Shown here: positions 1-64,000 of the stretch, piece after piece
Numbering within the stretch: position 1 is the first letter of the stretch
How the letters are laid out: the number at the start of each line of letters is the position of its first letter
Source of the DNA: Actinomycetota bacterium
Lineage (GTDB): Bacteria; Actinomycetota; Acidimicrobiia; IMCC26256; BP-133
Reading direction: 5' to 3'
Length of the DNA: 64,000 nt
NCBI GenBank assembly: GCA_040756995.1
Contig: JBFLYK010000036.1
Coordinates: 192-64,191, forward strand
Notes under the pieces: model-generated
What the model saw: the letters and a program-made list of their open reading frames with translations, nothing else
Told to the model about the DNA's origin: nothing
The model's database searches: none
Position numbers and translations under genes: made by a program

Positions 1-2
1 GA

Positions 3-1517
3 GACATCCTGCGGTTGGCTGTCGGCCAGGGGCTGTCCTGCCGCCAGGTAGGCGCCGCCTTGGGGATCCCGTTCACCACGGTGGGCGACCATCTGCGCCG
101 GGCCCAGGCGGCGGGGCTGGGATGGCCGTTGCCGGAGGGCCTGGACGACGCGGCCCTGGAGGCGTTGCTGTTCCGCAAGGAGCCGGCGCCGCCGACGGCG
201 GCCCGGCCGGTTCCCGATTGGCACTACATCCACAAGGAGCTGCGCCGCCCGGCGGTGACGCTCATGCTGTTGTGGTTGGAGTACAAGGAGTGCCACCCGG
301 ACGACGGCTACTCCTACAGCCAGTTCTGCCACCACTACCGGGCCTGGCAGGGTCACCTGGACCTGGTCATGCGCCAGGAGCACCGGGCCGGAGAGAAACT
401 CTTCGTCGACTTCCCGGGCCAGCGGCTGCCGATCTACGACCGGCGCACCAACGCGGTGGCGCTGGAAGCGGAGCTGTTCGTGGCCGTGCTGGGGGCGTCG
501 AACTACCTCTACGCCGAAGCGGTCCCATCGCAGGAGCTGGCCCACTGGATCGGCGCCCACGTGCACGCCTTCGAGTACCTGGGGTCGGTGCCGAAGATCG
601 TGGTCTGCGACAACCTCCGCGCCGGGGTGAAGCAGGCGCACCGCTACGAGCCGGACATCAACGCCACCTACTCTGAGATGGCCGCCCATTATGGAGTGGC
701 GATTATCCCGGCTCGGGCCGGAAAGCCCAGGGACAAGGCCAAGGTCGAAGCCGGTGTTTTGCTGGCCGAGCGGTGGATCTTGGCTCGGCTGCGCAACCGG
801 CGGTTCTACTCGCTGGCCGAGGCCAACGCCGTGATCGCCGAGTTGGTGGAGGCGATCAACGACCGGCCGTTCCGCAAGATGCCCGGCTCGAGGCGCAGTC
901 TGTTCGAGGAGCTGGAACGGCCGGTGATGCGGCCGCTGCCCGTTCAGCGCTATGAGTTCGCCCGCTGGCGGCTTGGGGTCAAGGTCAACATCGACTACCA
1001 CGTCGAGGTTGACGGCCATTACTACAGCGTTCCCTACCAGCTCGTCGGCCAGCGGGTCGATGCCCGCTTCACCGCCTCGACGGTCGAGATCTTCCACTCC
1101 GCCCGGCGGGTGGCGTCGCATCTGCGCAGCTACGCCCGGGGCCGGCACAGCACCGATCCGGCCCACATGCCCGTCGCTCATCGCCGTCACGCCGAGTGGA
1201 GCCCGTCGCGGATCATCGGTTGGGCGAGGCGGACCGGCCCGGCCACGGCCGGGTTGGCCGAGGCGATCCTCGAAGCGCGGCCTCATCCCGAGCAGGGCTA
1301 TCGGTCCTGCCTGGGCATCATCCGCCTCGCCGACCGTTACGGCGCCGAGCGGGTCGAGGCGGCCTGCCGCCGAGCGCTGGCCGCTCGGGCGTTGTCCTAC
1401 CGCAGCGTGGAGTCGATTCTCCGCCACGGCCTCGACTCCCAGCCCCTCTCCGATGGTCGGCCGGTCCGGGTCCATCCCCGCCACGCCAATCTCCGCGGCG
1501 CGTCCTACTACCGATGA
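3..1517 (+). CDS. istA: IS21-family transposase IstA (5' partial)
   Basis: N-terminal HTH (GLSCRQVGAALGIPFTTVGDHL, AAGLGWPLP) followed by an integrase-like DDE core typical of IstA. The frame is open to base 3 (DILRLAVGQ...). The M listed at 15 is therefore an internal TTG and the true start lies upstream of the window. Confidence 0.9.
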   Translation, partial: DILRLAVGQGLSCRQVGAALGIPFTTVGDHLRRAQAAGLGWPLPEGLDDAALEALLFRKEPAPPTAARPVPDWHYIHKELRRPAVTLMLLWLEYKECHPDDGYSYSQFCHHYRAWQGHLDLVMRQEHRAGEKLFVDFPGQRLPIYDRRTNAVALEAELFVAVLGASNYLYAEAVPSQELAHWIGAHVHAFEYLGSVPKIVVCDNLRAGVKQAHRYEPDINATYSEMAAHYGVAIIPARAGKPRDKAKVEAGVLLAERWILARLRNRRFYSLAEANAVIAELVEAINDRPFRKMPGSRRSLFEELERPVMRPLPVQRYEFARWRLGVKVNIDYHVEVDGHYYSVPYQLVGQRVDARFTASTVEIFHSARRVASHLRSYARGRHSTDPAHMPVAHRRHAEWSPSRIIGWARRTGPATAGLAEAILEARPHPEQGYRSCLGIIRLADRYGAERVEAACRRALAARALSYRSVESILRHGLDSQPLSDGRPVRVHPRHANLRGASYYR

Positions 1518-2326
1518 AGGGAGAGCCCGTGCTCACCAACACCACCCTCGACGGCCTGCACACCCTCAGGCTGCCCGGCATGGCCCGGGGCCTGACCGAA
1601 CAGCGCGAGCATCCCGACTACGACGCCCTCAGCTTCGAGGAACGCCTCGGCATGCTTGTCGACCGGGAACTCACTGAGCGGCAGAACCGCCGGCTGGACC
1701 GGATGCTCAAAGCTGCCCGGCTCCGGGTCGCCGCCACCATCGAAGGCGTCGACTTCACCCGGCCCCGGGGACTGGAACGGGCCCAGGTCCTCTCCCTGGC
1801 CGAATCGCACTGGGTCGGCTCCCACCACTGCATCGTGATCGTCGGGGCCACAGGGCTGGGCAAGACCTACCTCGGCTGCGCCCTGGCCAACGCTGCCATC
1901 CGACGAGGCCACTCCGCCCTCTACCTGCGCGGCCCCCGCCTCCACGACGAGATCGGCCTCGCCCGGGCCGAGGGACGACTCAGCCGGCTCATGATGGCCT
2001 GGGCCCGCACCGACGTCCTGCTCCTCGACGACTTCCTGCTCAGGCCGCTGTCCCCCGACCAAGCCGCCGACATCCTCGAGGTCATCGAGGACCGGGTCGG
2101 GCTGCGCTCCACCATCGTCACCAGCCAGCTCCCCGTCGCCATGTGGCACGAAGCCCTCGGCGAACCAACCGTCGCCGACGGGATCCTCGACCGCCTCCTG
2201 GAGAACGCTCACCGCATCGAGCTGCGCGGCGAGTCGATGCGCCGCGGCAGTCGTTCTTCCACTCCGGCCAGCGAGCCCGCCGCCGCCGACACCCCAGCAC
2301 CGTCCCGCCCTCGCCGGCGAACATGA
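1514..2326 (+). CDS. istB: IS21-family helper ATPase IstB
   Basis: Walker A GATGLGKTYLGCAL and Walker B VLLLDDF, with a DnaA/IstB-like AAA+ layout. ATG 1514 overlaps the istA stop. The longer ORF from 1196 is an out-of-frame extension inside istA. Confidence 0.9.
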   Translation: MKGEPVLTNTTLDGLHTLRLPGMARGLTEQREHPDYDALSFEERLGMLVDRELTERQNRRLDRMLKAARLRVAATIEGVDFTRPRGLERAQVLSLAESHWVGSHHCIVIVGATGLGKTYLGCALANAAIRRGHSALYLRGPRLHDEIGLARAEGRLSRLMMAWARTDVLLLDDFLLRPLSPDQAADILEVIEDRVGLRSTIVTSQLPVAMWHEALGEPTVADGILDRLLENAHRIELRGESMRRGSRSSTPASEPAAADTPAPSRPRRRT

Positions 2327-2455
2327 TCACCACCATGGCAAACTGCCCGCCCGACGACGCGAAGGAGGTGACCGTCAGGGGCTAACCCCGAACTCAGCGT
2401 CGGCCGCTACACGGCCTCCGACACCCGTGTACGAAAACGCCGGGCTGAGTGTACG

Positions 2456-3021
2456 GAATCACCGGAATGCGCAGCGTTGCCCGGCCGGAGCTTCCCGGCC
2501 AAGGCCTCTCCGGTGGCGTCGAGATAGACCAGCAGCGGGTGGAACCCGAACCCCCGCTTGTAGGTCGGCGCCGCTCCTTCCTTCTCCGAGTGAGAGGTCA
2601 CCAGGGTCCCGTCGAAATCGAGGACGTAGAACCCCGGGTCCATCCCCGCTGCCCACGCCGCCGCCCGTGCCTGGGCCCGAGCCCGCCCGATGGCAGCCAG
2701 GACAGCCTCATCGATGGCCGCCAGGGTCCGCCACGCCGTCGGCGTCGAGGCCACCTCGCCGAACAGGGCCGGCTGGTTCCGCAGCGTGCGCAGGTCGGAG
2801 ATCGTTTGGCCGTCGTCGGCCAGCATGACGGCCAGATCGACCAGGACCCCGCCGCGGTCGTGGCCCCGACGGCGCTGCTTCGTCCCCGCCATCGCCGTCG
2901 ACAACCCGTCGGCCAGCCCACTCGCCTCCGCCAGGTCGCACAGCAACCGGGCCCCTGCGTGGTTCACGACACCCCGCCCACCAGTGGTCACCCGGAGCCG
3001 GGGACGAACCCGATTACGCTT
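2456..3021 (-). pseudogene. IS1380-family transposase, N-terminal half only (3' truncated by IS21, separated from its start codon by a group II intron)
   Basis: KRNRVRPRLRVTTGGRGVVNHAGARLLCDLAEASGL...HSEKEGAAPTYKRGFGFHPLLVYLDATGEALAGKLRPGNA matches the conserved IS1380 transposase N-terminus as I recall it. Similarity is lost after RPGNA (~2473). The C-terminal catalytic half is absent. Confidence 0.75.
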
Positions 3022-3062
3022 GTCGGGTAGCGGGAGCGCATTGCTGCGCCCCCGCCCCCTCA

Positions 3063-3097
3063 GAACCGGACGTGCGAGTTTCCCCGCATCACGGCTC
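3063..3097 (-). ncRNA. Group II intron 1 domain V
   Basis: The minus strand reads GAGCCGTGATGCGGGGAAACTCGCACGTCCGGTTC. This is a near-consensus domain V helix (GAGCCGU...ACGGUUC) that overlaps the RT stop codon. Confidence 0.85.
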
Positions 3098-4885
3098 AAG
3101 CAAGCCCTGTTGGCGTTGAGGCACTGTGGGTTCTGGCCGGGTTCGGAACGCGTCGCGCTGGCAGCGGGCGTGGACAAGACGGAGCTGGTCGTCGTCCGGC
3201 GTGGAGTGGGCCTCCCGGGAACCGTTGCCGTGCTTCTTGAGCGTCTTCCGGGTGGTGCGCAGCCACCGTTCCCATTCGTCGGGGTTGCGGGGCGGCTCGG
3301 CGGGGAGCAGGTGGTCCCCACAGGCTGGGCAGCGTCCGTCCTGGGCCTTGAGCAGGTCGAGGGTCGGTCGGTCCAGCGGAAGCGGGGTTTGCTTGCTTCG
3401 CCGTTTGTCCCAGTAGTGGGCAAGGGCGGGATCGTCGGGGGACGAGGTACCCACAATCATTTGGTGCCGGACGATCTTCGTCCAGACGAGCCGGAATAGG
3501 TAGGCGCCGCTGTGGCGGTCACCGAAGACCCATCGGTCGGCTCGGGACGTGTTGAACCGGCCGAAGTACCGGGCGACAACCCAGGCCTTCGACTTGTTCG
3601 GGTGCGCGCGGAGCGCCCACCGGTAGGTGAGTTTCCACAGGTGGTCATCGACGGAGAACACCTCTTTGGACACTCCGCTCCGGTAGTAGGTGGCCCATCC
3701 CCGCACGATCGGATTGATCTTGCGGATTACCGCGATGGCGTTGGCGCCCCGAAGGGCTCGCATCTCGGTGGTGAGCCGCTGCCGGATCCGTTCTATGGCC
3801 TGCTCGCTGGGTTTGATCAGCAACTTGCCGTTGCGGTAGCGGCGGACGTTGAACCCCAAGAAATCGAACCCCTCGGTGAGGTGGACGATCCTGGTCTTGT
3901 CCTCGTTGAAGACAAGACCGCGGGGTGCCAGCCACTCGGCAAGCCTCGCCTTGACCTGTTCCGTCTGCTCACGGCTGTGGCAGATGGCTACAAGATCATC
4001 GGCGTATCTCACCAGCACCGGGGAACCCGACACCGTCTGCGCGGCATCGTTGCCGAGCTTGTGATAGCGGACTCCGGCGGCCTCCTCGAGCCCATGGAGC
4101 GCGATGTTCATCAACAGGGGGCTGACCACCCCGCCTTGAGGAGTTCCCTCCTCGGTCGGGGTGAACCAGTCCCGCTCGACCACGCCCGCCTTCAGCCACT
4201 GCCGAATCAGCCCCTGGGCAGGGAACCCATCCAGCTGGCCGAGAAGACGTTGGTGGTCGATGCGATCGAACGCCGCTTTCAAGTCGGCGTCGAGGATCCA
4301 CTGGCGTCTGATGTGCTTGCCGTTCAACGTCCAGTAGATGGCCTCGATCGCGTCATGACAGCTCCGCCCCGGCCGGAACCCATAGGACCTGGGTTCGAAC
4401 CGAGCCTCCCACTCGGGTTCCAACGCGTTCTTCACCCGGGCCTGTTGCACCCGGTCCACGATCACGGGAATGCCGAGCGGGCGCTGTTTCCCATTGGCCT
4501 TCGGTATGTACACCCGCTTGACCGGCAGAGGCTGCCAGGTGGCCAGCGTCCGGTGCACCCGGTTCGCCAGATCAGCCCTGGCCCGAGAGGTCAGCACGAC
4601 CTCCCCGTCCACCCCCGCCGTCGTGCGGCCCACGTTGTGCTGCGTCACCTGGCGCACGCTCATGAGCGTGTTGGACCAGCTGCGCAGCATCAGCTTCTGC
4701 AGACTCCGAACCTGCTTGAACTCTCCTGCCTGCGTCGCCTTGAAGATCCTCTGCCGCAACCGCCGTACCTGCTCCTCATGGAATCGCCAGTCAACCGCGT
4801 CCCAGTCGAGAGAGCCGTCCTCCGGTCCGTTCACTCGGGAGATGGCGACGGCCAGCGCCGCCGCGTGTTCCGTCATCGTGTCCAA
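3089..4885 (-). CDS. Group II intron reverse transcriptase/maturase with C-terminal HNH endonuclease domain
   Basis: RT blocks PLGIPVIVDRVQQ, GTPQGGVVSPLLMNIAL and YADDLV. Maturase X block RGWATYYR. C-terminal CPACGDH...RLVHARCQ is an HNH-like En domain. Confidence 0.92.
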   Translation of the reverse strand: MDTMTEHAAALAVAISRVNGPEDGSLDWDAVDWRFHEEQVRRLRQRIFKATQAGEFKQVRSLQKLMLRSWSNTLMSVRQVTQHNVGRTTAGVDGEVVLTSRARADLANRVHRTLATWQPLPVKRVYIPKANGKQRPLGIPVIVDRVQQARVKNALEPEWEARFEPRSYGFRPGRSCHDAIEAIYWTLNGKHIRRQWILDADLKAAFDRIDHQRLLGQLDGFPAQGLIRQWLKAGVVERDWFTPTEEGTPQGGVVSPLLMNIALHGLEEAAGVRYHKLGNDAAQTVSGSPVLVRYADDLVAICHSREQTEQVKARLAEWLAPRGLVFNEDKTRIVHLTEGFDFLGFNVRRYRNGKLLIKPSEQAIERIRQRLTTEMRALRGANAIAVIRKINPIVRGWATYYRSGVSKEVFSVDDHLWKLTYRWALRAHPNKSKAWVVARYFGRFNTSRADRWVFGDRHSGAYLFRLVWTKIVRHQMIVGTSSPDDPALAHYWDKRRSKQTPLPLDRPTLDLLKAQDGRCPACGDHLLPAEPPRNPDEWERWLRTTRKTLKKHGNGSREAHSTPDDDQLRLVHARCQRDAFRTRPEPTVPQRQQGLLEP

Positions 4886-5549
4886 CTTGTCCTTCGGTTC
4901 CAGAGGTTTTGGCTGATCATCCTCAAAGACTCACCCGACCCACGTCAGCCCCCTTGTCGGGTCCGGGCATCCACCCGGTATCCGGCCAGTTATCCGGGAG
5001 ATCGGTGGAGACCGATCGTGACCCCCGGGTTCCTGTCGCCTTTCGGCGTGCCGGCATTCGCTTCTTAGGCCGTCCTGTTCCCGCCGGGGAGTTCGGCTTC
5101 CCTTACGGTCGGCTTACCGGGCCCGTTGCCGCGCCCGGACCCCGACGGGGTTCCCACGTTCCGCATGCGCAGGACGCGACCGGGGAGGGTGCCCTCTATA
5201 CCCCGGGACGGCGGTGTTCCCACGGCTGGCGAGGTGCCACCAGCCGCCGCCTGCCGCTTCTCAGCGGCCAGTCCTGCACCCCGGTACAACACCCATCCTC
5301 CGGGGCTCACTTTGACGAGGCGTCATCGAGGGTTCACTTGCGTTCACCCGTCCGGTCTTCCCCTCGCCTGTGACCCCCGGATGGCACGGGCGTCCTTGGG
5401 CTTGAACCCTGAGCTTCACACCCCACCGTCACCAGCGGCGCATGTCAGAGCGGGGACAGGCGCTGAACACTCGCCCGGGGCTACGTCATCGTCATCACCG
5501 ACCCTCCACCTGACGCAGCCCACTTGTCACAAGCGACCTCGTGTCGCAC

Positions 5550-5720
5550 CACCTCGGAAGTGCCCTCCTGTTCCGGGCGACTGCTGCCTTCGACAAGCGC
5601 AGTTTCCCTTTCCAGGAGGGCTCTTTCGCGGCCCCGACCCCCCCACCCGGGGAGGCTTACCGAAAAGCCAGGGCTAAGCCCCGAGGCAGAACTTGTGCGC
5701 ACGACTTGGCCCCGACGAGA
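5550..5720 (-). mobile_element. Probable 5' segment of the IS1380-family element (leader, SD and GTG start); extent uncertain
   Basis: The exon upstream of intron 1 ends ...AGGAGGGCACTTCCGAGGTG. Joined to exon 2 (AAGCGTAAT...) the GTG at 5552-5550 is in frame and gives (M)KRNRVRPRLRVTTGG, a normal-length IS1380 N-terminus preceded by AGGAGG. Confidence 0.4.
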
Positions 5721-5965
5721 GGCCGACTCGGGTGACCGCCAGGGCGGGTGGCCGAGGGGAACGCGTCGTCGATGTCGTCGGCGTGCCGGTCGTCGTGGTG
5801 GTGGGCGGTGCCGTCGTCGTGGTGACGACTGGAGCCGCCGCCGTCGTGGTGGTCGACCCAGGGGTCGGCGCGTGGGCGTTGTGACGGTCGGCGGCTCGGT
5901 ACGCCGGCTTCTCACGGTCAAGGCCGACTCCTCGGGATTCCGCCACAGCACCACAGGAACACCGA
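5721..5965. repeat. 245-bp dispersed repeat, copy 1 (partner at 52847-53092, same orientation)
   Basis: By-eye alignment with copy 2 shows high identity with one small indel. The core is triplet-periodic (GTCGTCGTGGTGGTG...). Its high-coordinate end abuts a 5'-truncated SDR remnant. Confidence 0.8.
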
Positions 5966-5999
5966 TGGGCCATCGCCATGGTGGTTATCAGGGCCACGG

Positions 6000-6386
6000 C
6001 GCGACGGGCCGGGGCGACCCTGGGCGGGCACGGTTCGAACGAGACCATTCGTCATCAACACGGCATCGGTCGCGGGATGACGGCCTCGCCCAACGCCGCT
6101 CCCTACGGCCTGAGCAAAGCGGCCGTGATCCACCTCACGAAAATTGCTGCCGTCGAATACGCCGGCGGGGGATCGGATCAACTGCGCCCGCGCGAGTGTC
6201 TTCCGCTCGAACACGCACCGAGACCTTCCGGAAGAGCTGATGCAACGGCTCGGCGACCGGCGTCCACCCGGCTTCGGCACTGCCGACAACACCGCTGGAG
6301 CCTTCGTCTACCTCGCATCGGGCGACGCTTGCTGGGTCAGAGGCTCAGCCATCGTCGTCGAAGGTCGTTGCAGCACGCCTCAGTGA
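6000..6386 (+). pseudogene. SDR oxidoreductase C-terminal fragment, frameshifted (paralogue of the SDR at 41006-41752)
   Basis: Pieces [10 protein letters not shown] / ASPNAAPYGLSKAAVIHLTKIAAVEYAG / RINCARASVFRSNTHRDLPEEL...GAFVYLASGDACWVRGSAIVVEG lie in at least 2-3 different frames. They parallel [45 protein letters not shown]...FIYLASSDSRWTTGSALIVDGG. The N-terminal Rossmann part is absent. Confidence 0.75.
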
Positions 6387-6447
6387 GCTAGGCCAAGATT
6401 CACGCGCCAGCCGTACCCCAGGCGGTGCCGGGAACGCTCAAGACTCG

Positions 6448-7209
6448 GTGACGTACAAGGAGAGTGTGAAGTTGGGAAACGTTTCCTTCGATTTCAGGGG
6501 CTCGACGATCATCGTGACAGGGGCGGCGCGGGGCATAGGACTCGAACTCAGTCGCATGTTCCGCAACGCCGGCGGGCACGTCGTCCTTGTCGACCTCGAT
6601 GCCGACGCGCTGGCCAAAGCGGCGGCCGACGTCGGCGCAGAAGCCGTAGTCGCCGACGTGAGCCACACCACCGATGTGGTTGAAGTCGTCAGCCGTGCCG
6701 CCGCCGAAACGGGCCGCATCGACGTTCTCATCAACAATGCCGGTTTGCTCCGGGACAACGTCCTCTGGAAGTTGACCGACGAGGACTGGGACCAGGTCCT
6801 CGCCGTCCACGCCGGCGGAACGTTTCGCCTGACCCGGGCGTGCGTGCCCTACTTCCGGGCACAACAGTACGGCCGAGTGATCAATGTCACCTCGTACACG
6901 GGCCTGCACGGCAACACCGGGCAGTCGAACTATGCGACCGCGAAGGCAGGAATTATCGGGTTCACGAAGACGGCGGCTAAGGAACTGGCTCGCTTCGGTG
7001 TCACCGTCAACGCCATCTCGCCCAATGCGGAAACGCGAATGGTCGCATCGATACCGGACGACAAGCGGGCGGAATTCGCCGCCGTCATCCCGATGGGCCG
7101 TTTCGGGGACCCAGCCGAGATGGCGGCTGCCGTCGGCTTCCTCGCTTCTGAGGAAGCCGGATTCATCACCGGAGTGGTGCTGCCCGTCGATGGAGGTCTA
7201 TCGATGTGA
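6448..7209 (+). CDS. SDR family oxidoreductase (FabG-like 3-oxoacyl reductase type)
   Basis: TGAARGIGLEL cofactor loop, NNAG motif, and catalytic S...YATAKAG (YxxxK). Confidence 0.9.
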   Translation: MTYKESVKLGNVSFDFRGSTIIVTGAARGIGLELSRMFRNAGGHVVLVDLDADALAKAAADVGAEAVVADVSHTTDVVEVVSRAAAETGRIDVLINNAGLLRDNVLWKLTDEDWDQVLAVHAGGTFRLTRACVPYFRAQQYGRVINVTSYTGLHGNTGQSNYATAKAGIIGFTKTAAKELARFGVTVNAISPNAETRMVASIPDDKRAEFAAVIPMGRFGDPAEMAAAVGFLASEEAGFITGVVLPVDGGLSM

Positions 7210-7297
7210 CGTCTCGAGCACGACTCCTTGACGCAGCGCAAGATCGTGAGCCCTTGCGGACAAAGGCCACTGCTCGGAGGTGGTGGGCTGCATCGCC

Positions 7298-7390
7298 TCA
7301 GGCGAACCGCGCCCGGGTGTAGGCCTCGAGCGGTGTCAACGGATCGGGCACCGAACTCGCCCCCCGGCCCGGCACTCGCTGCCCGGTTAG
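7298..7390 (-). pseudogene. IS21-type istA-like remnant, downstream piece (continues 11221-11333)
   Basis: The minus strand reads LTGQRVPGRGASSVPDPLTPLEAYTRARFA*. It continues the HTH piece at 11221-11333 exactly once the intervening IS is removed (RPYL|TGQRVPG). Confidence 0.6.
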
Positions 7391-7473
7391 TTACTTCGAA
7401 CTGAAATAGTCCGTCACGAAGTAGGCGCTGACCAGCGGTGACGGTGTTGGAGGGTGCTCGCGTTCGGCCCTGA

Positions 7474-9009
7474 ATGTTGCGACGATGGCCTCGTCTCCCT
7501 GCGCCACAAGGAGTCGAGGCCATCGTGCTTGTGACCATAAACCCGAACCGGACCCTGTGGGAAGCATTGCTGCCAGCCGAGTGCCTGGAGATGACGGCGG
7601 AGCTGGTGGCGGTGGATCGGCTGCTCGACGACCCGGTGTTCTTCGAGCCGTATCGCATGTTCTTCGATCCGATCTGGGGCCGGCCGAGCATCCTCGTCGA
7701 GACGTACTTGCGGCTGATGTTCTTGAAGTCCCGTCACGGTCTGTCGTTCGAGGCGGTGGTGCGGGAGGCGGCGGACTCGTTGTCGTGGCGGCGGTTCTGC
7801 CGGGTGCCGCTGGGCGAGAAGATGCCGCACCCGACGACGTTGATGAAGACGACCAAGCGCTGCGGGGAGTCCACGGTCGAGGCGCTGAACGAAGCGTTGC
7901 TGGCCAAGGCCCACGCCGCCAAGGTGATCAAGACCGACCGGGTGCGGGCCGACACGACGGTGGTCGAGGCCAACGTGGCCTACCCGACCGATTCCGGTCT
8001 GTTGGCCAAGGGCGTGGACCGGATGGTGCGCCTGACCCGCACGCTGCATGACTTGGGCCTGGCTACCCGCACCAAGCTGCGAGATCGGACCCGGTCCATG
8101 CGCCGGCGGGCGCACGCCATCGGGGCGTGGCTGCGGCGCCGCAGCGACGACGCCCGGGACGAGGTCTATGCCATCACCGGCGAGATGGTCACCATCGCCG
8201 AGGCCGCCGCCACCGAGGCCCGGCTGGTGGCCCGCAACGCCCGGCGGGGTCTGCGACGAGCCGGTGAGTCGGCCACTGGGAAGGCCATGGCGGCGGTGGT
8301 CGAGCTGGAACGGATCGCCGGCTTGGTCGAGCAGGTCGCCGCCCAGACCCGACGGCGGCTGGCGGGTGGAACACCCGACGGCGCCACCCGGGTGGTCTCC
8401 CTCCATGACCCCGACGCCCGCCCCATCGCCAAGGGCCGCATCGGCAAACCGGTCCAGTTCGGCTACCAGGCCCAGGTCATCGACAACGCCGACGGCGTCG
8501 TCGTGGACTGCACCGTCAACCGAGGTAACCCGCCCGACGGGCCCCAACTGGCCCCGGCCATCGCCCGCCTCAAGGCCCGGTTCGAGAAGGCACCGAGCGT
8601 CGCTGCCGCCGATCGTGGCTATGGCGACGCTAAGGTCGAAACCGACCTCCGCGACCTCGGAGTCAAGACCGTGGCCATCCCTCGCCGAGGCCGCCCTGGT
8701 CCCGCCCGCTGCAAGGTCGAGCGTGCCCGAGGCTTCCGCAAGCTGGTCAAGTGGCGCACGGGCAGCGAAGGCCGGATTTCCCACCTCAAGCGCTGCTACG
8801 GCTGGAACCGCACCTTCATCGACGGCCTCACTGGCGCCCAGACCTGGTGCGGGCTCGGGATCCTGGCCCACAACGCGGTCAAGATCGCCGGGCTCATGAA
8901 CGAACAAGACCAACCGAGCGGTTCCGCGGAACCGCCCCCGATCAGAAAGAGGCCCCCTCGCCGTGTCGGTGCCGACCCACCACCAGCCCCGTCCCTGTCC
9001 ACCCCCTGA
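7474..9009 (+). CDS. DDE transposase, IS5/IS1182-like superfamily
   Basis: InsH-N/DUF772-like segment (GRPSILVETYLRLMFLK...SWRRFC). DDE_Tnp_1-like blocks DTTVVEANVAYPTDSGLL, LHDPDARPIAKG..FGYQAQV, AADRGY and SEGRISHLK. The exact IS family is assigned from memory only. Confidence 0.8.
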   Translation: MLRRWPRLPAPQGVEAIVLVTINPNRTLWEALLPAECLEMTAELVAVDRLLDDPVFFEPYRMFFDPIWGRPSILVETYLRLMFLKSRHGLSFEAVVREAADSLSWRRFCRVPLGEKMPHPTTLMKTTKRCGESTVEALNEALLAKAHAAKVIKTDRVRADTTVVEANVAYPTDSGLLAKGVDRMVRLTRTLHDLGLATRTKLRDRTRSMRRRAHAIGAWLRRRSDDARDEVYAITGEMVTIAEAAATEARLVARNARRGLRRAGESATGKAMAAVVELERIAGLVEQVAAQTRRRLAGGTPDGATRVVSLHDPDARPIAKGRIGKPVQFGYQAQVIDNADGVVVDCTVNRGNPPDGPQLAPAIARLKARFEKAPSVAAADRGYGDAKVETDLRDLGVKTVAIPRRGRPGPARCKVERARGFRKLVKWRTGSEGRISHLKRCYGWNRTFIDGLTGAQTWCGLGILAHNAVKIAGLMNEQDQPSGSAEPPPIRKRPPRRVGADPPPAPSLSTP

Positions 9010-9670
9010 GCCCTCGGTCCACCCGCTCTCCCAGCGCGGGCCGGCCACCCCTCGGGGAGCCGGAAAACGAGCTGGGAGAACGGGAACCAGGGCCAGGGGC
9101 ACGATGCAGCTGAATGTGCGCCCAGCAGCTCGGGCGCTATGACGACAAGGAGGTCGTTCGTGGGGTAACCGAGCGAGAAGCTCACGGTGTCCAGCCGGTG
9201 TGAGTCCGGTTCGGGGAGATGCCAGGGTCCCCGGTAGGGAAGCTCCCGGTTTCGGGTGAGAGCCCGGGGTCGAAGCGGGGCGGATCAACTGGCCGGTCCG
9301 CAACATCAAGTGAAGTCTGCAGCGTCGTCAGAATCGCCGTCCGAGAGGACGGGCAAGGGGGAGCCGAGCCCTTATTCAGCGGGTGAAGGCCATGGACGGC
9401 ACCTGGGAGCCTGGAGCGGGTGCTCATGAACCCCCCGGCGTAGGGGACGTGGAACGGTCAGAAGGATGTCGTGGGAACTGGAGAGAGCCTCCTCGGCCCC
9501 GATCCTGCGGGGACGGGAAGCTGGCCTGCCTATAACCGGTGACCCCGGGAAGTGGCAGGCGGCCGAGAGGCAGTCGGAGGGGGCCGTAGTAGTGATCGAC
9601 GGTCGGGACAACACAACCCGGCCGGAGCGAAGGGCCCCTGCTTCGTCGATGCAGGCGAGGGTGGGAGGGA

Positions 9671-11044
9671 GTGTGGCCAGTGCCTGACGGGCTAGATCAG
9701 CCACCGAGGACCAAGGCCCGGGCGGTTCGCCGGGGCGAGGGAGTCGATCCGCTTCGTGCCTTCCAACGCGTGCTTTACCGCTGTGCCAAGCAGGATCCGC
9801 AACGCCGGTTCCACGCCCTCTACGACAAACTCACCCGCAGTGACGTGATGTGGCGGGCGTGGATCGACGTGTGTGCCAACCAGGGCGCCCCCGGGGTCGA
9901 CGGCGTCAGTATCGACGCCGTCGCCGCCGACGGGGTGTCCGGGGTGCGAGCCTTTCTCGACGACCTGGCCGTGGAGTTGCGGGCCGGGACGTACCGGTGC
10001 GCTCCGCTACGGCGGGTGCATATCCCCAAACCGGGTCAGCCTGGGAAGACCAGGCCGTTGGGAATCCCCACCGTCCGGGACCGGGTGGTCATGGCGGCGG
10101 CCAAGTTGGTTCTCGAACCGATCTTCGAGGCCGACTTCCGTCCCGTCAGCTTCGGGTTCCGTCCGAAGCGTTCGGCTCATGATGCCCTCGAGGTGATCAG
10201 GGTCGAGGCCAACCGGGGCCGTGACTGGGTCCTGGACGCCGACGTGTCGGACTGCTTCGGGTCCATCGACCACGACGCGCTGCGAGCCCAGCTTGCTCGA
10301 CGGGTGTCGGACCGGAAGATGCTCAAGCTGCTCGACGGGTGGCTCCGGGTCGGGGTGGCCGAGAACGGGGTGGTCAACGACACCCTGTCGGGGACCCCTC
10401 AGGGCTCGCCGATCTCCCCGCTGCTGGCCAACGTGGCCCTCCACCTCCTCGACGAGGAATGGGAGCGACACTGGCGGCGGCTGGGGGTGCTGGTGAGGTA
10501 TGCCGACGACCTGGTCGTCTTGTGCGCCACCCGGGAACGGGCCGAAGCGGCCCTGGAACGGGTGGGAGAGATCCTGGGCCGGCTCGGGCTGCGGCTGCAT
10601 CCCGACAAGACCCGGATCGCCCACCTGGCCGGAGGCGCAGAGGGCTTCGACTTCTTGGGGTTCCACCATCACAAGGTGGAGTCCTGGAACCACCGAGGCC
10701 GGTATTACATGCAACGATGGCCGTCGGATCGGGCCCTGGCCTCGATCCGGACGAGGATCCGTGCCCGCACGGACCGTCGCCGCGTGGGCTGGGCGGTCGA
10801 AGATGTGGTGGCCGACCTCAACCCCGTTCTGCGGGGATGGGGAAACTACTTCCGCTGGGGCAACTCAGCGAAGAAGTTCGCCACCATCGACCGCTACGTC
10901 CACCAACGACTCGCCATCTTCGCCAGCACCAAGCACGGACTCCGAACCCGGAACTGGACCGACCGGTTCAACCACGCCTGGTTCAGCACCCTCGGCGTCC
11001 ACAGCTTGAGCGGAACGGTGCGCTACCGGACTGCGCATGCCTGA
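9671..11044 (+). CDS. Group II intron reverse transcriptase/maturase (no D/En domain)
   Basis: GAPGVDGVSIDAV, RPLGIPTVRDRVVM, GTPQGSPISPLLANVAL, YADDLVV and RGWGNYFR (X domain). The protein ends shortly after X. The start codon is uncertain (GTG 9671). Confidence 0.9.
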   Translation: MWPVPDGLDQPPRTKARAVRRGEGVDPLRAFQRVLYRCAKQDPQRRFHALYDKLTRSDVMWRAWIDVCANQGAPGVDGVSIDAVAADGVSGVRAFLDDLAVELRAGTYRCAPLRRVHIPKPGQPGKTRPLGIPTVRDRVVMAAAKLVLEPIFEADFRPVSFGFRPKRSAHDALEVIRVEANRGRDWVLDADVSDCFGSIDHDALRAQLARRVSDRKMLKLLDGWLRVGVAENGVVNDTLSGTPQGSPISPLLANVALHLLDEEWERHWRRLGVLVRYADDLVVLCATRERAEAALERVGEILGRLGLRLHPDKTRIAHLAGGAEGFDFLGFHHHKVESWNHRGRYYMQRWPSDRALASIRTRIRARTDRRRVGWAVEDVVADLNPVLRGWGNYFRWGNSAKKFATIDRYVHQRLAIFASTKHGLRTRNWTDRFNHAWFSTLGVHSLSGTVRYRTAHA

Positions 11045-11061
11045 CGGTGAACGACGTCGGA

Positions 11062-11094
11062 GAGCCGTGTGAGGGAGAACTTCATGCACGGTTC
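11062..11094 (+). ncRNA. Group II intron 2 domain V
   Basis: GAGCCGTGTGAGGGAGAACTTCATGCACGGTTC, a consensus-like domain V lying 18 nt after the RT stop. Confidence 0.85.
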
Positions 11095-11220
11095 GAAAGG
11101 GGGGCGCTGGGCAACGGCCGCCATTGCACCTTGCGTGCGGCAGCGACCGCCAACCAGCGCCCTACCTCACCACGCACCGGCCCCACCGGCTTCACGGCCA
11201 CTCACTTTTTCAGGTCGAAG

Positions 11221-11333
11221 TAGATAGGGCCGGACCGTCTTGCGGTCCCGGCCGACGTGGCGGGCGACGGCCGAGATCTTCCACCCTGCTGAAACAACTC
11301 ATCGACCTCCACGTCCTCTCGTCGTGTGAGCAT
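11221..11333 (-). pseudogene. IS21-type istA-like remnant, N-terminal HTH piece (frameshifted, split by the IS5-like element)
   Basis: MLTRREDVEVDELFQQG then, in the +1 frame, WKISAVARHVGRDRKTVRPYL. This is the typical N-terminal HTH of actinobacterial IS21-type transposases. Confidence 0.6.
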
Positions 11334-11712
11334 GGGGCCGGGGCTCCTTCCTCGGCTGGCTGCTTGGTCGCCGTCAGCCTGAAGGGAGCCCCCACGCCAT
11401 TGGTGGAGACGCGACACGTGCCACCCACCCGCGGGCCGGAAGGGGGGATTTCAGTGATCGAGTGGGGAAGTTCCGGTGATCGTCGTCGATGGTACGGGTT
11501 CGAGAACAACTGATAACCGCGACCCCGTTGTTGAGCCTGCTCCGCCTGCGCCGTAGCCGCATTGCAGTCGAGGAGGGCGTTGAACGTCTGCTCCCTCAAG
11601 CCATGTTTAGAACTCGCCGTCAAGACCCCAAATTCTTTCCGCGTAATTGGCGCCAGCCGGTGTCACCCCCTCCATCGACATCGCCGGTTCGCTGTGCCGG
11701 ACCCTTGTGCAC

Positions 11713-11730
11713 TTACTAACGGTAAAGTAA
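11713..11730. promoter_or_regulatory. Putative operator TTACT-N8-AGTAA (site a)
   Basis: TTACTAACGGTAAAGTAA sits in a locally AT-richer stretch 36 nt upstream of the 11766 start. The same half-sites and spacing occur at 16285 and 25509. Confidence 0.5.
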
Positions 11731-11765
11731 GCTAAGCTCGGACAGCAGCCTAGGAGGGTACGAGG

Positions 11766-12551
11766 ATGCCGATGCCGGTGCGGCTCAGGGACGACATTTC
11801 AGAAGACGTGAAGATCACGGCCGAGGAGATTCACGCTGGGCGCGACGTCGAAGCCCACGAACTTCGGCACACCCCGACGGAATACCAGGAGCTCGTCCTG
11901 AACATCCTGGGCGGGCACGCCGCCGGTGAGGCGTTTGTCCTGGCCGACGACGTGTACGCCCACTGGGCGGCCGACGCCCCGACGACTGAGGACCGGTTCA
12001 TGGTCCTGCGGACGATCGAGGAGGAGCTCATGCATGCCCGGGAAGCGTTCCGCCTGCTCCGCCAGATCGAGGACCTGGTCGTCTACGACGATCTGGTCCC
12101 CTACGCCAAGGCGACGCTGGAGGGGTTCCAGCACGCGGTGGAGGACTGGGCTGAGCATGCCGCCCTCTGTGCGCTGACCGACCGCGTGGGATGTTTCCAG
12201 CAGGAAGAGCAGCTCGACTGTTCCTACCTGCCCTATGCGGAGTCGATTCGCACGGCCTATTTTCCCTACGAGAAGGGGCACGCTGCCCGCGGCCGGTTGT
12301 GGCTCCGGCGGCTGTGTGAGACGGAGGAAGGTCGGGCGAAGGCGCAGCGGGCGGTCGACGTGTGGTGGCCCCGCGCACTCGACATGTTCGGGATGTCGAA
12401 CACGCCCCGCCAGCACCGATACATCTATTACCGGCTGAAGAAGCGGACCAACGAGGAGCGCCGTCAGGCTTATATCTCCGTCGTCGGGCCCGAGCTGGAA
12501 AAACTCGGTCTCGTGGTACCCGACCCGATGGTCGGACGTCAGATCGCCTGA
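11766..12551 (+). CDS. Ferritin-like di-iron oxygenase subunit, PaaA/PaaC family (paralogue 1)
   Basis: Length and overall similarity match phenylacetyl-CoA oxygenase PaaA/PaaC-type proteins. Two ExxH motifs are retained (IEEELMHA, PYEKGHAA). SD-like TAGGAGGG lies upstream. Confidence 0.8.
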   Translation: MPMPVRLRDDISEDVKITAEEIHAGRDVEAHELRHTPTEYQELVLNILGGHAAGEAFVLADDVYAHWAADAPTTEDRFMVLRTIEEELMHAREAFRLLRQIEDLVVYDDLVPYAKATLEGFQHAVEDWAEHAALCALTDRVGCFQQEEQLDCSYLPYAESIRTAYFPYEKGHAARGRLWLRRLCETEEGRAKAQRAVDVWWPRALDMFGMSNTPRQHRYIYYRLKKRTNEERRQAYISVVGPELEKLGLVVPDPMVGRQIA

Positions 12552-12555
12552 CGCA

Positions 12556-13290
12556 GTGCTGACGGACTCGGGCAGGGCCCAGCCAGTGATCGTGACCCGC
12601 TCAGCGGCGGGGATGGCTGACTGGGCGTGCTATATCGACGAGCCGCACTACCAGGATCCCGAGGTCGCGGTGGCCGACGGGTATTCCGATATTCCGCTGC
12701 CACCGGGCGCGCTCACGCTCCTTGCAGTCGATACTGCGGCGCTTGAGCGGTTGGACCCCGGCCGTCCGCTCCGACGCTCCTGGAGGGCGGTTCGGCCGGT
12801 GGTGATCGGCGAGGAGCTACACCTGACCGTTTCGGTGGGTGACGGCTCGGTGACCGGCCGGTTCCGTACCGCCGGGGGCGACGAGATCGTCGAAGAGCAG
12901 TTCGGCTACGCCGACGAGTTGGCCGCCACCCGCGGCACGCCGGTGTTCCGCACCGGCGTCATCGACCTAACCCGCCGCCGGGCACTGGCCTGGAGCGCCT
13001 CGCAGTTCCGGCCCGGCGGCGCCTGGAGCTGGGGCAACGCCCCGATGGTTGCGGACGACCTCTGCTGGCGGTTGATCGCGCCGGGATTGTTGGTGGCCCG
13101 CGCCGCGCTGTCCGGGCCGGGCGCCGCCCGACGGATCTCCGGGATCCACGTGGTGGCCGCCGCCGGACCCCCGGTCACCGCGCAACCGCTGGTGGTTGAG
13201 ACCCAGGGAGCGCCGGCGGAACGGACTTGGGTCGTCCTAGCGGGAGACGAGCCTGTGGCTCGTGTGACCGTCGAGTTGACCGGGCAGTAG
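12556..13290 (+). CDS. Hypothetical protein, possibly a double hotdog fold (MaoC/FAS1-dehydratase-like)
   Basis: Good GC3 coding signal and only 4 nt after the previous stop. Two ~110-aa halves each end in beta-rich segments (LHLTVSVGDGSVTGRF; TWVVLAGDEPVARVTVEL). The fold assignment is tentative. Confidence 0.55.
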   Translation: MLTDSGRAQPVIVTRSAAGMADWACYIDEPHYQDPEVAVADGYSDIPLPPGALTLLAVDTAALERLDPGRPLRRSWRAVRPVVIGEELHLTVSVGDGSVTGRFRTAGGDEIVEEQFGYADELAATRGTPVFRTGVIDLTRRRALAWSASQFRPGGAWSWGNAPMVADDLCWRLIAPGLLVARAALSGPGAARRISGIHVVAAAGPPVTAQPLVVETQGAPAERTWVVLAGDEPVARVTVELTGQ

Positions 13291-13317
13291 TGCGTCTTTC
13301 GGAGAAGGGGGCCTGAC

Positions 13318-14460
13318 ATGGAAGCAGTGGTAGTGGCCGGCGTAGGCGTGACCGAGTTCGGGCGGTTCCCGGGCCGCTCCCCGGCCTCGCTAGCCCAAGA
13401 GGCGGCGCGCGCTGCGCTCCGCGACGCGGGTATTACCCCGCGCGATGTCGGCGCCGCCTTCTGCGGTTCGGTGTTCTCTGGGCCCGGCGCCGGTCAGCGG
13501 GTGCTCAAGGACCTGGGTCTCGTCGGTCTGCCGGTCGTCAACTTGGAAAACGCCTGCGCCAGTTCGAGCACCGCCGTGTTCGAGGGACTGGCGTGGCTCG
13601 GCGCCGGCTTGGCCGAGGTCGTTCTGTGCGTCGGTGTGGAGTCGCTCACCGCCAATCCGGACCGGTTGGGCCCGGACGACGGCGACATCATCGGGACGAT
13701 GGGAGTGGTCTGGCCGGCCGTCTACGGGTTGAAAGCCCGACGGCACATGGCCGAGTACGGGTCGACACCTGAGCAGTTCGCCGAGGTGGCCGTGAAGAAC
13801 CGTCGCCACGCCGCTCTCAATCCCAAGGCGCAGTTCAAGAAGCTCATCACCGCCGAAGAGGTCCTGGCCAGCCGCCCGATCTGCGAACCCCTCACCCTGC
13901 TTCAGTGCTGCCCCCCGTCCGATGGCGCGTCGGCCGTGGTGCTGATGACCGAAGAACGGGCCCGGAGTCTCGATTCGAACGGCCGCCCGGTGGTACGGAT
14001 CGCCGGGAGCGCCATCCGGTCGGGCGTCTTCGCCGACCAGTCCGAGACGGGCGAGGTGGTCACCACGTTGACCTCCCGCCTGGCTTACGAGCGGGCCGGT
14101 GTCGGTCCCGACGACGTCGACGTGTGCGAGGTGCACGACGCCTTCACTGTCGGAGAAGTACTCCACTACGAGGCCTTGGGTTTCTGTGAGCCGGGTGGAG
14201 GCGGGCGCTACGTCGAGACCGGCAAGGCGACACTGGGCGGAGGCGGCGTCGTCGTGAATCCGGGTGGCGGGCTCCTTTCTCGAGGGCACCCGCTCGGCGC
14301 GACGGGTGGTGCCCAGCTCGTCGAGATCGCGACCCAATTGCGCGGCGAGGCGGGACGTCGGCAGGTGGACGGGGCCCGGGTTGGGCTGACCCACACGATG
14401 GGGGGGACAGTCTACGAACTCGAGTCCAATGTCTGCGTCGTCCACGTCCTGACCGCCTGA
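13318..14460 (+). CDS. SCPx / non-specific lipid-transfer-type thiolase
   Basis: VVVAGVGVTEFGR N-terminus, nucleophile Cys in NLENACASSSTAV, and GHPLGATGGAQ near the C-terminus. Followed by a DUF35 partner, as in thiolase/DUF35 pairs. Confidence 0.88.
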   Translation: MEAVVVAGVGVTEFGRFPGRSPASLAQEAARAALRDAGITPRDVGAAFCGSVFSGPGAGQRVLKDLGLVGLPVVNLENACASSSTAVFEGLAWLGAGLAEVVLCVGVESLTANPDRLGPDDGDIIGTMGVVWPAVYGLKARRHMAEYGSTPEQFAEVAVKNRRHAALNPKAQFKKLITAEEVLASRPICEPLTLLQCCPPSDGASAVVLMTEERARSLDSNGRPVVRIAGSAIRSGVFADQSETGEVVTTLTSRLAYERAGVGPDDVDVCEVHDAFTVGEVLHYEALGFCEPGGGGRYVETGKATLGGGGVVVNPGGGLLSRGHPLGATGGAQLVEIATQLRGEAGRRQVDGARVGLTHTMGGTVYELESNVCVVHVLTA

Positions 14461-14474
14461 ACCGAGGAGGAATC

Positions 14475-14888
14475 GTGCCTACCATGGCCGTGCCGGCTGA
14501 CGTGTTCGATCCCGACGCCGCAGTCCTGTTGGGATCCCGCTGCGGGGCCTGCGGCTCCGTTCATTTCCCTCCCCTCGCTGGGTGCCCGGAATGTTTCGCC
14601 CCGGAGGCCGAGCGGGTTCCACTGTCCCGTACCGGCCATGTCCGGTCGTACACGGCGGTCAATTTGGGCTTTCCGGGCTATCCGGAGCGGTATCTCCTCG
14701 CCGAGGTCGTCCTGCCCGAAGGCGTGGTGGTCGTTGGCCAGTTGGCGGGCTTGGACGACGAGCCGTCCGTCGCCATCGGGCTTCCGGTGCAAGTCGAGTC
14801 AGGGCCCATCCGTGTCGACGCGCACAACGAGCCCGTCCATGGTTACCGGTTCGTCCCCGCCGCGCCGGAGGTTCGCCTTGAAGATTGA
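14475..14888 (+). CDS. DUF35 Zn-ribbon/OB-fold protein (thiolase partner)
   Basis: CGACGSVHFPPLAGCPEC four-Cys ribbon followed by an OB-fold-like C-terminus (RSYTAVN...LAEVVLPEGVVVVGQL). Confidence 0.85.
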   Translation: MPTMAVPADVFDPDAAVLLGSRCGACGSVHFPPLAGCPECFAPEAERVPLSRTGHVRSYTAVNLGFPGYPERYLLAEVVLPEGVVVVGQLAGLDDEPSVAIGLPVQVESGPIRVDAHNEPVHGYRFVPAAPEVRLED

Positions 14889-15324
14889 CGGCGTGAAGGG
14901 CCATGTGTTTCCGGTGCGGGAGGTGCGGCCGGAGGAGGTGCTCTCTGTCGCCCATTTCGCCCGGGTGATCGGTTCGCCCGACCGGCGGTTCTACTCCACC
15001 GAGGAGGCTCAGGCCGCGGGGTACTCGGGACGGCCGTTGCCTCCTGGGGTACCGCTGTTCTTCAATGCCATCACCGAAGCAGAGCTGCTCGAGACCCTCC
15101 GCCTCGTCTACGGCCGCACCTTGGCCGCCGGTATCGAGGTCGAGTATGGCGCCGTGGTCTCTGAACGGGAGCCGTTGTCGGGTCGGGTGCGAGTGGCGGA
15201 CGCCTACGAGCGTCAGGGAAAAGACGGCGTGAGCCGGCAGTTCCTCGTGCTCGAGGCCGAGTACACCACGCGGTCCGGCGACTTGGTCAACCGCACCCGC
15301 GTTACCTTCATCGAAAGGGCTTGA
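14878..15324 (+). CDS. MaoC_dehydrat_N-type hotdog protein (hydratase subunit 1)
   Basis: FARVIGSPDRRFYSTEEAQAAGYSGRPLPPGVPLFF matches the N-terminal MaoC/FAS1-like dehydratase pattern. The start is uncertain (TTG 14878, GTG 14893 or 14905). The ORF-track start at 14638 lies inside the DUF35 gene. Confidence 0.75.
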   Translation: MKIDGVKGHVFPVREVRPEEVLSVAHFARVIGSPDRRFYSTEEAQAAGYSGRPLPPGVPLFFNAITEAELLETLRLVYGRTLAAGIEVEYGAVVSEREPLSGRVRVADAYERQGKDGVSRQFLVLEAEYTTRSGDLVNRTRVTFIERA

Positions 15325-15755
15325 GCATGTCTGCGGCAGCCAGGAAGATCGAAGCCGGTACCCAGCTCCCGGAACGGGAGGTGGGCCCGTTCACCCGCTT
15401 GGACTTCGTCCGGTTCTCCGTGGCGACCGACGACCCCAACCGGGTCCACATCGAAGAAGCGGTGGCCGCCGAAGCGGGCCTTCCCGGAGTCATCGGGTCG
15501 GGGGGCATCGTGGGCGGCCTGCTCACCGACATCGTCTCGTCGTGGGCAGGACTCGAGTCGCTGCGGTCGGCCAGCCTGCGGGTGTTGGCCCCTCTTTTCC
15601 CCGGCGCGGTTCTCCGGGCCGGTGGAGAGGTCGTGGGCCTCGCCGATGATGGCAGCGGGCTCGTCGAGGTCCTCGCTCAGGTTCACGACGCGTTGGGCAC
15701 GCGGGTCGGGGAAGGCACGTTTCGGGTCCAGCTGGAATCGGAGGACCGGCAATGA
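15321..15755 (+). CDS. MaoC-like (R)-specific enoyl-CoA hydratase (hydratase subunit 2)
   Basis: FVRFSVATDDPNRVHIEEAVAAEAGLPGVIGSGG is the classical MaoC dehydratase motif (D-x-N-x-x-H). It overlaps the previous stop by 4 nt. Confidence 0.85.
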   Translation: MSMSAAARKIEAGTQLPEREVGPFTRLDFVRFSVATDDPNRVHIEEAVAAEAGLPGVIGSGGIVGGLLTDIVSSWAGLESLRSASLRVLAPLFPGAVLRAGGEVVGLADDGSGLVEVLAQVHDALGTRVGEGTFRVQLESEDRQ

Positions 15756-15907
15756 CCGAGGAGGAAAGGCTCGAGACGCTGCATCAGATGCTGGCCGCCG
15801 GCCGGCGCTTGGCCGCCGAGGACGATCCCGTGCTTGACGACTCCATGCCCCGGGTAGTGGCGATTCTCCATGACGTCCTACGTCTCATGGATCTCGATTA
15901 CCTCTGA
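15752..15907 (+). CDS. Small hypothetical protein (51 aa, predicted helical)
   Basis: ATG 15752 overlaps the MaoC stop (ATGA). Translation is MTEEERLETLHQMLAAGRRLAAEDDPVLDDSMPRVVAILHDVLRLMDLDYL. GC3-rich codons. Below the ORF-track length cutoff. Confidence 0.4.
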   Translation: MTEEERLETLHQMLAAGRRLAAEDDPVLDDSMPRVVAILHDVLRLMDLDYL

Positions 15908-15926
15908 AATTCGTCGGCGCAACACG

Positions 15927-16253
15927 ATGAACGGCGAGGCGTCCCGAGGTCGCCTGCCGGTCTGCGCGCTCGAGGCGCTGCCCAACGGGCACAGTCTCGT
16001 GGTGTCCGGGCCCGCAGGCGCGCCGGTTGTAGTGGTCAACGACGCCGGCGAATTCTTGGCGGTCGACGACACCTGCCCGCATGCCGGCGGTTCGCTTCAG
16101 GAAGGTCACGTCGACGACGGTCTCATTGTATGTCCCCTCCACTCGTACTCATTCGATCTCCGCACGGGAGAGTGCCTGGACGACCCGGCGCTGGCGGTGG
16201 ATCGGTACCGCGTGGTCGTCGAAGACGGGTTCCTGTGGCTCGAGCAGGCCTGA
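15927..16253 (+). CDS. Rieske [2Fe-2S] ferredoxin (small, stand-alone)
   Basis: CPHAGGSL...CPLHSYSFDLRTGE (CxH...CxxH) in a ~108-aa protein. ATG 15927 is preferred over the upstream in-frame start at 15870. Confidence 0.85.
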   Translation: MNGEASRGRLPVCALEALPNGHSLVVSGPAGAPVVVVNDAGEFLAVDDTCPHAGGSLQEGHVDDGLIVCPLHSYSFDLRTGECLDDPALAVDRYRVVVEDGFLWLEQA

Positions 16254-16284
16254 TCAGGGTTGACACACCCGCATCGTGTGCCGT

Positions 16285-16302
16285 TTACTTGCTGTACAGT
16301 AA
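16285..16302. promoter_or_regulatory. Putative operator TTACT-N8-AGTAA (site b)
   Basis: TTACTTGCTGTACAGTAA is embedded in a near-perfect 20-bp palindrome TACTTGCTGTACAGTAAGTA, 47 nt upstream of the SBP start. Confidence 0.5.
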
Positions 16303-16348
16303 GTACGGGAGTTGGGTCGCATAGTCGTCGTCTGAAGGGGGGAACACA

Positions 16349-17896
16349 GTGCACAGGCCTCGGCACGATGCCCTGACCCGGTCCGGTGGGCTGGGGCGCA
16401 GGGTGGCGGTGGCTTTGATGGCGCTGGCTGCTGCTGCATGTGGCTCCACGGCACCGCTCACGGCCGTGAACACGCAGACGCCGGCGGAAGAGTCGGCAAT
16501 GTTGGGTGCTCCGTCAGCCGGCACGCCGGCCGACGGCCCGCAGGCCGGCGGCGATACGTTCCCAGGATCCACGGGGGATACGACCGGAGCGGTCTCCAGC
16601 GGCGGTGCCTCCGTGCCGTCGGCGGGCGCTTTGGACCCCGGTCGAGCGACTTCGGCGGGACCGGCTGCCCGTGCCAACGGCGCCGCGGCATCTGGTCCGT
16701 CCACGACAACCAGCACCCGACCGGCTGTCGGCGGGGCTGGACCCGGGGGTGCGGCCGGAGGCGGACAGTTGCCGGCCTTCCCCGAGGACGGTGTGACTTC
16801 TTCGACAATCACCATCGGCGGGATCTTCCCGGTCAGCAGTGGGTTCTCGCAGGTGTTCAACAGCAAGGAGATGGCGAGGCTCGTCACCAAACTGGTTGAA
16901 CGGGTGAACGCCAACGGCGGTATCAACGGCCGCAAGGTCCGGTTCATCTGGTACGACGACGGCTTCGACCCGGGCCGGGGCGCCGAAGTGGTGAAGAAGC
17001 TGGTCGAGCAGGACAAGGTGACCGCCATCATCTCCACCATCTCCACGTTCACGACGCAGAACACGGCGAAGTACCTGCTCGAGCGCAACGTCGCGCACAT
17101 CGCGCCGGAGGGCTACCAGCACGAGTCGTACAGCCTTCCGAACTTCTACCCGGTGACGAACTTCTTCGACGTGCAGGGTGCTCGCATCGGGAAGTACCTG
17201 ACGTGCGAGCTTGGCATCAAGCGGGTCGGCGTGTGGTCGATCGCCGACTTTCCTCCGTCGAAGATCGGCGGTGACTCCATCGTGAAGGCTGTCCAAGAAT
17301 GCGGCGGCACAGTGGTGGACCGCGAAGACCCGAAGTTCGCCGAAACCGACTACACGCCCTACATCCTCCGGATGCGGGCGGCCAACCCCGAGGTGGTCGC
17401 CTCGGCCATGGACCCACTGGACGACGCCGTCATGGTGCAGACGGCCCAGACTCAGAATTACCGACCGCCGAAGGGCATGATGTTCCTTTCCGCCATGTCC
17501 GCCTTCAAGTCGATCGCGCAGGGCATGGGCGACTACGCCAACGGCTTCTGGTCCGTGTCCGAGTTCGACGTTGGGGTAGGGGCCAACAACCCGCTGCTGT
17601 CCGACTTCCTCTCGTTCGCCAAGTCCATTGGTATCGACGGCACGGACCGGTTCCCGCTTGAAGTCTGGTCGGGGTGGGCGATCTTCGAGGCTGCCGCCCG
17701 GGCCGCAGGGCCTGAGCTGAACCGGACGACGCTGCGTCAGCAGCTCGACCGGCTCGACATCGACCTGGGGTACGCCTGTGAGCCGTTCCGTTTCCGCCCT
17801 GGCCCGAAGAAGGGCAACCCGTGCCTCCGCGTGATCCAGTGGGACGCAAAGAAGCAGGTGTGGAACACGCTGAAGCCCTTCGAGCGGGTGCGCTGA
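16349..17896 (+). CDS. ABC transporter substrate-binding lipoprotein, LivJ/PBP type 1 family
   Basis: Signal peptide with lipobox LAAAAC. An ~120-aa Gly/Ala/Pro/Thr low-complexity linker follows, then a type-1 binding fold (ITIGGIFPVSSGFS...). Confidence 0.85.
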   Translation: MHRPRHDALTRSGGLGRRVAVALMALAAAACGSTAPLTAVNTQTPAEESAMLGAPSAGTPADGPQAGGDTFPGSTGDTTGAVSSGGASVPSAGALDPGRATSAGPAARANGAAASGPSTTTSTRPAVGGAGPGGAAGGGQLPAFPEDGVTSSTITIGGIFPVSSGFSQVFNSKEMARLVTKLVERVNANGGINGRKVRFIWYDDGFDPGRGAEVVKKLVEQDKVTAIISTISTFTTQNTAKYLLERNVAHIAPEGYQHESYSLPNFYPVTNFFDVQGARIGKYLTCELGIKRVGVWSIADFPPSKIGGDSIVKAVQECGGTVVDREDPKFAETDYTPYILRMRAANPEVVASAMDPLDDAVMVQTAQTQNYRPPKGMMFLSAMSAFKSIAQGMGDYANGFWSVSEFDVGVGANNPLLSDFLSFAKSIGIDGTDRFPLEVWSGWAIFEAAARAAGPELNRTTLRQQLDRLDIDLGYACEPFRFRPGPKKGNPCLRVIQWDAKKQVWNTLKPFERVR

Positions 17897-17897
17897 A

Positions 17898-19364
17898 ATG
17901 GGGCTTCCGGTGAAGGCCAAGCGCGTAGTGGTAGCCGTATCGGCAGCGGTGCTGACGGTCACGGCCGGCGCCGGTTGGGCCGCCGGTGAGGCGGCGCCAC
18001 CGCCCGTGCGTTGGGGCAGGCTTGACGCGTCACTCGACATGTCGACCTTCAGCGCCGGTCAGATCACAGGGGCGATCCGCGTCTGGGGGGCCCATGCGTA
18101 TTCCCACGTCGATGACTCCCCGTCGGCCCGGGCCGTCGGCTCGCCCCTCGACATCGGGGTACTCGCCACCGCCGCTGGCTTCCAGGGCGTTTCCTACCCG
18201 CTCACGTCCGAAAGTCTCAGTCCCGGCGGCGCCGACAAGGCGGAGTTCTCTGAGGCGTCACGGAGCGTGGAAGGCGTCGCCGAGGTGAAGCAGGTCTTCT
18301 CCTCGGCCACCACCAGCGCGGACCCGCCCACAGCGCAGGCCGATGGTGGCGGGCAGGCGGCGACCACCGCCCTCTTCACGGCCTCGACGTACCGAGCGAT
18401 GTCGAATCTCGCCGACGACGGCCGAGGCAAGGTCGCCGGCAACGGCGTGGTCTCGGTCGACAAGCTGACGGTCGGGCCGCTGATCGTCCAGAACGTCACC
18501 ACACTCGTCGAAGGGAGCACCGACGGCACCGAGGCCGGGACCAAACTATCGGCCCGGACACTCGTCACCGGCGCAACGGTCAACGACATCCCGGTGGAGA
18601 TCGGATCATCCGGCGTCACGGCCAGCGACCAGGGGGTCGGAGCCGACGGCCTGACGGCGCTCAACGAGCAGATCAAGACCGCACTCGCCAGCGCCGGCGT
18701 GCTCGACGTCGTGGTGGCCGAGCCCAAGGCCACCAAGGGCGACCATGGCTTTGGGATCGAGGCGGGAGGTCTTCGGGTGAAGTTCCTGCCCACGCCGGAG
18801 ATGAACGCTGCCGTCAACGCCGCCGTCCCGCTCGAAGCGGGCTTCGCCTCCGGCAAAGCGAACATGCTCGCCGTTCCGGTCGATGCCGAGGAAGGGGCCG
18901 GCCTTGGCGGTGGAGTGGGGGGAGTGGAAGTGGAACCTCTCCCTGGTGCCGCAACGTCCCCCGTCCCCGATTCTTCTTCCCTGCCGGGTGTGGCGTCGAG
19001 CTCCGAGTCCGGCTTCGTGGCGGCGCCGGCGTCGTCGAACCGGCTCGGTTCCCGGGATGGAGCCTCGGGCGCTGGTATCGCCAGTTCAGCAGGGCCCGGT
19101 CCAGGCTCCGCGGCTGTGCCGGGCGACGGCTCTACTTCGATCGTCCCCGCTCCGGCCCCGCCCGCTTCGGGGGGCGGCACGGCGGTAACGGCGGCCGCTC
19201 CGGTCGCGTTGACCCGGCCGAGCAACGGGCCGTGGATCGCCGCCCTCGCCGCCCTGAGCGTGGCGCTTTTGGCCGCCATGCTCATGGCTGCCCGGCGCGC
19301 CACGGCCAGCGGCGCCGGCTCGGGCCTCCGCCACGCGATCGATTCGCTGGCCGCCCGGCCTTGA
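17898..19364 (+). CDS. Hypothetical secreted protein with N-terminal signal/anchor and C-terminal TM anchor
   Basis: The start lies 1 nt after the SBP stop. N-terminal hydrophobic VVVAVSAAVLTVTAGAG, Pro/Ser/Gly-rich stalk and C-terminal TM WIAALAALSVALLAAMLMAA. I recognise no family. Confidence 0.7.
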   Translation: MGLPVKAKRVVVAVSAAVLTVTAGAGWAAGEAAPPPVRWGRLDASLDMSTFSAGQITGAIRVWGAHAYSHVDDSPSARAVGSPLDIGVLATAAGFQGVSYPLTSESLSPGGADKAEFSEASRSVEGVAEVKQVFSSATTSADPPTAQADGGGQAATTALFTASTYRAMSNLADDGRGKVAGNGVVSVDKLTVGPLIVQNVTTLVEGSTDGTEAGTKLSARTLVTGATVNDIPVEIGSSGVTASDQGVGADGLTALNEQIKTALASAGVLDVVVAEPKATKGDHGFGIEAGGLRVKFLPTPEMNAAVNAAVPLEAGFASGKANMLAVPVDAEEGAGLGGGVGGVEVEPLPGAATSPVPDSSSLPGVASSSESGFVAAPASSNRLGSRDGASGAGIASSAGPGPGSAAVPGDGSTSIVPAPAPPASGGGTAVTAAAPVALTRPSNGPWIAALAALSVALLAAMLMAARRATASGAGSGLRHAIDSLAARP

Positions 19365-19402
19365 CTCCCTTCGTCCGCTGATCACCACGCGGGAGGTTTG
19401 AA

Positions 19403-19876
19403 ATGATGTCAGTCGTTGAACAGGACGGCCTCGTAACACTGGAGGCCGACGAAGCCGTCCCAGTGAGGGACGAGCGGAGGGGACGCCTGGGCGCGCTCTT
19501 CGCCGATCCGCTGTGGGTCCTGCTGTTCGTCGGGCTCGTCGCCGTCGCCGTTGGGCTGGCGGGCGTCTTCTTGGCGCTGGCCCGCGTCCGACCGGAAATC
19601 GCGGTCCTGCGACAGATGCCGTACGTCGTGAGCGCCATCGCGTTCGGGACGCTCGCCCTGCTGGGGGCGCTGACCTGCTGTGGTTTCGTCGCCTGGCGAG
19701 CCTTCGGCCAGGTTCGCACGCTCACTTCCGAGCTCGAAGAGGCGGCGGCCGCGCTGATGTGGGAACGCGTCGCCGCGTCGGAGACCGAGCGGCGCGCCCG
19801 GCCGGCCCCGGCGGGAACCGACGATCGGCCGGCAGCCCGTTCCTCCGCCTCTACGGTCCGGACAACCGCAGGCTGA
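19403..19876 (+). CDS. Hypothetical two-TM membrane protein
   Basis: RBS GGGAGG upstream. TM segments LWVLLFVGLVAVAVGLAGVFLALA and VVSAIAFGTLALLGALTCCGFVAW, then a helical acidic tail. I recognise no family. Confidence 0.65.
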   Translation: MMSVVEQDGLVTLEADEAVPVRDERRGRLGALFADPLWVLLFVGLVAVAVGLAGVFLALARVRPEIAVLRQMPYVVSAIAFGTLALLGALTCCGFVAWRAFGQVRTLTSELEEAAAALMWERVAASETERRARPAPAGTDDRPAARSSASTVRTTAG

Positions 19877-19880
19877 GCGC

Positions 19881-20738
19881 GTGTTCCTCCAGTTCGTCAT
19901 CGTCGGCATCGGCATCGGGTTCATCTACGTGCTCTTCGCCGTGGGGATGGTGCTCATCTACCGGGAGAGCCGGGTCGTGAACTTCGCCCACGGCGGATTC
20001 GCCGCCGTGGGGGCCTATCTGTTCACCACGGTCTACAGCGGCGGCAGCCGCGGTTACGGCACGGCGTTGACGGCCGCGGTGCTGGCGTGCGCCGCGCTGG
20101 CGTGGCTCTCACATCGTCTCGTCCTACGGCTTGTGAGCGAGGCCGACCAGCTGACGTCGGCCATGGCGACGCTCGGTGTCCTCACGTGCACGATCGCCGG
20201 CATCCTCTGGGTCTTCGGCGCCACGCCGCGAGCGGTCCCTCCGGGCTTCGGCGGTGACGGGCTGACCTTCGGGTCGCTGGTCGTCACCTACCACTCGCTC
20301 TCCATCATGGTAACGGGAGCCGTCCTGTGCGCACTCCTGGGCTACATCGTCCAGCAGACCGGCATCGGGCGTTCGCTGCGGGCCATCTCCGAGAACCGGA
20401 CCACGGCCGCCCTGCTCGGGATCCCCGTTCGGCGCTACGACGAGGTCACCTGGGCCATCGCCGGTGGGCTGGCCGGCTTCGCCGGGGTGATGGTCACCCC
20501 GAGCACGGGCGTGACCGCCACGGCCCTCGTCTTCCTCCTCGTCAAGGGGTTCGCCGCCGCCCTCGTCGGCCGGTTCGAGAACCTCGTACTGGTCGTGGCC
20601 GGGGGCCTCACCATCGGGGTGATGGAGAGTCTCGTCATCTGGAAGTTCCAGCAGGTCGACGGACTGCGGGAGCTGCTGACGTTCGCCTTGATCGCCGCCG
20701 CCCTCCTGACCCGGGAGCGGGAGCGGGTGATCGCGTGA
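19881..20738 (+). CDS. Branched-chain-amino-acid-type ABC permease (LivH family)
   Basis: FLQFVIVGIGIGFIYVLFAVGMVLIY N-terminus and a multi-TM profile typical of LivH. Confidence 0.88.
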   Translation: MFLQFVIVGIGIGFIYVLFAVGMVLIYRESRVVNFAHGGFAAVGAYLFTTVYSGGSRGYGTALTAAVLACAALAWLSHRLVLRLVSEADQLTSAMATLGVLTCTIAGILWVFGATPRAVPPGFGGDGLTFGSLVVTYHSLSIMVTGAVLCALLGYIVQQTGIGRSLRAISENRTTAALLGIPVRRYDEVTWAIAGGLAGFAGVMVTPSTGVTATALVFLLVKGFAAALVGRFENLVLVVAGGLTIGVMESLVIWKFQQVDGLRELLTFALIAAALLTRERERVIA

Positions 20739-22675
20739 TCGCGCCTGGCCGCCGTGCGCCGAACCACGCCTCCTGGCGCCAGGTTCTGGGCGCGACGAAG
20801 GAGTTCTCGCTTGTCGATGCGGCCCAGGGTCGCGCCGCACTGGAGCGTCGGCGCGCTTGCCTGACCCGGCAGGTGCGAGAGCACCGTGAATCACCAGCGC
20901 GGTGGAAAAGCCGAGGCCGCGCCGCCCTCGCCGCCCTTCTTCTCCTCGCCGCCGCCTATCCCGCCGTCGCTGACAGCTACTGGATCTTCGTCGCAACCAC
21001 GGCGTTCGTAGTTGCCATCACCGCCCTCGGCTTCGTCGTCCTCGTCGGGCTGGCGGGACTGCCCTCGTTCGTTCAGGCGACCCTGATGGGTATCGGCGCC
21101 TTCACTACCTTCAACCTCGAGAAGGCCGGCGTTCCATTCCCGTTCACCGTTGTCGTTTCAGGTCTCGTCGCCGCCCTTCCGGCCGTGCTCGTTGCGTTAC
21201 CCGGGCTCCGGCTCCGGGGGGTCAGCCTGGGCATCCTCACCCTGGCGGCGGCCGTGGTCGGCGACGGACTTGTCTTCCAGTGGAACTGGTTCACTGGCGT
21301 CCTCTCCGGCGCCTCCGTCCCTCCGGCGACACTGGGGCCGCTCACGCTGTCGAGCGACACCGCCCAGTACAGCGTCGCCGCTGTGAGCTTCCTGGTCTGC
21401 CTCCTCGTCGTGTGGCGGATCAGCCGGGGCGCCACCGGGCGCGCCTTCCTGGCGCTGCAGGGCAGTGAGCCCGGGGCGGTGGCCGCAGGACTCAATCCCG
21501 ACGTCCTCAAGCTCGAGGCGTTCGCCCTCGGCGGGTTCCTGGCCGGGATCGGCGGCAGCCTCTTCGCCTACGGGCTCGGATCGCTGAGCGTCGTATCGTT
21601 CAACTTCGTCGTGTCGCTCAATCTGGTGGTCATCGCTGTGGTGGGCGGCGTGTACCACCCGCTGGGGGCCCTCGCCGCCGGGGTGGTCTACGCCTTCGGG
21701 CCGGCAGCGTTGCGGGAAGCCGAACTCGATCCAAATCTCGTCTTCGTCCTCACCGGTGCGGGACTGGTCCTCGCCTTGATCGCCGGCCGTGGTGGCATCG
21801 CCCAGTGGGTGGGCGGGGCCATGCGGGTCAGGCCCCGCCCGATGATCCCCCGGCCGGCCCCGGCCCCCACGGCGCGGCCGCACTCGGAGCCCGCCGGGGG
21901 GGATCCCCTCGGGGCCCGTCCGGTGCTGGAGCTGCACGGTTTGGCGAAGCGCTTCGGTGGCGTCCAAGCGGTGAGCGATGTGAGCCTCGCCGTCCCCCAA
22001 GGGCAGTTGGCTGCGTTGATCGGTCCCAATGGCGCCGGGAAATCGACATTGTTCCGCCTGGTCAATGGGATGTACGGCCCTGACCGCGGTGACGTGACGC
22101 TGCACGGCGAGTCGCTCCTGGGGCTCAGCCCCAGCCAAAGGGCCCGGCGCGGCCTCGGATGGACGTATCAGAGCACCCAGCTCTTCCCCGCCCTGACGAC
22201 CGTGGAGAATCTTCTTGTCCCGCTCGAGCGGCATTCACCCAGGCACGTCGCGGGCGACGTTGTCAGTGGCCCGGCAGGCCGGCGCCGCCGCCGGGAATCG
22301 GTAGCCCGGGCCTACGCCGCGCTCGACGAGGCAGAACTCGCCCGGTACGCCAACGAGCTGGTTGGCAACCTGCCATTCGGGGTCCTCCGACGCCTGGAGG
22401 TCGCCCGGGCGGTGGTGACCGAGCCCGAGATCCTGTTGCTCGACGAGCCTGCCACCGGCATGAACGCCCATGAGACCGAGGAGTTCGCCGAGTTCCTCCG
22501 CTCCGTGTGGGCCCGGCATGGAATCACGATCTTCTTCATCGAGCATGACATGAACCTGGTCATGCCCGTCGCCCATCAGGTCTACGTGCTTGACTTCGGC
22601 GAACTGATCGCTTCCGGCACGCCGGCCGAAATCCAGTCCAACCAGCGGGTCATCGACGTGTACCTCGGCGCATGA
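20735..22675 (+). CDS. Fused LivM-type permease / LivG-type ATPase
   Basis: The permease part (YWIFVATTAFVVAITALGFVVLVGLAGL...) continues without a stop into the ATPase (GPNGAGKSTLF, LLLDEPATGMN). GTG 20735 overlaps the LivH stop. The ORF-track start at 20327 lies inside livH in another frame. Confidence 0.8.
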   Translation: MIAPGRRAPNHASWRQVLGATKEFSLVDAAQGRAALERRRACLTRQVREHRESPARWKSRGRAALAALLLLAAAYPAVADSYWIFVATTAFVVAITALGFVVLVGLAGLPSFVQATLMGIGAFTTFNLEKAGVPFPFTVVVSGLVAALPAVLVALPGLRLRGVSLGILTLAAAVVGDGLVFQWNWFTGVLSGASVPPATLGPLTLSSDTAQYSVAAVSFLVCLLVVWRISRGATGRAFLALQGSEPGAVAAGLNPDVLKLEAFALGGFLAGIGGSLFAYGLGSLSVVSFNFVVSLNLVVIAVVGGVYHPLGALAAGVVYAFGPAALREAELDPNLVFVLTGAGLVLALIAGRGGIAQWVGGAMRVRPRPMIPRPAPAPTARPHSEPAGGDPLGARPVLELHGLAKRFGGVQAVSDVSLAVPQGQLAALIGPNGAGKSTLFRLVNGMYGPDRGDVTLHGESLLGLSPSQRARRGLGWTYQSTQLFPALTTVENLLVPLERHSPRHVAGDVVSGPAGRRRRRESVARAYAALDEAELARYANELVGNLPFGVLRRLEVARAVVTEPEILLLDEPATGMNAHETEEFAEFLRSVWARHGITIFFIEHDMNLVMPVAHQVYVLDFGELIASGTPAEIQSNQRVIDVYLGA

Positions 22676-23397
22676 GTCTCCTCCACATCGAAAACGTCGT
22701 AGCGTCCTACGGCCGGGTGCGGGTCCTGCACGGTGTCAGCCTCAAGGTCCGGGAAGGCCAGATCGTCAGTCTGCTCGGCGCCAACGGTGCCGGGAAGACC
22801 ACGACCCTGAAGGTGATCAGCGGGCTGCTCCCAGCCACCGCCGGCCGTATCACGTTCGGTGGAGTCCCGCTGCCCCGCACGCCCGACGCCATCGCCCGGG
22901 CCGGTATCGCGCACATTCCGGAGGGCCGTGGAATCTTCGCGACCCTCACCGTGAGGGAGAACCTGCAGTTGGGTGGCCGCCATCTCGGCGCTCGGCTGCC
23001 GCAGGAGTTCGATCGGGTGTTCGAACTCTTTCCGCGGCTGTCGGAACGCCTGGCCCAGCGGGCGGGGACGCTATCCGGAGGGGAGCAGCAGATGCTGGCC
23101 ATCGGGCGGGCGTTGCTCCGGCAGCCCCAGCTGCTCATGATCGACGAGCTGTCGCTGGGGCTCGCCCCGGTGGTGCTCGACGAGCTCTTCCCGGTCCTGC
23201 CCCGGATCGCAGCGCAGGGCACCGCCGTGCTCCTTGTGGAGCAGTTCGTCGGCCGGGCGCTGCAGGTCGCCGGCTACGCCTACCTGCTCGAGAAGGGCCG
23301 GGTCCAGGTCCACGGCTCACCAGACGAATTGTCACGTGACCAGACGGCGCTCAAGAGCGCCTACCTCGGAGGGGTAGAGGCCTCCCACACACGTTAG
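22672..23397 (+). CDS. ABC transporter ATP-binding protein (LivF family)
   Basis: GANGAGKTTTLK Walker A, LSGGEQQML signature and LLMIDELSLGLAP Walker B. 4-nt overlap with the upstream gene. Confidence 0.9.
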   Translation: MSLLHIENVVASYGRVRVLHGVSLKVREGQIVSLLGANGAGKTTTLKVISGLLPATAGRITFGGVPLPRTPDAIARAGIAHIPEGRGIFATLTVRENLQLGGRHLGARLPQEFDRVFELFPRLSERLAQRAGTLSGGEQQMLAIGRALLRQPQLLMIDELSLGLAPVVLDELFPVLPRIAAQGTAVLLVEQFVGRALQVAGYAYLLEKGRVQVHGSPDELSRDQTALKSAYLGGVEASHTR

Positions 23398-23408
23398 GAG
23401 AAGCAGAC

Positions 23409-23777
23409 ATGGATGACGAGGAGTTCCGGGCCACGATCGTCAAAGTGATCGGTGCGGTGGTCCACCAGCCGGAAGTGAAGAAGATTGCCGGATCCGGCAA
23501 GGTCTTCGCCTTCGGAGCGATCGACGCCCCGGCGACCTGGTACATCGACGCCAGCGGCGATCCGGTCTTCTCTGAGGGCACCCCGGAGAAGTTCGAAGTG
23601 CGGGCCACGATGACGAAGGCGGACTGGATATCGTTGCTGGCTGGCAAGCTGTCGCCAACCCAGGCCATGCTTCGAAAGAAGCTCAAGGTCGAGGGGTCAG
23701 TGGCGGCCATCACGAGCTTGTCGATGGACGCGCTCATCCGGACCTACAAGGAGCAGATGGAGGGTCAGACGGCGTGA
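23409..23777 (+). CDS. SCP2 sterol-carrier-like domain protein
   Basis: ADWISLLAGKLSPTQAMLRKKLKVEGSVAAITSL is the SCP2 C-terminal signature. Confidence 0.8.
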   Translation: MDDEEFRATIVKVIGAVVHQPEVKKIAGSGKVFAFGAIDAPATWYIDASGDPVFSEGTPEKFEVRATMTKADWISLLAGKLSPTQAMLRKKLKVEGSVAAITSLSMDALIRTYKEQMEGQTA

Positions 23778-24535
23778 TCCTCCAGGACAAAGTCGGCGTC
23801 ATCACTGGCGCCGCTCAGGGTATCGGACGGGCTTATGCTCTGGCTTGCGCCGCTCAGGGTGCCAGCGTAGTGCTGGCCGACATCCAAGATTCGGGGCCGG
23901 CGGCCAAGGCAGTGGAGGAGGAGGGAGGCACCGCCCTGGCCGTCGAGGTCGACGTGACCCGGCCAGAATCGAACGAGTCCATGGTGGCCGCCACGCTGGA
24001 GAAGTTCGGGCGAATCGACTTCCTGGTCAACAACGCTGCCCTCTACGGCGATCTCGAGTTGACCTACTGGGAGGACATCGCGATCGAGGATTGGGACCGC
24101 GTGATGGCCGTCAACGTGAAAGGCATGTTCCTGGCCAGCAGGGCGGTTGCCCCGCACTTCATCGAGCAGAGGGCCGGAAAGATCGTCAACATCTCATCGG
24201 GTACCGCCCACGCCGGCATCGTCGGGGCGCTGCACTACGTGACGTCGAAAGGAGCGGTAATCGGTTTCACCCGCGCACTGGCCCGCGAGCTCGGCGACTT
24301 CGGCATCAACGTCAACTGCCTGACGCCCGGCTTCACGATGAGCGAAGCCAGCAAGAAGCTCATGCGCGAGGCGGGGGCCGAGTCGTTGGAGGACCTCGTC
24401 GTCGCCGCCCAATGCTTCAAGCGGCCGGAGCAGCCCGAAGACCTGACCGGCGCGGTGGTGTTCCTCGTCTCGAACCTCTCCGACTTCATGACCGGCCAGG
24501 TCGTGAACGTCGACGGCGGATGGGTGATGCACTAG
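23774..24535 (+). CDS. SDR family oxidoreductase
   Basis: TGAAQGIGRAYA, NNAA and S...YVTSKGA (YxxxK). 4-nt overlap with the SCP2 gene. Confidence 0.9.
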   Translation: MILQDKVGVITGAAQGIGRAYALACAAQGASVVLADIQDSGPAAKAVEEEGGTALAVEVDVTRPESNESMVAATLEKFGRIDFLVNNAALYGDLELTYWEDIAIEDWDRVMAVNVKGMFLASRAVAPHFIEQRAGKIVNISSGTAHAGIVGALHYVTSKGAVIGFTRALARELGDFGINVNCLTPGFTMSEASKKLMREAGAESLEDLVVAAQCFKRPEQPEDLTGAVVFLVSNLSDFMTGQVVNVDGGWVMH

Positions 24536-24798
24536 CGAGGCGGACGCGGTCCAGCCGTCCCGCCGGTCCGCCCGATGGACGGCATCGCCGCCGGCTTCGA
24601 TTCACCCAGGCCGCCCGCTCCTTCCGGTCCGAGGCGGCGGCCCTGATGGAGAGCCTCTTCCGAATCCGTCGGAGACGAGTTCATGGGCGGCATGGCGCCT
24701 TGGCTGGTGTCCCGCCGTCCGTCGCCTCGTGGATGCGGCCACCCAGCACGCGTCCGGTCGGCGCCGTTGTGGAACTCGTCGACGCGCGTCGGAGCGCA

Positions 24799-25431
24799 TC
24801 AGCTCGAGACGGAGGAACTCGATCTCGACGGCTTCGGTTGTCTCTGGCCGAGCGGCGCCTGCAGGGCTTTGGCCCCGAGATGACTGACCAGGTCCCCGAA
24901 AGCATCGGGGCTTACACCGCGGCCCCGCCGGTACCAGCGGACCGCGGCGTTCGTCATCCCGAGCAGCGCCAAGGCCGTCAGCTTGGGTGGAACATCCTCG
25001 AAGTCCCCTGCGTCGATGCCGTCCTGGATGACGGCCGCGAGCTGGTCGACGTAGTACCGCTCGCCGGCTTCGAGTGTGTCGCGCACCCGGGTCGGAAGCG
25101 ACTTCATCTCGGCCAGGTACACCCCGAAAATGTTCACGTTGCTCAGGACGAGGCTGGCGTGGGACCTCAGGATCCGGTCGAGTTTCTCCGCCGGCGGAGC
25201 ATCCAGCGCGGCCGTCTGCTCCAGCTGCGCCGTGATTTCGTGGCCGGCGCTCTCGATCACCGCTACGAGGATCTGCTCTTTGCTCTTGAAGTAGTAATAC
25301 AGAGCGGCTCGGGTGAATCCGAACTCGTCAGCGATGTCATTGAGCGTGGCGCTGCGGTAGCCCTTGTTCCGGAAGACACGTGCCGCCACCCGGAGGATCT
25401 CGTCCCTTCGCGCACCGTTCGACACTGCCAC
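24799..25431 (-). CDS. TetR family transcriptional regulator
   Basis: HTH ILRVAARVFRNKGYRSATLNDIADEFGFTRAALYYYFKSKE. GTG 25431 is preferred. The upstream part of the 300-aa ORF is Arg/Pro-rich and non-coding-like. Confidence 0.85.
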   Translation of the reverse strand: MAVSNGARRDEILRVAARVFRNKGYRSATLNDIADEFGFTRAALYYYFKSKEQILVAVIESAGHEITAQLEQTAALDAPPAEKLDRILRSHASLVLSNVNIFGVYLAEMKSLPTRVRDTLEAGERYYVDQLAAVIQDGIDAGDFEDVPPKLTALALLGMTNAAVRWYRRGRGVSPDAFGDLVSHLGAKALQAPLGQRQPKPSRSSSSVSS

Positions 25432-25508
25432 CGGTCCCTCCCTCGTCGTCCGCCGTGCTGTGCTCGGACCTCTTCCAGTTTGCCGCCCCGGGGCCAGCCC
25501 GACGAAAC

Positions 25509-25526
25509 TTACTTTCTTGAAAGTCA
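25509..25526. promoter_or_regulatory. Putative operator TTACT-N8-AGTCA (site c) in the divergent TetR/reductase intergenic region
   Basis: TTACTTTCTTGAAAGTCA also contains the perfect palindrome ACTTTCTTGAAAGT. It lies between divergent starts at 25431 and 25572. Confidence 0.5.
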
Positions 25527-25571
25527 AAGCATCGGTTATCCTAGGCACATGAGCAAGCGGGGAGCGCGGCG

Positions 25572-26582
25572 TTGGTCCATCGGGTGACGATTGCCGGTGG
25601 ACGGTCCTTCGAGGCTGCGGCAGGCGAAAGCCTGCTGGACGCCGCCTTGCGTAGCGGGATCGCGCTGCGCTACGGCTGCCGGCGGGGCAAGTGTTCGACA
25701 TGCAAGCACGTCGTGGTGGAAGGCGACGTGGACGACAGCGGCATCTCCGCCTACGCCCTGCTCGACGACGAGCGCGACGAGGGCGTCACGCTCTTGTGCC
25801 AGGCGTTCGCCCGCAGTGACTGCCTCATCGAACTGCTCGAAGACGGCGCCGACGGCGGCGCTGACCTACCGCTACCGAGAACCATCGAGGCCGCCGTGGC
25901 CGAGGCGACGCCCCTGTCACGGTCGTTGTGGTCCGTGGTGCTCGACCTCGCTGACCCCCTCGATTTCCTCGCCGGCCAGTACGTCGAAGTCGGTGTTCCC
26001 GGGCAGCCGGAGCTCACGCGGCCGTACTCGATCGCGTCGGCGTCGAGTGCCGTCAAACGGGTCGAGCTGGTGGTGAAGCGCCTCGACGGTGGTGCCTTCT
26101 CCGGCCAGCTGGGATCCCTGCCGGCCGGCACGCCGACCTTCGTCCGGGGCCCGTTCGGCCAGATGCACCTCCGAACGACGGGACGGCCGGTCACGCTCGT
26201 CGGCGCCGGATCGGGCATCGGCCCGCTCTTCGGGATCCTCCGGGAGCTGGCCGAGCGTGAACCTCACCGGCCGGTGCGGCTCTTCTATGGCGCGGCGACA
26301 GCCGCCGACCTCCCGTTTGCCGACGAGCTCCGTCGGCTCGGGCGGGAAGTCCCGGGCCTCGAGGTCCACATCACACTGAGCCGCCCGGAACCGGCCGAAG
26401 GCTGGACCGGCCCCGTCGGGCGGGTGACGACCCTGCTGGCCCGGGCCTTCGGCGACGAGCCGGATACCGACGCCTACGTCTGCGGACCCGCCGAGATGTG
26501 CGACCACGTGTCGCTGTTCCTCGAGGCGCGAGGTGTCCCGCCCCGCCAGATCCATATGGACAGGTTCTACCCGGCCGACTGA
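25572..26582 (+). CDS. NAD(P)H oxidoreductase: N-terminal plant-type [2Fe-2S] ferredoxin + FNR-like FAD/NAD module
   Basis: CRRGKCSTCKHVV...LLCQ cluster ligands, then RPYSIAS (FAD) and TLVGAGSGIGPL (NAD). This is the domain order of SDIMO/BenC-type reductases. TTG 25572 has GGGGAG upstream. Confidence 0.88.
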   Translation: MVHRVTIAGGRSFEAAAGESLLDAALRSGIALRYGCRRGKCSTCKHVVVEGDVDDSGISAYALLDDERDEGVTLLCQAFARSDCLIELLEDGADGGADLPLPRTIEAAVAEATPLSRSLWSVVLDLADPLDFLAGQYVEVGVPGQPELTRPYSIASASSAVKRVELVVKRLDGGAFSGQLGSLPAGTPTFVRGPFGQMHLRTTGRPVTLVGAGSGIGPLFGILRELAEREPHRPVRLFYGAATAADLPFADELRRLGREVPGLEVHITLSRPEPAEGWTGPVGRVTTLLARAFGDEPDTDAYVCGPAEMCDHVSLFLEARGVPPRQIHMDRFYPAD

Positions 26583-26611
26583 CGGCCCCCATGCCCGGGA
26601 GGAGCGGAGCG

Positions 26612-26746
26612 ATGTTCCAAGTGCTATGGGAGTGTGACAGCTGTGGTCACATCTGGGGCGCGAGCCCCACCGAGGTCTGTACGACCTGCCCCGCCTGCCA
26701 CAGCGAGGATATCGAGCAGGGCGACCAGCCCGTCGCGGTGAACTGA
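26612..26746 (+). CDS. Small zinc-ribbon protein (44 aa)
   Basis: MFQVLWECDSCGHIWGASPTEVCTTCPACHSEDIEQGDQPVAVN has CxxC...CxxC. A strong GGGAGGAG lies upstream, and the ORF is wedged between the reductase and the oxygenase. Confidence 0.55.
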   Translation: MFQVLWECDSCGHIWGASPTEVCTTCPACHSEDIEQGDQPVAVN

Positions 26747-26757
26747 CAGGAGGCCTG

Positions 26758-27543
26758 ATGACCATCACAGAGGACCCCGAACTGCTGGCCCAGCCGCTCC
26801 AGTTCGAAGCCGGCGACGCGCTGCCGCCCGAATACAAGAAGCTGCTGACCACGCTCTTCTACCATCATGCCGAGGTGCTGACTCCGACGCTGGCCTACGA
26901 GCGTTTCATCCGGCACATCGTCGACATCGGCATGGAGATGGCGCCGGACCCCGAGGCGAAGTTGCGGCTGGCCAACTTCTATGCCGAAGAAGTGCGCCAC
27001 GGCTATCTCTTCGCCAAGCTCTATGCCGGGATCGACCCGAGCCTACCGGAACAGATCCTGACCGCCTCCGGCCTGATGGCGGGCTTCGCGACCGGACAGC
27101 CCGGCGTCGGCCCCTTCACTCAAGCCATCGAGGACTGGCTCGACCTGGCGTTGTTCAACTTCCTCATCGACGGCGAAGGCTGTTGGCAGATCTCGGAGTG
27201 GGAAACATCGTCGTACGCGCCGCTGGCCAAGATCGCCGGTCAGGTCTCGCGCGATGAGCGGGGCCATTCCAACATGGGCTACCTCCACCTCAAGCGGGCG
27301 GTACAGAACGATCCGGCCGCCCACCGGCTGGCGCAGGAACGGCTCTACGACAAGTGGTATCCGGTGGCGCTCGACACGTTCGGCCGGTCGGAATCCAAGC
27401 GGAACATGGAGTACCGGCGGTGGTCATTGAAGCGCCGCTCGAACGAGGAGCTGCGCCGGAGCTTCGTGGCCTATGTGAATCCCATGCTGGAGCGGCTGGG
27501 GTTCGAGGTGCCGCCCTACGAGCACAATCGTCATTTCCTGTGA
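26758..27543 (+). CDS. Ferritin-like di-iron oxygenase subunit, PaaA/PaaC family (paralogue 2)
   Basis: Two ExxH motifs (YAEEVRHGY, SRDERGHSN). Same length (261 aa) as the 11766 product and collinear with it. Confidence 0.85.
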   Translation: MTITEDPELLAQPLQFEAGDALPPEYKKLLTTLFYHHAEVLTPTLAYERFIRHIVDIGMEMAPDPEAKLRLANFYAEEVRHGYLFAKLYAGIDPSLPEQILTASGLMAGFATGQPGVGPFTQAIEDWLDLALFNFLIDGEGCWQISEWETSSYAPLAKIAGQVSRDERGHSNMGYLHLKRAVQNDPAAHRLAQERLYDKWYPVALDTFGRSESKRNMEYRRWSLKRRSNEELRRSFVAYVNPMLERLGFEVPPYEHNRHFL

Positions 27544-27974
27544 GCAGCGCGCCCGCCGTGCCGATCAACCCCGATACCCTCATGCGGGCCAGGGGCTACT
27601 CCCACGGGCTCCTGGCTCCCGGGGGCTGGCTGTTCGTGGCTGGTCAACTCGGGACTGACACAGACTGCACCTATCCCGGCGGCGATGATGTCGTCGCTCA
27701 ATTCGACCGGGCGCTGTGGAACTTCCTCGAGGTCGTGCGTCGCGGCGGCGGAGAGCCCTCCCACGTTGTGAAAATGACGTTCTTCGTAACCGACCTCGAC
27801 GAATGGTTCGGCCTTGCCGAGGAGCTCGGCCCGGTCTACCGCCGGCATTTCGACCGCCACTATCCGGCGATCACCCTGCTCCAGCAGCCCCGACTGACCA
27901 TCCCGGGTGGCAAGGTCGAGATCGAGGGCGTCGCACTCGTCCCGCCGCCGGAAGGGAGCTCCAATGAACGGTGA
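27540..27974 (+). CDS. RidA/YjgF/UK114 family protein
   Basis: FVAGQLGTD...VVKMTFFVTDLDEW...KVEIEGVAL matches the RidA pattern. GTG 27540 overlaps the upstream stop (GTGA). Confidence 0.8.
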   Translation: MSSAPAVPINPDTLMRARGYSHGLLAPGGWLFVAGQLGTDTDCTYPGGDDVVAQFDRALWNFLEVVRRGGGEPSHVVKMTFFVTDLDEWFGLAEELGPVYRRHFDRHYPAITLLQQPRLTIPGGKVEIEGVALVPPPEGSSNER

Positions 27975-29307
27975 CGGTACGGTCAGCCGCCGGACGTTCG
28001 CCAAGACGGAAACGCTCACGCGCCAGGAACTCGAGGCCTTCCAATTGCGGAAGGTGCGCCGGCTAATCGAACGCAACTGGGAACACAATCCCTTCTACCG
28101 CGACCTGTGGAAGAGGGCCAAGGTGTCGCCGGACGACATCCAGACGCTCGAGGACTTCCGCCGCCGTATCCCGCCGATCGAGAAACGCGACTGCCTGGAG
28201 GATCAGACGGAGAACCCGCCGGTCGGGCGGCGGCTGGGGGTGCCGGAGACCCGCCTGGCGCAGATCCACCTCACGAGCGGCACCAGCGGCGTGGGGCAGG
28301 AAGCTTGGGGCCTCACCCAGGCGGACGTCGAACTGGCCGGGACGCTGTGGCTGTACCAGTACCACTGGATGGGTCTCGAGCCGGGCAACGTGGCCTTCTT
28401 CTCGATGCCCGTCGCCTTCTTCGCCAACGGCCTGGCCACGGAGTATGCGAGCCGCAAGTTCGGAATGGTCTCCCTCAACCTGTTCGGCATGGACAGGGAG
28501 CTCGTGTTCCGGCTGATGGAGCGCTTCCAGCCGCACTACGTCTACGGGACGATGGCGATGCCGGCCATGGGCGGTGCCGGCAACGAGAAGCCCGGCGAAC
28601 GCCTCCATCGCCTCAAAGCCCTGTCCGGCGCGCTGATGGGAGTTGAGACCATCAAGAAGGTCGTCGAAGCGTGGGGCGCGCCGGTCTACGAGATGTACGG
28701 CTGCACCCAGGCGTCCTCCGTCGTCGGAGCGACGTGCGAGCAGGGCGCCGTGGTCGACGACCAGGCCGGGATGGTGCACTTCCTCGAGGGCCACTTCATC
28801 GTCGAATGCCTCAACCGGGAGACCGGCGAGCCGGCCGAGCCGGAGGAGGATTGCGAGATCTTCCTCACCACCCTGGACCGGGAAGCCTCGCCGGCGATCC
28901 GGTTCCGCATCCACGACAAAGCCACGTTCCTACCCCACAGCGCGTGCCGTTGCGGCCGCCCCTATCACGGCTACAGGGTCGGGACGGTCGCCCGCTGGGA
29001 CGACATGATGAAGATCAAAGGCATCAACATCTGGCCGGCCATGATGGATGACATCCTCATGACCCACCCCGAGGTACGGGAGTACCGCGGGTTCTTCGAG
29101 ATCGACCGGGCACGCGCCCGGGACGTGATGCGGATCGTCGTCGATTTCAAGTCCGACGTGGCGGCTGAACGGCGGCCATTCCTCCTCGAAAGCCTGGCCG
29201 CCGACGTCAAGGCGAAGACCTTCGTCACGCCGGTCGTGGAGGAGGCGCCGGAACCCCTCGCCGAGTTTACGTTCAAGCCGGTCCGCTGGTCCGATACCCG
29301 CAAGTAG
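27964..29307 (+). CDS. Adenylate-forming CoA ligase, PaaK / coenzyme-F390-synthetase-like clade
   Basis: N-terminal LRKVRRLIERNWEHNPFYRDLW, TSGTSGVGQ loop, and C-terminal MMKIKGINIWPAMMDDIL typical of PaaK-like enzymes. ATG 27964 overlaps the RidA gene by 11 nt. Confidence 0.85.
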   Translation: MNGDGTVSRRTFAKTETLTRQELEAFQLRKVRRLIERNWEHNPFYRDLWKRAKVSPDDIQTLEDFRRRIPPIEKRDCLEDQTENPPVGRRLGVPETRLAQIHLTSGTSGVGQEAWGLTQADVELAGTLWLYQYHWMGLEPGNVAFFSMPVAFFANGLATEYASRKFGMVSLNLFGMDRELVFRLMERFQPHYVYGTMAMPAMGGAGNEKPGERLHRLKALSGALMGVETIKKVVEAWGAPVYEMYGCTQASSVVGATCEQGAVVDDQAGMVHFLEGHFIVECLNRETGEPAEPEEDCEIFLTTLDREASPAIRFRIHDKATFLPHSACRCGRPYHGYRVGTVARWDDMMKIKGINIWPAMMDDILMTHPEVREYRGFFEIDRARARDVMRIVVDFKSDVAAERRPFLLESLAADVKAKTFVTPVVEEAPEPLAEFTFKPVRWSDTRK

Positions 29308-29338
29308 CCCGTCACCGTCACCTCCCAGGAGCGCACCG

Positions 29339-29572
29339 ATGCAGATCTCGCGACAGCTGGCCATCCAGAAGGTCTGGGACTCACCCGACGTCATTCCCGA
29401 AGTCGTCGAGCTGCTGTCGGCAATTCCCGACGCCGTCTGGGACAGCGCGAGTGGACTCGATGAGCTGCGCACCGTGGCCGAGCCCTACTGCGCGGCCACG
29501 GGCTGCGACCCTGACGAACTCGAGCAGGTGCTCAGCCGCCACGTCGGTGATCCGTGGTGGCAGCCAGAATGA
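29339..29572 (+). CDS. Small hypothetical protein, tandem paralogue A (77 aa)
   Basis: Gapless ~33% identity to the next ORF (R.L....VW..D..P.V.E.L..I....W...L..L...G.D.DE...V.SR). GC3-rich. Confidence 0.6.
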   Translation: MQISRQLAIQKVWDSPDVIPEVVELLSAIPDAVWDSASGLDELRTVAEPYCAATGCDPDELEQVLSRHVGDPWWQPE

Positions 29573-29784
29573 GAGCGGATCGGGAACTGGTCCGGCATCG
29601 GGTCTGGGAGGCGTCGGACTGCGTGCCGGGGGTATGTGAGGTGCTGGGGGTGATCACCGAGAGGGAGTGGGAGGCGGCGCCCGATCTTCGTTCACTTGCC
29701 ATGGCGCATCGCTCCGATCTGACCGCCGAGGGCACCGACGAAGACGAGTTCGTGCTGGTGATCAGTCGTTGGACCACCGAATAG
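29569..29784 (+). CDS. Small hypothetical protein, tandem paralogue B (71 aa)
   Basis: ATG 29569 overlaps the stop of paralogue A (ATGA). The shared motif is described under paralogue A. Confidence 0.6.
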   Translation: MRADRELVRHRVWEASDCVPGVCEVLGVITEREWEAAPDLRSLAMAHRSDLTAEGTDEDEFVLVISRWTTE

Positions 29785-29794
29785 GAGCTGATCG

Positions 29795-32074
29795 ATGGTG
29801 CTGGGCAAGGCCGTGCGGCGGGTGGAGGACGGACCGCTCCTGGACGGGCGGGGCTGCTGGACGGATGACATTGTTCTTCCCGACCAGCTCTATGTCTCGT
29901 TCGTCCGCAGCAACGAGGCGCACGCTCGTCTGGCCGGCGTCGACGTCGAGGCCGCCCGACTCATGCCCGACGTGGTCGGCGTATGGACCGGCCAGGAACT
30001 CGAGCCGCTGCCCGGCGTGCCCACCTGCGGGGGGTACATGACGCTCGCCGGGCTCGAGCAACCGGTGTTGGCCCGAGAGCGTGTCCGCTATGTCGGCGAA
30101 CCGGTGGCTGTGGTCGTAGCCCGGAGCCGGGCGGCGGCCGCCGATGCGGTCGAGGCGGTCGTCATCGACTATGAACCGCTTCCTGCCGTCGTCGACCCGA
30201 TGGTCGCCCTGGATCCGGCCGCGCCGACGCTGTTCCCGGATCTCGGCACGAATGTGATCCTCGACGAGAACCCTGAGCCGATCCCCGACGGGTTCTTCTC
30301 GGAGGCCGACATCGTCGTCGAGATCAGCAACCTCAACCACCGGATGGCGTCGGTGGCGATGGAGCCCCGAGCGGCCCTGGCGGGTCGGCATCCCGACACC
30401 GGGGAACTCACCCTCTGGCTTTCCAGCCAGCACCCTCAGAAGGTGCGGAACGACATCATGGCCATCCTCGGGTTCGGGGCCGACCAGCTCCGGGTCATCG
30501 CTCCGGAGGTGGGTGGGGGGTTCGGGCCCAAGGCGATGCTGCACCCCGAGGAGGTGGTGCTCGTCATGCTGGCCCGGCGGCTCGGCCGGCCGGTCAAGTG
30601 GTCCGAGACGCGCAGCGAGCATCTCGTGGCCACCCATCACGGGCGGGCCCAGATCCATCGGTGGCGGGTCGGGGCGAAGCGGGACGGGACCCTGGTGGCC
30701 ATCGCCGGGGACGTGATCGCCGACGTCGGAGCCTATCCCAGCCTGGCGCCTCTCCTCGTCTCGGTCACCGCCCAGATGGCCCCCGGTTGCTACCGCGTCC
30801 AGCGCGTCCACCTCCGGGCCCGGGCCGTGCTCACGAATACCACTCCGGTCGGTCCCTACCGCGGGGCGGGTCGCCCCGAAGCGGCCTTCACCATCGAACG
30901 GGCCGTCGAAGAGGTGGCCCGCCGGCTGCATCTCGACCCCATCGACGTCCGGCGGCGCAACTTCATCCAGCCGGCCGAATTCCCCTACGAGACGGCCACC
31001 GAGATGAGCTACGACAGCGGGGACTACGAGGCCTGCCTCGATCGGTTGCTCGAGGGGCTCGATATCGACCAGGTCCGCAAGGAGCAGGCTGACCGGGTCG
31101 CTCAGGGACGGCCTCTGCTGGGTGTCGGAATCGCCTGCTACGTCGAGATCTCCGGCTCCCTCGGTCTCGGCGAAGAGGCGGCCGTCGAGGTCCTGCCCGA
31201 CGGCCGGGTCGAGGTCCGGACGGGCACATCACCCCACGGACAGGGCCACCGCACCGTGTGGGCGCAGATCGCCGCACACCATCTCGGCGTCCAAGTCGAC
31301 GCCGTCGACGTGGTCCACGGCGACACCCGCTACGTCGCGCAAGGGAACGGCACGACCGGGAGTCGCTCGGCCCAGTTCGGCGGCTCGGCCGTCTACCGGG
31401 CTTCCGAGCTGATGGCCCAGCGCCTCCGCGAGCTGGCTGCCGACCTGCTCGAAGCAGCACCGGCCGATATCGAACTGGCCGAAGGCGGCGCCTACGTCCG
31501 CGGGACGCCGTCCCGCCGCCTTTCGCTGGCCGAACTCCGGTCGGTCGCCGGGGACGAGGGGCTGCGGGAGTCGTTCTTCTTCGACCAGGACAACTGGACC
31601 TACCCCGGCGGTGCCCACGGCGTCGTCGTCGAGATCGACAGGGATACCGGCCTCGTACGCCCCGTTCGGGTGGTGGCCGTCGACGACTGCGGCACACTGA
31701 TCAACCCTCTGATCGTGGAAGGCCAGGTCCACGGCGGCGTCGTGCAGGGGCTGGCCCAGGCGCTGTGGGAGGAAGTCCGGTACAGCGCCGAAGGGCAGCC
31801 GCTGACCACCAGCTTGCTGGACTACCTGGTCCCGTCAGCGTGTGAGGTGCCGTCGCTGGAGACGTACGCGGTTGAAACCCCCTCCCCGCTCAACCCGCTC
31901 GGCGCCAAAGGCATCGGCGAGGCGGGAGCCGTCGGGATGCCGCCGGCCGTCGTCAATGCGGTCCTTGACGCCCTCGCGCCACTCGGAGTGCGGGACATCC
32001 CCATGCCGTTGACGCCGGAACGGGTCTGGCGGGCCATCGCCGACGCCGAAAACGAGCAGGCGGGTCGCCAGTGA
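29795..32074 (+). CDS. Xanthine-oxidase/aldehyde-oxidase family molybdopterin-binding large subunit (CoxL-like)
   Basis: VRRVEDGPLLDGRG N-terminus, APEVGGGFGPK, and C-terminal GAKGIGEAGAVGMPPAV (catalytic Glu region). 759 aa. Confidence 0.9.
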   Translation: MVLGKAVRRVEDGPLLDGRGCWTDDIVLPDQLYVSFVRSNEAHARLAGVDVEAARLMPDVVGVWTGQELEPLPGVPTCGGYMTLAGLEQPVLARERVRYVGEPVAVVVARSRAAAADAVEAVVIDYEPLPAVVDPMVALDPAAPTLFPDLGTNVILDENPEPIPDGFFSEADIVVEISNLNHRMASVAMEPRAALAGRHPDTGELTLWLSSQHPQKVRNDIMAILGFGADQLRVIAPEVGGGFGPKAMLHPEEVVLVMLARRLGRPVKWSETRSEHLVATHHGRAQIHRWRVGAKRDGTLVAIAGDVIADVGAYPSLAPLLVSVTAQMAPGCYRVQRVHLRARAVLTNTTPVGPYRGAGRPEAAFTIERAVEEVARRLHLDPIDVRRRNFIQPAEFPYETATEMSYDSGDYEACLDRLLEGLDIDQVRKEQADRVAQGRPLLGVGIACYVEISGSLGLGEEAAVEVLPDGRVEVRTGTSPHGQGHRTVWAQIAAHHLGVQVDAVDVVHGDTRYVAQGNGTTGSRSAQFGGSAVYRASELMAQRLRELAADLLEAAPADIELAEGGAYVRGTPSRRLSLAELRSVAGDEGLRESFFFDQDNWTYPGGAHGVVVEIDRDTGLVRPVRVVAVDDCGTLINPLIVEGQVHGGVVQGLAQALWEEVRYSAEGQPLTTSLLDYLVPSACEVPSLETYAVETPSPLNPLGAKGIGEAGAVGMPPAVVNAVLDALAPLGVRDIPMPLTPERVWRAIADAENEQAGRQ

Positions 32075-32979
32075 CACCGGTCATCGACATCCACACGCAC
32101 TGTCTCTCCGGGGGGCGCACGGCCGACGAGGTCGCCCAAGGGCTCCTGAGCCTCAACGAAGAGGGACTGGCCCGGTTGCTCCTGATCATGTCGCCGCCGT
32201 TCTCCCGCAATCCGGAGGAGATGGTGGCGATGTATCCCGACGTGGCCCGACACGTCGCCGCCCGCTCCGACGACTTCGAGGTGCCGTTCGGCCTCAAGGT
32301 CTTCGACGCGCTCGGCCCCCGCCGCAGTCTCGTCACGGCCTATATTGGTTTTCACACCTACTTCCCCGACGTGGCTCGCGGTGCGCCGTTTGAGCCGGTC
32401 CGAGCGGTTCTCGACGAGCTCGGCGACGTCGTCGGTGGCTTGAAGATCCACTATTTCCGCCCTGCGCCCGACCACCCCATGGCCCAGCAGTTCGGCGGGG
32501 GAGCCTGGGATCAGGACCGCTTCGACGCCTTCACCGTCCGGGTCCTCGCCGAGGCCCGGGAGCGCCAGCTGCCAGCGGTGATCCATGTCGATCTACGTGA
32601 AGGCGGGCGAGCCTTCGTGGATCTGATCCGACCGTTCTCGGACGTCACCTTGTGTCTCTGCCACTTCGGCTACAGCCGCCGGCTGTGCGGCGAGCTCCTC
32701 GAGGAACTGCCCTGGCTCGTCACCGACATGTCGGGCATCGAACTCCATGCCAGCATGTATGCCCGGCTGCCGGCCTACCATGACTTCGTGACGCGTTTCC
32801 CCGACCGGGTGCTCTACGGCTCCGACCAGTACATCTGCGACACGGCCGAACTCCGCAAGGCCTGGGATCTCGTCGACGCCCTCGAGTTGTCCGACGACGT
32901 CGCCGAGCAGGTGCGCTACGGGAACGCCGAGCGCTTTCTCCGCCAGGAGCCGCACCCGGGGGTCAGCCGCCGGCCCTAG
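32071..32979 (+). CDS. Amidohydrolase-2-type metal-dependent hydrolase (TIM barrel)
   Basis: VIDIHTHCL HxH motif at the N-terminus. GTG 32071 overlaps the upstream stop (GTGA). Confidence 0.75.
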   Translation: MTPVIDIHTHCLSGGRTADEVAQGLLSLNEEGLARLLLIMSPPFSRNPEEMVAMYPDVARHVAARSDDFEVPFGLKVFDALGPRRSLVTAYIGFHTYFPDVARGAPFEPVRAVLDELGDVVGGLKIHYFRPAPDHPMAQQFGGGAWDQDRFDAFTVRVLAEARERQLPAVIHVDLREGGRAFVDLIRPFSDVTLCLCHFGYSRRLCGELLEELPWLVTDMSGIELHASMYARLPAYHDFVTRFPDRVLYGSDQYICDTAELRKAWDLVDALELSDDVAEQVRYGNAERFLRQEPHPGVSRRP

Positions 32980-33292
32980 CCCCCTCGTGTTCCATCCCCA
33001 TCTGCGGGAATTGCGAGGTCACCCGCACGACGTCACCGTCGATCTCCGCCCGGCCGGCGTAGGACGCGAACGTGACGAGGATGTCCTCCACGGTGACGTC
33101 CTCGCCCAGCTCGTCCGACAGCTCCTCGGCATCGACGGTCAGCTCGCCAGCGGCCTCCAGGACCCAGTACGCCCCGCGATCCGTGACGGTGACCGCGGGG
33201 TTTGACCGGCGGACGAGGGCCACGATGCCATCGCCTTCGGCCGTCTTCATGAGCCCGATGCGGACGAAACCTTCTCCGTGCTCGACGGACAT
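32963..33292 (-). CDS. Soluble di-iron monooxygenase effector/coupling protein (MmoB/DmpM family)
   Basis: 109 aa. GLMKTAEGDGIVALVRRSNPAVTVTDRGAYWVLEAAGELTVDAEELSDELGEDV resembles MmoB/DmpM/TmoD-type effectors. Confidence 0.8.
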   Translation of the reverse strand: MSVEHGEGFVRIGLMKTAEGDGIVALVRRSNPAVTVTDRGAYWVLEAAGELTVDAEELSDELGEDVTVEDILVTFASYAGRAEIDGDVVRVTSQFPQMGMEHEGARAGG

Positions 33293-33298
33293 GTCAGC

Positions 33299-34306
33299 TC
33301 ATACCTCCGCCGGGACGCCGAGTCGCGTTCCGGCCAGCATCGAACGCCAGCTCTCCTCTACCGCCGCTCGGGCGCCGACGGCGTCGACCCCGACCCGGTC
33401 GGCGACCGGTGCCAGCGAGTCGATGACCCGGGCGAGCAGCGGATACCACTGCGTGATCCAGCCCTCGATGACCTGCCGGTTGTGGTCGCCAGCGGCGGTG
33501 TCAGTGAGCAGCAGCTCGGCGAAGGCGCTCATCGCCGTGATGTTCGTCTGGCGGTCGTTCTCCGCCTCGAGCAGGATCGCCGGCGTCGTCGTGTCATGGT
33601 GCGGCCCGGCGCCCGCCCACAGCAACTCGTTGAACAAGAAGCGGCCGACCAGCGGCTCGACCAGAAGGTTCGTGACCAGTGCGACCTCTCCCCAGTCGGG
33701 CGTGGCGTTAATCCGCTCGGCGAGCTCGCGGAGGCCCTGCAGCACCGGATTCTCCATCCACTGCTGGTGACGGTCGTCGGCACCCACGGGCACCCCGGCG
33801 GCGCCTAGGTCGTGGTGGTGAAAGACGATGTCCTGGGCGTGGCGCTCCTTGTCCGACGAGTTGAAGATGAAGGCGGTCATCAACATGTCGGAGAGGGCGA
33901 TCCCGGCGGCGTGCATCAACGCCCGGGAGAGGCCGTGCTCGAAGAACGCTGTCGGGAGGTAGATATCGCCGATGACACCCTCAGCCCAGGCGGGAGCCAT
34001 CCGTGTCAACTGGCCCGACTGGCGGGCCGCCGCCATGGCGCGTTCGATGGCGCGTTCCTGCTCCGCCTGCCGCTTGACGTGGGTGCGCTGCCACCGCTGG
34101 GCAGGGTCTCGGAAGGCGTAGAAGTTCTCGGACCGCAGCGCCGTCGTGTCGGCCGGCCAGCCCGTCGACTTGGCCACCGGGTTGTCCATGGATGTTTCCA
34201 GCGGCAGGACATAGAGGTTGAGCGCTTCGTACTCGGAGATCCGCCGACCCATGGGCTTGACGTAGAGGAATTCCCGGGGGCCGTCGAAGGGGCCTTTCTC
34301 GCTCAC
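33299..34306 (-). CDS. Soluble di-iron monooxygenase hydroxylase beta subunit
   Basis: Ferritin-like beta-subunit pattern (FEHGLSRALMHAAGIA...SSDKERHAQD). GTG 34306 overlaps the alpha stop (GTGA). The N-terminal Arg-rich part of the 364-aa ORF is rejected. Confidence 0.82.
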   Translation of the reverse strand: MSEKGPFDGPREFLYVKPMGRRISEYEALNLYVLPLETSMDNPVAKSTGWPADTTALRSENFYAFRDPAQRWQRTHVKRQAEQERAIERAMAAARQSGQLTRMAPAWAEGVIGDIYLPTAFFEHGLSRALMHAAGIALSDMLMTAFIFNSSDKERHAQDIVFHHHDLGAAGVPVGADDRHQQWMENPVLQGLRELAERINATPDWGEVALVTNLLVEPLVGRFLFNELLWAGAGPHHDTTTPAILLEAENDRQTNITAMSAFAELLLTDTAAGDHNRQVIEGWITQWYPLLARVIDSLAPVADRVGVDAVGARAAVEESWRSMLAGTRLGVPAEV

Positions 34307-35898
34307 CGGGCACCGGCTTTCTGGGCTTCCCCGTAGATCCGGGCGGGGTTTTCGATGGCGACGTCGTGCCGGCGGATGTCGTCGATCGTCCATAGGCGGT
34401 CCGGCTTGATGTGGGGCTGGCCCAGGAGTGTCTTGCCGTCAGCCCGGAGGAGCCCTTGCTTCACGATGAACTCCTCCAGGCTCCACCCGTCGTGGGCGAC
34501 GTAGAACGGGTCGTTGGGGAACTTCTCGGGGAAGAGTTCGAACGCCATCTGGCAGAAGAAGGAGCAGAAGGCGTGCCACGTGCCATCGACTTCGAGGAAG
34601 GACGCCTCTCCGCTAAAGGGGTCGGGCAGGTAGCACGGCGACTTGCAGACCTGGCAGATGGGGGGGAGCTTGCCGCTCGGCAGGAGCTCGAACGGCGCGA
34701 CCCCGCTGGCCGGATCCACGGCTTCCCGGTACTTCTCCCAGAACTGGCCGTACGTCGAGTACCACCCGGGATACTTGCTCTCCAGCCATTCGAAGTCCCG
34801 CTCGGTGAGCGGGTCGAAGCGGTTGATGGCCATGGGCCACGTGCCGAAGTGGAAGACGGCGCTGGCATGGCCAGCGAGCCGGCTGTGGTCGCGGGAGAAC
34901 TCCGCCGTACCCGGCGGCTCGAGGCCGAACGGCTGCAGCCGGCCCATGTAGGCGCCCACGAAGTTCTCCCACACCCACTCGTCCCAGATCTCGGCGTAGG
35001 AGCGGGCCCGGTTCGTCGGCATGTAGTCGTAGAGCACGCCGAAGTACCCGTTCAGAAGCACGCTGAACTGGAGGAACGACCCATCGATCTCCGGCTGGAG
35101 GAGCGGCAGATTGTCCGGTTCGCTCAGTACGGCGGCGAGACCGGCGTAGCCGTTGGCCATGTGCCGGGCCTCGTCCGACTGGATACTGAGGAAGACCGTC
35201 GGCGTGACGTGGTCGCCGTTGGCCGCCGCCAGCTCCGTCACCGCGATGAAGATCGGATTGGTGTAGGCCGTCTCCGCCATAGCCTGGAACGAGATGGCAA
35301 CGGTCATCGGATCCTCGTTCCACAGCCCGTCGCTGAAGGAGTGCATCGGGCCGAAGATGGGAAGGTCACGGTCTCGCAGCTCGAAGCCACGGGCGAAGGC
35401 TTCCGGGTCCTCCCAGTGCTTGGCCCAGAACCGCTGCAGGTACGTCTGCTGGTTGAAGTGACGGACCTCGTCCATGACCTGCGCCATATACCCCGAGCGC
35501 AGCTCCGGGTTGTCGAGCGAGTCCATGCACACTCGGGCTCCCTGGAGGGCGCCCAACTCCAGTTGCGTGAGGAACGGCAGAATGAACTTGAGCGTCTCGA
35601 TCCAGCCCCGGTCGGCCTTGTCGGGTTGTCCGACGCGGTTGAGGACGTCGGTGATCGACCCGTACATGCGGTCGTCCTTCTCCTCCTCCATAGCGGAGTA
35701 CTGCCGGATCAGGTGCCTGAAAGGGTCCTTGGTGTGCTTCGGCAGCTTGTACTTCGTCGGTCGCGGGTAGGCCACCTCGTGATACGTAGGCGTCCAGTCG
35801 AGTCCCTTGACCCGATCGTGGACGCTGTTGAGTCGTGCGGCCGCAGGCCTCATCCGATCCCCCGGTCGATCGTGGAGGCTGGGAGCGGGCTTCAACAA
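34303..35898 (-). CDS. Soluble di-iron monooxygenase hydroxylase alpha subunit
   Basis: Di-iron ligand motifs MDEVRH and SDEARH at the spacing expected for SDIMO alpha subunits. About 530 aa. The start could be 35898 or the downstream in-frame Met (MRPAAARL). Confidence 0.88.
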   Translation of the reverse strand: MLKPAPSLHDRPGDRMRPAAARLNSVHDRVKGLDWTPTYHEVAYPRPTKYKLPKHTKDPFRHLIRQYSAMEEEKDDRMYGSITDVLNRVGQPDKADRGWIETLKFILPFLTQLELGALQGARVCMDSLDNPELRSGYMAQVMDEVRHFNQQTYLQRFWAKHWEDPEAFARGFELRDRDLPIFGPMHSFSDGLWNEDPMTVAISFQAMAETAYTNPIFIAVTELAAANGDHVTPTVFLSIQSDEARHMANGYAGLAAVLSEPDNLPLLQPEIDGSFLQFSVLLNGYFGVLYDYMPTNRARSYAEIWDEWVWENFVGAYMGRLQPFGLEPPGTAEFSRDHSRLAGHASAVFHFGTWPMAINRFDPLTERDFEWLESKYPGWYSTYGQFWEKYREAVDPASGVAPFELLPSGKLPPICQVCKSPCYLPDPFSGEASFLEVDGTWHAFCSFFCQMAFELFPEKFPNDPFYVAHDGWSLEEFIVKQGLLRADGKTLLGQPHIKPDRLWTIDDIRRHDVAIENPARIYGEAQKAGAR

Positions 35899-35924
35899 GC
35901 ACTGCGCATGGCCCAGCCCAACGT

Positions 35925-35942
35925 CTACTTAACTACTAGAAA
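35925..35942. promoter_or_regulatory. Weak variant of the TTACT-N8-AGTAA site (CTACT-N8-AGAAA)
   Basis: CTACTTAACTACTAGAAA lies between the SDIMO alpha start (35898) and the divergent TetR start (35987). It matches 8 of 10 half-site positions. Confidence 0.3.
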
Positions 35943-35986
35943 GTTAGCAGAGTGGTGGTGGCCAAGCCAAGCGGCATGCGCGGCAT

Positions 35987-36676
35987 ATGCTCGCCGTCGC
36001 CGTGAGCGTCATCGACCAGAACCGCAGCCCGAAGCAATTGGCGCGCCGCGCCTTGATCATCGACGCCGCGGTCGAAACCCTGAAACGAGAGGGCATCGCC
36101 GGCTGCACGGTCCGCGCGATCGCAGCCGCCACGCCGTTTACGAAAGGGACGATCCACTACTACTTCAGCGACGTCCGCGAGATCGTGAACACCGCCTACT
36201 TGCGCCTGACCGACGACTACGTCGCGCAGGTCGAGGCCATGGCTGCCGTGGCGGCCCGGCGCCCAGTGCCGGCGTTCTGGTGGGCTGTCGGCTCCTATGT
36301 GGAGGGTTTCCGGCACCACCGCCGGATGGGGCTGTTGTGGTTCGAGTACAGCTCTTGGGCGGTTCGTAACGGTTATGGGCACGGCGTGGCATCGTCGGTG
36401 CAGGCGGTGCGGTCGATGTTCGCCCGGCGGCTCGACGGGATCGCGGTCGACGCCGAGTGGTTGGCGGCCGCGCTGACCCGGTATCTCCTCGGGACCGTGC
36501 TGGAACTGTCCGTCTCCACGGTCGACAACCGAGCCGTGATGGCCCAGGTCGCCCGCATCTGCGGGCTTCGGCCGCCCCGACCGGAGCCGACCGTGGCGAC
36601 GCACGCCACGATATGCCCCGTCTGTCGCCCTGGTCACGCGTCCAGAGAAGTCTGGACAAGTGACCAGAAGTCATGA
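35987..36676 (+). CDS. TetR family transcriptional regulator
   Basis: HTH ALIIDAAVETLKREGIAGCTVRAIAAATPFTKGTIHYYFSD. Divergent from the SDIMO genes. Confidence 0.85.
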   Translation: MLAVAVSVIDQNRSPKQLARRALIIDAAVETLKREGIAGCTVRAIAAATPFTKGTIHYYFSDVREIVNTAYLRLTDDYVAQVEAMAAVAARRPVPAFWWAVGSYVEGFRHHRRMGLLWFEYSSWAVRNGYGHGVASSVQAVRSMFARRLDGIAVDAEWLAAALTRYLLGTVLELSVSTVDNRAVMAQVARICGLRPPRPEPTVATHATICPVCRPGHASREVWTSDQKS

Positions 36677-36688
36677 CATCGTGGTGTT

Positions 36689-37459
36689 GTGATCGCCATC
36701 GAACGGGGCGGGGTGTCCGTGGTCACCATCGACCGCCCCGACGTCCTCAATGCCCTCGACATCCCCACACTGCTCGAGCTGGAAAAGGCCTTCGAGGCCC
36801 TCGAGGAGGATTCGTCGGTCCGAGCCGTGATCGTCACCGGCGCAGGCGAACGGGCCTTCGTCGCCGGCGGCGACATCGCCGACCTCAACGCCCGCCGGGG
36901 TCTGGCGCACTACCGGGAGTTCGCCGAGGTGATCCATCGGGTGCTCCGGCGGATCGAACGGTTCCCCAAGCCAACCGTCGCGGCCGTCCGGGGATATGCC
37001 CTCGGCGGAGGGGTCGAGCTGCTCCTGACCCTAGACGTGCGGGTCCTCGCTGAGGACGCCAAGCTCGGTCTGCCGGAGATCACCCTCGGTCTCTTCCCCG
37101 GCGCCGGGGGGACGCAGCGCCTGATCCGGCAGATGCCGCTGTGCCGGGCGAAGGAACTCATGTTCACCGGCGATCCGATCTCGGCCTCCGAGGCCGTCGC
37201 CCTCGGGCTCGCCAACCGGGTGGTGCCCTCGGCGGACCTCCTCGATGAGGCGCGGCGTCTCGCCGAGCGAATCGTCCGGCACTCGCCGCTCGTGCTATCC
37301 CTTTTGAAGAGGACGCTGAACGAGGGTGCCGAGATGGCGCCGTCGGCGGCGCTGGCCTACGAGCAGGCGATGATCGGATTGGTCTTCGACACCGACGACG
37401 CCCACGAAGGGTGCAGCGCCTTCCTGGAACGTCGGTCGCCCAGCTTCAAGGGAGCTTGA
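36689..37459 (+). CDS. Enoyl-CoA hydratase/isomerase (crotonase family)
   Basis: VVTIDRPDVLNALD, VIVTGAGERAFVAGGDI and GYALGGGVELLL motifs. Confidence 0.9.
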   Translation: MIAIERGGVSVVTIDRPDVLNALDIPTLLELEKAFEALEEDSSVRAVIVTGAGERAFVAGGDIADLNARRGLAHYREFAEVIHRVLRRIERFPKPTVAAVRGYALGGGVELLLTLDVRVLAEDAKLGLPEITLGLFPGAGGTQRLIRQMPLCRAKELMFTGDPISASEAVALGLANRVVPSADLLDEARRLAERIVRHSPLVLSLLKRTLNEGAEMAPSAALAYEQAMIGLVFDTDDAHEGCSAFLERRSPSFKGA

Positions 37460-37460
37460 C

Positions 37461-38642
37461 ATGACGACGGCCCAGGCCGCTCGAAGCGACGAGCGGGAGA
37501 TGATCGTCGATCTCGCCCGGAAGGTGGGCCAGCAGTTCGGGCTCGACTACTGGCGCCGGCAGGACCAACTCGAGGAGTTTCCCCGGGAAGCCTGGACGGA
37601 GATCTGCCGGGCCGGGCTGTGCGGGGTGGCGCTTCCGGAGGAGTACGGCGGTGCCGGGCTTGGCCTCGTCGAGATGGCCCTGATCGTGGAGGAGCTGGCC
37701 GCGGCGGGCGCCGGGGCGACCGTTGGGCAGCTGTTCATGATCAACCCCATCTTCGGGGGTGTGGCGGTCTCGCGCTACGGCCCGGAAGCAATGCGCCGGG
37801 CGGTGCTGCCGCGGCTCATCGCCGGTTCACTGACCTGCTGCATGGCCCTGACCGAACCCGACGCCGGTAGCAACACGCTCGAGATGCGCACCACCGCCCG
37901 GCCCGATGGCGATGGCTGGCGGCTCCGAGGCAACAAGATCTGGATCACTGCCGTTCCGGACGCCGACAAGATGCTTGTGGTCGCCCGCACGCAGCCGCTC
38001 GAGCAGGTCCAGCACCGCTCGCAGGGGATCTCGATGTTCCTGATCGACGTTGACCGCGACGGGCTCTCGCACGACGCCATCGACAAGGTCGGGACGCACA
38101 CGCTGGCGGCCAGCAACGTGTACCTCGACGATGTCCCGGTCCATCGTGACGAGCTGGTCGGCAGCCTTCATGGCGGATGGGCCGAACTGCTCGACGTTCT
38201 CAACACGGAGCGGATCGTGACCACCGCGGCGCTTGTCGGTGCCGGGCGCCTCGCCGAACGGCTGGCTGTCGACTACGCCAAGGAACGGCGGGTATTCGGC
38301 TCGACGCCGATCGCCGCCTACCAAGGTATCCAGTTCCCGCTGGCCCAGGCCCACGCCGAACTGGCCTGCGCCCGGCAGATGAACCTCCACGCCGCAGCGC
38401 TGTACGATGCCGGCCAACCCTACGGGACAGAGGCCAATCTGGCCAAGCTCGTGGCGGCGCAGGCGACCACCGCGGCGATCGACCGGGCCATGCAGACCAT
38501 GGGGGGTATGGGCTTCGCCCGGGACTCCCACATCGAGCGGCTGTGGCGGGACGCCAGGCTCTTCAAGTTCGCCCCGGTATCCGAGGAGATGATCCTCAAC
38601 TACATCGCGGTGCACTGCCTCGGGATGCCCCGCAGCTACTAG
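37461..38642 (+). CDS. Acyl-CoA dehydrogenase
   Basis: 393 aa with ACAD N/M/C layout (ALTEPDAGSN, FGSTPIAAYQGIQFPLA, QTMGGMGFARD). Confidence 0.9.
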   Translation: MTTAQAARSDEREMIVDLARKVGQQFGLDYWRRQDQLEEFPREAWTEICRAGLCGVALPEEYGGAGLGLVEMALIVEELAAAGAGATVGQLFMINPIFGGVAVSRYGPEAMRRAVLPRLIAGSLTCCMALTEPDAGSNTLEMRTTARPDGDGWRLRGNKIWITAVPDADKMLVVARTQPLEQVQHRSQGISMFLIDVDRDGLSHDAIDKVGTHTLAASNVYLDDVPVHRDELVGSLHGGWAELLDVLNTERIVTTAALVGAGRLAERLAVDYAKERRVFGSTPIAAYQGIQFPLAQAHAELACARQMNLHAAALYDAGQPYGTEANLAKLVAAQATTAAIDRAMQTMGGMGFARDSHIERLWRDARLFKFAPVSEEMILNYIAVHCLGMPRSY

Positions 38643-38650
38643 GAGACGCC

Positions 38651-40621
38651 GTGGCCACCCAACGCGACCTGGCGGACCAGCTTGAACGGTACCGCCGGAT
38701 GCTGCGCATCCGGCGGTTCGAGGAACGGGTGGCGGAGCTGTACCGCGACGGGCTCGTCCCCGGCTTCGTGCACCTCTCCGTCGGGCAGGAAGCGACCGCC
38801 GTCGGCGCCACGTGGCCGCTCGGTCCGGACGATCTCATCACCTCGACACACCGGGGCCACGGCCACGTACTGGCCAAGGGCCTCGATGTGGAGCGCGCCT
38901 TCGCCGAGCTCATGGCCAAGGACAGCGGGACATGCCGGGGCCGAGGAGGATCCATGCACCTGGCCGACCCCCGGATCGGGATCCTTGGTGCCAACGGCAT
39001 CGTGGCCGGTGGGCTCCCCATCGCCGCCGGCGCCGGCCTGGCCAGCCGCCTCCGGGGCGACGGGCGTGTCGTGGTGGCCTTCTTCGGCGACGGCGCCGTC
39101 GCCCAGGGGGCCTTCCACGAAGCAGCCAATCTCGCCGCCGTCTGGCAGCTCCCCGTGGTGTTCTGCTGCGAGAACAACCACTACGCCGAATTCAGCCTCG
39201 CCGACACGCAGCACCCGGCCCGGTTCGCCGAACGAGCCGCCGCCTACGGGATGCCCTATTACCACGCTGACGGCAACGACGTCGAGGACGTGACCGCCGT
39301 TGTGTCGGGACTGGTTGACAAGCTGCGGGCCGGGGGCGGACCAGCCTTCGTCGAGAGCGAGACTCACCGGGTCCGTGGCCATTACGAGGGCGACCCGCAG
39401 AAGTACCGCCGGGTCTCCCTCGATGCCGACTGGGCGCAGCGGGACCCACTGACCGTGGCCCGCGGCCAGCTCCTCGACGAAGGCGTCGGCGAAGAGGCCG
39501 TCGCGGCGGTCGAGTGCGAGGTTGACGAGGAGATCGCCGGCGCCGAACGCCGGGCGATGGCCGGGAACCCACCCGACGACGCCGGCTTGTTCGATTTCGC
39601 GCTCGCTCCGCGGCCTCGCTTTCCGGAGCCGGCGTTGCCCGCCAGCGGCGAGGAGACCCGGTTTTCCCGGGCGATCCGCGCCGCCCTGGAACACGAGCTC
39701 GAGGCCGACCCCACCGTCGTCGTCTTCGGCGTCGATGTGGGAGCGGGCGGCAACGTCTTCGGCCTCACCCGGGGGCTGCACGAACGCTGGCCCAACCGGG
39801 TTCTCGACACCCCGATCTCCGAGGCCGCCGTGATCGGCGCCGGTGTTGGCGCGGCGATGGCCGGTCTCCGACCGGTCGTCGAGCTCATGTACCTCGACTT
39901 CATCGGGGTGTGTCTCGACCAGCTCCTCAACCAGGCGGCCAAACTTCGCTTCATGACCGGCGGCGGGGCGGATATCCCGATGGTCGTGCGCACCCAGTTC
40001 GGCGCCGGGAGGTCCTCGGGAAGCCAGCATTCGCAGAGCCTGGAGGCGATCCTGGCGCACATCCCCGGGCTCACGGTGGTGATGCCGTCCACGGTCGCCG
40101 ACACCTACGGTCTGCTCCGGGCGGCCATCCGCGACCCCAATCCGGTCGTCTTCATCGAGCACCGTTTGCTCTACGAGAAGAAGGGCCTGATGCCCCCAGC
40201 CGATCACCTCGTACCGATCGGCTCCGCCCGGGTCGTCCGCCCAGGCCGCGACATCACCGTGGTGTCATGGTCCCGGATGGTCCACGAGTGCCTTGCCGCC
40301 GCCGATATCGTGGCCAAGGAGGGGATCGATACCGAACTCATCGATCTCAGGACGATCTCTCCGCTGGATCGGGCGACGGTTCTCGAGTCGGTCGGCAAGA
40401 CGAACCGCCTGCTGATCGCGCACGAGGCCGTCACCGACTTCGGAGTCGGCGCAGAACTCGCGGCCCTGGCCGCGGACGAAGCCTTCTGGCTGCTCGACGC
40501 GCCCGTGCGCCGCGTTGGCGCGCCGTTCATCCCCGCCCCCTACGCCCCAAACCTCGAACGCCTCTGGCTGCCCAATGCCGAGCGTATCGCTGAGGAGATC
40601 CGCCGCCTCGCCAGGACCTGA
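38651..40621 (+). CDS. Fused 2-oxoacid/acetoin dehydrogenase E1 alpha-beta (ThDP-dependent)
   Basis: Alpha part has the ThDP motif FFGDGAVAQGAFHEAANLA...CENNHYA. Beta part has DPTVVVFGVDVGAGGNVFGLTRGL...DTPISEAAVIGAGVGAAMAG. GTG 38651 has AGGAG upstream. The ORF-track start at 38177 lies inside the ACAD gene. Confidence 0.85.
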   Translation: MATQRDLADQLERYRRMLRIRRFEERVAELYRDGLVPGFVHLSVGQEATAVGATWPLGPDDLITSTHRGHGHVLAKGLDVERAFAELMAKDSGTCRGRGGSMHLADPRIGILGANGIVAGGLPIAAGAGLASRLRGDGRVVVAFFGDGAVAQGAFHEAANLAAVWQLPVVFCCENNHYAEFSLADTQHPARFAERAAAYGMPYYHADGNDVEDVTAVVSGLVDKLRAGGGPAFVESETHRVRGHYEGDPQKYRRVSLDADWAQRDPLTVARGQLLDEGVGEEAVAAVECEVDEEIAGAERRAMAGNPPDDAGLFDFALAPRPRFPEPALPASGEETRFSRAIRAALEHELEADPTVVVFGVDVGAGGNVFGLTRGLHERWPNRVLDTPISEAAVIGAGVGAAMAGLRPVVELMYLDFIGVCLDQLLNQAAKLRFMTGGGADIPMVVRTQFGAGRSSGSQHSQSLEAILAHIPGLTVVMPSTVADTYGLLRAAIRDPNPVVFIEHRLLYEKKGLMPPADHLVPIGSARVVRPGRDITVVSWSRMVHECLAAADIVAKEGIDTELIDLRTISPLDRATVLESVGKTNRLLIAHEAVTDFGVGAELAALAADEAFWLLDAPVRRVGAPFIPAPYAPNLERLWLPNAERIAEEIRRLART

Positions 40622-40658
40622 GTGAGGGCTCCAATTTCCGCCGACACCATCCAACGCC

Positions 40659-41009
40659 ATGACAGCAACTCCTCGCCTGAAAACCACCTACCTCGTCGAT
40701 AGGCGGACTGACTGGTGCCACCACGCCTTCAACGAGCACTGGACGACCGCGCCAGCAGCGCTCGCCCCACAACTGCCCCGGCTTCTGTCCTGTTCAATCA
40801 ATCTGTCGTCATCCGAACAGAAAGGTCGTCCGCCGGGCGACGGTTCTGCGAAGCCCGAACTCGCCTCTTGGGAAGTGCCCAAAGCGGCCTGGGCGAGCCC
40901 AGCCGGCCAGGGCACAGCCGAAGATGGCGCTCGCTTCATCGCCCGGGCGGGGCAGGTCGTTGACGAACGCAGCGTCGTCGCCGGGCCGACTCCGCTCGAA
41001 CACCGATGA
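40659..41009 (+). CDS. EthD-like domain protein (tentative)
   Basis: KTTYLVDRRTDWCHHAFNEHW resembles the EthD N-terminal pattern. The middle region is compositionally odd. Confidence 0.5.
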   Translation: MTATPRLKTTYLVDRRTDWCHHAFNEHWTTAPAALAPQLPRLLSCSINLSSSEQKGRPPGDGSAKPELASWEVPKAAWASPAGQGTAEDGARFIARAGQVVDERSVVAGPTPLEHR

Positions 41010-41752
41010 GACTCGACGGCCAAGTCGTAGCGCTCACCGGGGCTGGAGGACTGCTGGGCCGTGCCCTCGCCACCCGCTTGGCTGCTGAAGGAGCGGCCGC
41101 GCTGCTTCTTGCCGACCGCGACTCAGCCGCGCTGCGCTCGACGCTCGACGGGTTCGACCACGGCGCGACGGCGGTCAGGAGCCTGGCGGTCGATGTCACC
41201 GTCGCCGGTGACGTTGATCGTCTCGTCGACCGGGCACTGACCGACCATGGTCGGCTTGACGTGATGATCAACAATGCCGGCGTCATCTCACGGAACGCTC
41301 GTATCCACAACCTCACTGCGCAGGATTGGCGGGCGGTCTTTGACGTCAACTTGTTCGGGGTGCTGCATGGACTCCATAGTGCCCTACGTGTCATGCGTCC
41401 CCGCCGACAAGGATCGATCATCAACACTGCCTCGGTCGCTGGCCTGACCGCTTGGCCCTACGCGGCCCCCTACGGCGTGAGCAAAGCAGCGGTGATCCAA
41501 CTCACCAAGGTCGCCGCGGTCGAATACGCCCGGGACAATATCCGGGTGAATTGTGTGTGCCCGGGGGTGTTCCCATCGAGCATGCACAAGGACTTGCCCG
41601 CCAGTGCCATGGACGCCTTGGCGGCGCGTCACCCTCTCGGCCTTGGGTCGGCAGAGGACGTCGTAAGCGCCTTCATCTACCTAGCCTCCAGTGACTCCCG
41701 GTGGACCACCGGGTCCGCGCTCATTGTGGACGGCGGCTATTCGGCCCCATGA
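41006..41752 (+). CDS. SDR family oxidoreductase
   Basis: TGAGGLLGRAL, NNAG and S...YGVSKAA. ATGA overlap with the upstream ORF. The decayed copy at 6000-6386 is a paralogue. Confidence 0.9.
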   Translation: MRLDGQVVALTGAGGLLGRALATRLAAEGAAALLLADRDSAALRSTLDGFDHGATAVRSLAVDVTVAGDVDRLVDRALTDHGRLDVMINNAGVISRNARIHNLTAQDWRAVFDVNLFGVLHGLHSALRVMRPRRQGSIINTASVAGLTAWPYAAPYGVSKAAVIQLTKVAAVEYARDNIRVNCVCPGVFPSSMHKDLPASAMDALAARHPLGLGSAEDVVSAFIYLASSDSRWTTGSALIVDGGYSAP

Positions 41753-41989
41753 TCGGGTTCTCCGCGGGTCCAGCGACCTCGGCCCGTCACACTCCCCGCG
41801 GCGGCGTCGGGATCGAAGCGGTCGGTGCGCCCCAGTTGCATAGCGGCTTCGTCGTAGGTCTGACGGCGACATTAGATCTCTCGTCTAAATTCTGCATTTA
41901 TCCCGCAGGGGCGCAGCGGGTGTGTTCCGGGGTGGTGCCATCGGCGGCGGTGCGCCACTCGCTCCGGCGCTCGTCGACCTGCGCCCAGG

Positions 41990-42398
41990 GCCCGAGGCTG
42001 TGAGGCTGCCGGTGGCGTTTCCGGTGGCGGACGGAACCGTTATCTCGTCGTGGGCCAGAGCGGGTGGCGCCGCGTCGACCCGGTGCTCCGGGGCGATACG
42101 AAGCGTCATCGGGCGGTGTCCGGCACGGGCCGGCCCCTACTGGGCTGACAACGACCAGGTCGTCATCACCCACGGTCATCCCGACGACTGTGCTACCGGC
42201 CGGCCTGGGTGCGGTCGCGATCCGGCACGACGTGTGCGGCCGGGACGACGGATCAAGATCCGGCGGTTCGGGCCCGACTTCCTCGTCTGGATGGCCGAGG
42301 AGCTGGGGCGTCCTGGCGGGGTTCCGTCGCTGCTGGCGCCGGTGGTTCGTCTCGAGGGTCGTGCGCACTTCATCCTCGTCGGCCATACCGTGAGCTGA
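41990..42398 (+). pseudogene. Metallo-beta-lactamase-fold hydrolase remnant (frameshifted and truncated)
   Basis: VVITHGHPDD (HxHxDH-like) and a later ...VVRLEGRAHFILVGHT (cf. PGHT) are separated by segments that only read through in other frames. Confidence 0.35.
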
Positions 42399-42399
42399 G

Positions 42400-42552
42400 C
42401 TATCGGGGGGTCGGCGGGGGGTTGTGCTCGCGGCGGTGGCCGGTTCGGGTGAGGAGCGCCTGGCAGCGGGTGCAGGTGGCGAGGTCGCAGGTTGGGCTGA
42501 GGCAGTGGATCCCGACTTCGGCGCCGCAGCGGTGGCATTCGAGGTGGATCAT
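42400..42552 (-). CDS. Small Cys-rich (zinc-ribbon-like) hypothetical protein, 50 aa
   Basis: MIHLECHRCGAEVGIHCLSPTCDLATCTRCQ... The ATG overlaps the TetR stop (ATGA). GC3-rich. Confidence 0.35.
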   Translation of the reverse strand: MIHLECHRCGAEVGIHCLSPTCDLATCTRCQALLTRTGHRREHNPPPTPR

Positions 42553-43202
42553 GGGGTGATCGGCCGGGATGTGCTTCGGGGACGAGGCGGAACGGCGGTG
42601 GAGGGGTGACGCGGGGACGTACTGGTGGGTTGGATTCCCCGCAGGAGGATGTCGGTGACCCGGTTCCCCAAGTGGTCCACGGCGACGGCACCGACGGCGA
42701 GGAGGTCGGCGAGGGCGCTGGCCACCACGGCGCCGAAAATCGTGCGAGCGGCGATCGCCGGGTCTGGGAGGCGTCGGAGGGATCCGTCCTTGGCTCCGGC
42801 CCGTAGGAGGTCGAGAACGGGTTGGTGGAAGACGTTTCCGATGGCGTGGGCGATGTCGGGCATGCGTCCGGCCCGTCCCAGTTCGGCGAGCAGCGCCTGG
42901 CAGACGTGAGGGTGGGCGGCCATCACCTCGAGCTGGGCGTGGATGACGGCCGCGAGCCGATCCCGGGCCAGGCCGGGCCTGGTGGCGGCGCTGGCCACGG
43001 CGTCGCCCATGGTGGTGAGGAAGTCGTGCAACAGGAAGGCGAGGATGTCCTCTTTGCCGGCGAAGTAGTAGTAGAGCGTGGCGCGGGGAATGCCGGTGGC
43101 GGCGGCCAGATCTTCGAGTCGGGTCTGGTCCAGTCCTCGTTCGGCGATCGGGACCGCGGCCAGGCGCAGCTGCTCGGCCATTGAGGTCGGCACTCGTTTC
43201 AT
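42549..43202 (-). CDS. TetR family transcriptional regulator
   Basis: HTH LRLAAVPIAERGLDQTRLEDLAAATGIPRATLYYYFAGKE. ATG 43202 overlaps the hydrolase stop (ATGA). Confidence 0.85.
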   Translation of the reverse strand: MKRVPTSMAEQLRLAAVPIAERGLDQTRLEDLAAATGIPRATLYYYFAGKEDILAFLLHDFLTTMGDAVASAATRPGLARDRLAAVIHAQLEVMAAHPHVCQALLAELGRAGRMPDIAHAIGNVFHQPVLDLLRAGAKDGSLRRLPDPAIAARTIFGAVVASALADLLAVGAVAVDHLGNRVTDILLRGIQPTSTSPRHPSTAVPPRPRSTSRPITP

Positions 43203-44122
43203 GGCGTGAGCCCCGGGGTGGTGGTGAGGCGGCTGAGAAAGCCAGCCACCGCAGCGGTGAAGGCGTCGTTGTGGTCGCCGGCCACCATGTGGCCTGCCTC
43301 CGCCACGGTGACATGGTCGGCGTGGGGGACGGCGGTGAGGAACTCGGCGACTCCGTGGTCGCTGGTCACGTCGCTGCGGCCTCCCCGGATGATGAGGGTT
43401 GGTACCTGCACCCGTCGGGCGGCGTTGGTCAGGAGCCGGTTGATCTCTTCGGTGCGCTGCGTGAGGCGATGGGGGTCGTCGGCGGCCAAGTCCCGGAGGA
43501 CTGTGGCGAAGCGGGGATCCCATCGCCACCGCCACCGTCCATCCGGGCTCTGTCGCAGGACCCGGGTCAGGCCCTCGAGGTTCCCGCGGGCGGGGCGGTC
43601 GGGGAGGTAGCGGGTGATGACGGCACTGGCTTCCTCCAGGGACCTGAACCCATCGAGATGGGCCGCCATGAACGCCAGCACCCGCTGGACGCCGTTGGCC
43701 TCCAGCTTGGGAGTGATATCGACCAGCACCAGGGCACGGTACAGCTGGTGGGGGGCGCCGCCTTGGGCCACCAACGCGGCCAGGCCGCCGAGGGACGCCC
43801 CGACGACGACCGGTGGTTCCCCGAAGCTGTCGGTGACTGCCGCCACGTCGTCGGCGAACGCCTCCAGTGTGTAGGCAGCGTCGCGGGGCCAGTCGCTGTC
43901 GCCATGACCCCGCAGGTCGGCGGCTACCACGTACCAGCCGCTGCCGGCCAACGCCTCGGCGGCTACTCCCCAGGCGTGGCGGGTCTGACCCGCCCCGTGC
44001 AGCATCACCACCGGCGGAGCCTTGGGATCTCCCCAGGCCTCTCCCGCCAGCCGAAGCCCGCCGGTTCCCGAGAACCACGCGGGCCGGGAGACCAGCTCAC
44101 CACGGTGGTGGTCGCCGCTCAC
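43199..44122 (-). CDS. Alpha/beta-fold hydrolase
   Basis: PPVVMLHGAGQTRHAW, nucleophile elbow VVGASLGG and C-terminal GHMVAGDH. GTG 44122 is preferred because codons between 44122 and the ATG at 44206 have low GC3. Confidence 0.8.
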   Translation of the reverse strand: MSGDHHRGELVSRPAWFSGTGGLRLAGEAWGDPKAPPVVMLHGAGQTRHAWGVAAEALAGSGWYVVAADLRGHGDSDWPRDAAYTLEAFADDVAAVTDSFGEPPVVVGASLGGLAALVAQGGAPHQLYRALVLVDITPKLEANGVQRVLAFMAAHLDGFRSLEEASAVITRYLPDRPARGNLEGLTRVLRQSPDGRWRWRWDPRFATVLRDLAADDPHRLTQRTEEINRLLTNAARRVQVPTLIIRGGRSDVTSDHGVAEFLTAVPHADHVTVAEAGHMVAGDHNDAFTAAVAGFLSRLTTTPGLTP

Positions 44123-44270
44123 GAGCTTCCCCACAGCCTCGGATCGTCCGGCATCTCCACCTCTCGCCCAGCAGTTACCATCTTTAGCCGTCGCATCTAG
44201 ACCCATAGTCTAGAGCGATCGCCTCAAAACGAGAGGATGGGTTCTTGGGAGGTGACCTCCCAAGAACCCG

Positions 44271-44786
44271 GTGAGGTCGTGGATGGGTTTGACGGAGTGG
44301 GGCGCGGAGCGGCGGGCGGACGACGACGCGCTGTTCCCGCATCTGTCCCGGGTGACCGGCCTGCCGCCACTCGTGGCCCAGGCTGCCTTTGACGGGGTGC
44401 GGCGGGAGCGGTGGCGGCCCGGCAATCCGGCCCGTTGGGAGGTGACGGTCCCTGGTGGTCGGCTCGAGCTCCACGGCGACGGACAAGTCGCTCCGCCCCC
44501 TCGGCCCGGCTACTGGTCGTACCGGGACGTCCCCGGCCTGATCCGGTCCCGCTGGGGGCGGGTGGTTCCGGTCCGCGTCGAATTGCTGCCGTGGTCGGAT
44601 GTCCGCACGGCCTTGACCCTGACGGTGCGGGGTCCACGTTCAGGGGTCACAGGCGCGTACCGGCGGATTGGGGACGCTGCACTGGACGTGTTGTCCGGTG
44701 ACCTTGAGGCCTGGCCGTTTCGTGAACTGCACGACGTGGAACCATCGCGAGGACTCGCCCTGCCCCTCACGAGCGAATGGACGTGA
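44271..44786 (+). CDS. Hypothetical protein
   Basis: GC3-rich 171-aa ORF. I recognise no family. Confidence 0.5.
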   Translation: MRSWMGLTEWGAERRADDDALFPHLSRVTGLPPLVAQAAFDGVRRERWRPGNPARWEVTVPGGRLELHGDGQVAPPPRPGYWSYRDVPGLIRSRWGRVVPVRVELLPWSDVRTALTLTVRGPRSGVTGAYRRIGDAALDVLSGDLEAWPFRELHDVEPSRGLALPLTSEWT

Positions 44787-45403
44787 GAGCCAGTACTCCG
44801 CCCACAGCCCCCGAACCTGCCGCCGGCGGGGTTACCCTTGTTCGACCGCGTGACGGTGCCGCCCGTGGGCTACTCCCCAGACCGCCGGTCGAAGTGGGCT
44901 GTTCCTGGCGTGAGCGCATTGTGGCGCCCCTGGACATGGTCTGGGCCGAGCTCACATTCGATGCCGTCCTCGCTCCGCTGGCGAACGTCAGAGCCGATGT
45001 GGCTTTGGGCGATCGGCGGGCGTGGGTGGAATTGCGTCTGTCCTGGGGGCCGCTGACATGCACGGTGGCTGGACCCGCCGCCTTCGGCCGGATCCAACCG
45101 ACCGGGCATGCGTTCCTGTTGCTCAGTCTCCCCGCCCTCGATCTGGACTACCGCTGCGCCTTCGACCTCACCGCGGCCGGCGCCGACGTCACCAACCTCC
45201 GCTCTGAAGGACAGCTGCGGTGCGGCCACCGATACATCCGGCGGTGCCCGGGGTTGCTCGCCACGCTGATGGAAGATCACCTACGCGCCGTAAGCACCAC
45301 CACAAGCCAGCGGGCGCAACGGCGTTACCAGGCGCAGATCAGGCTTGGAGGCCTCGACAACCGATTCCACATGCGGAGGACGTTCTGCGAAGCGCAGGCG
45401 TAA
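44777..45403 (+). CDS. Hypothetical protein, possibly SRPBCC-like
   Basis: A 10-nt overlap with the previous ORF. RERIVAPLDMVWAELTFDAVLAPLAN resembles the SRPBCC N-terminal pattern. Confidence 0.45.
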   Translation: MDVRASTPPTAPEPAAGGVTLVRPRDGAARGLLPRPPVEVGCSWRERIVAPLDMVWAELTFDAVLAPLANVRADVALGDRRAWVELRLSWGPLTCTVAGPAAFGRIQPTGHAFLLLSLPALDLDYRCAFDLTAAGADVTNLRSEGQLRCGHRYIRRCPGLLATLMEDHLRAVSTTTSQRAQRRYQAQIRLGGLDNRFHMRRTFCEAQA

Positions 45404-45659
45404 CAGGAGCGGAGCTCCCCGCCGAAGCCCGAGAACGCATGGCCTGACCCGCTTTGGCCTGAAACGGGGCGCCGAGCCGAAGCAGCGCTCGCCGCCGGGG
45501 CGGCCGGCTGAAAGCCAAGGGGACGTGAGTCCTCGAACGGATTGAGCCGCGAACTCGCACGAGGGAAGCGACCACCGACAAGTAGCGGTCGGGGACGGCG
45601 GCGACGGACAGCACGAAGCCGTGTCGACGACGATGATCGACTGGGCGGCCACCGCCGCC

Positions 45660-46165
45660 TTAGAGGTCGCTGAGGGCGTGGTCGTGGTCAGCGAAGACGG
45701 GGGTGACGCCAGCGTCGGCGAGCTCTTCGCGCAGCTCTTCGGCGTCGCGGGCAAGCAAGGTCGCGACTGGCCCGATCCCGAGGCGTCCCTTGCGGTAGCC
45801 GTCGAGGAGGCGCTGTTCGACACGAACCGGGGCCCGCCTGGTGGTCACGCCGGCGACCCATTGACCGAAGTCGACGCTGCGGCCGACAGAGGCGAAGAGG
45901 CACCCGGTGCCGGAACAGAGCTGGCCCCGTTCGTCTTCGGTGATTGCCCTCAGTTTGTGGAGCCGGTTGAGCATAGCCTCCCGGCTCACCCCGAAGGCCA
46001 CGAGAGCGTCGACCAGCACCGCCTCGGTAACCGGGCCGTCCCCGATGAGGCGGCGGAGCCCGGCATGAGCAGTTCGCTGGCGAACGCGTCGCAGCGCCGC
46101 TCCATCGCCGGGTCCGACCCGGCGCCCTCGACGACCACCTCAACCGGGTCGTCGAAGAGGTGATG
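45660..46165 (-). pseudogene. ImmA/IrrE-type metallopeptidase remnant (5' truncated, frameshifted)
   Basis: EAHHLFDD...ERRCDAFASELLMP in one frame, then ...VLVDALVAFGVSREAMLNRLHKL in another. It begins directly after the MFS stop with no start codon. Confidence 0.55.
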
Positions 46166-46169
46166 GGCC

Positions 46170-47774
46170 TCAGGTCATGGTGGCAGGAACCTGACCGCTG
46201 GGGGTCCGCGGGTCGAGGGACGGGTCGGTGAGGTCGAGGGTCTCGTCGAGGAGGTCGTGGTCGACGGCCTTGGGGGTGCGGGTGAAGACGAGGACGGTCA
46301 TGGCGGTCAGTGCCAGGGTGGCGACGGTCATGGCGATGCCCCAGCCGTGCATGAAGGCGCGGCGGACGGCGTGGGCCATGGGAGCCCCGGCCTCGCCGAG
46401 GCCGGCGGCGGTGTGGAGGCCAGCGGCCACGGAGTCCTTGGCCAGGCCGGTCAGGTCCGTGGGGATGGCCTCGGAGGCGGCGATGCGGGCCCGGTAGGGG
46501 CCGTTGAACGCCGAGCCGAGAGCGGCGATGCCCAGGGCGCCGCCGAGTTCCCGGGAGACGTCGTTGATGGCGGAAGCCACGCCCTGTTTCGCGGCGGGCA
46601 GCGCGCCGACGATGGCAGCGGTGGCGGGAGTGGCGGCGAGGCCGAAGCCGGCGCTGATGACGAGGAGCCCGGCGCACAGTTGCCAGTAGCTGCTGGCGGC
46701 GCTCATCGGGACGAGGAGCAAGGTGCCCATCGCGCTGATGGCCATGCCCAGGGCGCTGATGCGCCCCCGCCCGTAGCGGCGGGCCAGCGGCTCGGCCAGC
46801 AGGGCGGTGGGGACGCACAGAGCGCCCAGGGGGGCGAGGGCAATGCCGCTGTCGAGTTGGCCGTAGCCGAGCACGTAGGAGAGGTACTGCACGGTGAGGA
46901 ACATGGCACCGAAGACGGCGAAGAATTGGGTGGCCACCACCACGGCGCCGGCGGCGAAACCCCGGTGGGCGAAGACCCGCACGTCGAGGAGCGGCCGGTC
47001 ACAGCGGAGTTCCCAGCGGACGAAGCCGGCGGCGGCGGCAATCCCGATGGCCAGGCCCGCCAGGGTCAGCCCGTCACTCCAGCCCCGCACCGGGCCTTCG
47101 GTCACGCCGAGGACGATTCCCCCGACGGCCGCCGCGGACAGGACGGCGCCGGCCGGGTCGAGATGGGCGTGGGCGGGATCGGCCGTGTTGGGGACGAAGG
47201 CGGCGGTGAGGACCAGCGTCACCACGGCGACGGCGCCGGTGGCGACGAACACCGATCCCCACCAGTACGACTCGACCAGCGCCCCGGAGCCGATCAGGCC
47301 GACGATCCCGCCGATGGTGGCCGACGCCGCCCACAGGGCGATCCCCAGCCCCCGCCGGGTAGCGGGAAACACGGCAGTGATGGTCGACAGGGTGGCCGGA
47401 AAGACCAGGGCCGCGCCGGCCCCGGCCAGCATGCGGGCCGCCAGGAGCTCGCCGGGGCTGCCCGACGACGCCCCCCAGGCCAGGGCGGCCAGGAGCACGA
47501 CGAGACCGGCCAGCATCATGCGCTTGCGGCCGAAGCGGTCCCCGAGCGCCCCGCAGGGTAGGACGAGGGCCGACAGGGCCAGCGCGTACCCGTCGATGAT
47601 CCACTGCAGCTCGGCCTGGTCGGCGCCGAGGCCGAGTCCGATGTCGGGCAGCGCCAGGTTCAGGCTGGTCATCCCTCCGACGACGAGCATGACCGCCAGA
47701 CACGTCGGAACGAGAATCACCTCGGCGCGCCGGGGGGTCACCGGCCGGGGCACGGCTGGTTCTCGAGACGGCAT
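46170..47774 (-). CDS. MFS transporter, DHA2 (14-TMS, EmrB/QacA-like) type
   Basis: LNLALPDIGLGLGADQAELQWIIDGYALALSALVLPCGALGDRFGRKR and about 14 hydrophobic segments. ATG 47774 is preferred over the 709-aa ORF start. Confidence 0.88.
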   Translation of the reverse strand: MPSREPAVPRPVTPRRAEVILVPTCLAVMLVVGGMTSLNLALPDIGLGLGADQAELQWIIDGYALALSALVLPCGALGDRFGRKRMMLAGLVVLLAALAWGASSGSPGELLAARMLAGAGAALVFPATLSTITAVFPATRRGLGIALWAASATIGGIVGLIGSGALVESYWWGSVFVATGAVAVVTLVLTAAFVPNTADPAHAHLDPAGAVLSAAAVGGIVLGVTEGPVRGWSDGLTLAGLAIGIAAAAGFVRWELRCDRPLLDVRVFAHRGFAAGAVVVATQFFAVFGAMFLTVQYLSYVLGYGQLDSGIALAPLGALCVPTALLAEPLARRYGRGRISALGMAISAMGTLLLVPMSAASSYWQLCAGLLVISAGFGLAATPATAAIVGALPAAKQGVASAINDVSRELGGALGIAALGSAFNGPYRARIAASEAIPTDLTGLAKDSVAAGLHTAAGLGEAGAPMAHAVRRAFMHGWGIAMTVATLALTAMTVLVFTRTPKAVDHDLLDETLDLTDPSLDPRTPSGQVPATMT

Positions 47775-47803
47775 CCCACCAGTCCTTCCTCGCCGAAGAT
47801 ACA

Positions 47804-47816
47804 AGACATTATGTCT
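47804..47816. promoter_or_regulatory. Perfect palindrome AGACATTATGTCT in the MFS/TetR divergent region (putative TetR operator)
   Basis: 6-bp arms around a central T, in the only AT-rich stretch between the divergent genes. Confidence 0.5.
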
Positions 47817-47873
47817 CATAGCGGAAGGGCCGGGCGACCCCGAACGAGGCTGGCCGTCGGTACGATCCACGAG

Positions 47874-48524
47874 ATGCGGCAGGAGCGGGGCGAACCCGCC
47901 GCCCCGGGGACCCAAACCGACGCCCGAGTGGAACGCACCCGGGCGGTCGTCCTGGCCGCGGCCCGGAACCTGCTCCTCGAGGAAGGATGGGACGCGGTGA
48001 CCCACCTGCGGGTGGCGGCGGCCAGTGGGGTGGCCCGGGCCACCGTGTACCGCCACTGGCCGTCCTGCGCCGATCTGCTCCATGACGTCCTGCGCCGGGA
48101 AGCGGAGATGAGTCATAGCCGCCCCTCCGGCCGGCTCCGCCCCGACCTCGTCGCCGAAGCCGACGCCCTCCGCCGCCAGCTCGGTACTCCGGCCCTGGCC
48201 GGCGTCCTCGCCGTCCTCATGGAACGATCCCTGCACGACCCCGAACTGGCCCGGGTCAAGCGCAGCGTGGTGGCCGAGATCTCCCGGGTGCTGCGCCAAT
48301 GCCTCCGGGACGGCATCGCCGACGGCGACCTCCCCGCCGCACTCGACGTGAACCTCGCCGTCGCCCAGCTCTTGGGCCCCTTGCTGTACCGGCGGCTGAT
48401 GTCCGCCGAACGCTTCAACCCCGCCGTCGTCGCCGCGGTCGTCGATTCCTTCCTCTCGAGCCCGGTCCTACCATGGAAGCCGACCCCCAAGCCTGGCAGG
48501 CGGGACCGGAGCGAAAAGACCTAA
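47874..48524 (+). CDS. TetR family transcriptional regulator
   Basis: HTH VVLAAARNLLLEEGWDAVTHLRVAAASGVARATVYRHW. ATG 47874 (MRQERGEP) is preferred because ATG 47811 sits inside the palindrome. Either start is possible. Confidence 0.8.
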   Translation: MRQERGEPAAPGTQTDARVERTRAVVLAAARNLLLEEGWDAVTHLRVAAASGVARATVYRHWPSCADLLHDVLRREAEMSHSRPSGRLRPDLVAEADALRRQLGTPALAGVLAVLMERSLHDPELARVKRSVVAEISRVLRQCLRDGIADGDLPAALDVNLAVAQLLGPLLYRRLMSAERFNPAVVAAVVDSFLSSPVLPWKPTPKPGRRDRSEKT

Positions 48525-48581
48525 CCCAGATCCCCAGCCTCCCGTTCTCCGTATGGCGGCGCCCTTCGGCGGCCCGGCTCC

Positions 48582-49972
48582 TTGCCAGCGGTCCGGCGTC
48601 CACGACCGTCAGTGGCCTTCGTCGACCGGGAACCTGGTCCGGGCCAGTTCGTGTTGACCGGGTGCTCGCGGCGACCTTTCGCCGGTCGTTACCCCGAGGT
48701 CCATGGTTGCCAGTGCGGCGGTCGGTTGATCCAGGCCGGATTGTCGGAAGCAACGGATCGATGGCGCTTCGAAGGGGTTCTCGACATCACCTGCCTCTAC
48801 GAGGACACCAACGAACTCCTCTTGCCGACCATCGCCGAGCGGGCCCGGTCAATCGAGCAGCGCCTTCTGGAGCAGGCCCCGCCCCGTGAGCGGGCCCTGC
48901 TCGACGATTCCTGCGGGCCGCCCGGCGCTCGAAGGGGCCCCGTCGCGTCCCTCAACCAGGATGTCGTCATCAGCAACGCCGCCGCGGCACGGCGGCTCGG
49001 GCCCGTCGACCACCCCCGCTGTGGGAGCACGCCGCCGCCCTCGCCGGCGGCGACGACGTCGGCGCCGGCGGGCACCACGGCCAGGCTGGCCGCCGGGGTC
49101 GGGCCGCGGCCGGCGGATCGGTGAGGGGGAACCCGGTCGGGGTGGTCATCGAGCTCCAGGATCGCGACCGGGACCCCTGCGCGGCGCTCGACGTCACCCG
49201 GGCCGGCCACGGGCGCGCCGGCCGGGGCCCGGCTCGCCGCCAGCTGTGCGCCGCGGTGCGAGAGCACGCCGGGCATCGCCTACCGCTCCTGGTCGCCGGG
49301 GAGGCGGGGACCGGCAAGCTCGCCGTCGCCCGGGCGGTCCACGAATGCGCCGCCCCGGCGGAGCGGTTCAAGGTCATCGACGTCGCCCTCTGTGGCGGAG
49401 GGCGCCGGGCGGTGGTTGCGCTCGATGCAGGGCCGGCTCGGCTCCCCGGGCGGGACCCTGATCGTGTGCCACGCCGAGCTGCTCGACCACCGAGCCCTCC
49501 TCGCCCTGTGCAGCCAGCCCGACACCCCAACCGGCCGGCAGGCGCCCCGGGCGATCGTCACCCTGACGTGGACGGTGAGCGGAGCCGAGACGCCGCCGCG
49601 GTGCTGGCCGGTCGGTTCGTGGCCAGGATCGACGTGGCCCCCTGCGGGACCGGCCGGAGTCTCAGGCCATCCCCACCGAGCGCAGCCCGAACCGGCCCCG
49701 AACAATCACCCCGAAAGACGGTCATCCGGCCCGCCAACATCCAGGGCGGCCAGCGATCGGAGGCCACCGGGATGGCGGTGGATGTCGACGACGAGGCCGC
49801 CGTTGCATCCGGAACGCAGTCCGACGTTGGCGGAGGGCCAGCGGTGCCCGGTCGATCAGGCGGGCAGGACCGGCGTGAACGGCCCGGCGTGACTCCGTCA
49901 CAGCAGAGATGGCCGTGCAGGTCGCCGCCATGTCATCAGTCGCACTGCCTGACCGTCACATATCGCCCGTAG
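48582..49972 (+). pseudogene. AcoR/MimR-like (GAF + degenerate sigma54-type AAA+) regulator remnant, multiply frameshifted and truncated
   Basis: FEGVLDITCLYEDTNELLLPTIAERARSIEQRL, then LLVAGEAGTGKLAVARAVHE in another frame, then GGTLIVCHAELLDHRALLAL in a third. There is no C-terminal HTH before the IS110 element. Confidence 0.55.
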
Positions 49973-49974
49973 CA

Positions 49975-51700
49975 GCCGCCTGTTCAGGCCTGATTTCCTA
50001 TGTGGGATCTCCTGTCAAGTAGTCCGTGTCCTCGAACCTGTGTTCGGCAAGTTGACTGGGCGGCGGCGCGGCGCCGACGATGCTGGGTGGGGAAGGTCGC
50101 CCCGTTCGCCTGTGCCTCGAGCACGTGGCTTCGAATGTCCTGTGAGGACTTTCTGGGGGGCCTTCCCCTTCTTGTGGCGTCGACGAGCCCGGACGTCAGG
50201 GGGGACGGTCCACTGGGCGGCGATGATGGCTTTGGCTTCTTCGGGAGTGACGGGTTTGCCGTCGTTGTCGCAGACGACGTAGGGCATGCCTCGGTCCATG
50301 ACTGCCCAGGCCCGCTCGGCCAGGTTGGCGGCCACGACGCAGACGGCGCCGAGGTGGTCGTTGCCGCGTTCGACCATCTGCGTCCAGTAGATCCGGGCGA
50401 GCTGCGGGTCTTGGCGGCGGGCGGCGTCGGCGGAGCGGACGAAGGTGGTGCGCAGCAGCGACGACCCGGCTTTGGACATGGCCTGGCCCTTCCGGTGGCT
50501 GTCGCCGGTCTCACTGGCCTTGGGGGCCAGGCCGGTGAAGGATCGGAACTGCTTGCCGCTGGCGAAGCGGTGCGGGTCGCCCATGATGGCGACGAGAGCG
50601 GGACCGCCGACTTCGGCCACGCCGGGGAGGCTGCGGGCCAAGGCGCCGGGGTCGACCCAGCGGTAGCAGGCTTCACGTTCGCGGGCGTGGGCGGCGAGCT
50701 CGGCCTGGGTGGCCCGCAGGAGCCTGACTTCGCTGGCGACCTCGGCGGCCAGATCGCTGAAGGCGACCGCGGGGTCGTCGCCGTAGAGGTCGAGCGCAGC
50801 CCGGGCGGCGGCCAGCCACTCGGTGGCTCGCTCGGTGCCTTGATGGTTCTGCGATGCCTTGGCGATCACCGCGGTCAAGCGCTTGATCCCGACCCGGACG
50901 AGCTGGCGGGGGTCAGCCCACCGTTCCAGGACGGCCAGGTCGGCGGTGCCGAGCGGGCCGGCCAGCGGCGACATCGGCATCAGCTGTCGTGCCAGGTCCT
51001 TGATGCGCACCTTGTGCTCCGCCGCCATCCGGGCCAGCCGGTCGGTGGCCCGCACCCGCCGGTCCAGCGCCGCCTGCTCCGCGCCGGGCAGGACCAGCGG
51101 CTGGAGCCCGGTCGGGTCCACCAGCGGCAGCCGGGCGAGCGTGTCGGCGTCGATGCCGTTGGTCTTGGCGTGGCGGGACAAGAACCGGCGCAGGTCCGCC
51201 GCCTTGGCCGACGACACCCGGTGCACGACATGGCCCCGCCGGATAAAGAACACCGCTATCGGCTGCCACGCCGGCCCGGTCGGCTCGACCACTACCTCAA
51301 GGCGCGTCCCCTCCGGGCAACCCGCCAGCGCCGCCTGTTCCACCTCCCCCAAGCTCTCCACGGTCGGCCACGCCTTCCGCTTCGCCACCACGTTCCCGTT
51401 GCCGTCGAGCACCCGCACCGTGTGCGCGCTGGCAATGCCCAGGTCGATCCCGACCAGGCGCCTCTCACTCATCTCGTCTCCCTTGGTCGCCGTCCGTTCC
51501 ACCGGCTCGCCCGCAAAGGCAACGACAACAGGCCACGGTCCCAAGGAAGACACGCCCAACCAGCGGCTCCCACTCATGTGCTGCAAACGGGCCCGGCCTC
51601 CAAGGACCGGCCCACTTTCCTCATCCGGGGCATCCGTGGCCGGGCCGGGTATGGCAATCAGACCTACGAGGCGAGACCCTCACGGGCCACCCTCAGAACG
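49975..51700 (-). mobile_element. IS110-family insertion sequence (boundaries approximate)
   Basis: Contains the IS110-type transposase gene. This family lacks obvious terminal inverted repeats, so I could not fix the ends. Confidence 0.55.
50015..51472 (-). CDS. IS110-family transposase
   Basis: N-terminal DEDD/RuvC-like LVGIDLGIASAHTVRVLD...VVVEPTGPAW and C-terminal Transposase_20-like LTGLAPKASETGDSHRKGQAMSKAGSSLLR. ATG 51472 (MSERR) is preferred. Confidence 0.9.
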   Translation of the reverse strand: MSERRLVGIDLGIASAHTVRVLDGNGNVVAKRKAWPTVESLGEVEQAALAGCPEGTRLEVVVEPTGPAWQPIAVFFIRRGHVVHRVSSAKAADLRRFLSRHAKTNGIDADTLARLPLVDPTGLQPLVLPGAEQAALDRRVRATDRLARMAAEHKVRIKDLARQLMPMSPLAGPLGTADLAVLERWADPRQLVRVGIKRLTAVIAKASQNHQGTERATEWLAAARAALDLYGDDPAVAFSDLAAEVASEVRLLRATQAELAAHAREREACYRWVDPGALARSLPGVAEVGGPALVAIMGDPHRFASGKQFRSFTGLAPKASETGDSHRKGQAMSKAGSSLLRTTFVRSADAARRQDPQLARIYWTQMVERGNDHLGAVCVVAANLAERAWAVMDRGMPYVVCDNDGKPVTPEEAKAIIAAQWTVPPDVRARRRHKKGKAPQKVLTGHSKPRARGTGERGDLPHPASSAPRRRPVNLPNTGSRTRTT

Positions 51701-51919
51701 CCTTTCGACGCCACCCCCCGGACCAGCCGGGATGACCATGCAACCCTGGGACCACGGACCGGTGGTGGATCCACCGTGCCGGTGTCCCTTACATGAACGG
51801 ACAAGACCGGCCGGATTTCTTTGCCCGTTCAGGGCGGCGTTCAGACCGCCGTCCAGAACCGCGTTCAGAGCCTCCTCGGATCCTCCGCCGCAGGTCAGCC
51901 CACCTGCCAGGAGGTCCCG

Positions 51920-52630
51920 ATGCCCCAGCTCCTCGACCGGCTCTATGACGAGTGGCTCCACCTCGCCCGCTCCCCCCGCGCGGCCCGGACGCTGGCCGGG
52001 TGGGCCTCCGACCCCGCCCTGGACGGTTTCTCCGGCCTTGAGGAGGTAGTGGCCGAGATCCAGCATCGAGGCCGGCCAGCGCACAGCGACCGGATCCTCC
52101 TCGCCCTCCTCCGCCGGGCCGCCGTCGACAACCTCGCCGCCCAGATCGTCCTCCAGGCCCTCATGCCGGGACTGAAGTCGTTGATGTCCGCCTACCGGCT
52201 GACCGGCGACCCCGAGGAGGTGGCCACCGCCGTGGTCGAGGCCGCCTTCGAACGGATCCGGCGCTACCCCTGCGACCGCCGCCCCGCCCGGGTAGCCGCC
52301 AACCTCCTCTATGACACCCGCCAGGTCCTCTGGCGCACCAACCGCCGGGAGCACCGCCTCCGCCTGGCCACCGAGCCGCTCACCGACCAGCTCCTGACCG
52401 CCACCTGCGGGCCACAGGCGCAATCGGCGACCGACGAGCTCGTCGACCTTGTCGCTGAGGCCGTGCGCCGCGGCCGGGTCCGGCCTTGCGGGGCCCGGCT
52501 CATCCTCCTCACGCGGGTCCTCGACGTTCCCATCGAGGAACTCGCCCACGAGAGCGAAACGAAGGCGCTCACTCTGCGGAAGCGTCGTCTGCGGGCAGAG
52601 GCGGCGCTGGCCGCCAGTTCAGCGGCGTAA
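51920..52630 (+). CDS. Hypothetical protein, weakly sigma-70 region2/region4-like
   Basis: GC3-rich 236-aa ORF. VVEAAFERIRRYP and the C-terminal LLTRVLDVPIEELAHESETKALTLRKRRLRAEAAL resemble sigma/HTH segments. The assignment is weak. Confidence 0.5.
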   Translation: MPQLLDRLYDEWLHLARSPRAARTLAGWASDPALDGFSGLEEVVAEIQHRGRPAHSDRILLALLRRAAVDNLAAQIVLQALMPGLKSLMSAYRLTGDPEEVATAVVEAAFERIRRYPCDRRPARVAANLLYDTRQVLWRTNRREHRLRLATEPLTDQLLTATCGPQAQSATDELVDLVAEAVRRGRVRPCGARLILLTRVLDVPIEELAHESETKALTLRKRRLRAEAALAASSAA

Positions 52631-52846
52631 CGGCGAGCGAGTCGGTCACCCCCTGCTTCGAGCAGTGCCAGCCTCGGACGGACTCGCTCTCGAGGACCCG
52701 AGGTAGAAGGGCGGCTCCCACGAGAGGGCACTCGAAGAGGGCTCAGAACTTGGAGCTGTGGACGCCGGAGTAGTCTCGACTACCCGGTGCGGCGGGCGAC
52801 CAAGAGCATCTTCGTTCTCCGTTCCAGGGCAGCGCGAGCTTGAAGA

Positions 52847-53092
52847 CCGACTCCGGAGGGGTGACCGCCGGAGCGGGTGGCCGATGGGAACGCGTCGTCG
52901 ATGTCGCCGGCGTGCCGGTCGTCGTAATGGTGGGCGGTGCCGTCGTCGTCGTGATGATTGGAGCCGCCGCCGTCGTGGCGGTCGACGCAGGGGCCGGCGC
53001 GTGGACGTTGTGACGGTGGACTCGGTACGCCAGCTCCTCACGATCAAGGCCGACTCCTCGGGATTCCGCCGCAGCCCCACGGCAACGCCGAC
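52847..53092. repeat. 245-bp dispersed repeat, copy 2 (partner at 5721-5965)
   Basis: Collinear with copy 1, including the flanking GCCGACTC words and the triplet-periodic core. Confidence 0.8.
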
Positions 53093-53478
53093 CCACCGCT
53101 CGCTGTTCGTCGCCATCGACTGCCTACTGGCCCGTCACCCGCAACGGCCTTCATGAGGACGGCCAGCCCGGCGCCCCTGGCCGTCCTCCGCAACGGCATC
53201 GCCGTCCTCTGCACCGAACTCCGCGACTTCGTCAAGGGGGCGACGGTCACCTCGAGGTAGTTCCCCGAGCCCAGAAGGCGGCCGGGCGCCTGAGGGTTCC
53301 GGGCCGCTTCCGGGTCCCCATGGCGCGCTGATGGCGCGACGTGACGAGAACCAATGGCGACCAACGCGAATTACTGCGATGTTTTTTCGCAGGTCAGAGC
53401 CATGACGGTGGCGAAGCCGCTGGTCGGGACCGCTGCCTTGATAGAAGTACAAGTTCTGCCACGGGCGCTGAGGCGGCA

Positions 53479-56400
53479 TCACACTGAGGGCAGCGCCGCC
53501 ACGGCGACCACTGGAGACGTCGGCGGGTTTCCGCCGAGCGACCCGGAGAAGGGCAGCGAGGAGAAGTTGAAGATGCCGCCGTCGGCGCCCACCATCAGGT
53601 AGCCGTCGCCGTAGCGGACCATGCCGACGACGGGCTTGTTCAGTCTCATGCCGCCGAGCGATCCCTTGAAGGGTGCGTCGAAGGCGAAGATGCCGCCGTC
53701 GCCGGCGACGAGCCAGTAGCCCTTCCCGTCCGAGTCGGGTACCAGCGACTGCACCGGGGCGTTGAGCTTCTGGCCGCCCATCGAGCCGACGAAGGCGGCG
53801 TCTCCGAAGGCGAAGATCCCGCCGTCGGAGGCGACCATGTAGTAGCCCTGACCCGACGGGGTGGCCACGGAGTCGAGCACCGGTCCGTTGAGGTTCACGT
53901 CGGACACATCGCCGAGGAACGGCGCATCGCCGAAGGCGATGGCCCGGCCCCGGTTGGTGAAGACCCAGTACCCCTGGCCGCTCGGGGTGGCCGAGAGGCT
54001 GGCCGGTTCCTCGCCCTTGCCGAGCTGGCGGAGATCGACGTGGCCCAGGGCGGTGGCGTCACCGAAGGAGCCGATGTTGCCGTCCCGGTTCAGGGTCCAG
54101 TAGCCCCGGCCGGTCGGAGTCGGTTCGAGGTCGACGGCCGCGGCGGCCGTATGTCCGAGAGCCGGAGCGTCACCGAAGTTGTAGACCTTCCCGTCGGCGG
54201 CGAGAGCCCAGTAGCCGGGTCGGCCGCTTGTGGCACCGGACGCGCCGGGTTCGGCCCGGCCGGGATGATCGGGCGTCGGGCTCGTCGTCGAAGGGCCGGT
54301 TCCGGGGTTGGTAGTCGTCGGTGTCCCGGGCGCGGTGTCCGGGGTTGTGGGCGGCGCGTCGCCGGTCGTGGCGGTGACCGTGACGGCCGGACCCGTTCCG
54401 TGGGTGTTCACGGCCCTGACGGTCACGGTGTACGGCGTGTCGGGCTTGAGATGGGAGAAGGTGACGACGTTCCACGGTGTCGTTTGCCGGCGGGTCTCGC
54501 CGGCCGGATCGGTGACCGTGACGAGATAGGTGAGCGTGCCGCCCCCGTCCTCCTCCGGCGTGACCCACGTGGGCATCAACGTCGTGCCGTAGGTGGTCAC
54601 GCTGACGTCGCGGGGAGCGCTGGGATCGGCCGACGCCATGCGGGCCGCGGTGGCGACGACGAGGTGCTCACCCGGGCTGAGACGCAGGTCCACCCAACGA
54701 GTGTCGCCCCACGGCGCGCCGGGCAGTTCGTACTGATAGCCGCTGAGAGTGGAGCGGCCGAAGAGCGGCACCGAGAAGACGCCGTGCTCGTCGGGGCTGA
54801 TGAAGTCGGTCCTGATCCACCCCCGCCCGACCAGTCCCCCGCCGATCGGCACATCGGCGGCCAGGGTCGAGCCCTGCAGCCACATGTTGCCAAGGTTCGG
54901 GTAGCCCTCGGCGTCGACGAACCTCACGTAGCCCGCAGTGGCGTCGGGTACGGTGAAATTCAGCGTCGTCGGCCCGGTGATGTCGCGCTCGACGCTCACG
55001 CCCCACCAGGTCGGAAGCGTGGCGGTGGGCTCCTCGTAGTCGTCGTAGTGTTCCCTGTCCTCGAAGGAGATCGTGTGGCGCCCGGGCGGCACGTCGAGCT
55101 GGTACGTACCGCCGCCGGTCCACGCTCCGTAATCACTTCCGTCGATCGTGACGACGGCGTCGCCCGACGCCCCCACCTGATCGAACGCTCCCCGGCTGTC
55201 GCCGGCCGTTCCGCTGACCCGCACGGTGGCCGGCAACCGGACCTCGGTGGAGGCACCGGCGCCGTCGACGGTCACGGTCTGGTGCAGGAGCCCTGAGCTG
55301 GCCGAGACGGTCAGCGGTGCACCGGCGAACACCGTCCAGACGTCTTCGCCGTTCTCCCTCGCCCAACCGTTGTTGAGCAGCAGGCCCGTCCCGACCCCGC
55401 CCGGAAACAACTCGACTGGCGCGGTCCCTTCGCCGTTGAAGCGCCCCGCCAACCACCCGCAGCGGATGCCGGAGTTGCCGCTGCATCCGGACAGAACGGC
55501 CGGAGCGGGGTTGCCGGCGTGGTCGACCACCCGAACGGTGTGCGTCGACGTCGGCAGGTGCAGGTCCTGGGTGCGGTCACCGGACAGCTCGAAATCGGGA
55601 AGGGTGACGAAGGCTCCGGTGGCGGTCGCCCAGCTCTCCATGCCCTGCTGCTCTTCGTAGGATCCGAGGTCGGCGGCGACGGAGAGGCGGTACCGCCCGG
55701 GCGGCGCTTTCACGACGAACGAGCCGTCTTCGCCGAAGAACTCGCCTCCGGTGCTGCGGTACTCGTCGTTCTCGAGAGTCACCTTCCCCTCGAAGATGCC
55801 CTCGCCGAAACCGGCCGTCAGCCGGCCGCGCAGCGTCACGCTCGAACGGAGCACGGCCTGGAGCTGCCCGGCCGCCGGGACGGTCACGGTGCGGTGGAGG
55901 ATCCCGAGCCCGGCCTCCGCCGGCGCCTCGGCCGACAGCCTGAGTTTCCGGGTGGGAACCGTCGTGAACACGACCTCGCCGTTGCCGTCGGTGACGCCCT
56001 GGACATCCGACCACGTCGTGGTGTCGGTCTCGCCGGGCCAGACATCGAAGTCGACCGGGCATCCGTCCGGGCATGTCTCGTACGTGCTGAGCGACGCGGT
56101 CGCTCCCGCCACCGCCCGGCCCAGATCGTCACGCACGACCACCTTGGTGGATCCGATCGGGAACGTGAGGTCGGCGGAGCGGTCTTCCGACAGGTCGACG
56201 TCGCGCACCAGCACGCCGATCCGGTGGGCCCCCGACTGGTCGAAGCTGCGGGAGAGCTGGACCCAGTGCGTACCGGCCGGCCCGATCACCTCGAACGTGC
56301 CGTCGGTCGCGGTGACGGTGGAGCCGGCACTGGTGTTCACGTTGATCCCGGACAGAGGAGTCCCGGCGGCGTCGCGCACCCTTCCGCTGAAACGCATCAG

Positions 56401-56853
56401 AGGCTGCACCGCCACGTTCAGCTTGATGTCCGACCCGACCTCGACCCCGCGGACCTTGGCGACGAAGCGGCTCTTGACCGGGCCGCCCGTGACGTCGAGG
56501 TCGTAGACGCCGGTCGGTGCCGACAGCGAGTACCGGCCAGCCGAGCCGGTCGTCGACTGGTCCACCACGGCGCCGTCGGACTGGTTGAGCAGACGCACGA
56601 TCGCGCCGCTGATGGCGCTGTCGTCCCCTTGTACCCGGACGATCCCCTCGAGCCTGCCGGGGGCGTCTTGGGCGGAGTACGCCGTGGCCGGAGAGAGGGC
56701 CGCCGCCAGGACGACTCCGACGAACAGGACCGCGAGCGGACGGCCGGGCCGGGAGCGGAGACGAGTACAGGACAGCGACGACGGCACCGAGTTCCTTCCA
56801 AACGGTCGGCCCAGGGAAGCGCTCGGTCCGGCGAGATTCCGGCGGAGCGCCAC
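53479..56853 (-). CDS. Large secreted multi-domain protein: CarboxypepD_reg-like repeats, fibronectin type III, Thr/Pro linker, six C-terminal ~40-aa repeats
   Basis: Signal-like N-terminus. SGAIVRLLNQSDGAVVDQSTTGSAGRYSL-type beta-sandwich repeats. FN3 (PSAPRDVSV...YTVTVRAVNTHGTG). TP-rich linker. Repeats of the form GYW.v..DGGIFAFGDA.F.GS.GG..LN.PV. Confidence 0.85.
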   Translation of the reverse strand: MALRRNLAGPSASLGRPFGRNSVPSSLSCTRLRSRPGRPLAVLFVGVVLAAALSPATAYSAQDAPGRLEGIVRVQGDDSAISGAIVRLLNQSDGAVVDQSTTGSAGRYSLSAPTGVYDLDVTGGPVKSRFVAKVRGVEVGSDIKLNVAVQPLMRFSGRVRDAAGTPLSGINVNTSAGSTVTATDGTFEVIGPAGTHWVQLSRSFDQSGAHRIGVLVRDVDLSEDRSADLTFPIGSTKVVVRDDLGRAVAGATASLSTYETCPDGCPVDFDVWPGETDTTTWSDVQGVTDGNGEVVFTTVPTRKLRLSAEAPAEAGLGILHRTVTVPAAGQLQAVLRSSVTLRGRLTAGFGEGIFEGKVTLENDEYRSTGGEFFGEDGSFVVKAPPGRYRLSVAADLGSYEEQQGMESWATATGAFVTLPDFELSGDRTQDLHLPTSTHTVRVVDHAGNPAPAVLSGCSGNSGIRCGWLAGRFNGEGTAPVELFPGGVGTGLLLNNGWARENGEDVWTVFAGAPLTVSASSGLLHQTVTVDGAGASTEVRLPATVRVSGTAGDSRGAFDQVGASGDAVVTIDGSDYGAWTGGGTYQLDVPPGRHTISFEDREHYDDYEEPTATLPTWWGVSVERDITGPTTLNFTVPDATAGYVRFVDAEGYPNLGNMWLQGSTLAADVPIGGGLVGRGWIRTDFISPDEHGVFSVPLFGRSTLSGYQYELPGAPWGDTRWVDLRLSPGEHLVVATAARMASADPSAPRDVSVTTYGTTLMPTWVTPEEDGGGTLTYLVTVTDPAGETRRQTTPWNVVTFSHLKPDTPYTVTVRAVNTHGTGPAVTVTATTGDAPPTTPDTAPGTPTTTNPGTGPSTTSPTPDHPGRAEPGASGATSGRPGYWALAADGKVYNFGDAPALGHTAAAAVDLEPTPTGRGYWTLNRDGNIGSFGDATALGHVDLRQLGKGEEPASLSATPSGQGYWVFTNRGRAIAFGDAPFLGDVSDVNLNGPVLDSVATPSGQGYYMVASDGGIFAFGDAAFVGSMGGQKLNAPVQSLVPDSDGKGYWLVAGDGGIFAFDAPFKGSLGGMRLNKPVVGMVRYGDGYLMVGADGGIFNFSSLPFSGSLGGNPPTSPVVAVAALPSV

Positions 56854-57028
56854 CCTCTGTTTCGGGGGACAGGGGCGGTCGTCACCGTCCGGGCCGAGAC
56901 TTCACACGAATGACATGAACAGACTGACCCGCCGCCCAGTTTGGTTCGCCGTCTGGCGGGTCGGACACCCGCGGCTCGTAGAGTGCCAGGCTCTGGTGGT
57001 CGCTGACCACGCCGACGGGAGGTCGAGC

Positions 57029-57958
57029 ATGAACGTTTCCGATGGTCCTCGTCCGGGCGACGTCGATTCTGTCTGGCCGTCGCTGCCCGTCGCGGAGTGG
57101 CAGGACACCCGGGACACCCTCCACATGTGGTCCCAGGTGGTCGGCAAGATCCGCATGGCGGCGGCGCCACCGACCAACCACTGGTGGCACACCACCCTGT
57201 ACGTCTCCACCCGGGGTCTGACCACGTCGCTCATCCCTTACAGCTCACGCGGGTTCGAAATCGAATTCGACCTGTCCGAGCATCGGCTAACGGTCGAGAC
57301 GACCGAAGGCGAACGCCGGTTCATCCCGCTCGAATCCAAACCGGTGGCCGTGTTCTACGCCGAGACCATGGCCACCCTGCGGGATCTCGGCATCAACGTC
57401 GACGTCCTCACCCGACCGCAGGAGGTGGAAAAGGCCATCCCCTTCGAGGAGGACTACGAACACGCCTCCTACGATCCCGACGCTGCCCACCGGTTCTGGC
57501 GGCTGCTGTTCCAGGCCCACCGGGTGATGAGCCAGTTCCGGGGCCGCTTCGTGGGCAAGGCCAGTCCTGTCCACTTCTTCTGGGGCGCCTTCGACCTGGC
57601 CGTCAGCCGCTTCTCCGGCCGCCCCGCCCCCCGCCACCCCGGGGGCGTGCCGAACTGTCCTGACTGGGTCCAGGAGGAGGCGTACTCCCACGAGGTGAGC
57701 AGCGCCGGCTACTGGCCCGGCGGTGGCGGTGAAGGCGTCTTCTACGCCTACGCCTATCCGGAGCCCGAGGGTTTCGCCCAGTTCCCGATCCGGCCGCCCG
57801 CCGCCTCCTACAACAACGACCTGCGCGAGTTCATCCTTCCTTACGAAGCGGTGCGGACGGCGGAGAACCCGGACGAGGCGCTTCTCGACTTCCTCCAGAG
57901 CACCTACGAGGCCGGGGCCGAACTCGCCCGGTGGGACCGCGCCGCGCTCGAGGCCTAG
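57029..57958 (+). CDS. Conserved hypothetical protein (resembles the DUF5996 family as I recall it)
   Basis: WQDTRDTLHMWSQVVGKIRMAAAPPTNHWWHTTLYVSTRGLTT. ATG 57029 is preferred because the upstream part of the 457-aa ORF overlaps the neighbouring gene. Confidence 0.75.
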   Translation: MNVSDGPRPGDVDSVWPSLPVAEWQDTRDTLHMWSQVVGKIRMAAAPPTNHWWHTTLYVSTRGLTTSLIPYSSRGFEIEFDLSEHRLTVETTEGERRFIPLESKPVAVFYAETMATLRDLGINVDVLTRPQEVEKAIPFEEDYEHASYDPDAAHRFWRLLFQAHRVMSQFRGRFVGKASPVHFFWGAFDLAVSRFSGRPAPRHPGGVPNCPDWVQEEAYSHEVSSAGYWPGGGGEGVFYAYAYPEPEGFAQFPIRPPAASYNNDLREFILPYEAVRTAENPDEALLDFLQSTYEAGAELARWDRAALEA

Positions 57959-58004
57959 CGGCGAAAACCCCACTCTTCTCCTTGTTCGCGATTGGCCGGC
58001 CCGG

Positions 58005-59135
58005 TCAGTCCCGGATGATCCAGAAGAGCCGGGCCGGTTCAGCCAGGAGGTTGCGCCAGCCGGCCACGGTGGCCCGGGTGGCCAGCACGGCGTCGCCCGC
58101 CCGCAGGACCGGGGTGGCGGTGCCCAGGTCGACCTGCACGAGACCACCGGCGGCCAGGATGAGCTCGACGCCTTTGTGGGGGACGGGCGGCGTCCCCCGC
58201 TGGCCGGGCCCCAGCTGCACGAGGTAGGCCCGCAGGCCGGCCGTGTCGTCGTCGAGGAGCGCGACGTCGCCCTGCGGCGGGCCCAGCCGGTCCCGCCGGG
58301 CGAGGACGTAGTCGCCGTTGACCCGGACGGTCAGCAGGTCGTCGAGACCGATGCCCAGCGCCTCCACCAGGGTCAGCAACGTTTCCAGGGCCAGGCCCCG
58401 GTGGCCGGCTTCGGCCTGCGAGATGGCGCTGGGGGACACGCCAGCCAGGCGGGCGAGATCGGCTTGGCTCAACCGGCGCTCCTCCCGGATCCGGCGGAGA
58501 CCGGCGCCGAGCCGGCCCAGGGCCTTCTCCTGCTCGAAGGTGGGCGCACCGTCGGCGCCCAGCCGGAGATGGAGCAGCCGGCCTTCTACTCCGGGCCGGC
58601 TCTCCGCCTTGACGACCCGGAGATGGCTGGCCCCCAGTTCGAGCACGCACTGGGTGACCTTGGTGATCCCGTCGACGAGCGCCGCCCCGGCGGCTCGGCT
58701 GACCCGCCAGTAGGCGATCGATCCGAGGTCGTAGAGCTGGGGGCACACCCGGCTGAACAGGCCGAGGGCCCGGGCCCGGCCCAAGCGCCGGACGAAGGCG
58801 TCGAGGCTGTCGACCACGACCCGGCCGGGAGTCTGGCGGGCGTCGTCGAGAATCCGCAGCTCCAGGGCCGTCGGGTCGGCCAGCGGCCGGCCGGGCCGGG
58901 CATCGAGGACGCGGATGCCGGGGCCGAACTCCGCCCGGAGCCGGGCCGGCGTCCGTTCCGTCGTGACGTAGCTGCAGGGTTCCCGGCGGCGGGCACCTTC
59001 GATGAGGAAGGACCGCTCGATGGCCCCGATCACGCTCTGGCCCGCTGTCACCCAGACCACGTTGTCGCCCGGCAGGAGACCCCCGAGCAGGTCGTCGAGG
59101 TCGGCTAACCCGCTGCTGGTCGATTCCATCCTCAC
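58005..59135 (-). CDS. Three-domain regulator: degenerate KaiC/RecA-like N-domain + XRE-type HTH + C-terminal cupin
   Basis: GLADLDDLLGGLLPGDNVVWV (KaiC/RadA-like lead-in, with no GxxGxGKT P-loop after it). LSQADLARLAGVSPSAISQAEAG (XRE HTH). C-terminal beta-rich PHKGVELILAAGGLVQVDLG (cupin-like). Confidence 0.75.
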   Translation of the reverse strand: MRMESTSSGLADLDDLLGGLLPGDNVVWVTAGQSVIGAIERSFLIEGARRREPCSYVTTERTPARLRAEFGPGIRVLDARPGRPLADPTALELRILDDARQTPGRVVVDSLDAFVRRLGRARALGLFSRVCPQLYDLGSIAYWRVSRAAGAALVDGITKVTQCVLELGASHLRVVKAESRPGVEGRLLHLRLGADGAPTFEQEKALGRLGAGLRRIREERRLSQADLARLAGVSPSAISQAEAGHRGLALETLLTLVEALGIGLDDLLTVRVNGDYVLARRDRLGPPQGDVALLDDDTAGLRAYLVQLGPGQRGTPPVPHKGVELILAAGGLVQVDLGTATPVLRAGDAVLATRATVAGWRNLLAEPARLFWIIRD

Positions 59136-59221
59136 CGTCCCGGTCGTTAAGCAACGCTAATTCTCATGCCGTCTTGTCGCCAGCATCTGGTTGTATCGGC
59201 GGAAGCGAGGAGGTCGGTCAC

Positions 59222-59563
59222 ATGTCCACGCGCCTCGAGGCGACTTCTGTCGAAACCCATCTCTCAGCCGAGCAGCTCGGCCATCTGCATCGCCTGCTGC
59301 AGGACGAGCAGGCCATGCAGCAGGCCCGCGCCCTCGAGCTGGAGGACGCCCCGGATCTCGAACCGGACCTGGCCGAGGCCCTCCTCGTCCGGTGCCAAGA
59401 AGCCCTGGAGGAAGTCGAAGCGGCGTTGCGTCTCTTCGACCAGGGTCTCTACGGCCTGTGTGCCGGATGTGGTGCGGCCATCCGTTTCGAGCGGCTGGAA
59501 GCGGTACCGGCCGCCCGGCACTGCGTCTCCTGCCAGGCCGATCGGGATCGCGACATGCGCTAG
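59222..59563 (+). CDS. DksA/TraR-family C4 zinc-finger protein
   Basis: Coiled-coil N-terminus and CAGCGAAI...ARHCVSCQ. GAGGAGG SD lies upstream of ATG 59222. Confidence 0.8.
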   Translation: MSTRLEATSVETHLSAEQLGHLHRLLQDEQAMQQARALELEDAPDLEPDLAEALLVRCQEALEEVEAALRLFDQGLYGLCAGCGAAIRFERLEAVPAARHCVSCQADRDRDMR

Positions 59564-59616
59564 CGATACAACGGGCGCTCTAACAACAATTCTGATTGAC
59601 GTAAGAGCGGCCAGCT

Positions 59617-59646
59617 CTCTAAGATCAACGCTAATAGCTCTTAGAG
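59617..59646. promoter_or_regulatory. Palindrome CTCTAAG-N16-CTTAGAG upstream of the DoxX-like gene
   Basis: Perfect 7-bp arms. A second, 6/7 copy (CTCTAAC-N16-GTAAGAG) lies at 59578-59607. A related site is at 60946-60973. Confidence 0.45.
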
Positions 59647-59660
59647 ACGGAGGCTGTGTC

Positions 59661-60119
59661 ATGAGTACCGCTGTGATGAAGAACGCCGCCGTGGCCGGAA
59701 GGCAGCGGGCAACCGGTGTCGCCGCCTGGCGCCTCGACCCGGTGGTCCAGGCCTTCTGGCTCCTGCGGCTCGGCTTCACGGTTGCTCCGATCCTGTTCGG
59801 GCTGGACAAGTTCGCCCACGTGCTCGTGAACTGGGACCGGTATCTGGCTCCGGAGTTCGCCGACGTCCTGCCCTGGACGACCCACGAGCTGATGTACGCC
59901 GTCGGGGTCATCGAGATCGTGGCCGGCCTCGTCGTGGCCGTCCGGCCGCGCTTCGGCGGCTATCTCGTCGCCGCCTGGCTGGGCGGGATCATCGTCAACC
60001 TGCTGATGCAGGCCGACTACTACGACATCGCCCTGCGGGACTTCGGCCTCATGCTCGGCGCCCTCACTCTCGCCCGGCTGGCGTCCGGCCTCGTTCCGAA
60101 GAGCAACCCTCCGCGCTGA
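59661..60119 (+). CDS. DoxX-like integral membrane protein
   Basis: About 150 aa with 4 TM segments (FWLLRLGFTVAPILFGLDKF, VGVIEIVAGLVVAV, YLVAAWLGGIIVNLL, LMLGALTLARLA). ATG 59661 is preferred. Confidence 0.7.
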   Translation: MSTAVMKNAAVAGRQRATGVAAWRLDPVVQAFWLLRLGFTVAPILFGLDKFAHVLVNWDRYLAPEFADVLPWTTHELMYAVGVIEIVAGLVVAVRPRFGGYLVAAWLGGIIVNLLMQADYYDIALRDFGLMLGALTLARLASGLVPKSNPPR

Positions 60120-60196
60120 CCATGATTTCCAAGGGCTGACGTTGAAGAGGCAGTTGCCCGGGGCGGACCGCGATCCCGCTCCGGGCGGTCGGCGCG

Positions 60197-60937
60197 TCAG
60201 GGGCTGCCGGGTCGCCTGCGCCGGCCGGCTTCCTTGTCGCGGACGAGCGCCACGCAGCACAGTCCCGGACGGGGATCGAGGACCGCTTTGAGGGTGCCTC
60301 TGGGGGAGGCGGCCGCCCGCTCCAGCAAGGCGAGGTTCATGCCGCAGACGGTCTGGCGGTGGGCGTCGGCCAGGCGGTCGAAGGGGCAGTTGCGCAGCCG
60401 GATGACGCCGTCCTCGTCGTGGAACGGTTCGTAGCCCCGCTCGGCCAGCACCTGTTCGAGCACGGCCACACGCTGGGCCTCGCTGCGGCCGGCCACCCGC
60501 CGGTCGACCTCGGCCGCCACGTCGGACCCGAAGGCCTCGGCCGATCGCTGCAGCGCCGCCTTGGCCCGGCCGGTGGGTTCGCGGTCCACGGCGTCGGCGA
60601 AGATCCGGGCCGCCAGTTCGTAATCGCGGGGCGGCAGGGTGATGTTGAACTCCCGGGCCGCCCGGCGGTAGAGCTTGGCCGGCCGCCCCGCCCCGGGCCC
60701 GGTCCGGCCGGTGCGCCGGGCGAAGGACACCTCCAGGAGCCCGTCTTCCACCATTCGGTCGAGGTGGTAGGCAGCCAGCGTCCGGCCGACACCGGCGGCG
60801 GCCGCCGCCTCGTCGCGGCCGGCGGGTTCGGCCTGGCGGATCACGAACTCGTACAGGGCGCGGCGGGTCGGGTCGCCGAGGCTGCCGAGGCTGGTGACGT
60901 CGTCCCTCACCGGCTCCTGCGGCGCTCCGCTGTCCAT
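60197..60937 (-). CDS. ArsR-like winged-helix transcriptional regulator with C-terminal extension
   Basis: LGDPTRRALYEFV...RDEAAAAAGVGRTLAAYHLDRMVEDGLLE. C-terminal Cys-containing domain (CPFDRLA...VCGMNLAL). Confidence 0.75.
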   Translation of the reverse strand: MDSGAPQEPVRDDVTSLGSLGDPTRRALYEFVIRQAEPAGRDEAAAAAGVGRTLAAYHLDRMVEDGLLEVSFARRTGRTGPGAGRPAKLYRRAAREFNITLPPRDYELAARIFADAVDREPTGRAKAALQRSAEAFGSDVAAEVDRRVAGRSEAQRVAVLEQVLAERGYEPFHDEDGVIRLRNCPFDRLADAHRQTVCGMNLALLERAAASPRGTLKAVLDPRPGLCCVALVRDKEAGRRRRPGSP

Positions 60938-60945
60938 GGCGTCTA

Positions 60946-60973
60946 CTCTAAAACAACTCTTCCTGATTTAGAG
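60946..60973. promoter_or_regulatory. Palindrome CTCTAAA-N14-TTTAGAG in the ArsR-like/folP divergent region
   Basis: Perfect 7-bp arms between divergent starts at 60937 and 60983. Confidence 0.45.
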
Positions 60974-60982
60974 TTGCCGAAC

Positions 60983-61912
60983 ATGGGGTGGCCGGGTGCG
61001 ATCTCCTCAACTCGTGTCATGACCGGGACCGTTCTCCGGCTGCGGGAGGCGACGCTGTCGCCCGGTCCCGATGCACCGCTGATCATGGGTGTGGTCAACG
61101 CCAGTCCGGAGTCGTTCTCCGACGGTGCGTCCTCCGCCACGCTCGACCGGCAGTTGGCCCGGGCCCAGGCTCTGGTGGAGGCGGGCGCCCACCTTCTCGA
61201 CGTGGGGGGCGAATCCGGCGTCACGAACCGGCCGCCGATCAGCGCCGAGGAGGAGATCGACCGCATCCTCCCGCTGGTCAAGGAACTCGTCGGCGCCGGT
61301 TGCCTGGTGTCGGTGGACACCTGGAAGGCGCCCGTGGCCGCGGCGGCGCTGGAGGCCGGCGCCCATCTCATCAACGACGTCAGCGGCTTGCGGGAGCCGG
61401 AGATCGCCGACCACTGCGCCGCGGCCGGGGCCGGCCTCGTGATCATGCACACCCGGGCCGTCCCGAAGGTCAAGGCCTTCCCGGTCTACGAGGACGTGAC
61501 CGCCGACGTCATCCGGTTCCTCGAAGAGAAGATCGCCCTGGCCACCGCCCATGGGGTCGGGCTCGAACACATCGTCGTCGACCCCGGACCCGACTTCGCC
61601 AAGACGCCGGCCCAGACCGTGACCGTGCTCCGCCAACTCCCGGAACTCGCCCGGTTCCGCCGGCCCATCCTCCTCGCCGTGTCCCGCAAGGACTTCGTCG
61701 GAGCGCTCACCGGCCGGAGGCCCTCGGCCCGCCTGGCCGGGACGCTGGCCGCCATCGCCGAGGGTGTCGACGCCGGCGCATCGATCCTGCGGGTCCACGA
61801 CGTCGCCGACGTGGCCGACTTCCTCAAGGTCCGGGCCGGGCTGCGGGGGTACGCCGACGTCCCGGCCGACCTCGCTCTCCCCGAGCACCTTCGCCGGGAA
61901 CCGACTCCGTAG
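60983..61912 (+). CDS. folP: Dihydropteroate synthase
   Basis: IMGVVNASPESFSDG, LLDVGGES, SVDTWK, INDVSG and ILRVHDV blocks of DHPS. The start could be 60983 or the downstream Met (MTGTV). Confidence 0.88.
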   Translation: MGWPGAISSTRVMTGTVLRLREATLSPGPDAPLIMGVVNASPESFSDGASSATLDRQLARAQALVEAGAHLLDVGGESGVTNRPPISAEEEIDRILPLVKELVGAGCLVSVDTWKAPVAAAALEAGAHLINDVSGLREPEIADHCAAAGAGLVIMHTRAVPKVKAFPVYEDVTADVIRFLEEKIALATAHGVGLEHIVVDPGPDFAKTPAQTVTVLRQLPELARFRRPILLAVSRKDFVGALTGRRPSARLAGTLAAIAEGVDAGASILRVHDVADVADFLKVRAGLRGYADVPADLALPEHLRREPTP

Positions 61913-61997
61913 AGCCGCCGCCGGCCGGTGGAAGCCCCGTCGGTCCGGGGTAGGTACGCCGCGACGACCCATCGAGGCATCGGACGCGGGAGGACGG

Positions 61998-63542
61998 ATG
62001 GCGAGCGGCGACGGGCACCACATCTCCTACTGGCTCGGGACCGCGCCGGGCCGGGAGCACCCGCCGTACACGCCGGACGGGCGGGTGGTCGACGTCGCCG
62101 TCGTCGGCGCCGGCATCACCGGGGTCATGACCGCGCTGCTGGTGGCCGAGGCGGGCGCCTCGGTCGTCGTGCTGGACGCGGGACGGGTCGCCGCCGGCGT
62201 CACGGGCCACACCACAGCCAAGGTCACGTCGCTCCACGGGTTGACCTACGCCGCGCTCGAGCAGACCTTCGGCCCCTCCGGGGCCCGGACCTACGCCGAG
62301 GCCAATCAGGCGGGACTGGCGGAGATCGCCCGGCTCGTCGAGAGCCTCGACATCGACTGCGACTTCGAGCGCCTGCCGGCCTTCACCTACACGGAGGAGG
62401 CAGACCGTGTCCCGACCATCGCCGCCGAGGTGGAAGCGGCGGTGCGGGCCGGGCTCCCGGCCGGCTTCACCACCGACGTCGACCTGCCGTATCCGGTGCA
62501 CGGCGCCATCCGGGTGGAGGACCAGGCGCAGTTCCACCCCCGGCGTTACTGCCTCGCCCTGGCCGATGCTCTGGCCGCTCGCGGCGCGGCGGTGTACGAA
62601 AACACGAGGGTCCTCGGCGTCGAGCCCGGCTCGCCGTGCCGGCTGGTCACCGAACACGGCGAACTGCGGAGCGACCAGGTGGTGGTGGCCACGCAGCTGC
62701 CGATCTTCGACCGGGGCGCCTTCTTCGCCCGCACCTACCCCGAACGCTCCTACGCCCTCGCCGCCACGCTGTCGGGGCCCGTCCCGGCCGGGATGTACCT
62801 GAGCGCCGACACCCCGACCCGCTCGGTCCGCCCGGTGACGGCCGGCGGGCGGGAGGTGGTGCTGGGCGGTGAAGGGCACAAGGTGGCCCACGACCCCGAC
62901 ACCCGCCTCCGCTACGAGGCGCTGGAGCGCTGGTCACACGAGCGGTTCAAGGTCGAGGAGATCACCTACCGGTGGTCGGCGCAGGACTACATGCCGGCTG
63001 ACGGCGTGCCCTACATCGGCCCGGCCGGCCCCGGCGCCTCCCGGATCTTCGTCGCCACCGGGTTCAAGAAGTGGGGGATGTCGACCGCCGCCGTCGCCGC
63101 CCTGATCCTCCGGGACCGGATCGGCGGCCGCGACAACGGCTGGGCGAAATTCTTCGACTCCACCCGCCTCGATCCCAAAGGCGAAGTCAGAAAGGTCGTC
63201 ACGGAGAACCTCGACGTGGCCAAGCGGTTCGTCGGCGACCGCCTCCGGGCCCGTACGGCCCCGCCGGCCAGCGGCCTGGCCGCCGGCGAGGCCGGCCTGT
63301 GCGAGCTCGACGGCCAACGGGTGGCCGCCTTCCGCGACGAGGCGGGCCGGCTGCACGCCGTCTCCCCCCGCTGCACCCATCTCGGCTGCCTGGTCGACTG
63401 GAACACCGCCGAGCGCTCCTGGGACTGCCCCTGCCACGGCTCCCGGTTCACGCCCGACGGCTCGGTTCTCCAGGGCCCGGCCGTGCGGCCCCTCGAACCG
63501 GCGGCCGGCGTGACCGTCGACGGCTCCGGCGCGGCCGGCTGA
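61998..63542 (+). CDS. FAD-dependent oxidoreductase fused to a C-terminal Rieske [2Fe-2S] domain
   Basis: DVAVVGAGITGVMTALLVAEAG (DAO-type FAD fold). C-terminal CTHLGC...CPCHGSRF. Confidence 0.85.
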   Translation: MASGDGHHISYWLGTAPGREHPPYTPDGRVVDVAVVGAGITGVMTALLVAEAGASVVVLDAGRVAAGVTGHTTAKVTSLHGLTYAALEQTFGPSGARTYAEANQAGLAEIARLVESLDIDCDFERLPAFTYTEEADRVPTIAAEVEAAVRAGLPAGFTTDVDLPYPVHGAIRVEDQAQFHPRRYCLALADALAARGAAVYENTRVLGVEPGSPCRLVTEHGELRSDQVVVATQLPIFDRGAFFARTYPERSYALAATLSGPVPAGMYLSADTPTRSVRPVTAGGREVVLGGEGHKVAHDPDTRLRYEALERWSHERFKVEEITYRWSAQDYMPADGVPYIGPAGPGASRIFVATGFKKWGMSTAAVAALILRDRIGGRDNGWAKFFDSTRLDPKGEVRKVVTENLDVAKRFVGDRLRARTAPPASGLAAGEAGLCELDGQRVAAFRDEAGRLHAVSPRCTHLGCLVDWNTAERSWDCPCHGSRFTPDGSVLQGPAVRPLEPAAGVTVDGSGAAG

Positions 63543-63596
63543 GGCGGTTGGCGCTGATCGGCCGGCTGACGGCACCATCGGCGCCTGGCCCAACGA

Positions 63597-64000
63597 CTGC
63601 AAGCCCCGGAGGTTCTGAAGGATCCGTCGGTCCGCACGCTGGCGACGACCGCCGCGGCCACGATCGTCTGCATCCTTCCGCCCTTTCTCCTCGGTGCCAT
63701 GGCGGTGCAGGTCCGGGGCGATCTGGAGTTCTCGGAGACGGGCGTGGGGGTGGCGGTCGGGGCGTTCTTCCTGACCGCCTCCGGTCTGTCGGCCTTCATG
63801 GGTGGCTGGGCGGAGCGGGCCGGCGGCGGCCGGGCGCTACGGCTGGCGGCGCTCTGGGCGGCGACCGCCCAGCTCCTCGTGGCGCTGGGCGCCCGTTCGC
63901 TGGTGCTGCTCACCCTCGTGCTCGCCTTCGCCGGCGCCGCCAACGCTCTGGGGCAGCCGGCCGCCAACCTCGTCATCGCCCGGGCGCTGCCGGCCAATCG
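63597..64000 (+). CDS. MFS transporter, 5' part (runs off the window); start codon unresolved
   Basis: The frame reads ...LKDPSVRTLATTAAATIVCILPPFLLGAMAVQVRGDLEFSETGVGVAVGAFFLTASGLSAFMGGW... (TM1-TM3 of an MFS). After the in-frame stop at 63567 the only ATG/GTG/TTG before TM1 ends is the ATG already inside TM1. Confidence 0.6.
   Translation, partial: MQAPEVLKDPSVRTLATTAAATIVCILPPFLLGAMAVQVRGDLEFSETGVGVAVGAFFLTASGLSAFMGGWAERAGGGRALRLAALWAATAQLLVALGARSLVLLTLVLAFAGAANALGQPAANLVIARALPAN

Follow-up and report, generated by a model that had tools for sequence, protein, structure and literature searches.

A conserved catabolic island of uncultured Actinomycetota pairs a predicted PaaK-family ligase with a distant PaaA-family di-iron oxygenase and candidate small partner proteins

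Introduction

All characterised di-iron oxygenases of the PaaA/BoxB class that we know of act on aromatic CoA esters. The SDIMOs are usually encoded in the order alpha, beta, coupling protein, reductase; the smoABCD gene order is given in PMC4428276.

Here, we explored a nine-gene operon in a 64-kb window (the whole stretch of DNA that was analysed). The operon is one arm of a conserved ~25 kb catabolic island of uncultured soil Acidimicrobiia-like Actinomycetota, and its core is a predicted PaaK-family ligase together with a distant, likewise predicted, PaaA-family di-iron oxygenase. Unlike the canonical paa cluster, the operon yields NCBIfam equivalog scores that are all far below the cut-offs, and no characterised pathway sharing its synteny or gene set was found, in agreement with an earlier, sequence-only reading that had called the operon non-canonical and a candidate for an undescribed pathway.

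Results

All nine plus-strand ORFs at 25572-32979 were recovered with the coordinates that the sequence-only reading had given them, as were the junctions between them (in order, +29, +11, -4 with GTGA, -11, +31, -4 with ATGA, +10 and -4 with GTGA) and four of four motifs in the products (TSGTSGVGQ, EEVRH, DERGH and DIHTHC). Pfam bore out every domain call. The genes are as follows.

25572..26582, plus strand: NADH:ferredoxin-type reductase, Fer2 - FAD_binding_6 - NAD_binding_1 (Pfam)
26612..26746, plus strand: 44-aa Cys4 protein (conservation, codon-position bias)
26758..27543, plus strand: PaaA-family di-iron oxygenase subunit, predicted catalytic (PF05138, PDB PaaA, ligands)
27540..27974, plus strand: RidA/YjgF-family protein, accessory (PF01042)
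27964..29307, plus strand: PaaK-family adenylate-forming acid-CoA ligase (AMP-binding + AMP-binding_C_2)
29339..29572, plus strand: s77, 77-aa all-helical small protein (blastp to the N-terminal domain of long-form PaaA-like proteins)
29569..29784, plus strand: s71, 71-aa paralog of s77 (identity to s77, matches to the same N-terminal domain)
29795..32074, plus strand: CoxL-like xanthine-oxidase-family molybdopterin subunit (Pfam)
32071..32979, plus strand: divergent Amidohydro_2-fold metal hydrolase (PF04909)

Shine-Dalgarno-like sequences precede the genes without overlap, the reductase gene having a TTG start with GGGGAG ahead of it, and no terminator-like or promoter-like sites were found within the operon. 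The tight packing is borne out by spacing and overlaps, and it is from the spacing only that we infer a single transcript for all nine genes. L094, L005 and L007 share this gene order, and their proteins are 68-90% identical to those in the window (L007 lacks RidA but is otherwise identical in synteny), all close relatives being metagenome-assembled sequences; thus, the arrangement is not due to chance. When relatives are compared, changes in the three small ORFs fall mostly on third codon positions; the 77-aa ORF differs from that of L005 at 5/6/30 sites by codon position, and 27 of the codon changes are synonymous against 8 that are non-synonymous. In L008 and L095, one operon holds the Zn/PaaA-like genes and another holds PaaK-s77-s71, which are kept together; the unit of nine genes is therefore not itself ancient.

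The PaaA-like protein matches PF05138 (E 1.9e-17) and PaaA in the PDB (E 9e-13), and the AlphaFold2 model of a relative finds its best structural match in PaaA chains. Across the family, members of which share 33-89% identity, all six di-iron ligands are conserved: E78, H81, D138, E167 and H170 never vary, and nearly all sequences have E or D at the position of E39. Thus, the combination of a PaaK-type ligase with a PaaA-type di-iron protein retaining intact ligands, as claimed earlier, is upheld by Pfam, PDB and alignment. An adenylate-forming ligase is encoded within 7 kb in 32/84 loci of the PaaA-like family and an ECH in 13/84, and the neighbours in L002, L087, L092 and L093 include ligase, thiolase, MaoC, ECH or acyl-CoA mutase genes.

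In L094, L007, L008/L001 and L005, as in the window, the PaaA-like gene is always immediately preceded by the gene for the 44-aa protein, the coding status of which is backed by codon-position bias. Its four invariant Cys form two knuckles (CxxC...CPxC), suggesting a zinc-ribbon-like or rubredoxin-like protein; matches to zinc-ribbon, rubrerythrin and HypA proteins are weak and those in the PDB non-significant, so that Fe and Zn cannot be told apart. Among 26 loci with an unrelated Cys-rich protein of ~100 aa, 24 encode it on the same strand and no more than 500 nt upstream of the oxygenase gene, and in P0052 it is fused to the PaaA-like oxygenase.

The small proteins s77 and s71 are unannotated, and the sequence-only reading offered no interpretation of them; s71 is 35% identical to s77. 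In blastp, s77 aligns with residues ~4-75 in the 38 listed PaaA-like proteins of the long form (about 390 aa; 39 searched; E down to 5e-11), whereas s71 matches the same N-terminal domain more weakly but consistently; the domain is also matched in the PaaA-like homolog of Variovorax WDL1. In L095, a 59% s77 paralog is encoded directly downstream of the PaaA-like gene, and s71 orthologs are found in L005, L094, L007, L008 and L095. AlphaFold2 models s77 with pLDDT 88 and the long-form protein with pTM 0.90 and pLDDT 88-98 in the N-domain, and the s77 domain has no match in Pfam, PDB or Foldseek. Given the fusion in the long forms and the adjacency in L095, s77 and s71 probably serve the PaaA-like oxygenase as small subunits or partners. 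Their domain is new, and small subunits of this kind were previously unseen for a PaaA-type oxygenase.

The ligase scores 119 bits against PaaK1 and 112 bits against 2-hydroxyisobutyryl-CoA synthetase in the PDB, and 133 bits against TIGR02155 (cut-off 646). Its P-loop, TSGTSGVGQ, departs from what we take to be the usual motif, (S/T)(S/T)G(S/T)TGxPK.

The CoxL-like subunit carries a form-II/Qor-type loop, PYRGAGR, and retains the catalytic Glu but, unlike CO dehydrogenase, lacks the Cys loop. It had been described as an orphan Mo-hydroxylase; indeed, no coxS or coxM was found in the window, nor at L007 or L005, which makes CoxL activity in this genome no more than putative. However, relatives carry coxS and coxM within the same island, so that CoxL is an orphan only by position. 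The putative hydrolase (PF04909, E 1.6e-16; no PDB relative found) represents a tiny lineage-specific subfamily, with only 12 clusters, none of them outside this lineage, among 5.8 billion proteins; its invariant residues are D6, H8, H10, K125, H127, H172, D174, H198 and D252.

The reductase scores about 189 bits against each of the MmoC and BenC NCBIfam models, both under the cut-off, and its best PDB match is 5ogx. Convergent with the operon is an SDIMO.

32963..35898, minus strand: convergent MmoX-like SDIMO (Pfam), comprising
32963-33292, minus strand: MmoB-type coupling protein (Pfam)
33299-34393, minus strand: SDIMO beta (Pfam)
34303-35898, minus strand: SDIMO alpha (Pfam)

The alpha subunit scores 323 bits against MmoX of sMMO versus 125 bits against phenol hydroxylase, and adjacency of the SDIMO to the operon is kept in L094, L007 and L005. 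Whereas the window SDIMO has no reductase gene, a 61% ortholog of our reductase in L095 directly follows the alpha, beta and MmoB coupling genes in the usual order, with thiolase-PaaK-s77-s71 next. Residence of this ortholog in an SDIMO operon simply explains the ferredoxin-first domain order of the reductase.

The sequence-only reading treated the operon as a self-contained pathway. That view did not hold, because the island adds, besides the SDIMO, two blocks upstream.

11766..16253, plus strand: upstream module with second PaaA_PaaC, thiolase, OB-fold, MaoC and Rieske genes (Pfam), including
11766-12551, plus strand: second PaaA_PaaC di-iron protein (Pfam)
13333-14460, plus strand: SCP-x-type thiolase (Pfam)
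15927-16253, plus strand: Rieske ferredoxin (Pfam)
16769..24535, plus strand: LIV-type ABC importer (binding protein, permeases, ATPases), SCP2 protein and SDR (Pfam), including
23409-23777, plus strand: SCP2 protein (Pfam)
23774-24535, plus strand: SDR (Pfam)

Orthologs of the upstream module lie within the islands of L008/L001 and L095. The module also encodes a 244-aa protein without assignment, a ChsH2-like OB-fold protein and a FAS1_DH/MaoC hydratase pair.

Discussion

The explanation that we favour, at somewhat better than an even chance, is an island pathway built around a multicomponent CoA-thioester oxygenase of the PaaA/BoxB class; compared with that class, we propose the core module as a new multicomponent member acting on CoA thioesters. 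An organic acid would enter the cell, probably through the adjacent LIV-type ABC system, and be converted to its CoA thioester by the PaaK-family ligase. The PaaA-like subunit would then oxygenate the thioester, by epoxidation or hydroxylation, together with s77 and s71 as paralogous 7-8 kDa helical proteins and with the 44-aa Cys4 protein. Electrons would flow from NADH through the Fer2-FAD-NAD reductase to the oxygenase, perhaps by way of the Cys4 protein or the island Rieske ferredoxin, and the reductase would most likely also feed the convergent reductase-less SDIMO; we infer the CoA-thioester substrate and this electron path. If true, one reductase is common to two different di-iron oxygenases of one pathway. 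Alternatively, the reductase could serve the SDIMO only, the PaaA-like enzyme being fed electrons from another source.

Later steps of the favoured CoA-thioester pathway would, by analogy, fall to the Amidohydro_2 enzyme and to the Mo subunit, the latter working with partners CoxS and CoxM encoded elsewhere. The most economical guess follows BoxC/BoxD or PaaZ logic, i.e., hydrolytic opening of the oxygenated product and then aldehyde oxidation, after which the island thiolase/MaoC, ECH and ACAD genes would complete carbon-chain breakdown; RidA would be a dispensable accessory. By a rough estimate of substrate class, an aromatic acid falls just short of an even chance, a branched aliphatic or alicyclic one is only slightly less likely, and an N-heterocyclic one is improbable.

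In a scenario that we consider possible but doubtful, the substrate is small and branched aliphatic or alicyclic: the SDIMO would act on a hydrocarbon, alkene or ketone, a (hydroxy)acid would be activated to its CoA ester by the PaaK/HCL-like ligase, and the PaaA-like enzyme would hydroxylate an unactivated acyl-CoA carbon. The ligase score against 2-hydroxyisobutyryl-CoA synthetase, alongside that against PaaK1, is consistent with this, as are an SDIMO alpha that by type is sMMO-, propane- or smo-like rather than phenol- or toluene-like, ChsH2/Ltp2-like thiolase and hydratase genes that fit branched CoA esters, and the long-form relative in L087, which lies beside a B12-dependent acyl-CoA mutase, ADH, ALDH, SDR and ECH. 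However, relatives in the largest clade have as their partners a 2,3-dihydroxybenzoate-AMP-ligase-like enzyme and UbiD-like decarboxylases, the PaaA-like gene of L025 is accompanied by a bicupin (gentisate-dioxygenase-like by eye), an FAA-hydrolase-family protein and CoxL, and the aromatic esters used by characterised PaaA/BoxB enzymes point the same way.

The sequence-only reading had proposed an N-heterocyclic or amino-aromatic acid route, with CoA activation, di-iron oxygenation, Mo hydroxylation, opening by the amidohydrolase and imine quenching by RidA. In the window, RidA, the Qor/Kdh-like Mo subunit and the HxH metal hydrolase are indeed present and translationally coupled, and, after CO dehydrogenases, the solved structures closest to the CoxL-like protein are Mo subunits acting on quinoline and a nicotine metabolite. 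Yet this triad, the basis of the idea, is not a conserved unit: RidA is present in L005 and L094 but absent in L007, L008 and L095, and CoxL was not seen at the rearranged L008 and L095 loci. Furthermore, the scanned parts of the island showed no gene specific to nitrogen, such as one for an amidase or deaminase; most Amidohydro_2 enzymes with a characterised activity are decarboxylases, hydratases or lactonases and do not hydrolyse amides; and the contexts of distant relatives suggest aryl acids or aliphatic CoA esters instead of heterocycles. We thus regard the route, imine quenching included, as improbable.

Conceivably, the operon might instead support the SDIMO, providing reductase and assembly or accessory factors, with the PaaA-like protein a non-catalytic ferritin-fold protein. 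The orthology of the reductase to an in-operon SDIMO reductase and the conserved adjacency would fit, but conservation of the six ligands, the wide occurrence of the PaaA-like family without any SDIMO, and a ligase, Mo enzyme and hydrolase that are not among known SDIMO maturation factors make this very unlikely. Least credible of all is a natural-product cassette, in which a starter unit, once activated by the PaaK-like enzyme, would be tailored by the di-iron enzyme: PaaK-like ligases are known in biosynthetic clusters and weak NCBIfam matches include FlxY and BagE/FevW, but PKS, NRPS, carrier-protein, exporter and resistance genes are all absent, s77 and s71 lack both the conserved Ser of ACP and any ACP-like fold match, and an importer, beta-oxidation genes and oxygenases occupy the flanks.

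Between the importer/SCP2/SDR block, which lies directly upstream of the regulator gene, and the operon are two further features.

24799..25416, minus strand: divergent TetR-family regulator, TetR_N + TetR_C_24 (Pfam)
25511..25524, no strand: 6+6 palindrome ACTTTCttGAAAGT between the TetR and reductase genes (read from sequence)

The palindrome ACTTTCttGAAAGT, not listed by a repeat search with a minimum length of 10, is a candidate operator. In L094 and L007, the SCP2, SDR and TetR genes are placed as they are here, the TetR orthologs being 71-72% identical, and TetR_C_24 regulators recur beside PaaA-like genes in L002, L087 and L098.

Structure and conservation of the operon

Nine open reading frames with a strong GC3 coding signal lie on the forward strand at positions 25572-32979 of the window, in which G+C content is about 68%:

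25572-26582, + strand: reductase (Pfam)
26612-26746, + strand: 44-aa Cys-rich protein, Cys4 (codon-position bias)
26758-27543, + strand: PaaA-like oxygenase (PF05138)
27540-27974, + strand: RidA (PF01042)
27964-29307, + strand: PaaK-like ligase (Pfam AMP-binding and AMP-binding_C_2)
29339-29572, + strand: 77-aa protein, s77
29569-29784, + strand: 71-aa protein, s71
29795-32074, + strand: CoxL-like protein (three Pfam domains)
32071-32979, + strand: Amidohydro_2 protein (PF04909)

All domains named in the sequence-only reading were confirmed by Pfam, and the gaps and overlaps it described are as claimed, the junctions measuring, in order, +29, +11, -4, -11, +31, -4, +10 and -4 nt. Judged by this spacing alone, the nine genes would be co-transcribed. 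AGGAG-like sequences precede those genes that do not overlap with the preceding one, and a scan of this high-GC DNA for promoters and terminators gave nothing usable. A TetR-family gene (24799-25416, - strand) is divergent from the operon, and the 150-nt gap upstream of the operon contains a 6+6 palindrome (25511-25524). The three small open reading frames (Cys4, s77 and s71) are considered to be genes because they have changed mostly at third codon positions and synonymously.

L094, L005 and L007, three metagenomic sequences independent of one another, keep the gene order of the window. Across relatives, including the rearranged loci L008/L001 and L095, the conserved modules are the PaaA-like gene, usually with the Cys4 gene; PaaK-s77-s71; Amidohydro_2; the soluble di-iron monooxygenase (SDIMO) with the reductase; the thiolase/OB-fold/MaoC set; and the Rieske ferredoxin. 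The RidA gene is dispensable in relatives: it is not present in L007, where about 12 nt separate the stop of the PaaA-like gene from the start of the PaaK-like gene, nor at the L008 and L095 loci. CoxL, likewise, is not present at the L008 and L095 loci. In L008 (653-1771) and L095 (4395-5492), PaaK-s77-s71 is followed directly by a gene for a metallo-beta-lactamase-fold protein (about 370 aa) that is missing from the operon in the window, where CoxL holds this position.

A PaaA-like oxygenase with probable small partner proteins

The PaaA-like protein is a distant member of PF05138 in Pfam searches and matches PaaA in the PDB with an E value of 9e-13. In an alignment of 20 relatives with identity down to 32%, five residues (E78, H81, D138, E167 and H170) do not vary, and position 39 (E39) is either Glu or Asp; together, these six make up the PaaA di-iron ligand set. 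Equivalog scores are nevertheless far below cut-off, at 54.7 bits against the PaaA model TIGR02156 (cut-off 280), 18.9 bits against BoxB (499) and 24 bits against BoxA (459). The AlphaFold2 model of a 398-aa relative (pLDDT 89, pTM 0.90) retrieved PaaA chains as the best Foldseek matches, followed by SSO1313, PaaC and BoxB. Pfam identifies a second PaaA_PaaC di-iron protein at 11766-12551 (+ strand), 15 kb upstream of the operon and 31% identical to the first; because its ExxH motifs are intact, we regard it as PaaA-like rather than PaaC-like. The gene that follows it (region 11766-13290) encodes a 244-aa protein with no Pfam or NCBIfam match, the ortholog of which in L008 is located between both PaaA-like genes.

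The two small proteins s77 and s71 are paralogs (35% identical) that lead to a link with the oxygenase itself. Among 63 database relatives of the PaaA-like protein, 39 are approximately 360-416 aa long, and all but one of these (38/39) carry an N-terminal extension, to residues ~4-75 of which s77 aligns with E values of 1e-5 to 5e-11 (in a small database); the alignment of s71 to the same extension is weaker but consistent. The same extension is found in the plasmid-borne homolog from Variovorax sp. WDL1, and in L095, a third s77-type gene lies directly 3' of the PaaA-like gene. In the AlphaFold2 model of the long form, the N-domain is predicted with a pLDDT of 88-98, and the overall pTM of 0.90 is consistent with an N-domain docked on the ferritin core. 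Thus, we propose that s77 and s71 are probably subunits or obligate partners of the PaaA-like oxygenase.

The domain shared by s77 and s71, which is all-helical in the predicted structure, had no Pfam match at E<=10 except for one chance match, no PDB profile matches other than designed helical repeats, and no Foldseek match at E<1. A profile of only two sequences, and hence a weak one, yielded 7 matches among 1.84 billion representative proteins, one of them a spurious repeat protein. The invariant positions are D17, P20, W34, L40, L43 and R67, with no conserved Ser. An IscX-like or ACP-like identity, considered on account of an IscX gene in the Acidimicrobiales locus L002, was rejected given the missing Ser and the lack of Pfam and Foldseek matches. 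With the s77/s71 domain, the catalogue of small protein domains would gain a new entry.

The Cys4 gene is immediately 5' of the PaaA-like gene in the window, L094, L007, L008/L001 and L005, and its product contains four invariant cysteines (C8, C11, C26 and C29). The closest family models, rubrerythrin (NCBIfam, E 0.0012) and RUBY_RBDX (Pfam, E 0.0097), along with zinc ribbons and HypA knuckles, match non-significantly, and the cysteines could possibly bind either Fe for electron transfer or Zn for structure. A large distant (Rokubacterial) clade encodes an unrelated Cys-rich protein of about 100 aa in 26 loci, in 24 of these on the same strand less than 500 nt upstream of the oxygenase gene; in one PaaA-like relative, P0052, this protein is fused to the oxygenase. 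No similarity between it and Cys4 was found, and the two are treated as analogous only.

The reductase and the convergent SDIMO

A soluble di-iron monooxygenase is encoded convergently with the operon, all three of its components being recognized by Pfam:

34303-35898, - strand: SDIMO alpha
33299-34393, - strand: SDIMO beta
32963-33292, - strand: MmoB-type coupling protein

The alpha subunit is MmoX-like, scoring 323 bits to MmoX of sMMO versus 125 bits to phenol hydroxylase (PDB), and has no NCBIfam match; the SDIMO appears to represent a divergent clade from uncultured Acidimicrobiia. No reductase gene was found beside it, and the only such reductase heads the convergent operon. This reductase belongs to the BenC, GcoB or MmoC type: Fer2 (residues 10-80) precedes the FAD and NAD domains (Pfam), whereas the PaaE model covers residues 121-334 only. 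The ferredoxin-first order, as distinct from that of PaaE, had been noted in the sequence-only reading.

The rearranged locus L095, in which the PaaA-like protein is 73-74% identical to that of the window, reveals the likely source of this gene. Its operon reads SDIMO alpha-beta-MmoB-reductase-OB-fold-thiolase-PaaK-like-s77-like-s71-like-MBL-MaoC-MaoC, the reductase and the PaaK-like ligase being 61% and 65% identical, respectively, to those of the window, and a neighbouring unit combines Amidohydro_2, the PaaA-like gene and a further s77-like gene beside the Rieske ferredoxin and coxS. The alpha-beta-coupling-reductase arrangement is the order of smoABCD (PMC4428276). Given that the L095 ortholog is found in this order, the reductase of the window is, by descent, an SDIMO reductase, which explains its ferredoxin-first architecture. 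Gene content and order suggest that the SDIMO most likely uses the reductase of the operon and acts in the same pathway, and that the SDIMO, the ligase and the small proteins would belong to one functional set.

Ligase, molybdenum hydroxylase and amidohydrolase

The PaaK-like ligase (about 440 aa) displays the PaaK-type ANL architecture and matches PaaK1 in the PDB (E 2e-33), but scores 133 bits against the phenylacetate-CoA ligase equivalog TIGR02155, below the cut-off of 646. With similar scores against PaaK (119 bits) and 2-hydroxyisobutyryl-CoA synthetase (112 bits), it gives no firm pointer to an aromatic substrate. RidA scores 65 bits against PF01042, above the cut-off, and 51.6 bits against TIGR00004, the model for the archetypal RidA subfamily (cut-off 106).

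The CoxL-like protein retains the catalytic Glu, its GAKGIGEAG motif aligning with GAKGVGES of CO dehydrogenase. Although some sources apply the name CO dehydrogenase to its homologs, this function is ruled out by the active-site loop PYRGAGR, which is of the form-II/Qor type; the form I loop AYxCSFR with its Cu-binding Cys is missing. The protein had been described as an orphan Mo-hydroxylase, and indeed, tblastn with coxS and coxM of L008 found neither gene in the window, L007 or L005. However, both genes are present in L008 and in L002, and coxS is present in L095, whereas in the L008 MAG, coxL is on a different contig (L098) from coxS/coxM. Since relatives carry coxS/coxM in the island, the orphan state is positional and provides no evidence of a stand-alone Mo enzyme. 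A CoxL identical to that of the window is reported from a contig of 248 kb.

The Amidohydro_2 protein (PF04909, E 1.6e-16) keeps the residues of a TIM-barrel metal site: the DxHxH motif (invariant D6, H8 and H10), K125/H127, H172, H198 and D252. In a set of 5.8 billion proteins, its subfamily makes up no more than 12 clusters, every one of them from this lineage, and searches of the PDB and protein databases found no solved or characterised relative. The idea that it is a companion of actinobacterial SDIMO clusters, prompted by the mim/prm clusters, was dropped, there being no plasmid homolog and the subfamily being confined to this lineage. No amidohydrolase is mentioned with the smoABCD clusters in PMC4428276.

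The wider family of PaaA-like proteins

A scan of a genome collection showed that at least 300 loci encode relatives of the PaaA-like protein, mostly in MAGs of Rokubacteria, Acidobacteria, Chloroflexota and Acidimicrobiia; the 80 loci kept from the 300 found are all from MAGs. A plasmid collection yielded homologs from cultured strains, among them Variovorax sp. WDL1 (plasmid gene WP_068682101) and Rhodococcus jostii RHA1 (on pRHL1). Clustering of the genes within 7 kb of the PaaA-like gene in 84 loci gave the following counts:

Neighbours of the PaaA-like gene (loci out of 84)
Any adenylate-forming ligase: 32
2,3-dihydroxybenzoate-AMP-ligase-like enzyme (TIGR02275, 587 bits): 26
ECH: 13
UbiD-like decarboxylase (by eye from sequence): 8
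PaaK-like ligase: 7
RidA: 6
CoxL: 5

Contexts of the aromatic type include L025, with a bicupin that is gentisate-dioxygenase-like by eye, an FAA-hydrolase-family protein and CoxL; those of the aliphatic type include L087, with a B12-dependent acyl-CoA mutase, ADH, ALDH, SDR and ECH. Thus, a CoA-thioester substrate is well supported by association, but the chemical class of the substrate is not. The earlier proposal of an undescribed CoA-dependent pathway stands. By contrast, the N-heterocycle route with imine quenching by RidA is unlikely, relying as it does on the two least conserved genes, RidA and CoxL.

On Rhodococcus plasmids, the PaaA-like gene is followed by genes for two small unknown proteins, a PDR/VanB reductase and ECH, which is the same multicomponent theme with other small partners. 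The bicupin-CoxL pair of L025 (6206-9639, - strand), which lacks coxS/coxM, is divergent from the PaaA-like gene and adjoins the FAA hydrolase; its CoxL is 42% identical to that of the window and is a second locally orphan CoxL beside the PaaA-like oxygenase family.

Comparison with known systems

Aerobic attack on aromatic rings in the form of their CoA thioesters is known for only two enzyme types, PaaABCE and BoxAB. As in PaaABC(D)E/PaaK of E. coli and Pseudomonas, a PaaK-family ligase adjoins a PF05138 di-iron subunit with E/ExxH/D/ExxH ligands, accompanied by small, here predicted, non-catalytic partners and an NADH-dependent Fe-S flavoprotein reductase. However, PaaB (PF06243) and PaaD (DUF59) have no match in the operon, and PaaC is not adjacent either; the new helical domain and the Cys4 mini-protein appear as small partners instead, and PaaG and PaaZ are absent. 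Furthermore, in contrast to PaaE, with its N-terminal FNR-like module and C-terminal 2Fe-2S domain, the reductase is Fer2-first and descends from an SDIMO operon. These differences, together with the PaaA and PaaK scores below the equivalog cut-offs, bear out the view that this is not a canonical paa cluster.

The likeness to BoxAB-BoxC-BoxD, proposed by analogy, extends to the ligase, the reductase, a di-iron epoxidase acting on the thioester, hydrolytic opening and aldehyde oxidation, but the candidate hydrolase has the Amidohydro_2 fold, unlike BoxC (ECH fold), and the candidate aldehyde oxidiser is a Mo enzyme, unlike the ALDH BoxD. The pairing of a di-iron four-helix-bundle protein with a CxxC...CPxC module recalls rubrerythrin, in which a di-iron domain is joined to a C-terminal rubredoxin-like Fe(Cys)4 module; here, by contrast, the module is a separate polypeptide and its matches are non-significant. 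Compared with smoABCD, the Group-6-type SDIMO of Mycobacterium and Rhodococcus (PMC4428276), the order in L095 is identical and the alpha subunit of the window is MmoX-like, whereas the reductase gene of the window has been relocated to the first position of the convergent operon, and PaaA-like oxygenases and a CoA ligase surround the SDIMO. In ibuprofen degradation, ipfABDEF encodes a CoA ligase, an oxygenase acting on the CoA ester, and the IpfD/E thiolase and DUF35 proteins for side-chain removal (PMC9195938). The island has the same combination of acid-CoA ligase, oxygenase and SCP-x-type thiolase, the last with an OB-fold (DUF35/ChsH2) partner. The oxygenase of the ipf pathway, however, belongs to the Rieske dioxygenases rather than to the di-iron PaaA type, and sequence kinship is limited to common families. 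No NCBIfam equivalog, solved structure or characterised pathway with this gene set was found in the databases and literature searched.

Proposed pathway and its implications

We envisage that the system works like PaaABCE/PaaK and BoxAB: an acid would be taken up and activated to the CoA thioester by the PaaK-like ligase, and the thioester would be oxygenated by the PaaA-like complex, with electrons passing from NADH through the reductase, perhaps via Cys4 or the Rieske ferredoxin. The Amidohydro_2 enzyme and CoxL (with CoxS and CoxM) might later hydrolyse and oxidise the product, in analogy with BoxC/BoxD or PaaZ, and the thiolase, hydratase, ECH and ACAD of the island would shorten the chain. 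Beyond the domain identities, these steps are our inference.

It is possible, albeit somewhat doubtful, that these proteins form a previously unrecognised class of multicomponent di-iron acyl-CoA oxygenases, consisting of a PaaA-like catalytic subunit, two copies of the new helical domain and a mini-rubredoxin-like electron carrier, with a reductase common to the neighbouring MmoX-like SDIMO. If so, one reductase would supply two di-iron oxygenases of distinct evolutionary origin within a single pathway. The PaaA-like family is a third branch beside PaaABCE and BoxAB, widespread, as yet unstudied and with its own partner proteins; work on it would extend what is known of CoA-dependent oxygenation chemistry. 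Its link to the SDIMO, both physical and evolutionary, suggests that dominant uncultured bacteria of soil unite oxygenation of the hydrocarbon type and of the thioester type in one island, an idea that the homologs in cultured strains make testable.

The catabolic island and its flanks

The operon is half of a larger island. Upstream of it, Pfam identifies an SCP-x-type thiolase, a ChsH2-like OB-fold protein and a FAS1_DH/MaoC pair, as well as a LIV-type ABC importer, an SCP2 protein and an SDR. A stand-alone Rieske-type ferredoxin (15927-16253, + strand) could serve as electron carrier for the di-iron oxygenases or the Mo enzyme; its orthologs in L008 and L095 are 48-53% identical and directly precede coxS in both. 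A 441-aa open reading frame (18039-19364) between the ABC binding-protein and permease genes, with a weak coding score and no Pfam match, may be a mis-call or a divergent transporter component.

On the 3' side of the operon and the SDIMO are a TetR gene, ECH, ACAD and a TPP enzyme (38651-40621), a single 656-aa polypeptide in which E1 alpha and E1 beta of a TPP-dependent 2-oxoacid or acetoin dehydrogenase are fused. Much of this content is repeated on L098, a contig of the MAG that contains L008: coxL, TetR, ACAD, SDR, fused E1, RidA and the ABC system, the fused E1 (641 aa, same Pfam domains) adjoining coxL.

The island is flanked by mobile elements, which pile up in positions 1-11200 of the window, and begins directly after the second group II intron:

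15-2326: IS21 transposase/IstB pair
2407-2967, - strand: DDE transposase fragment
3089-4885, - strand: group II intron RT/maturase
7567-9009: DUF772/DDE transposase
9770-11044, + strand: group II intron RT/maturase
3022-3099 (- strand), 9192-9308 and 11060-11170: Rfam intron matches
50015-51502, - strand: IS110 transposase

Three further features of the window are unrelated:

53479-56787, - strand: 1102-aa protein with CarboxypepD_reg and fibronectin-III domains
56915-57958: DUF5996 protein
61998-63542: FAD oxidoreductase (DAO) fused to a C-terminal Rieske domain
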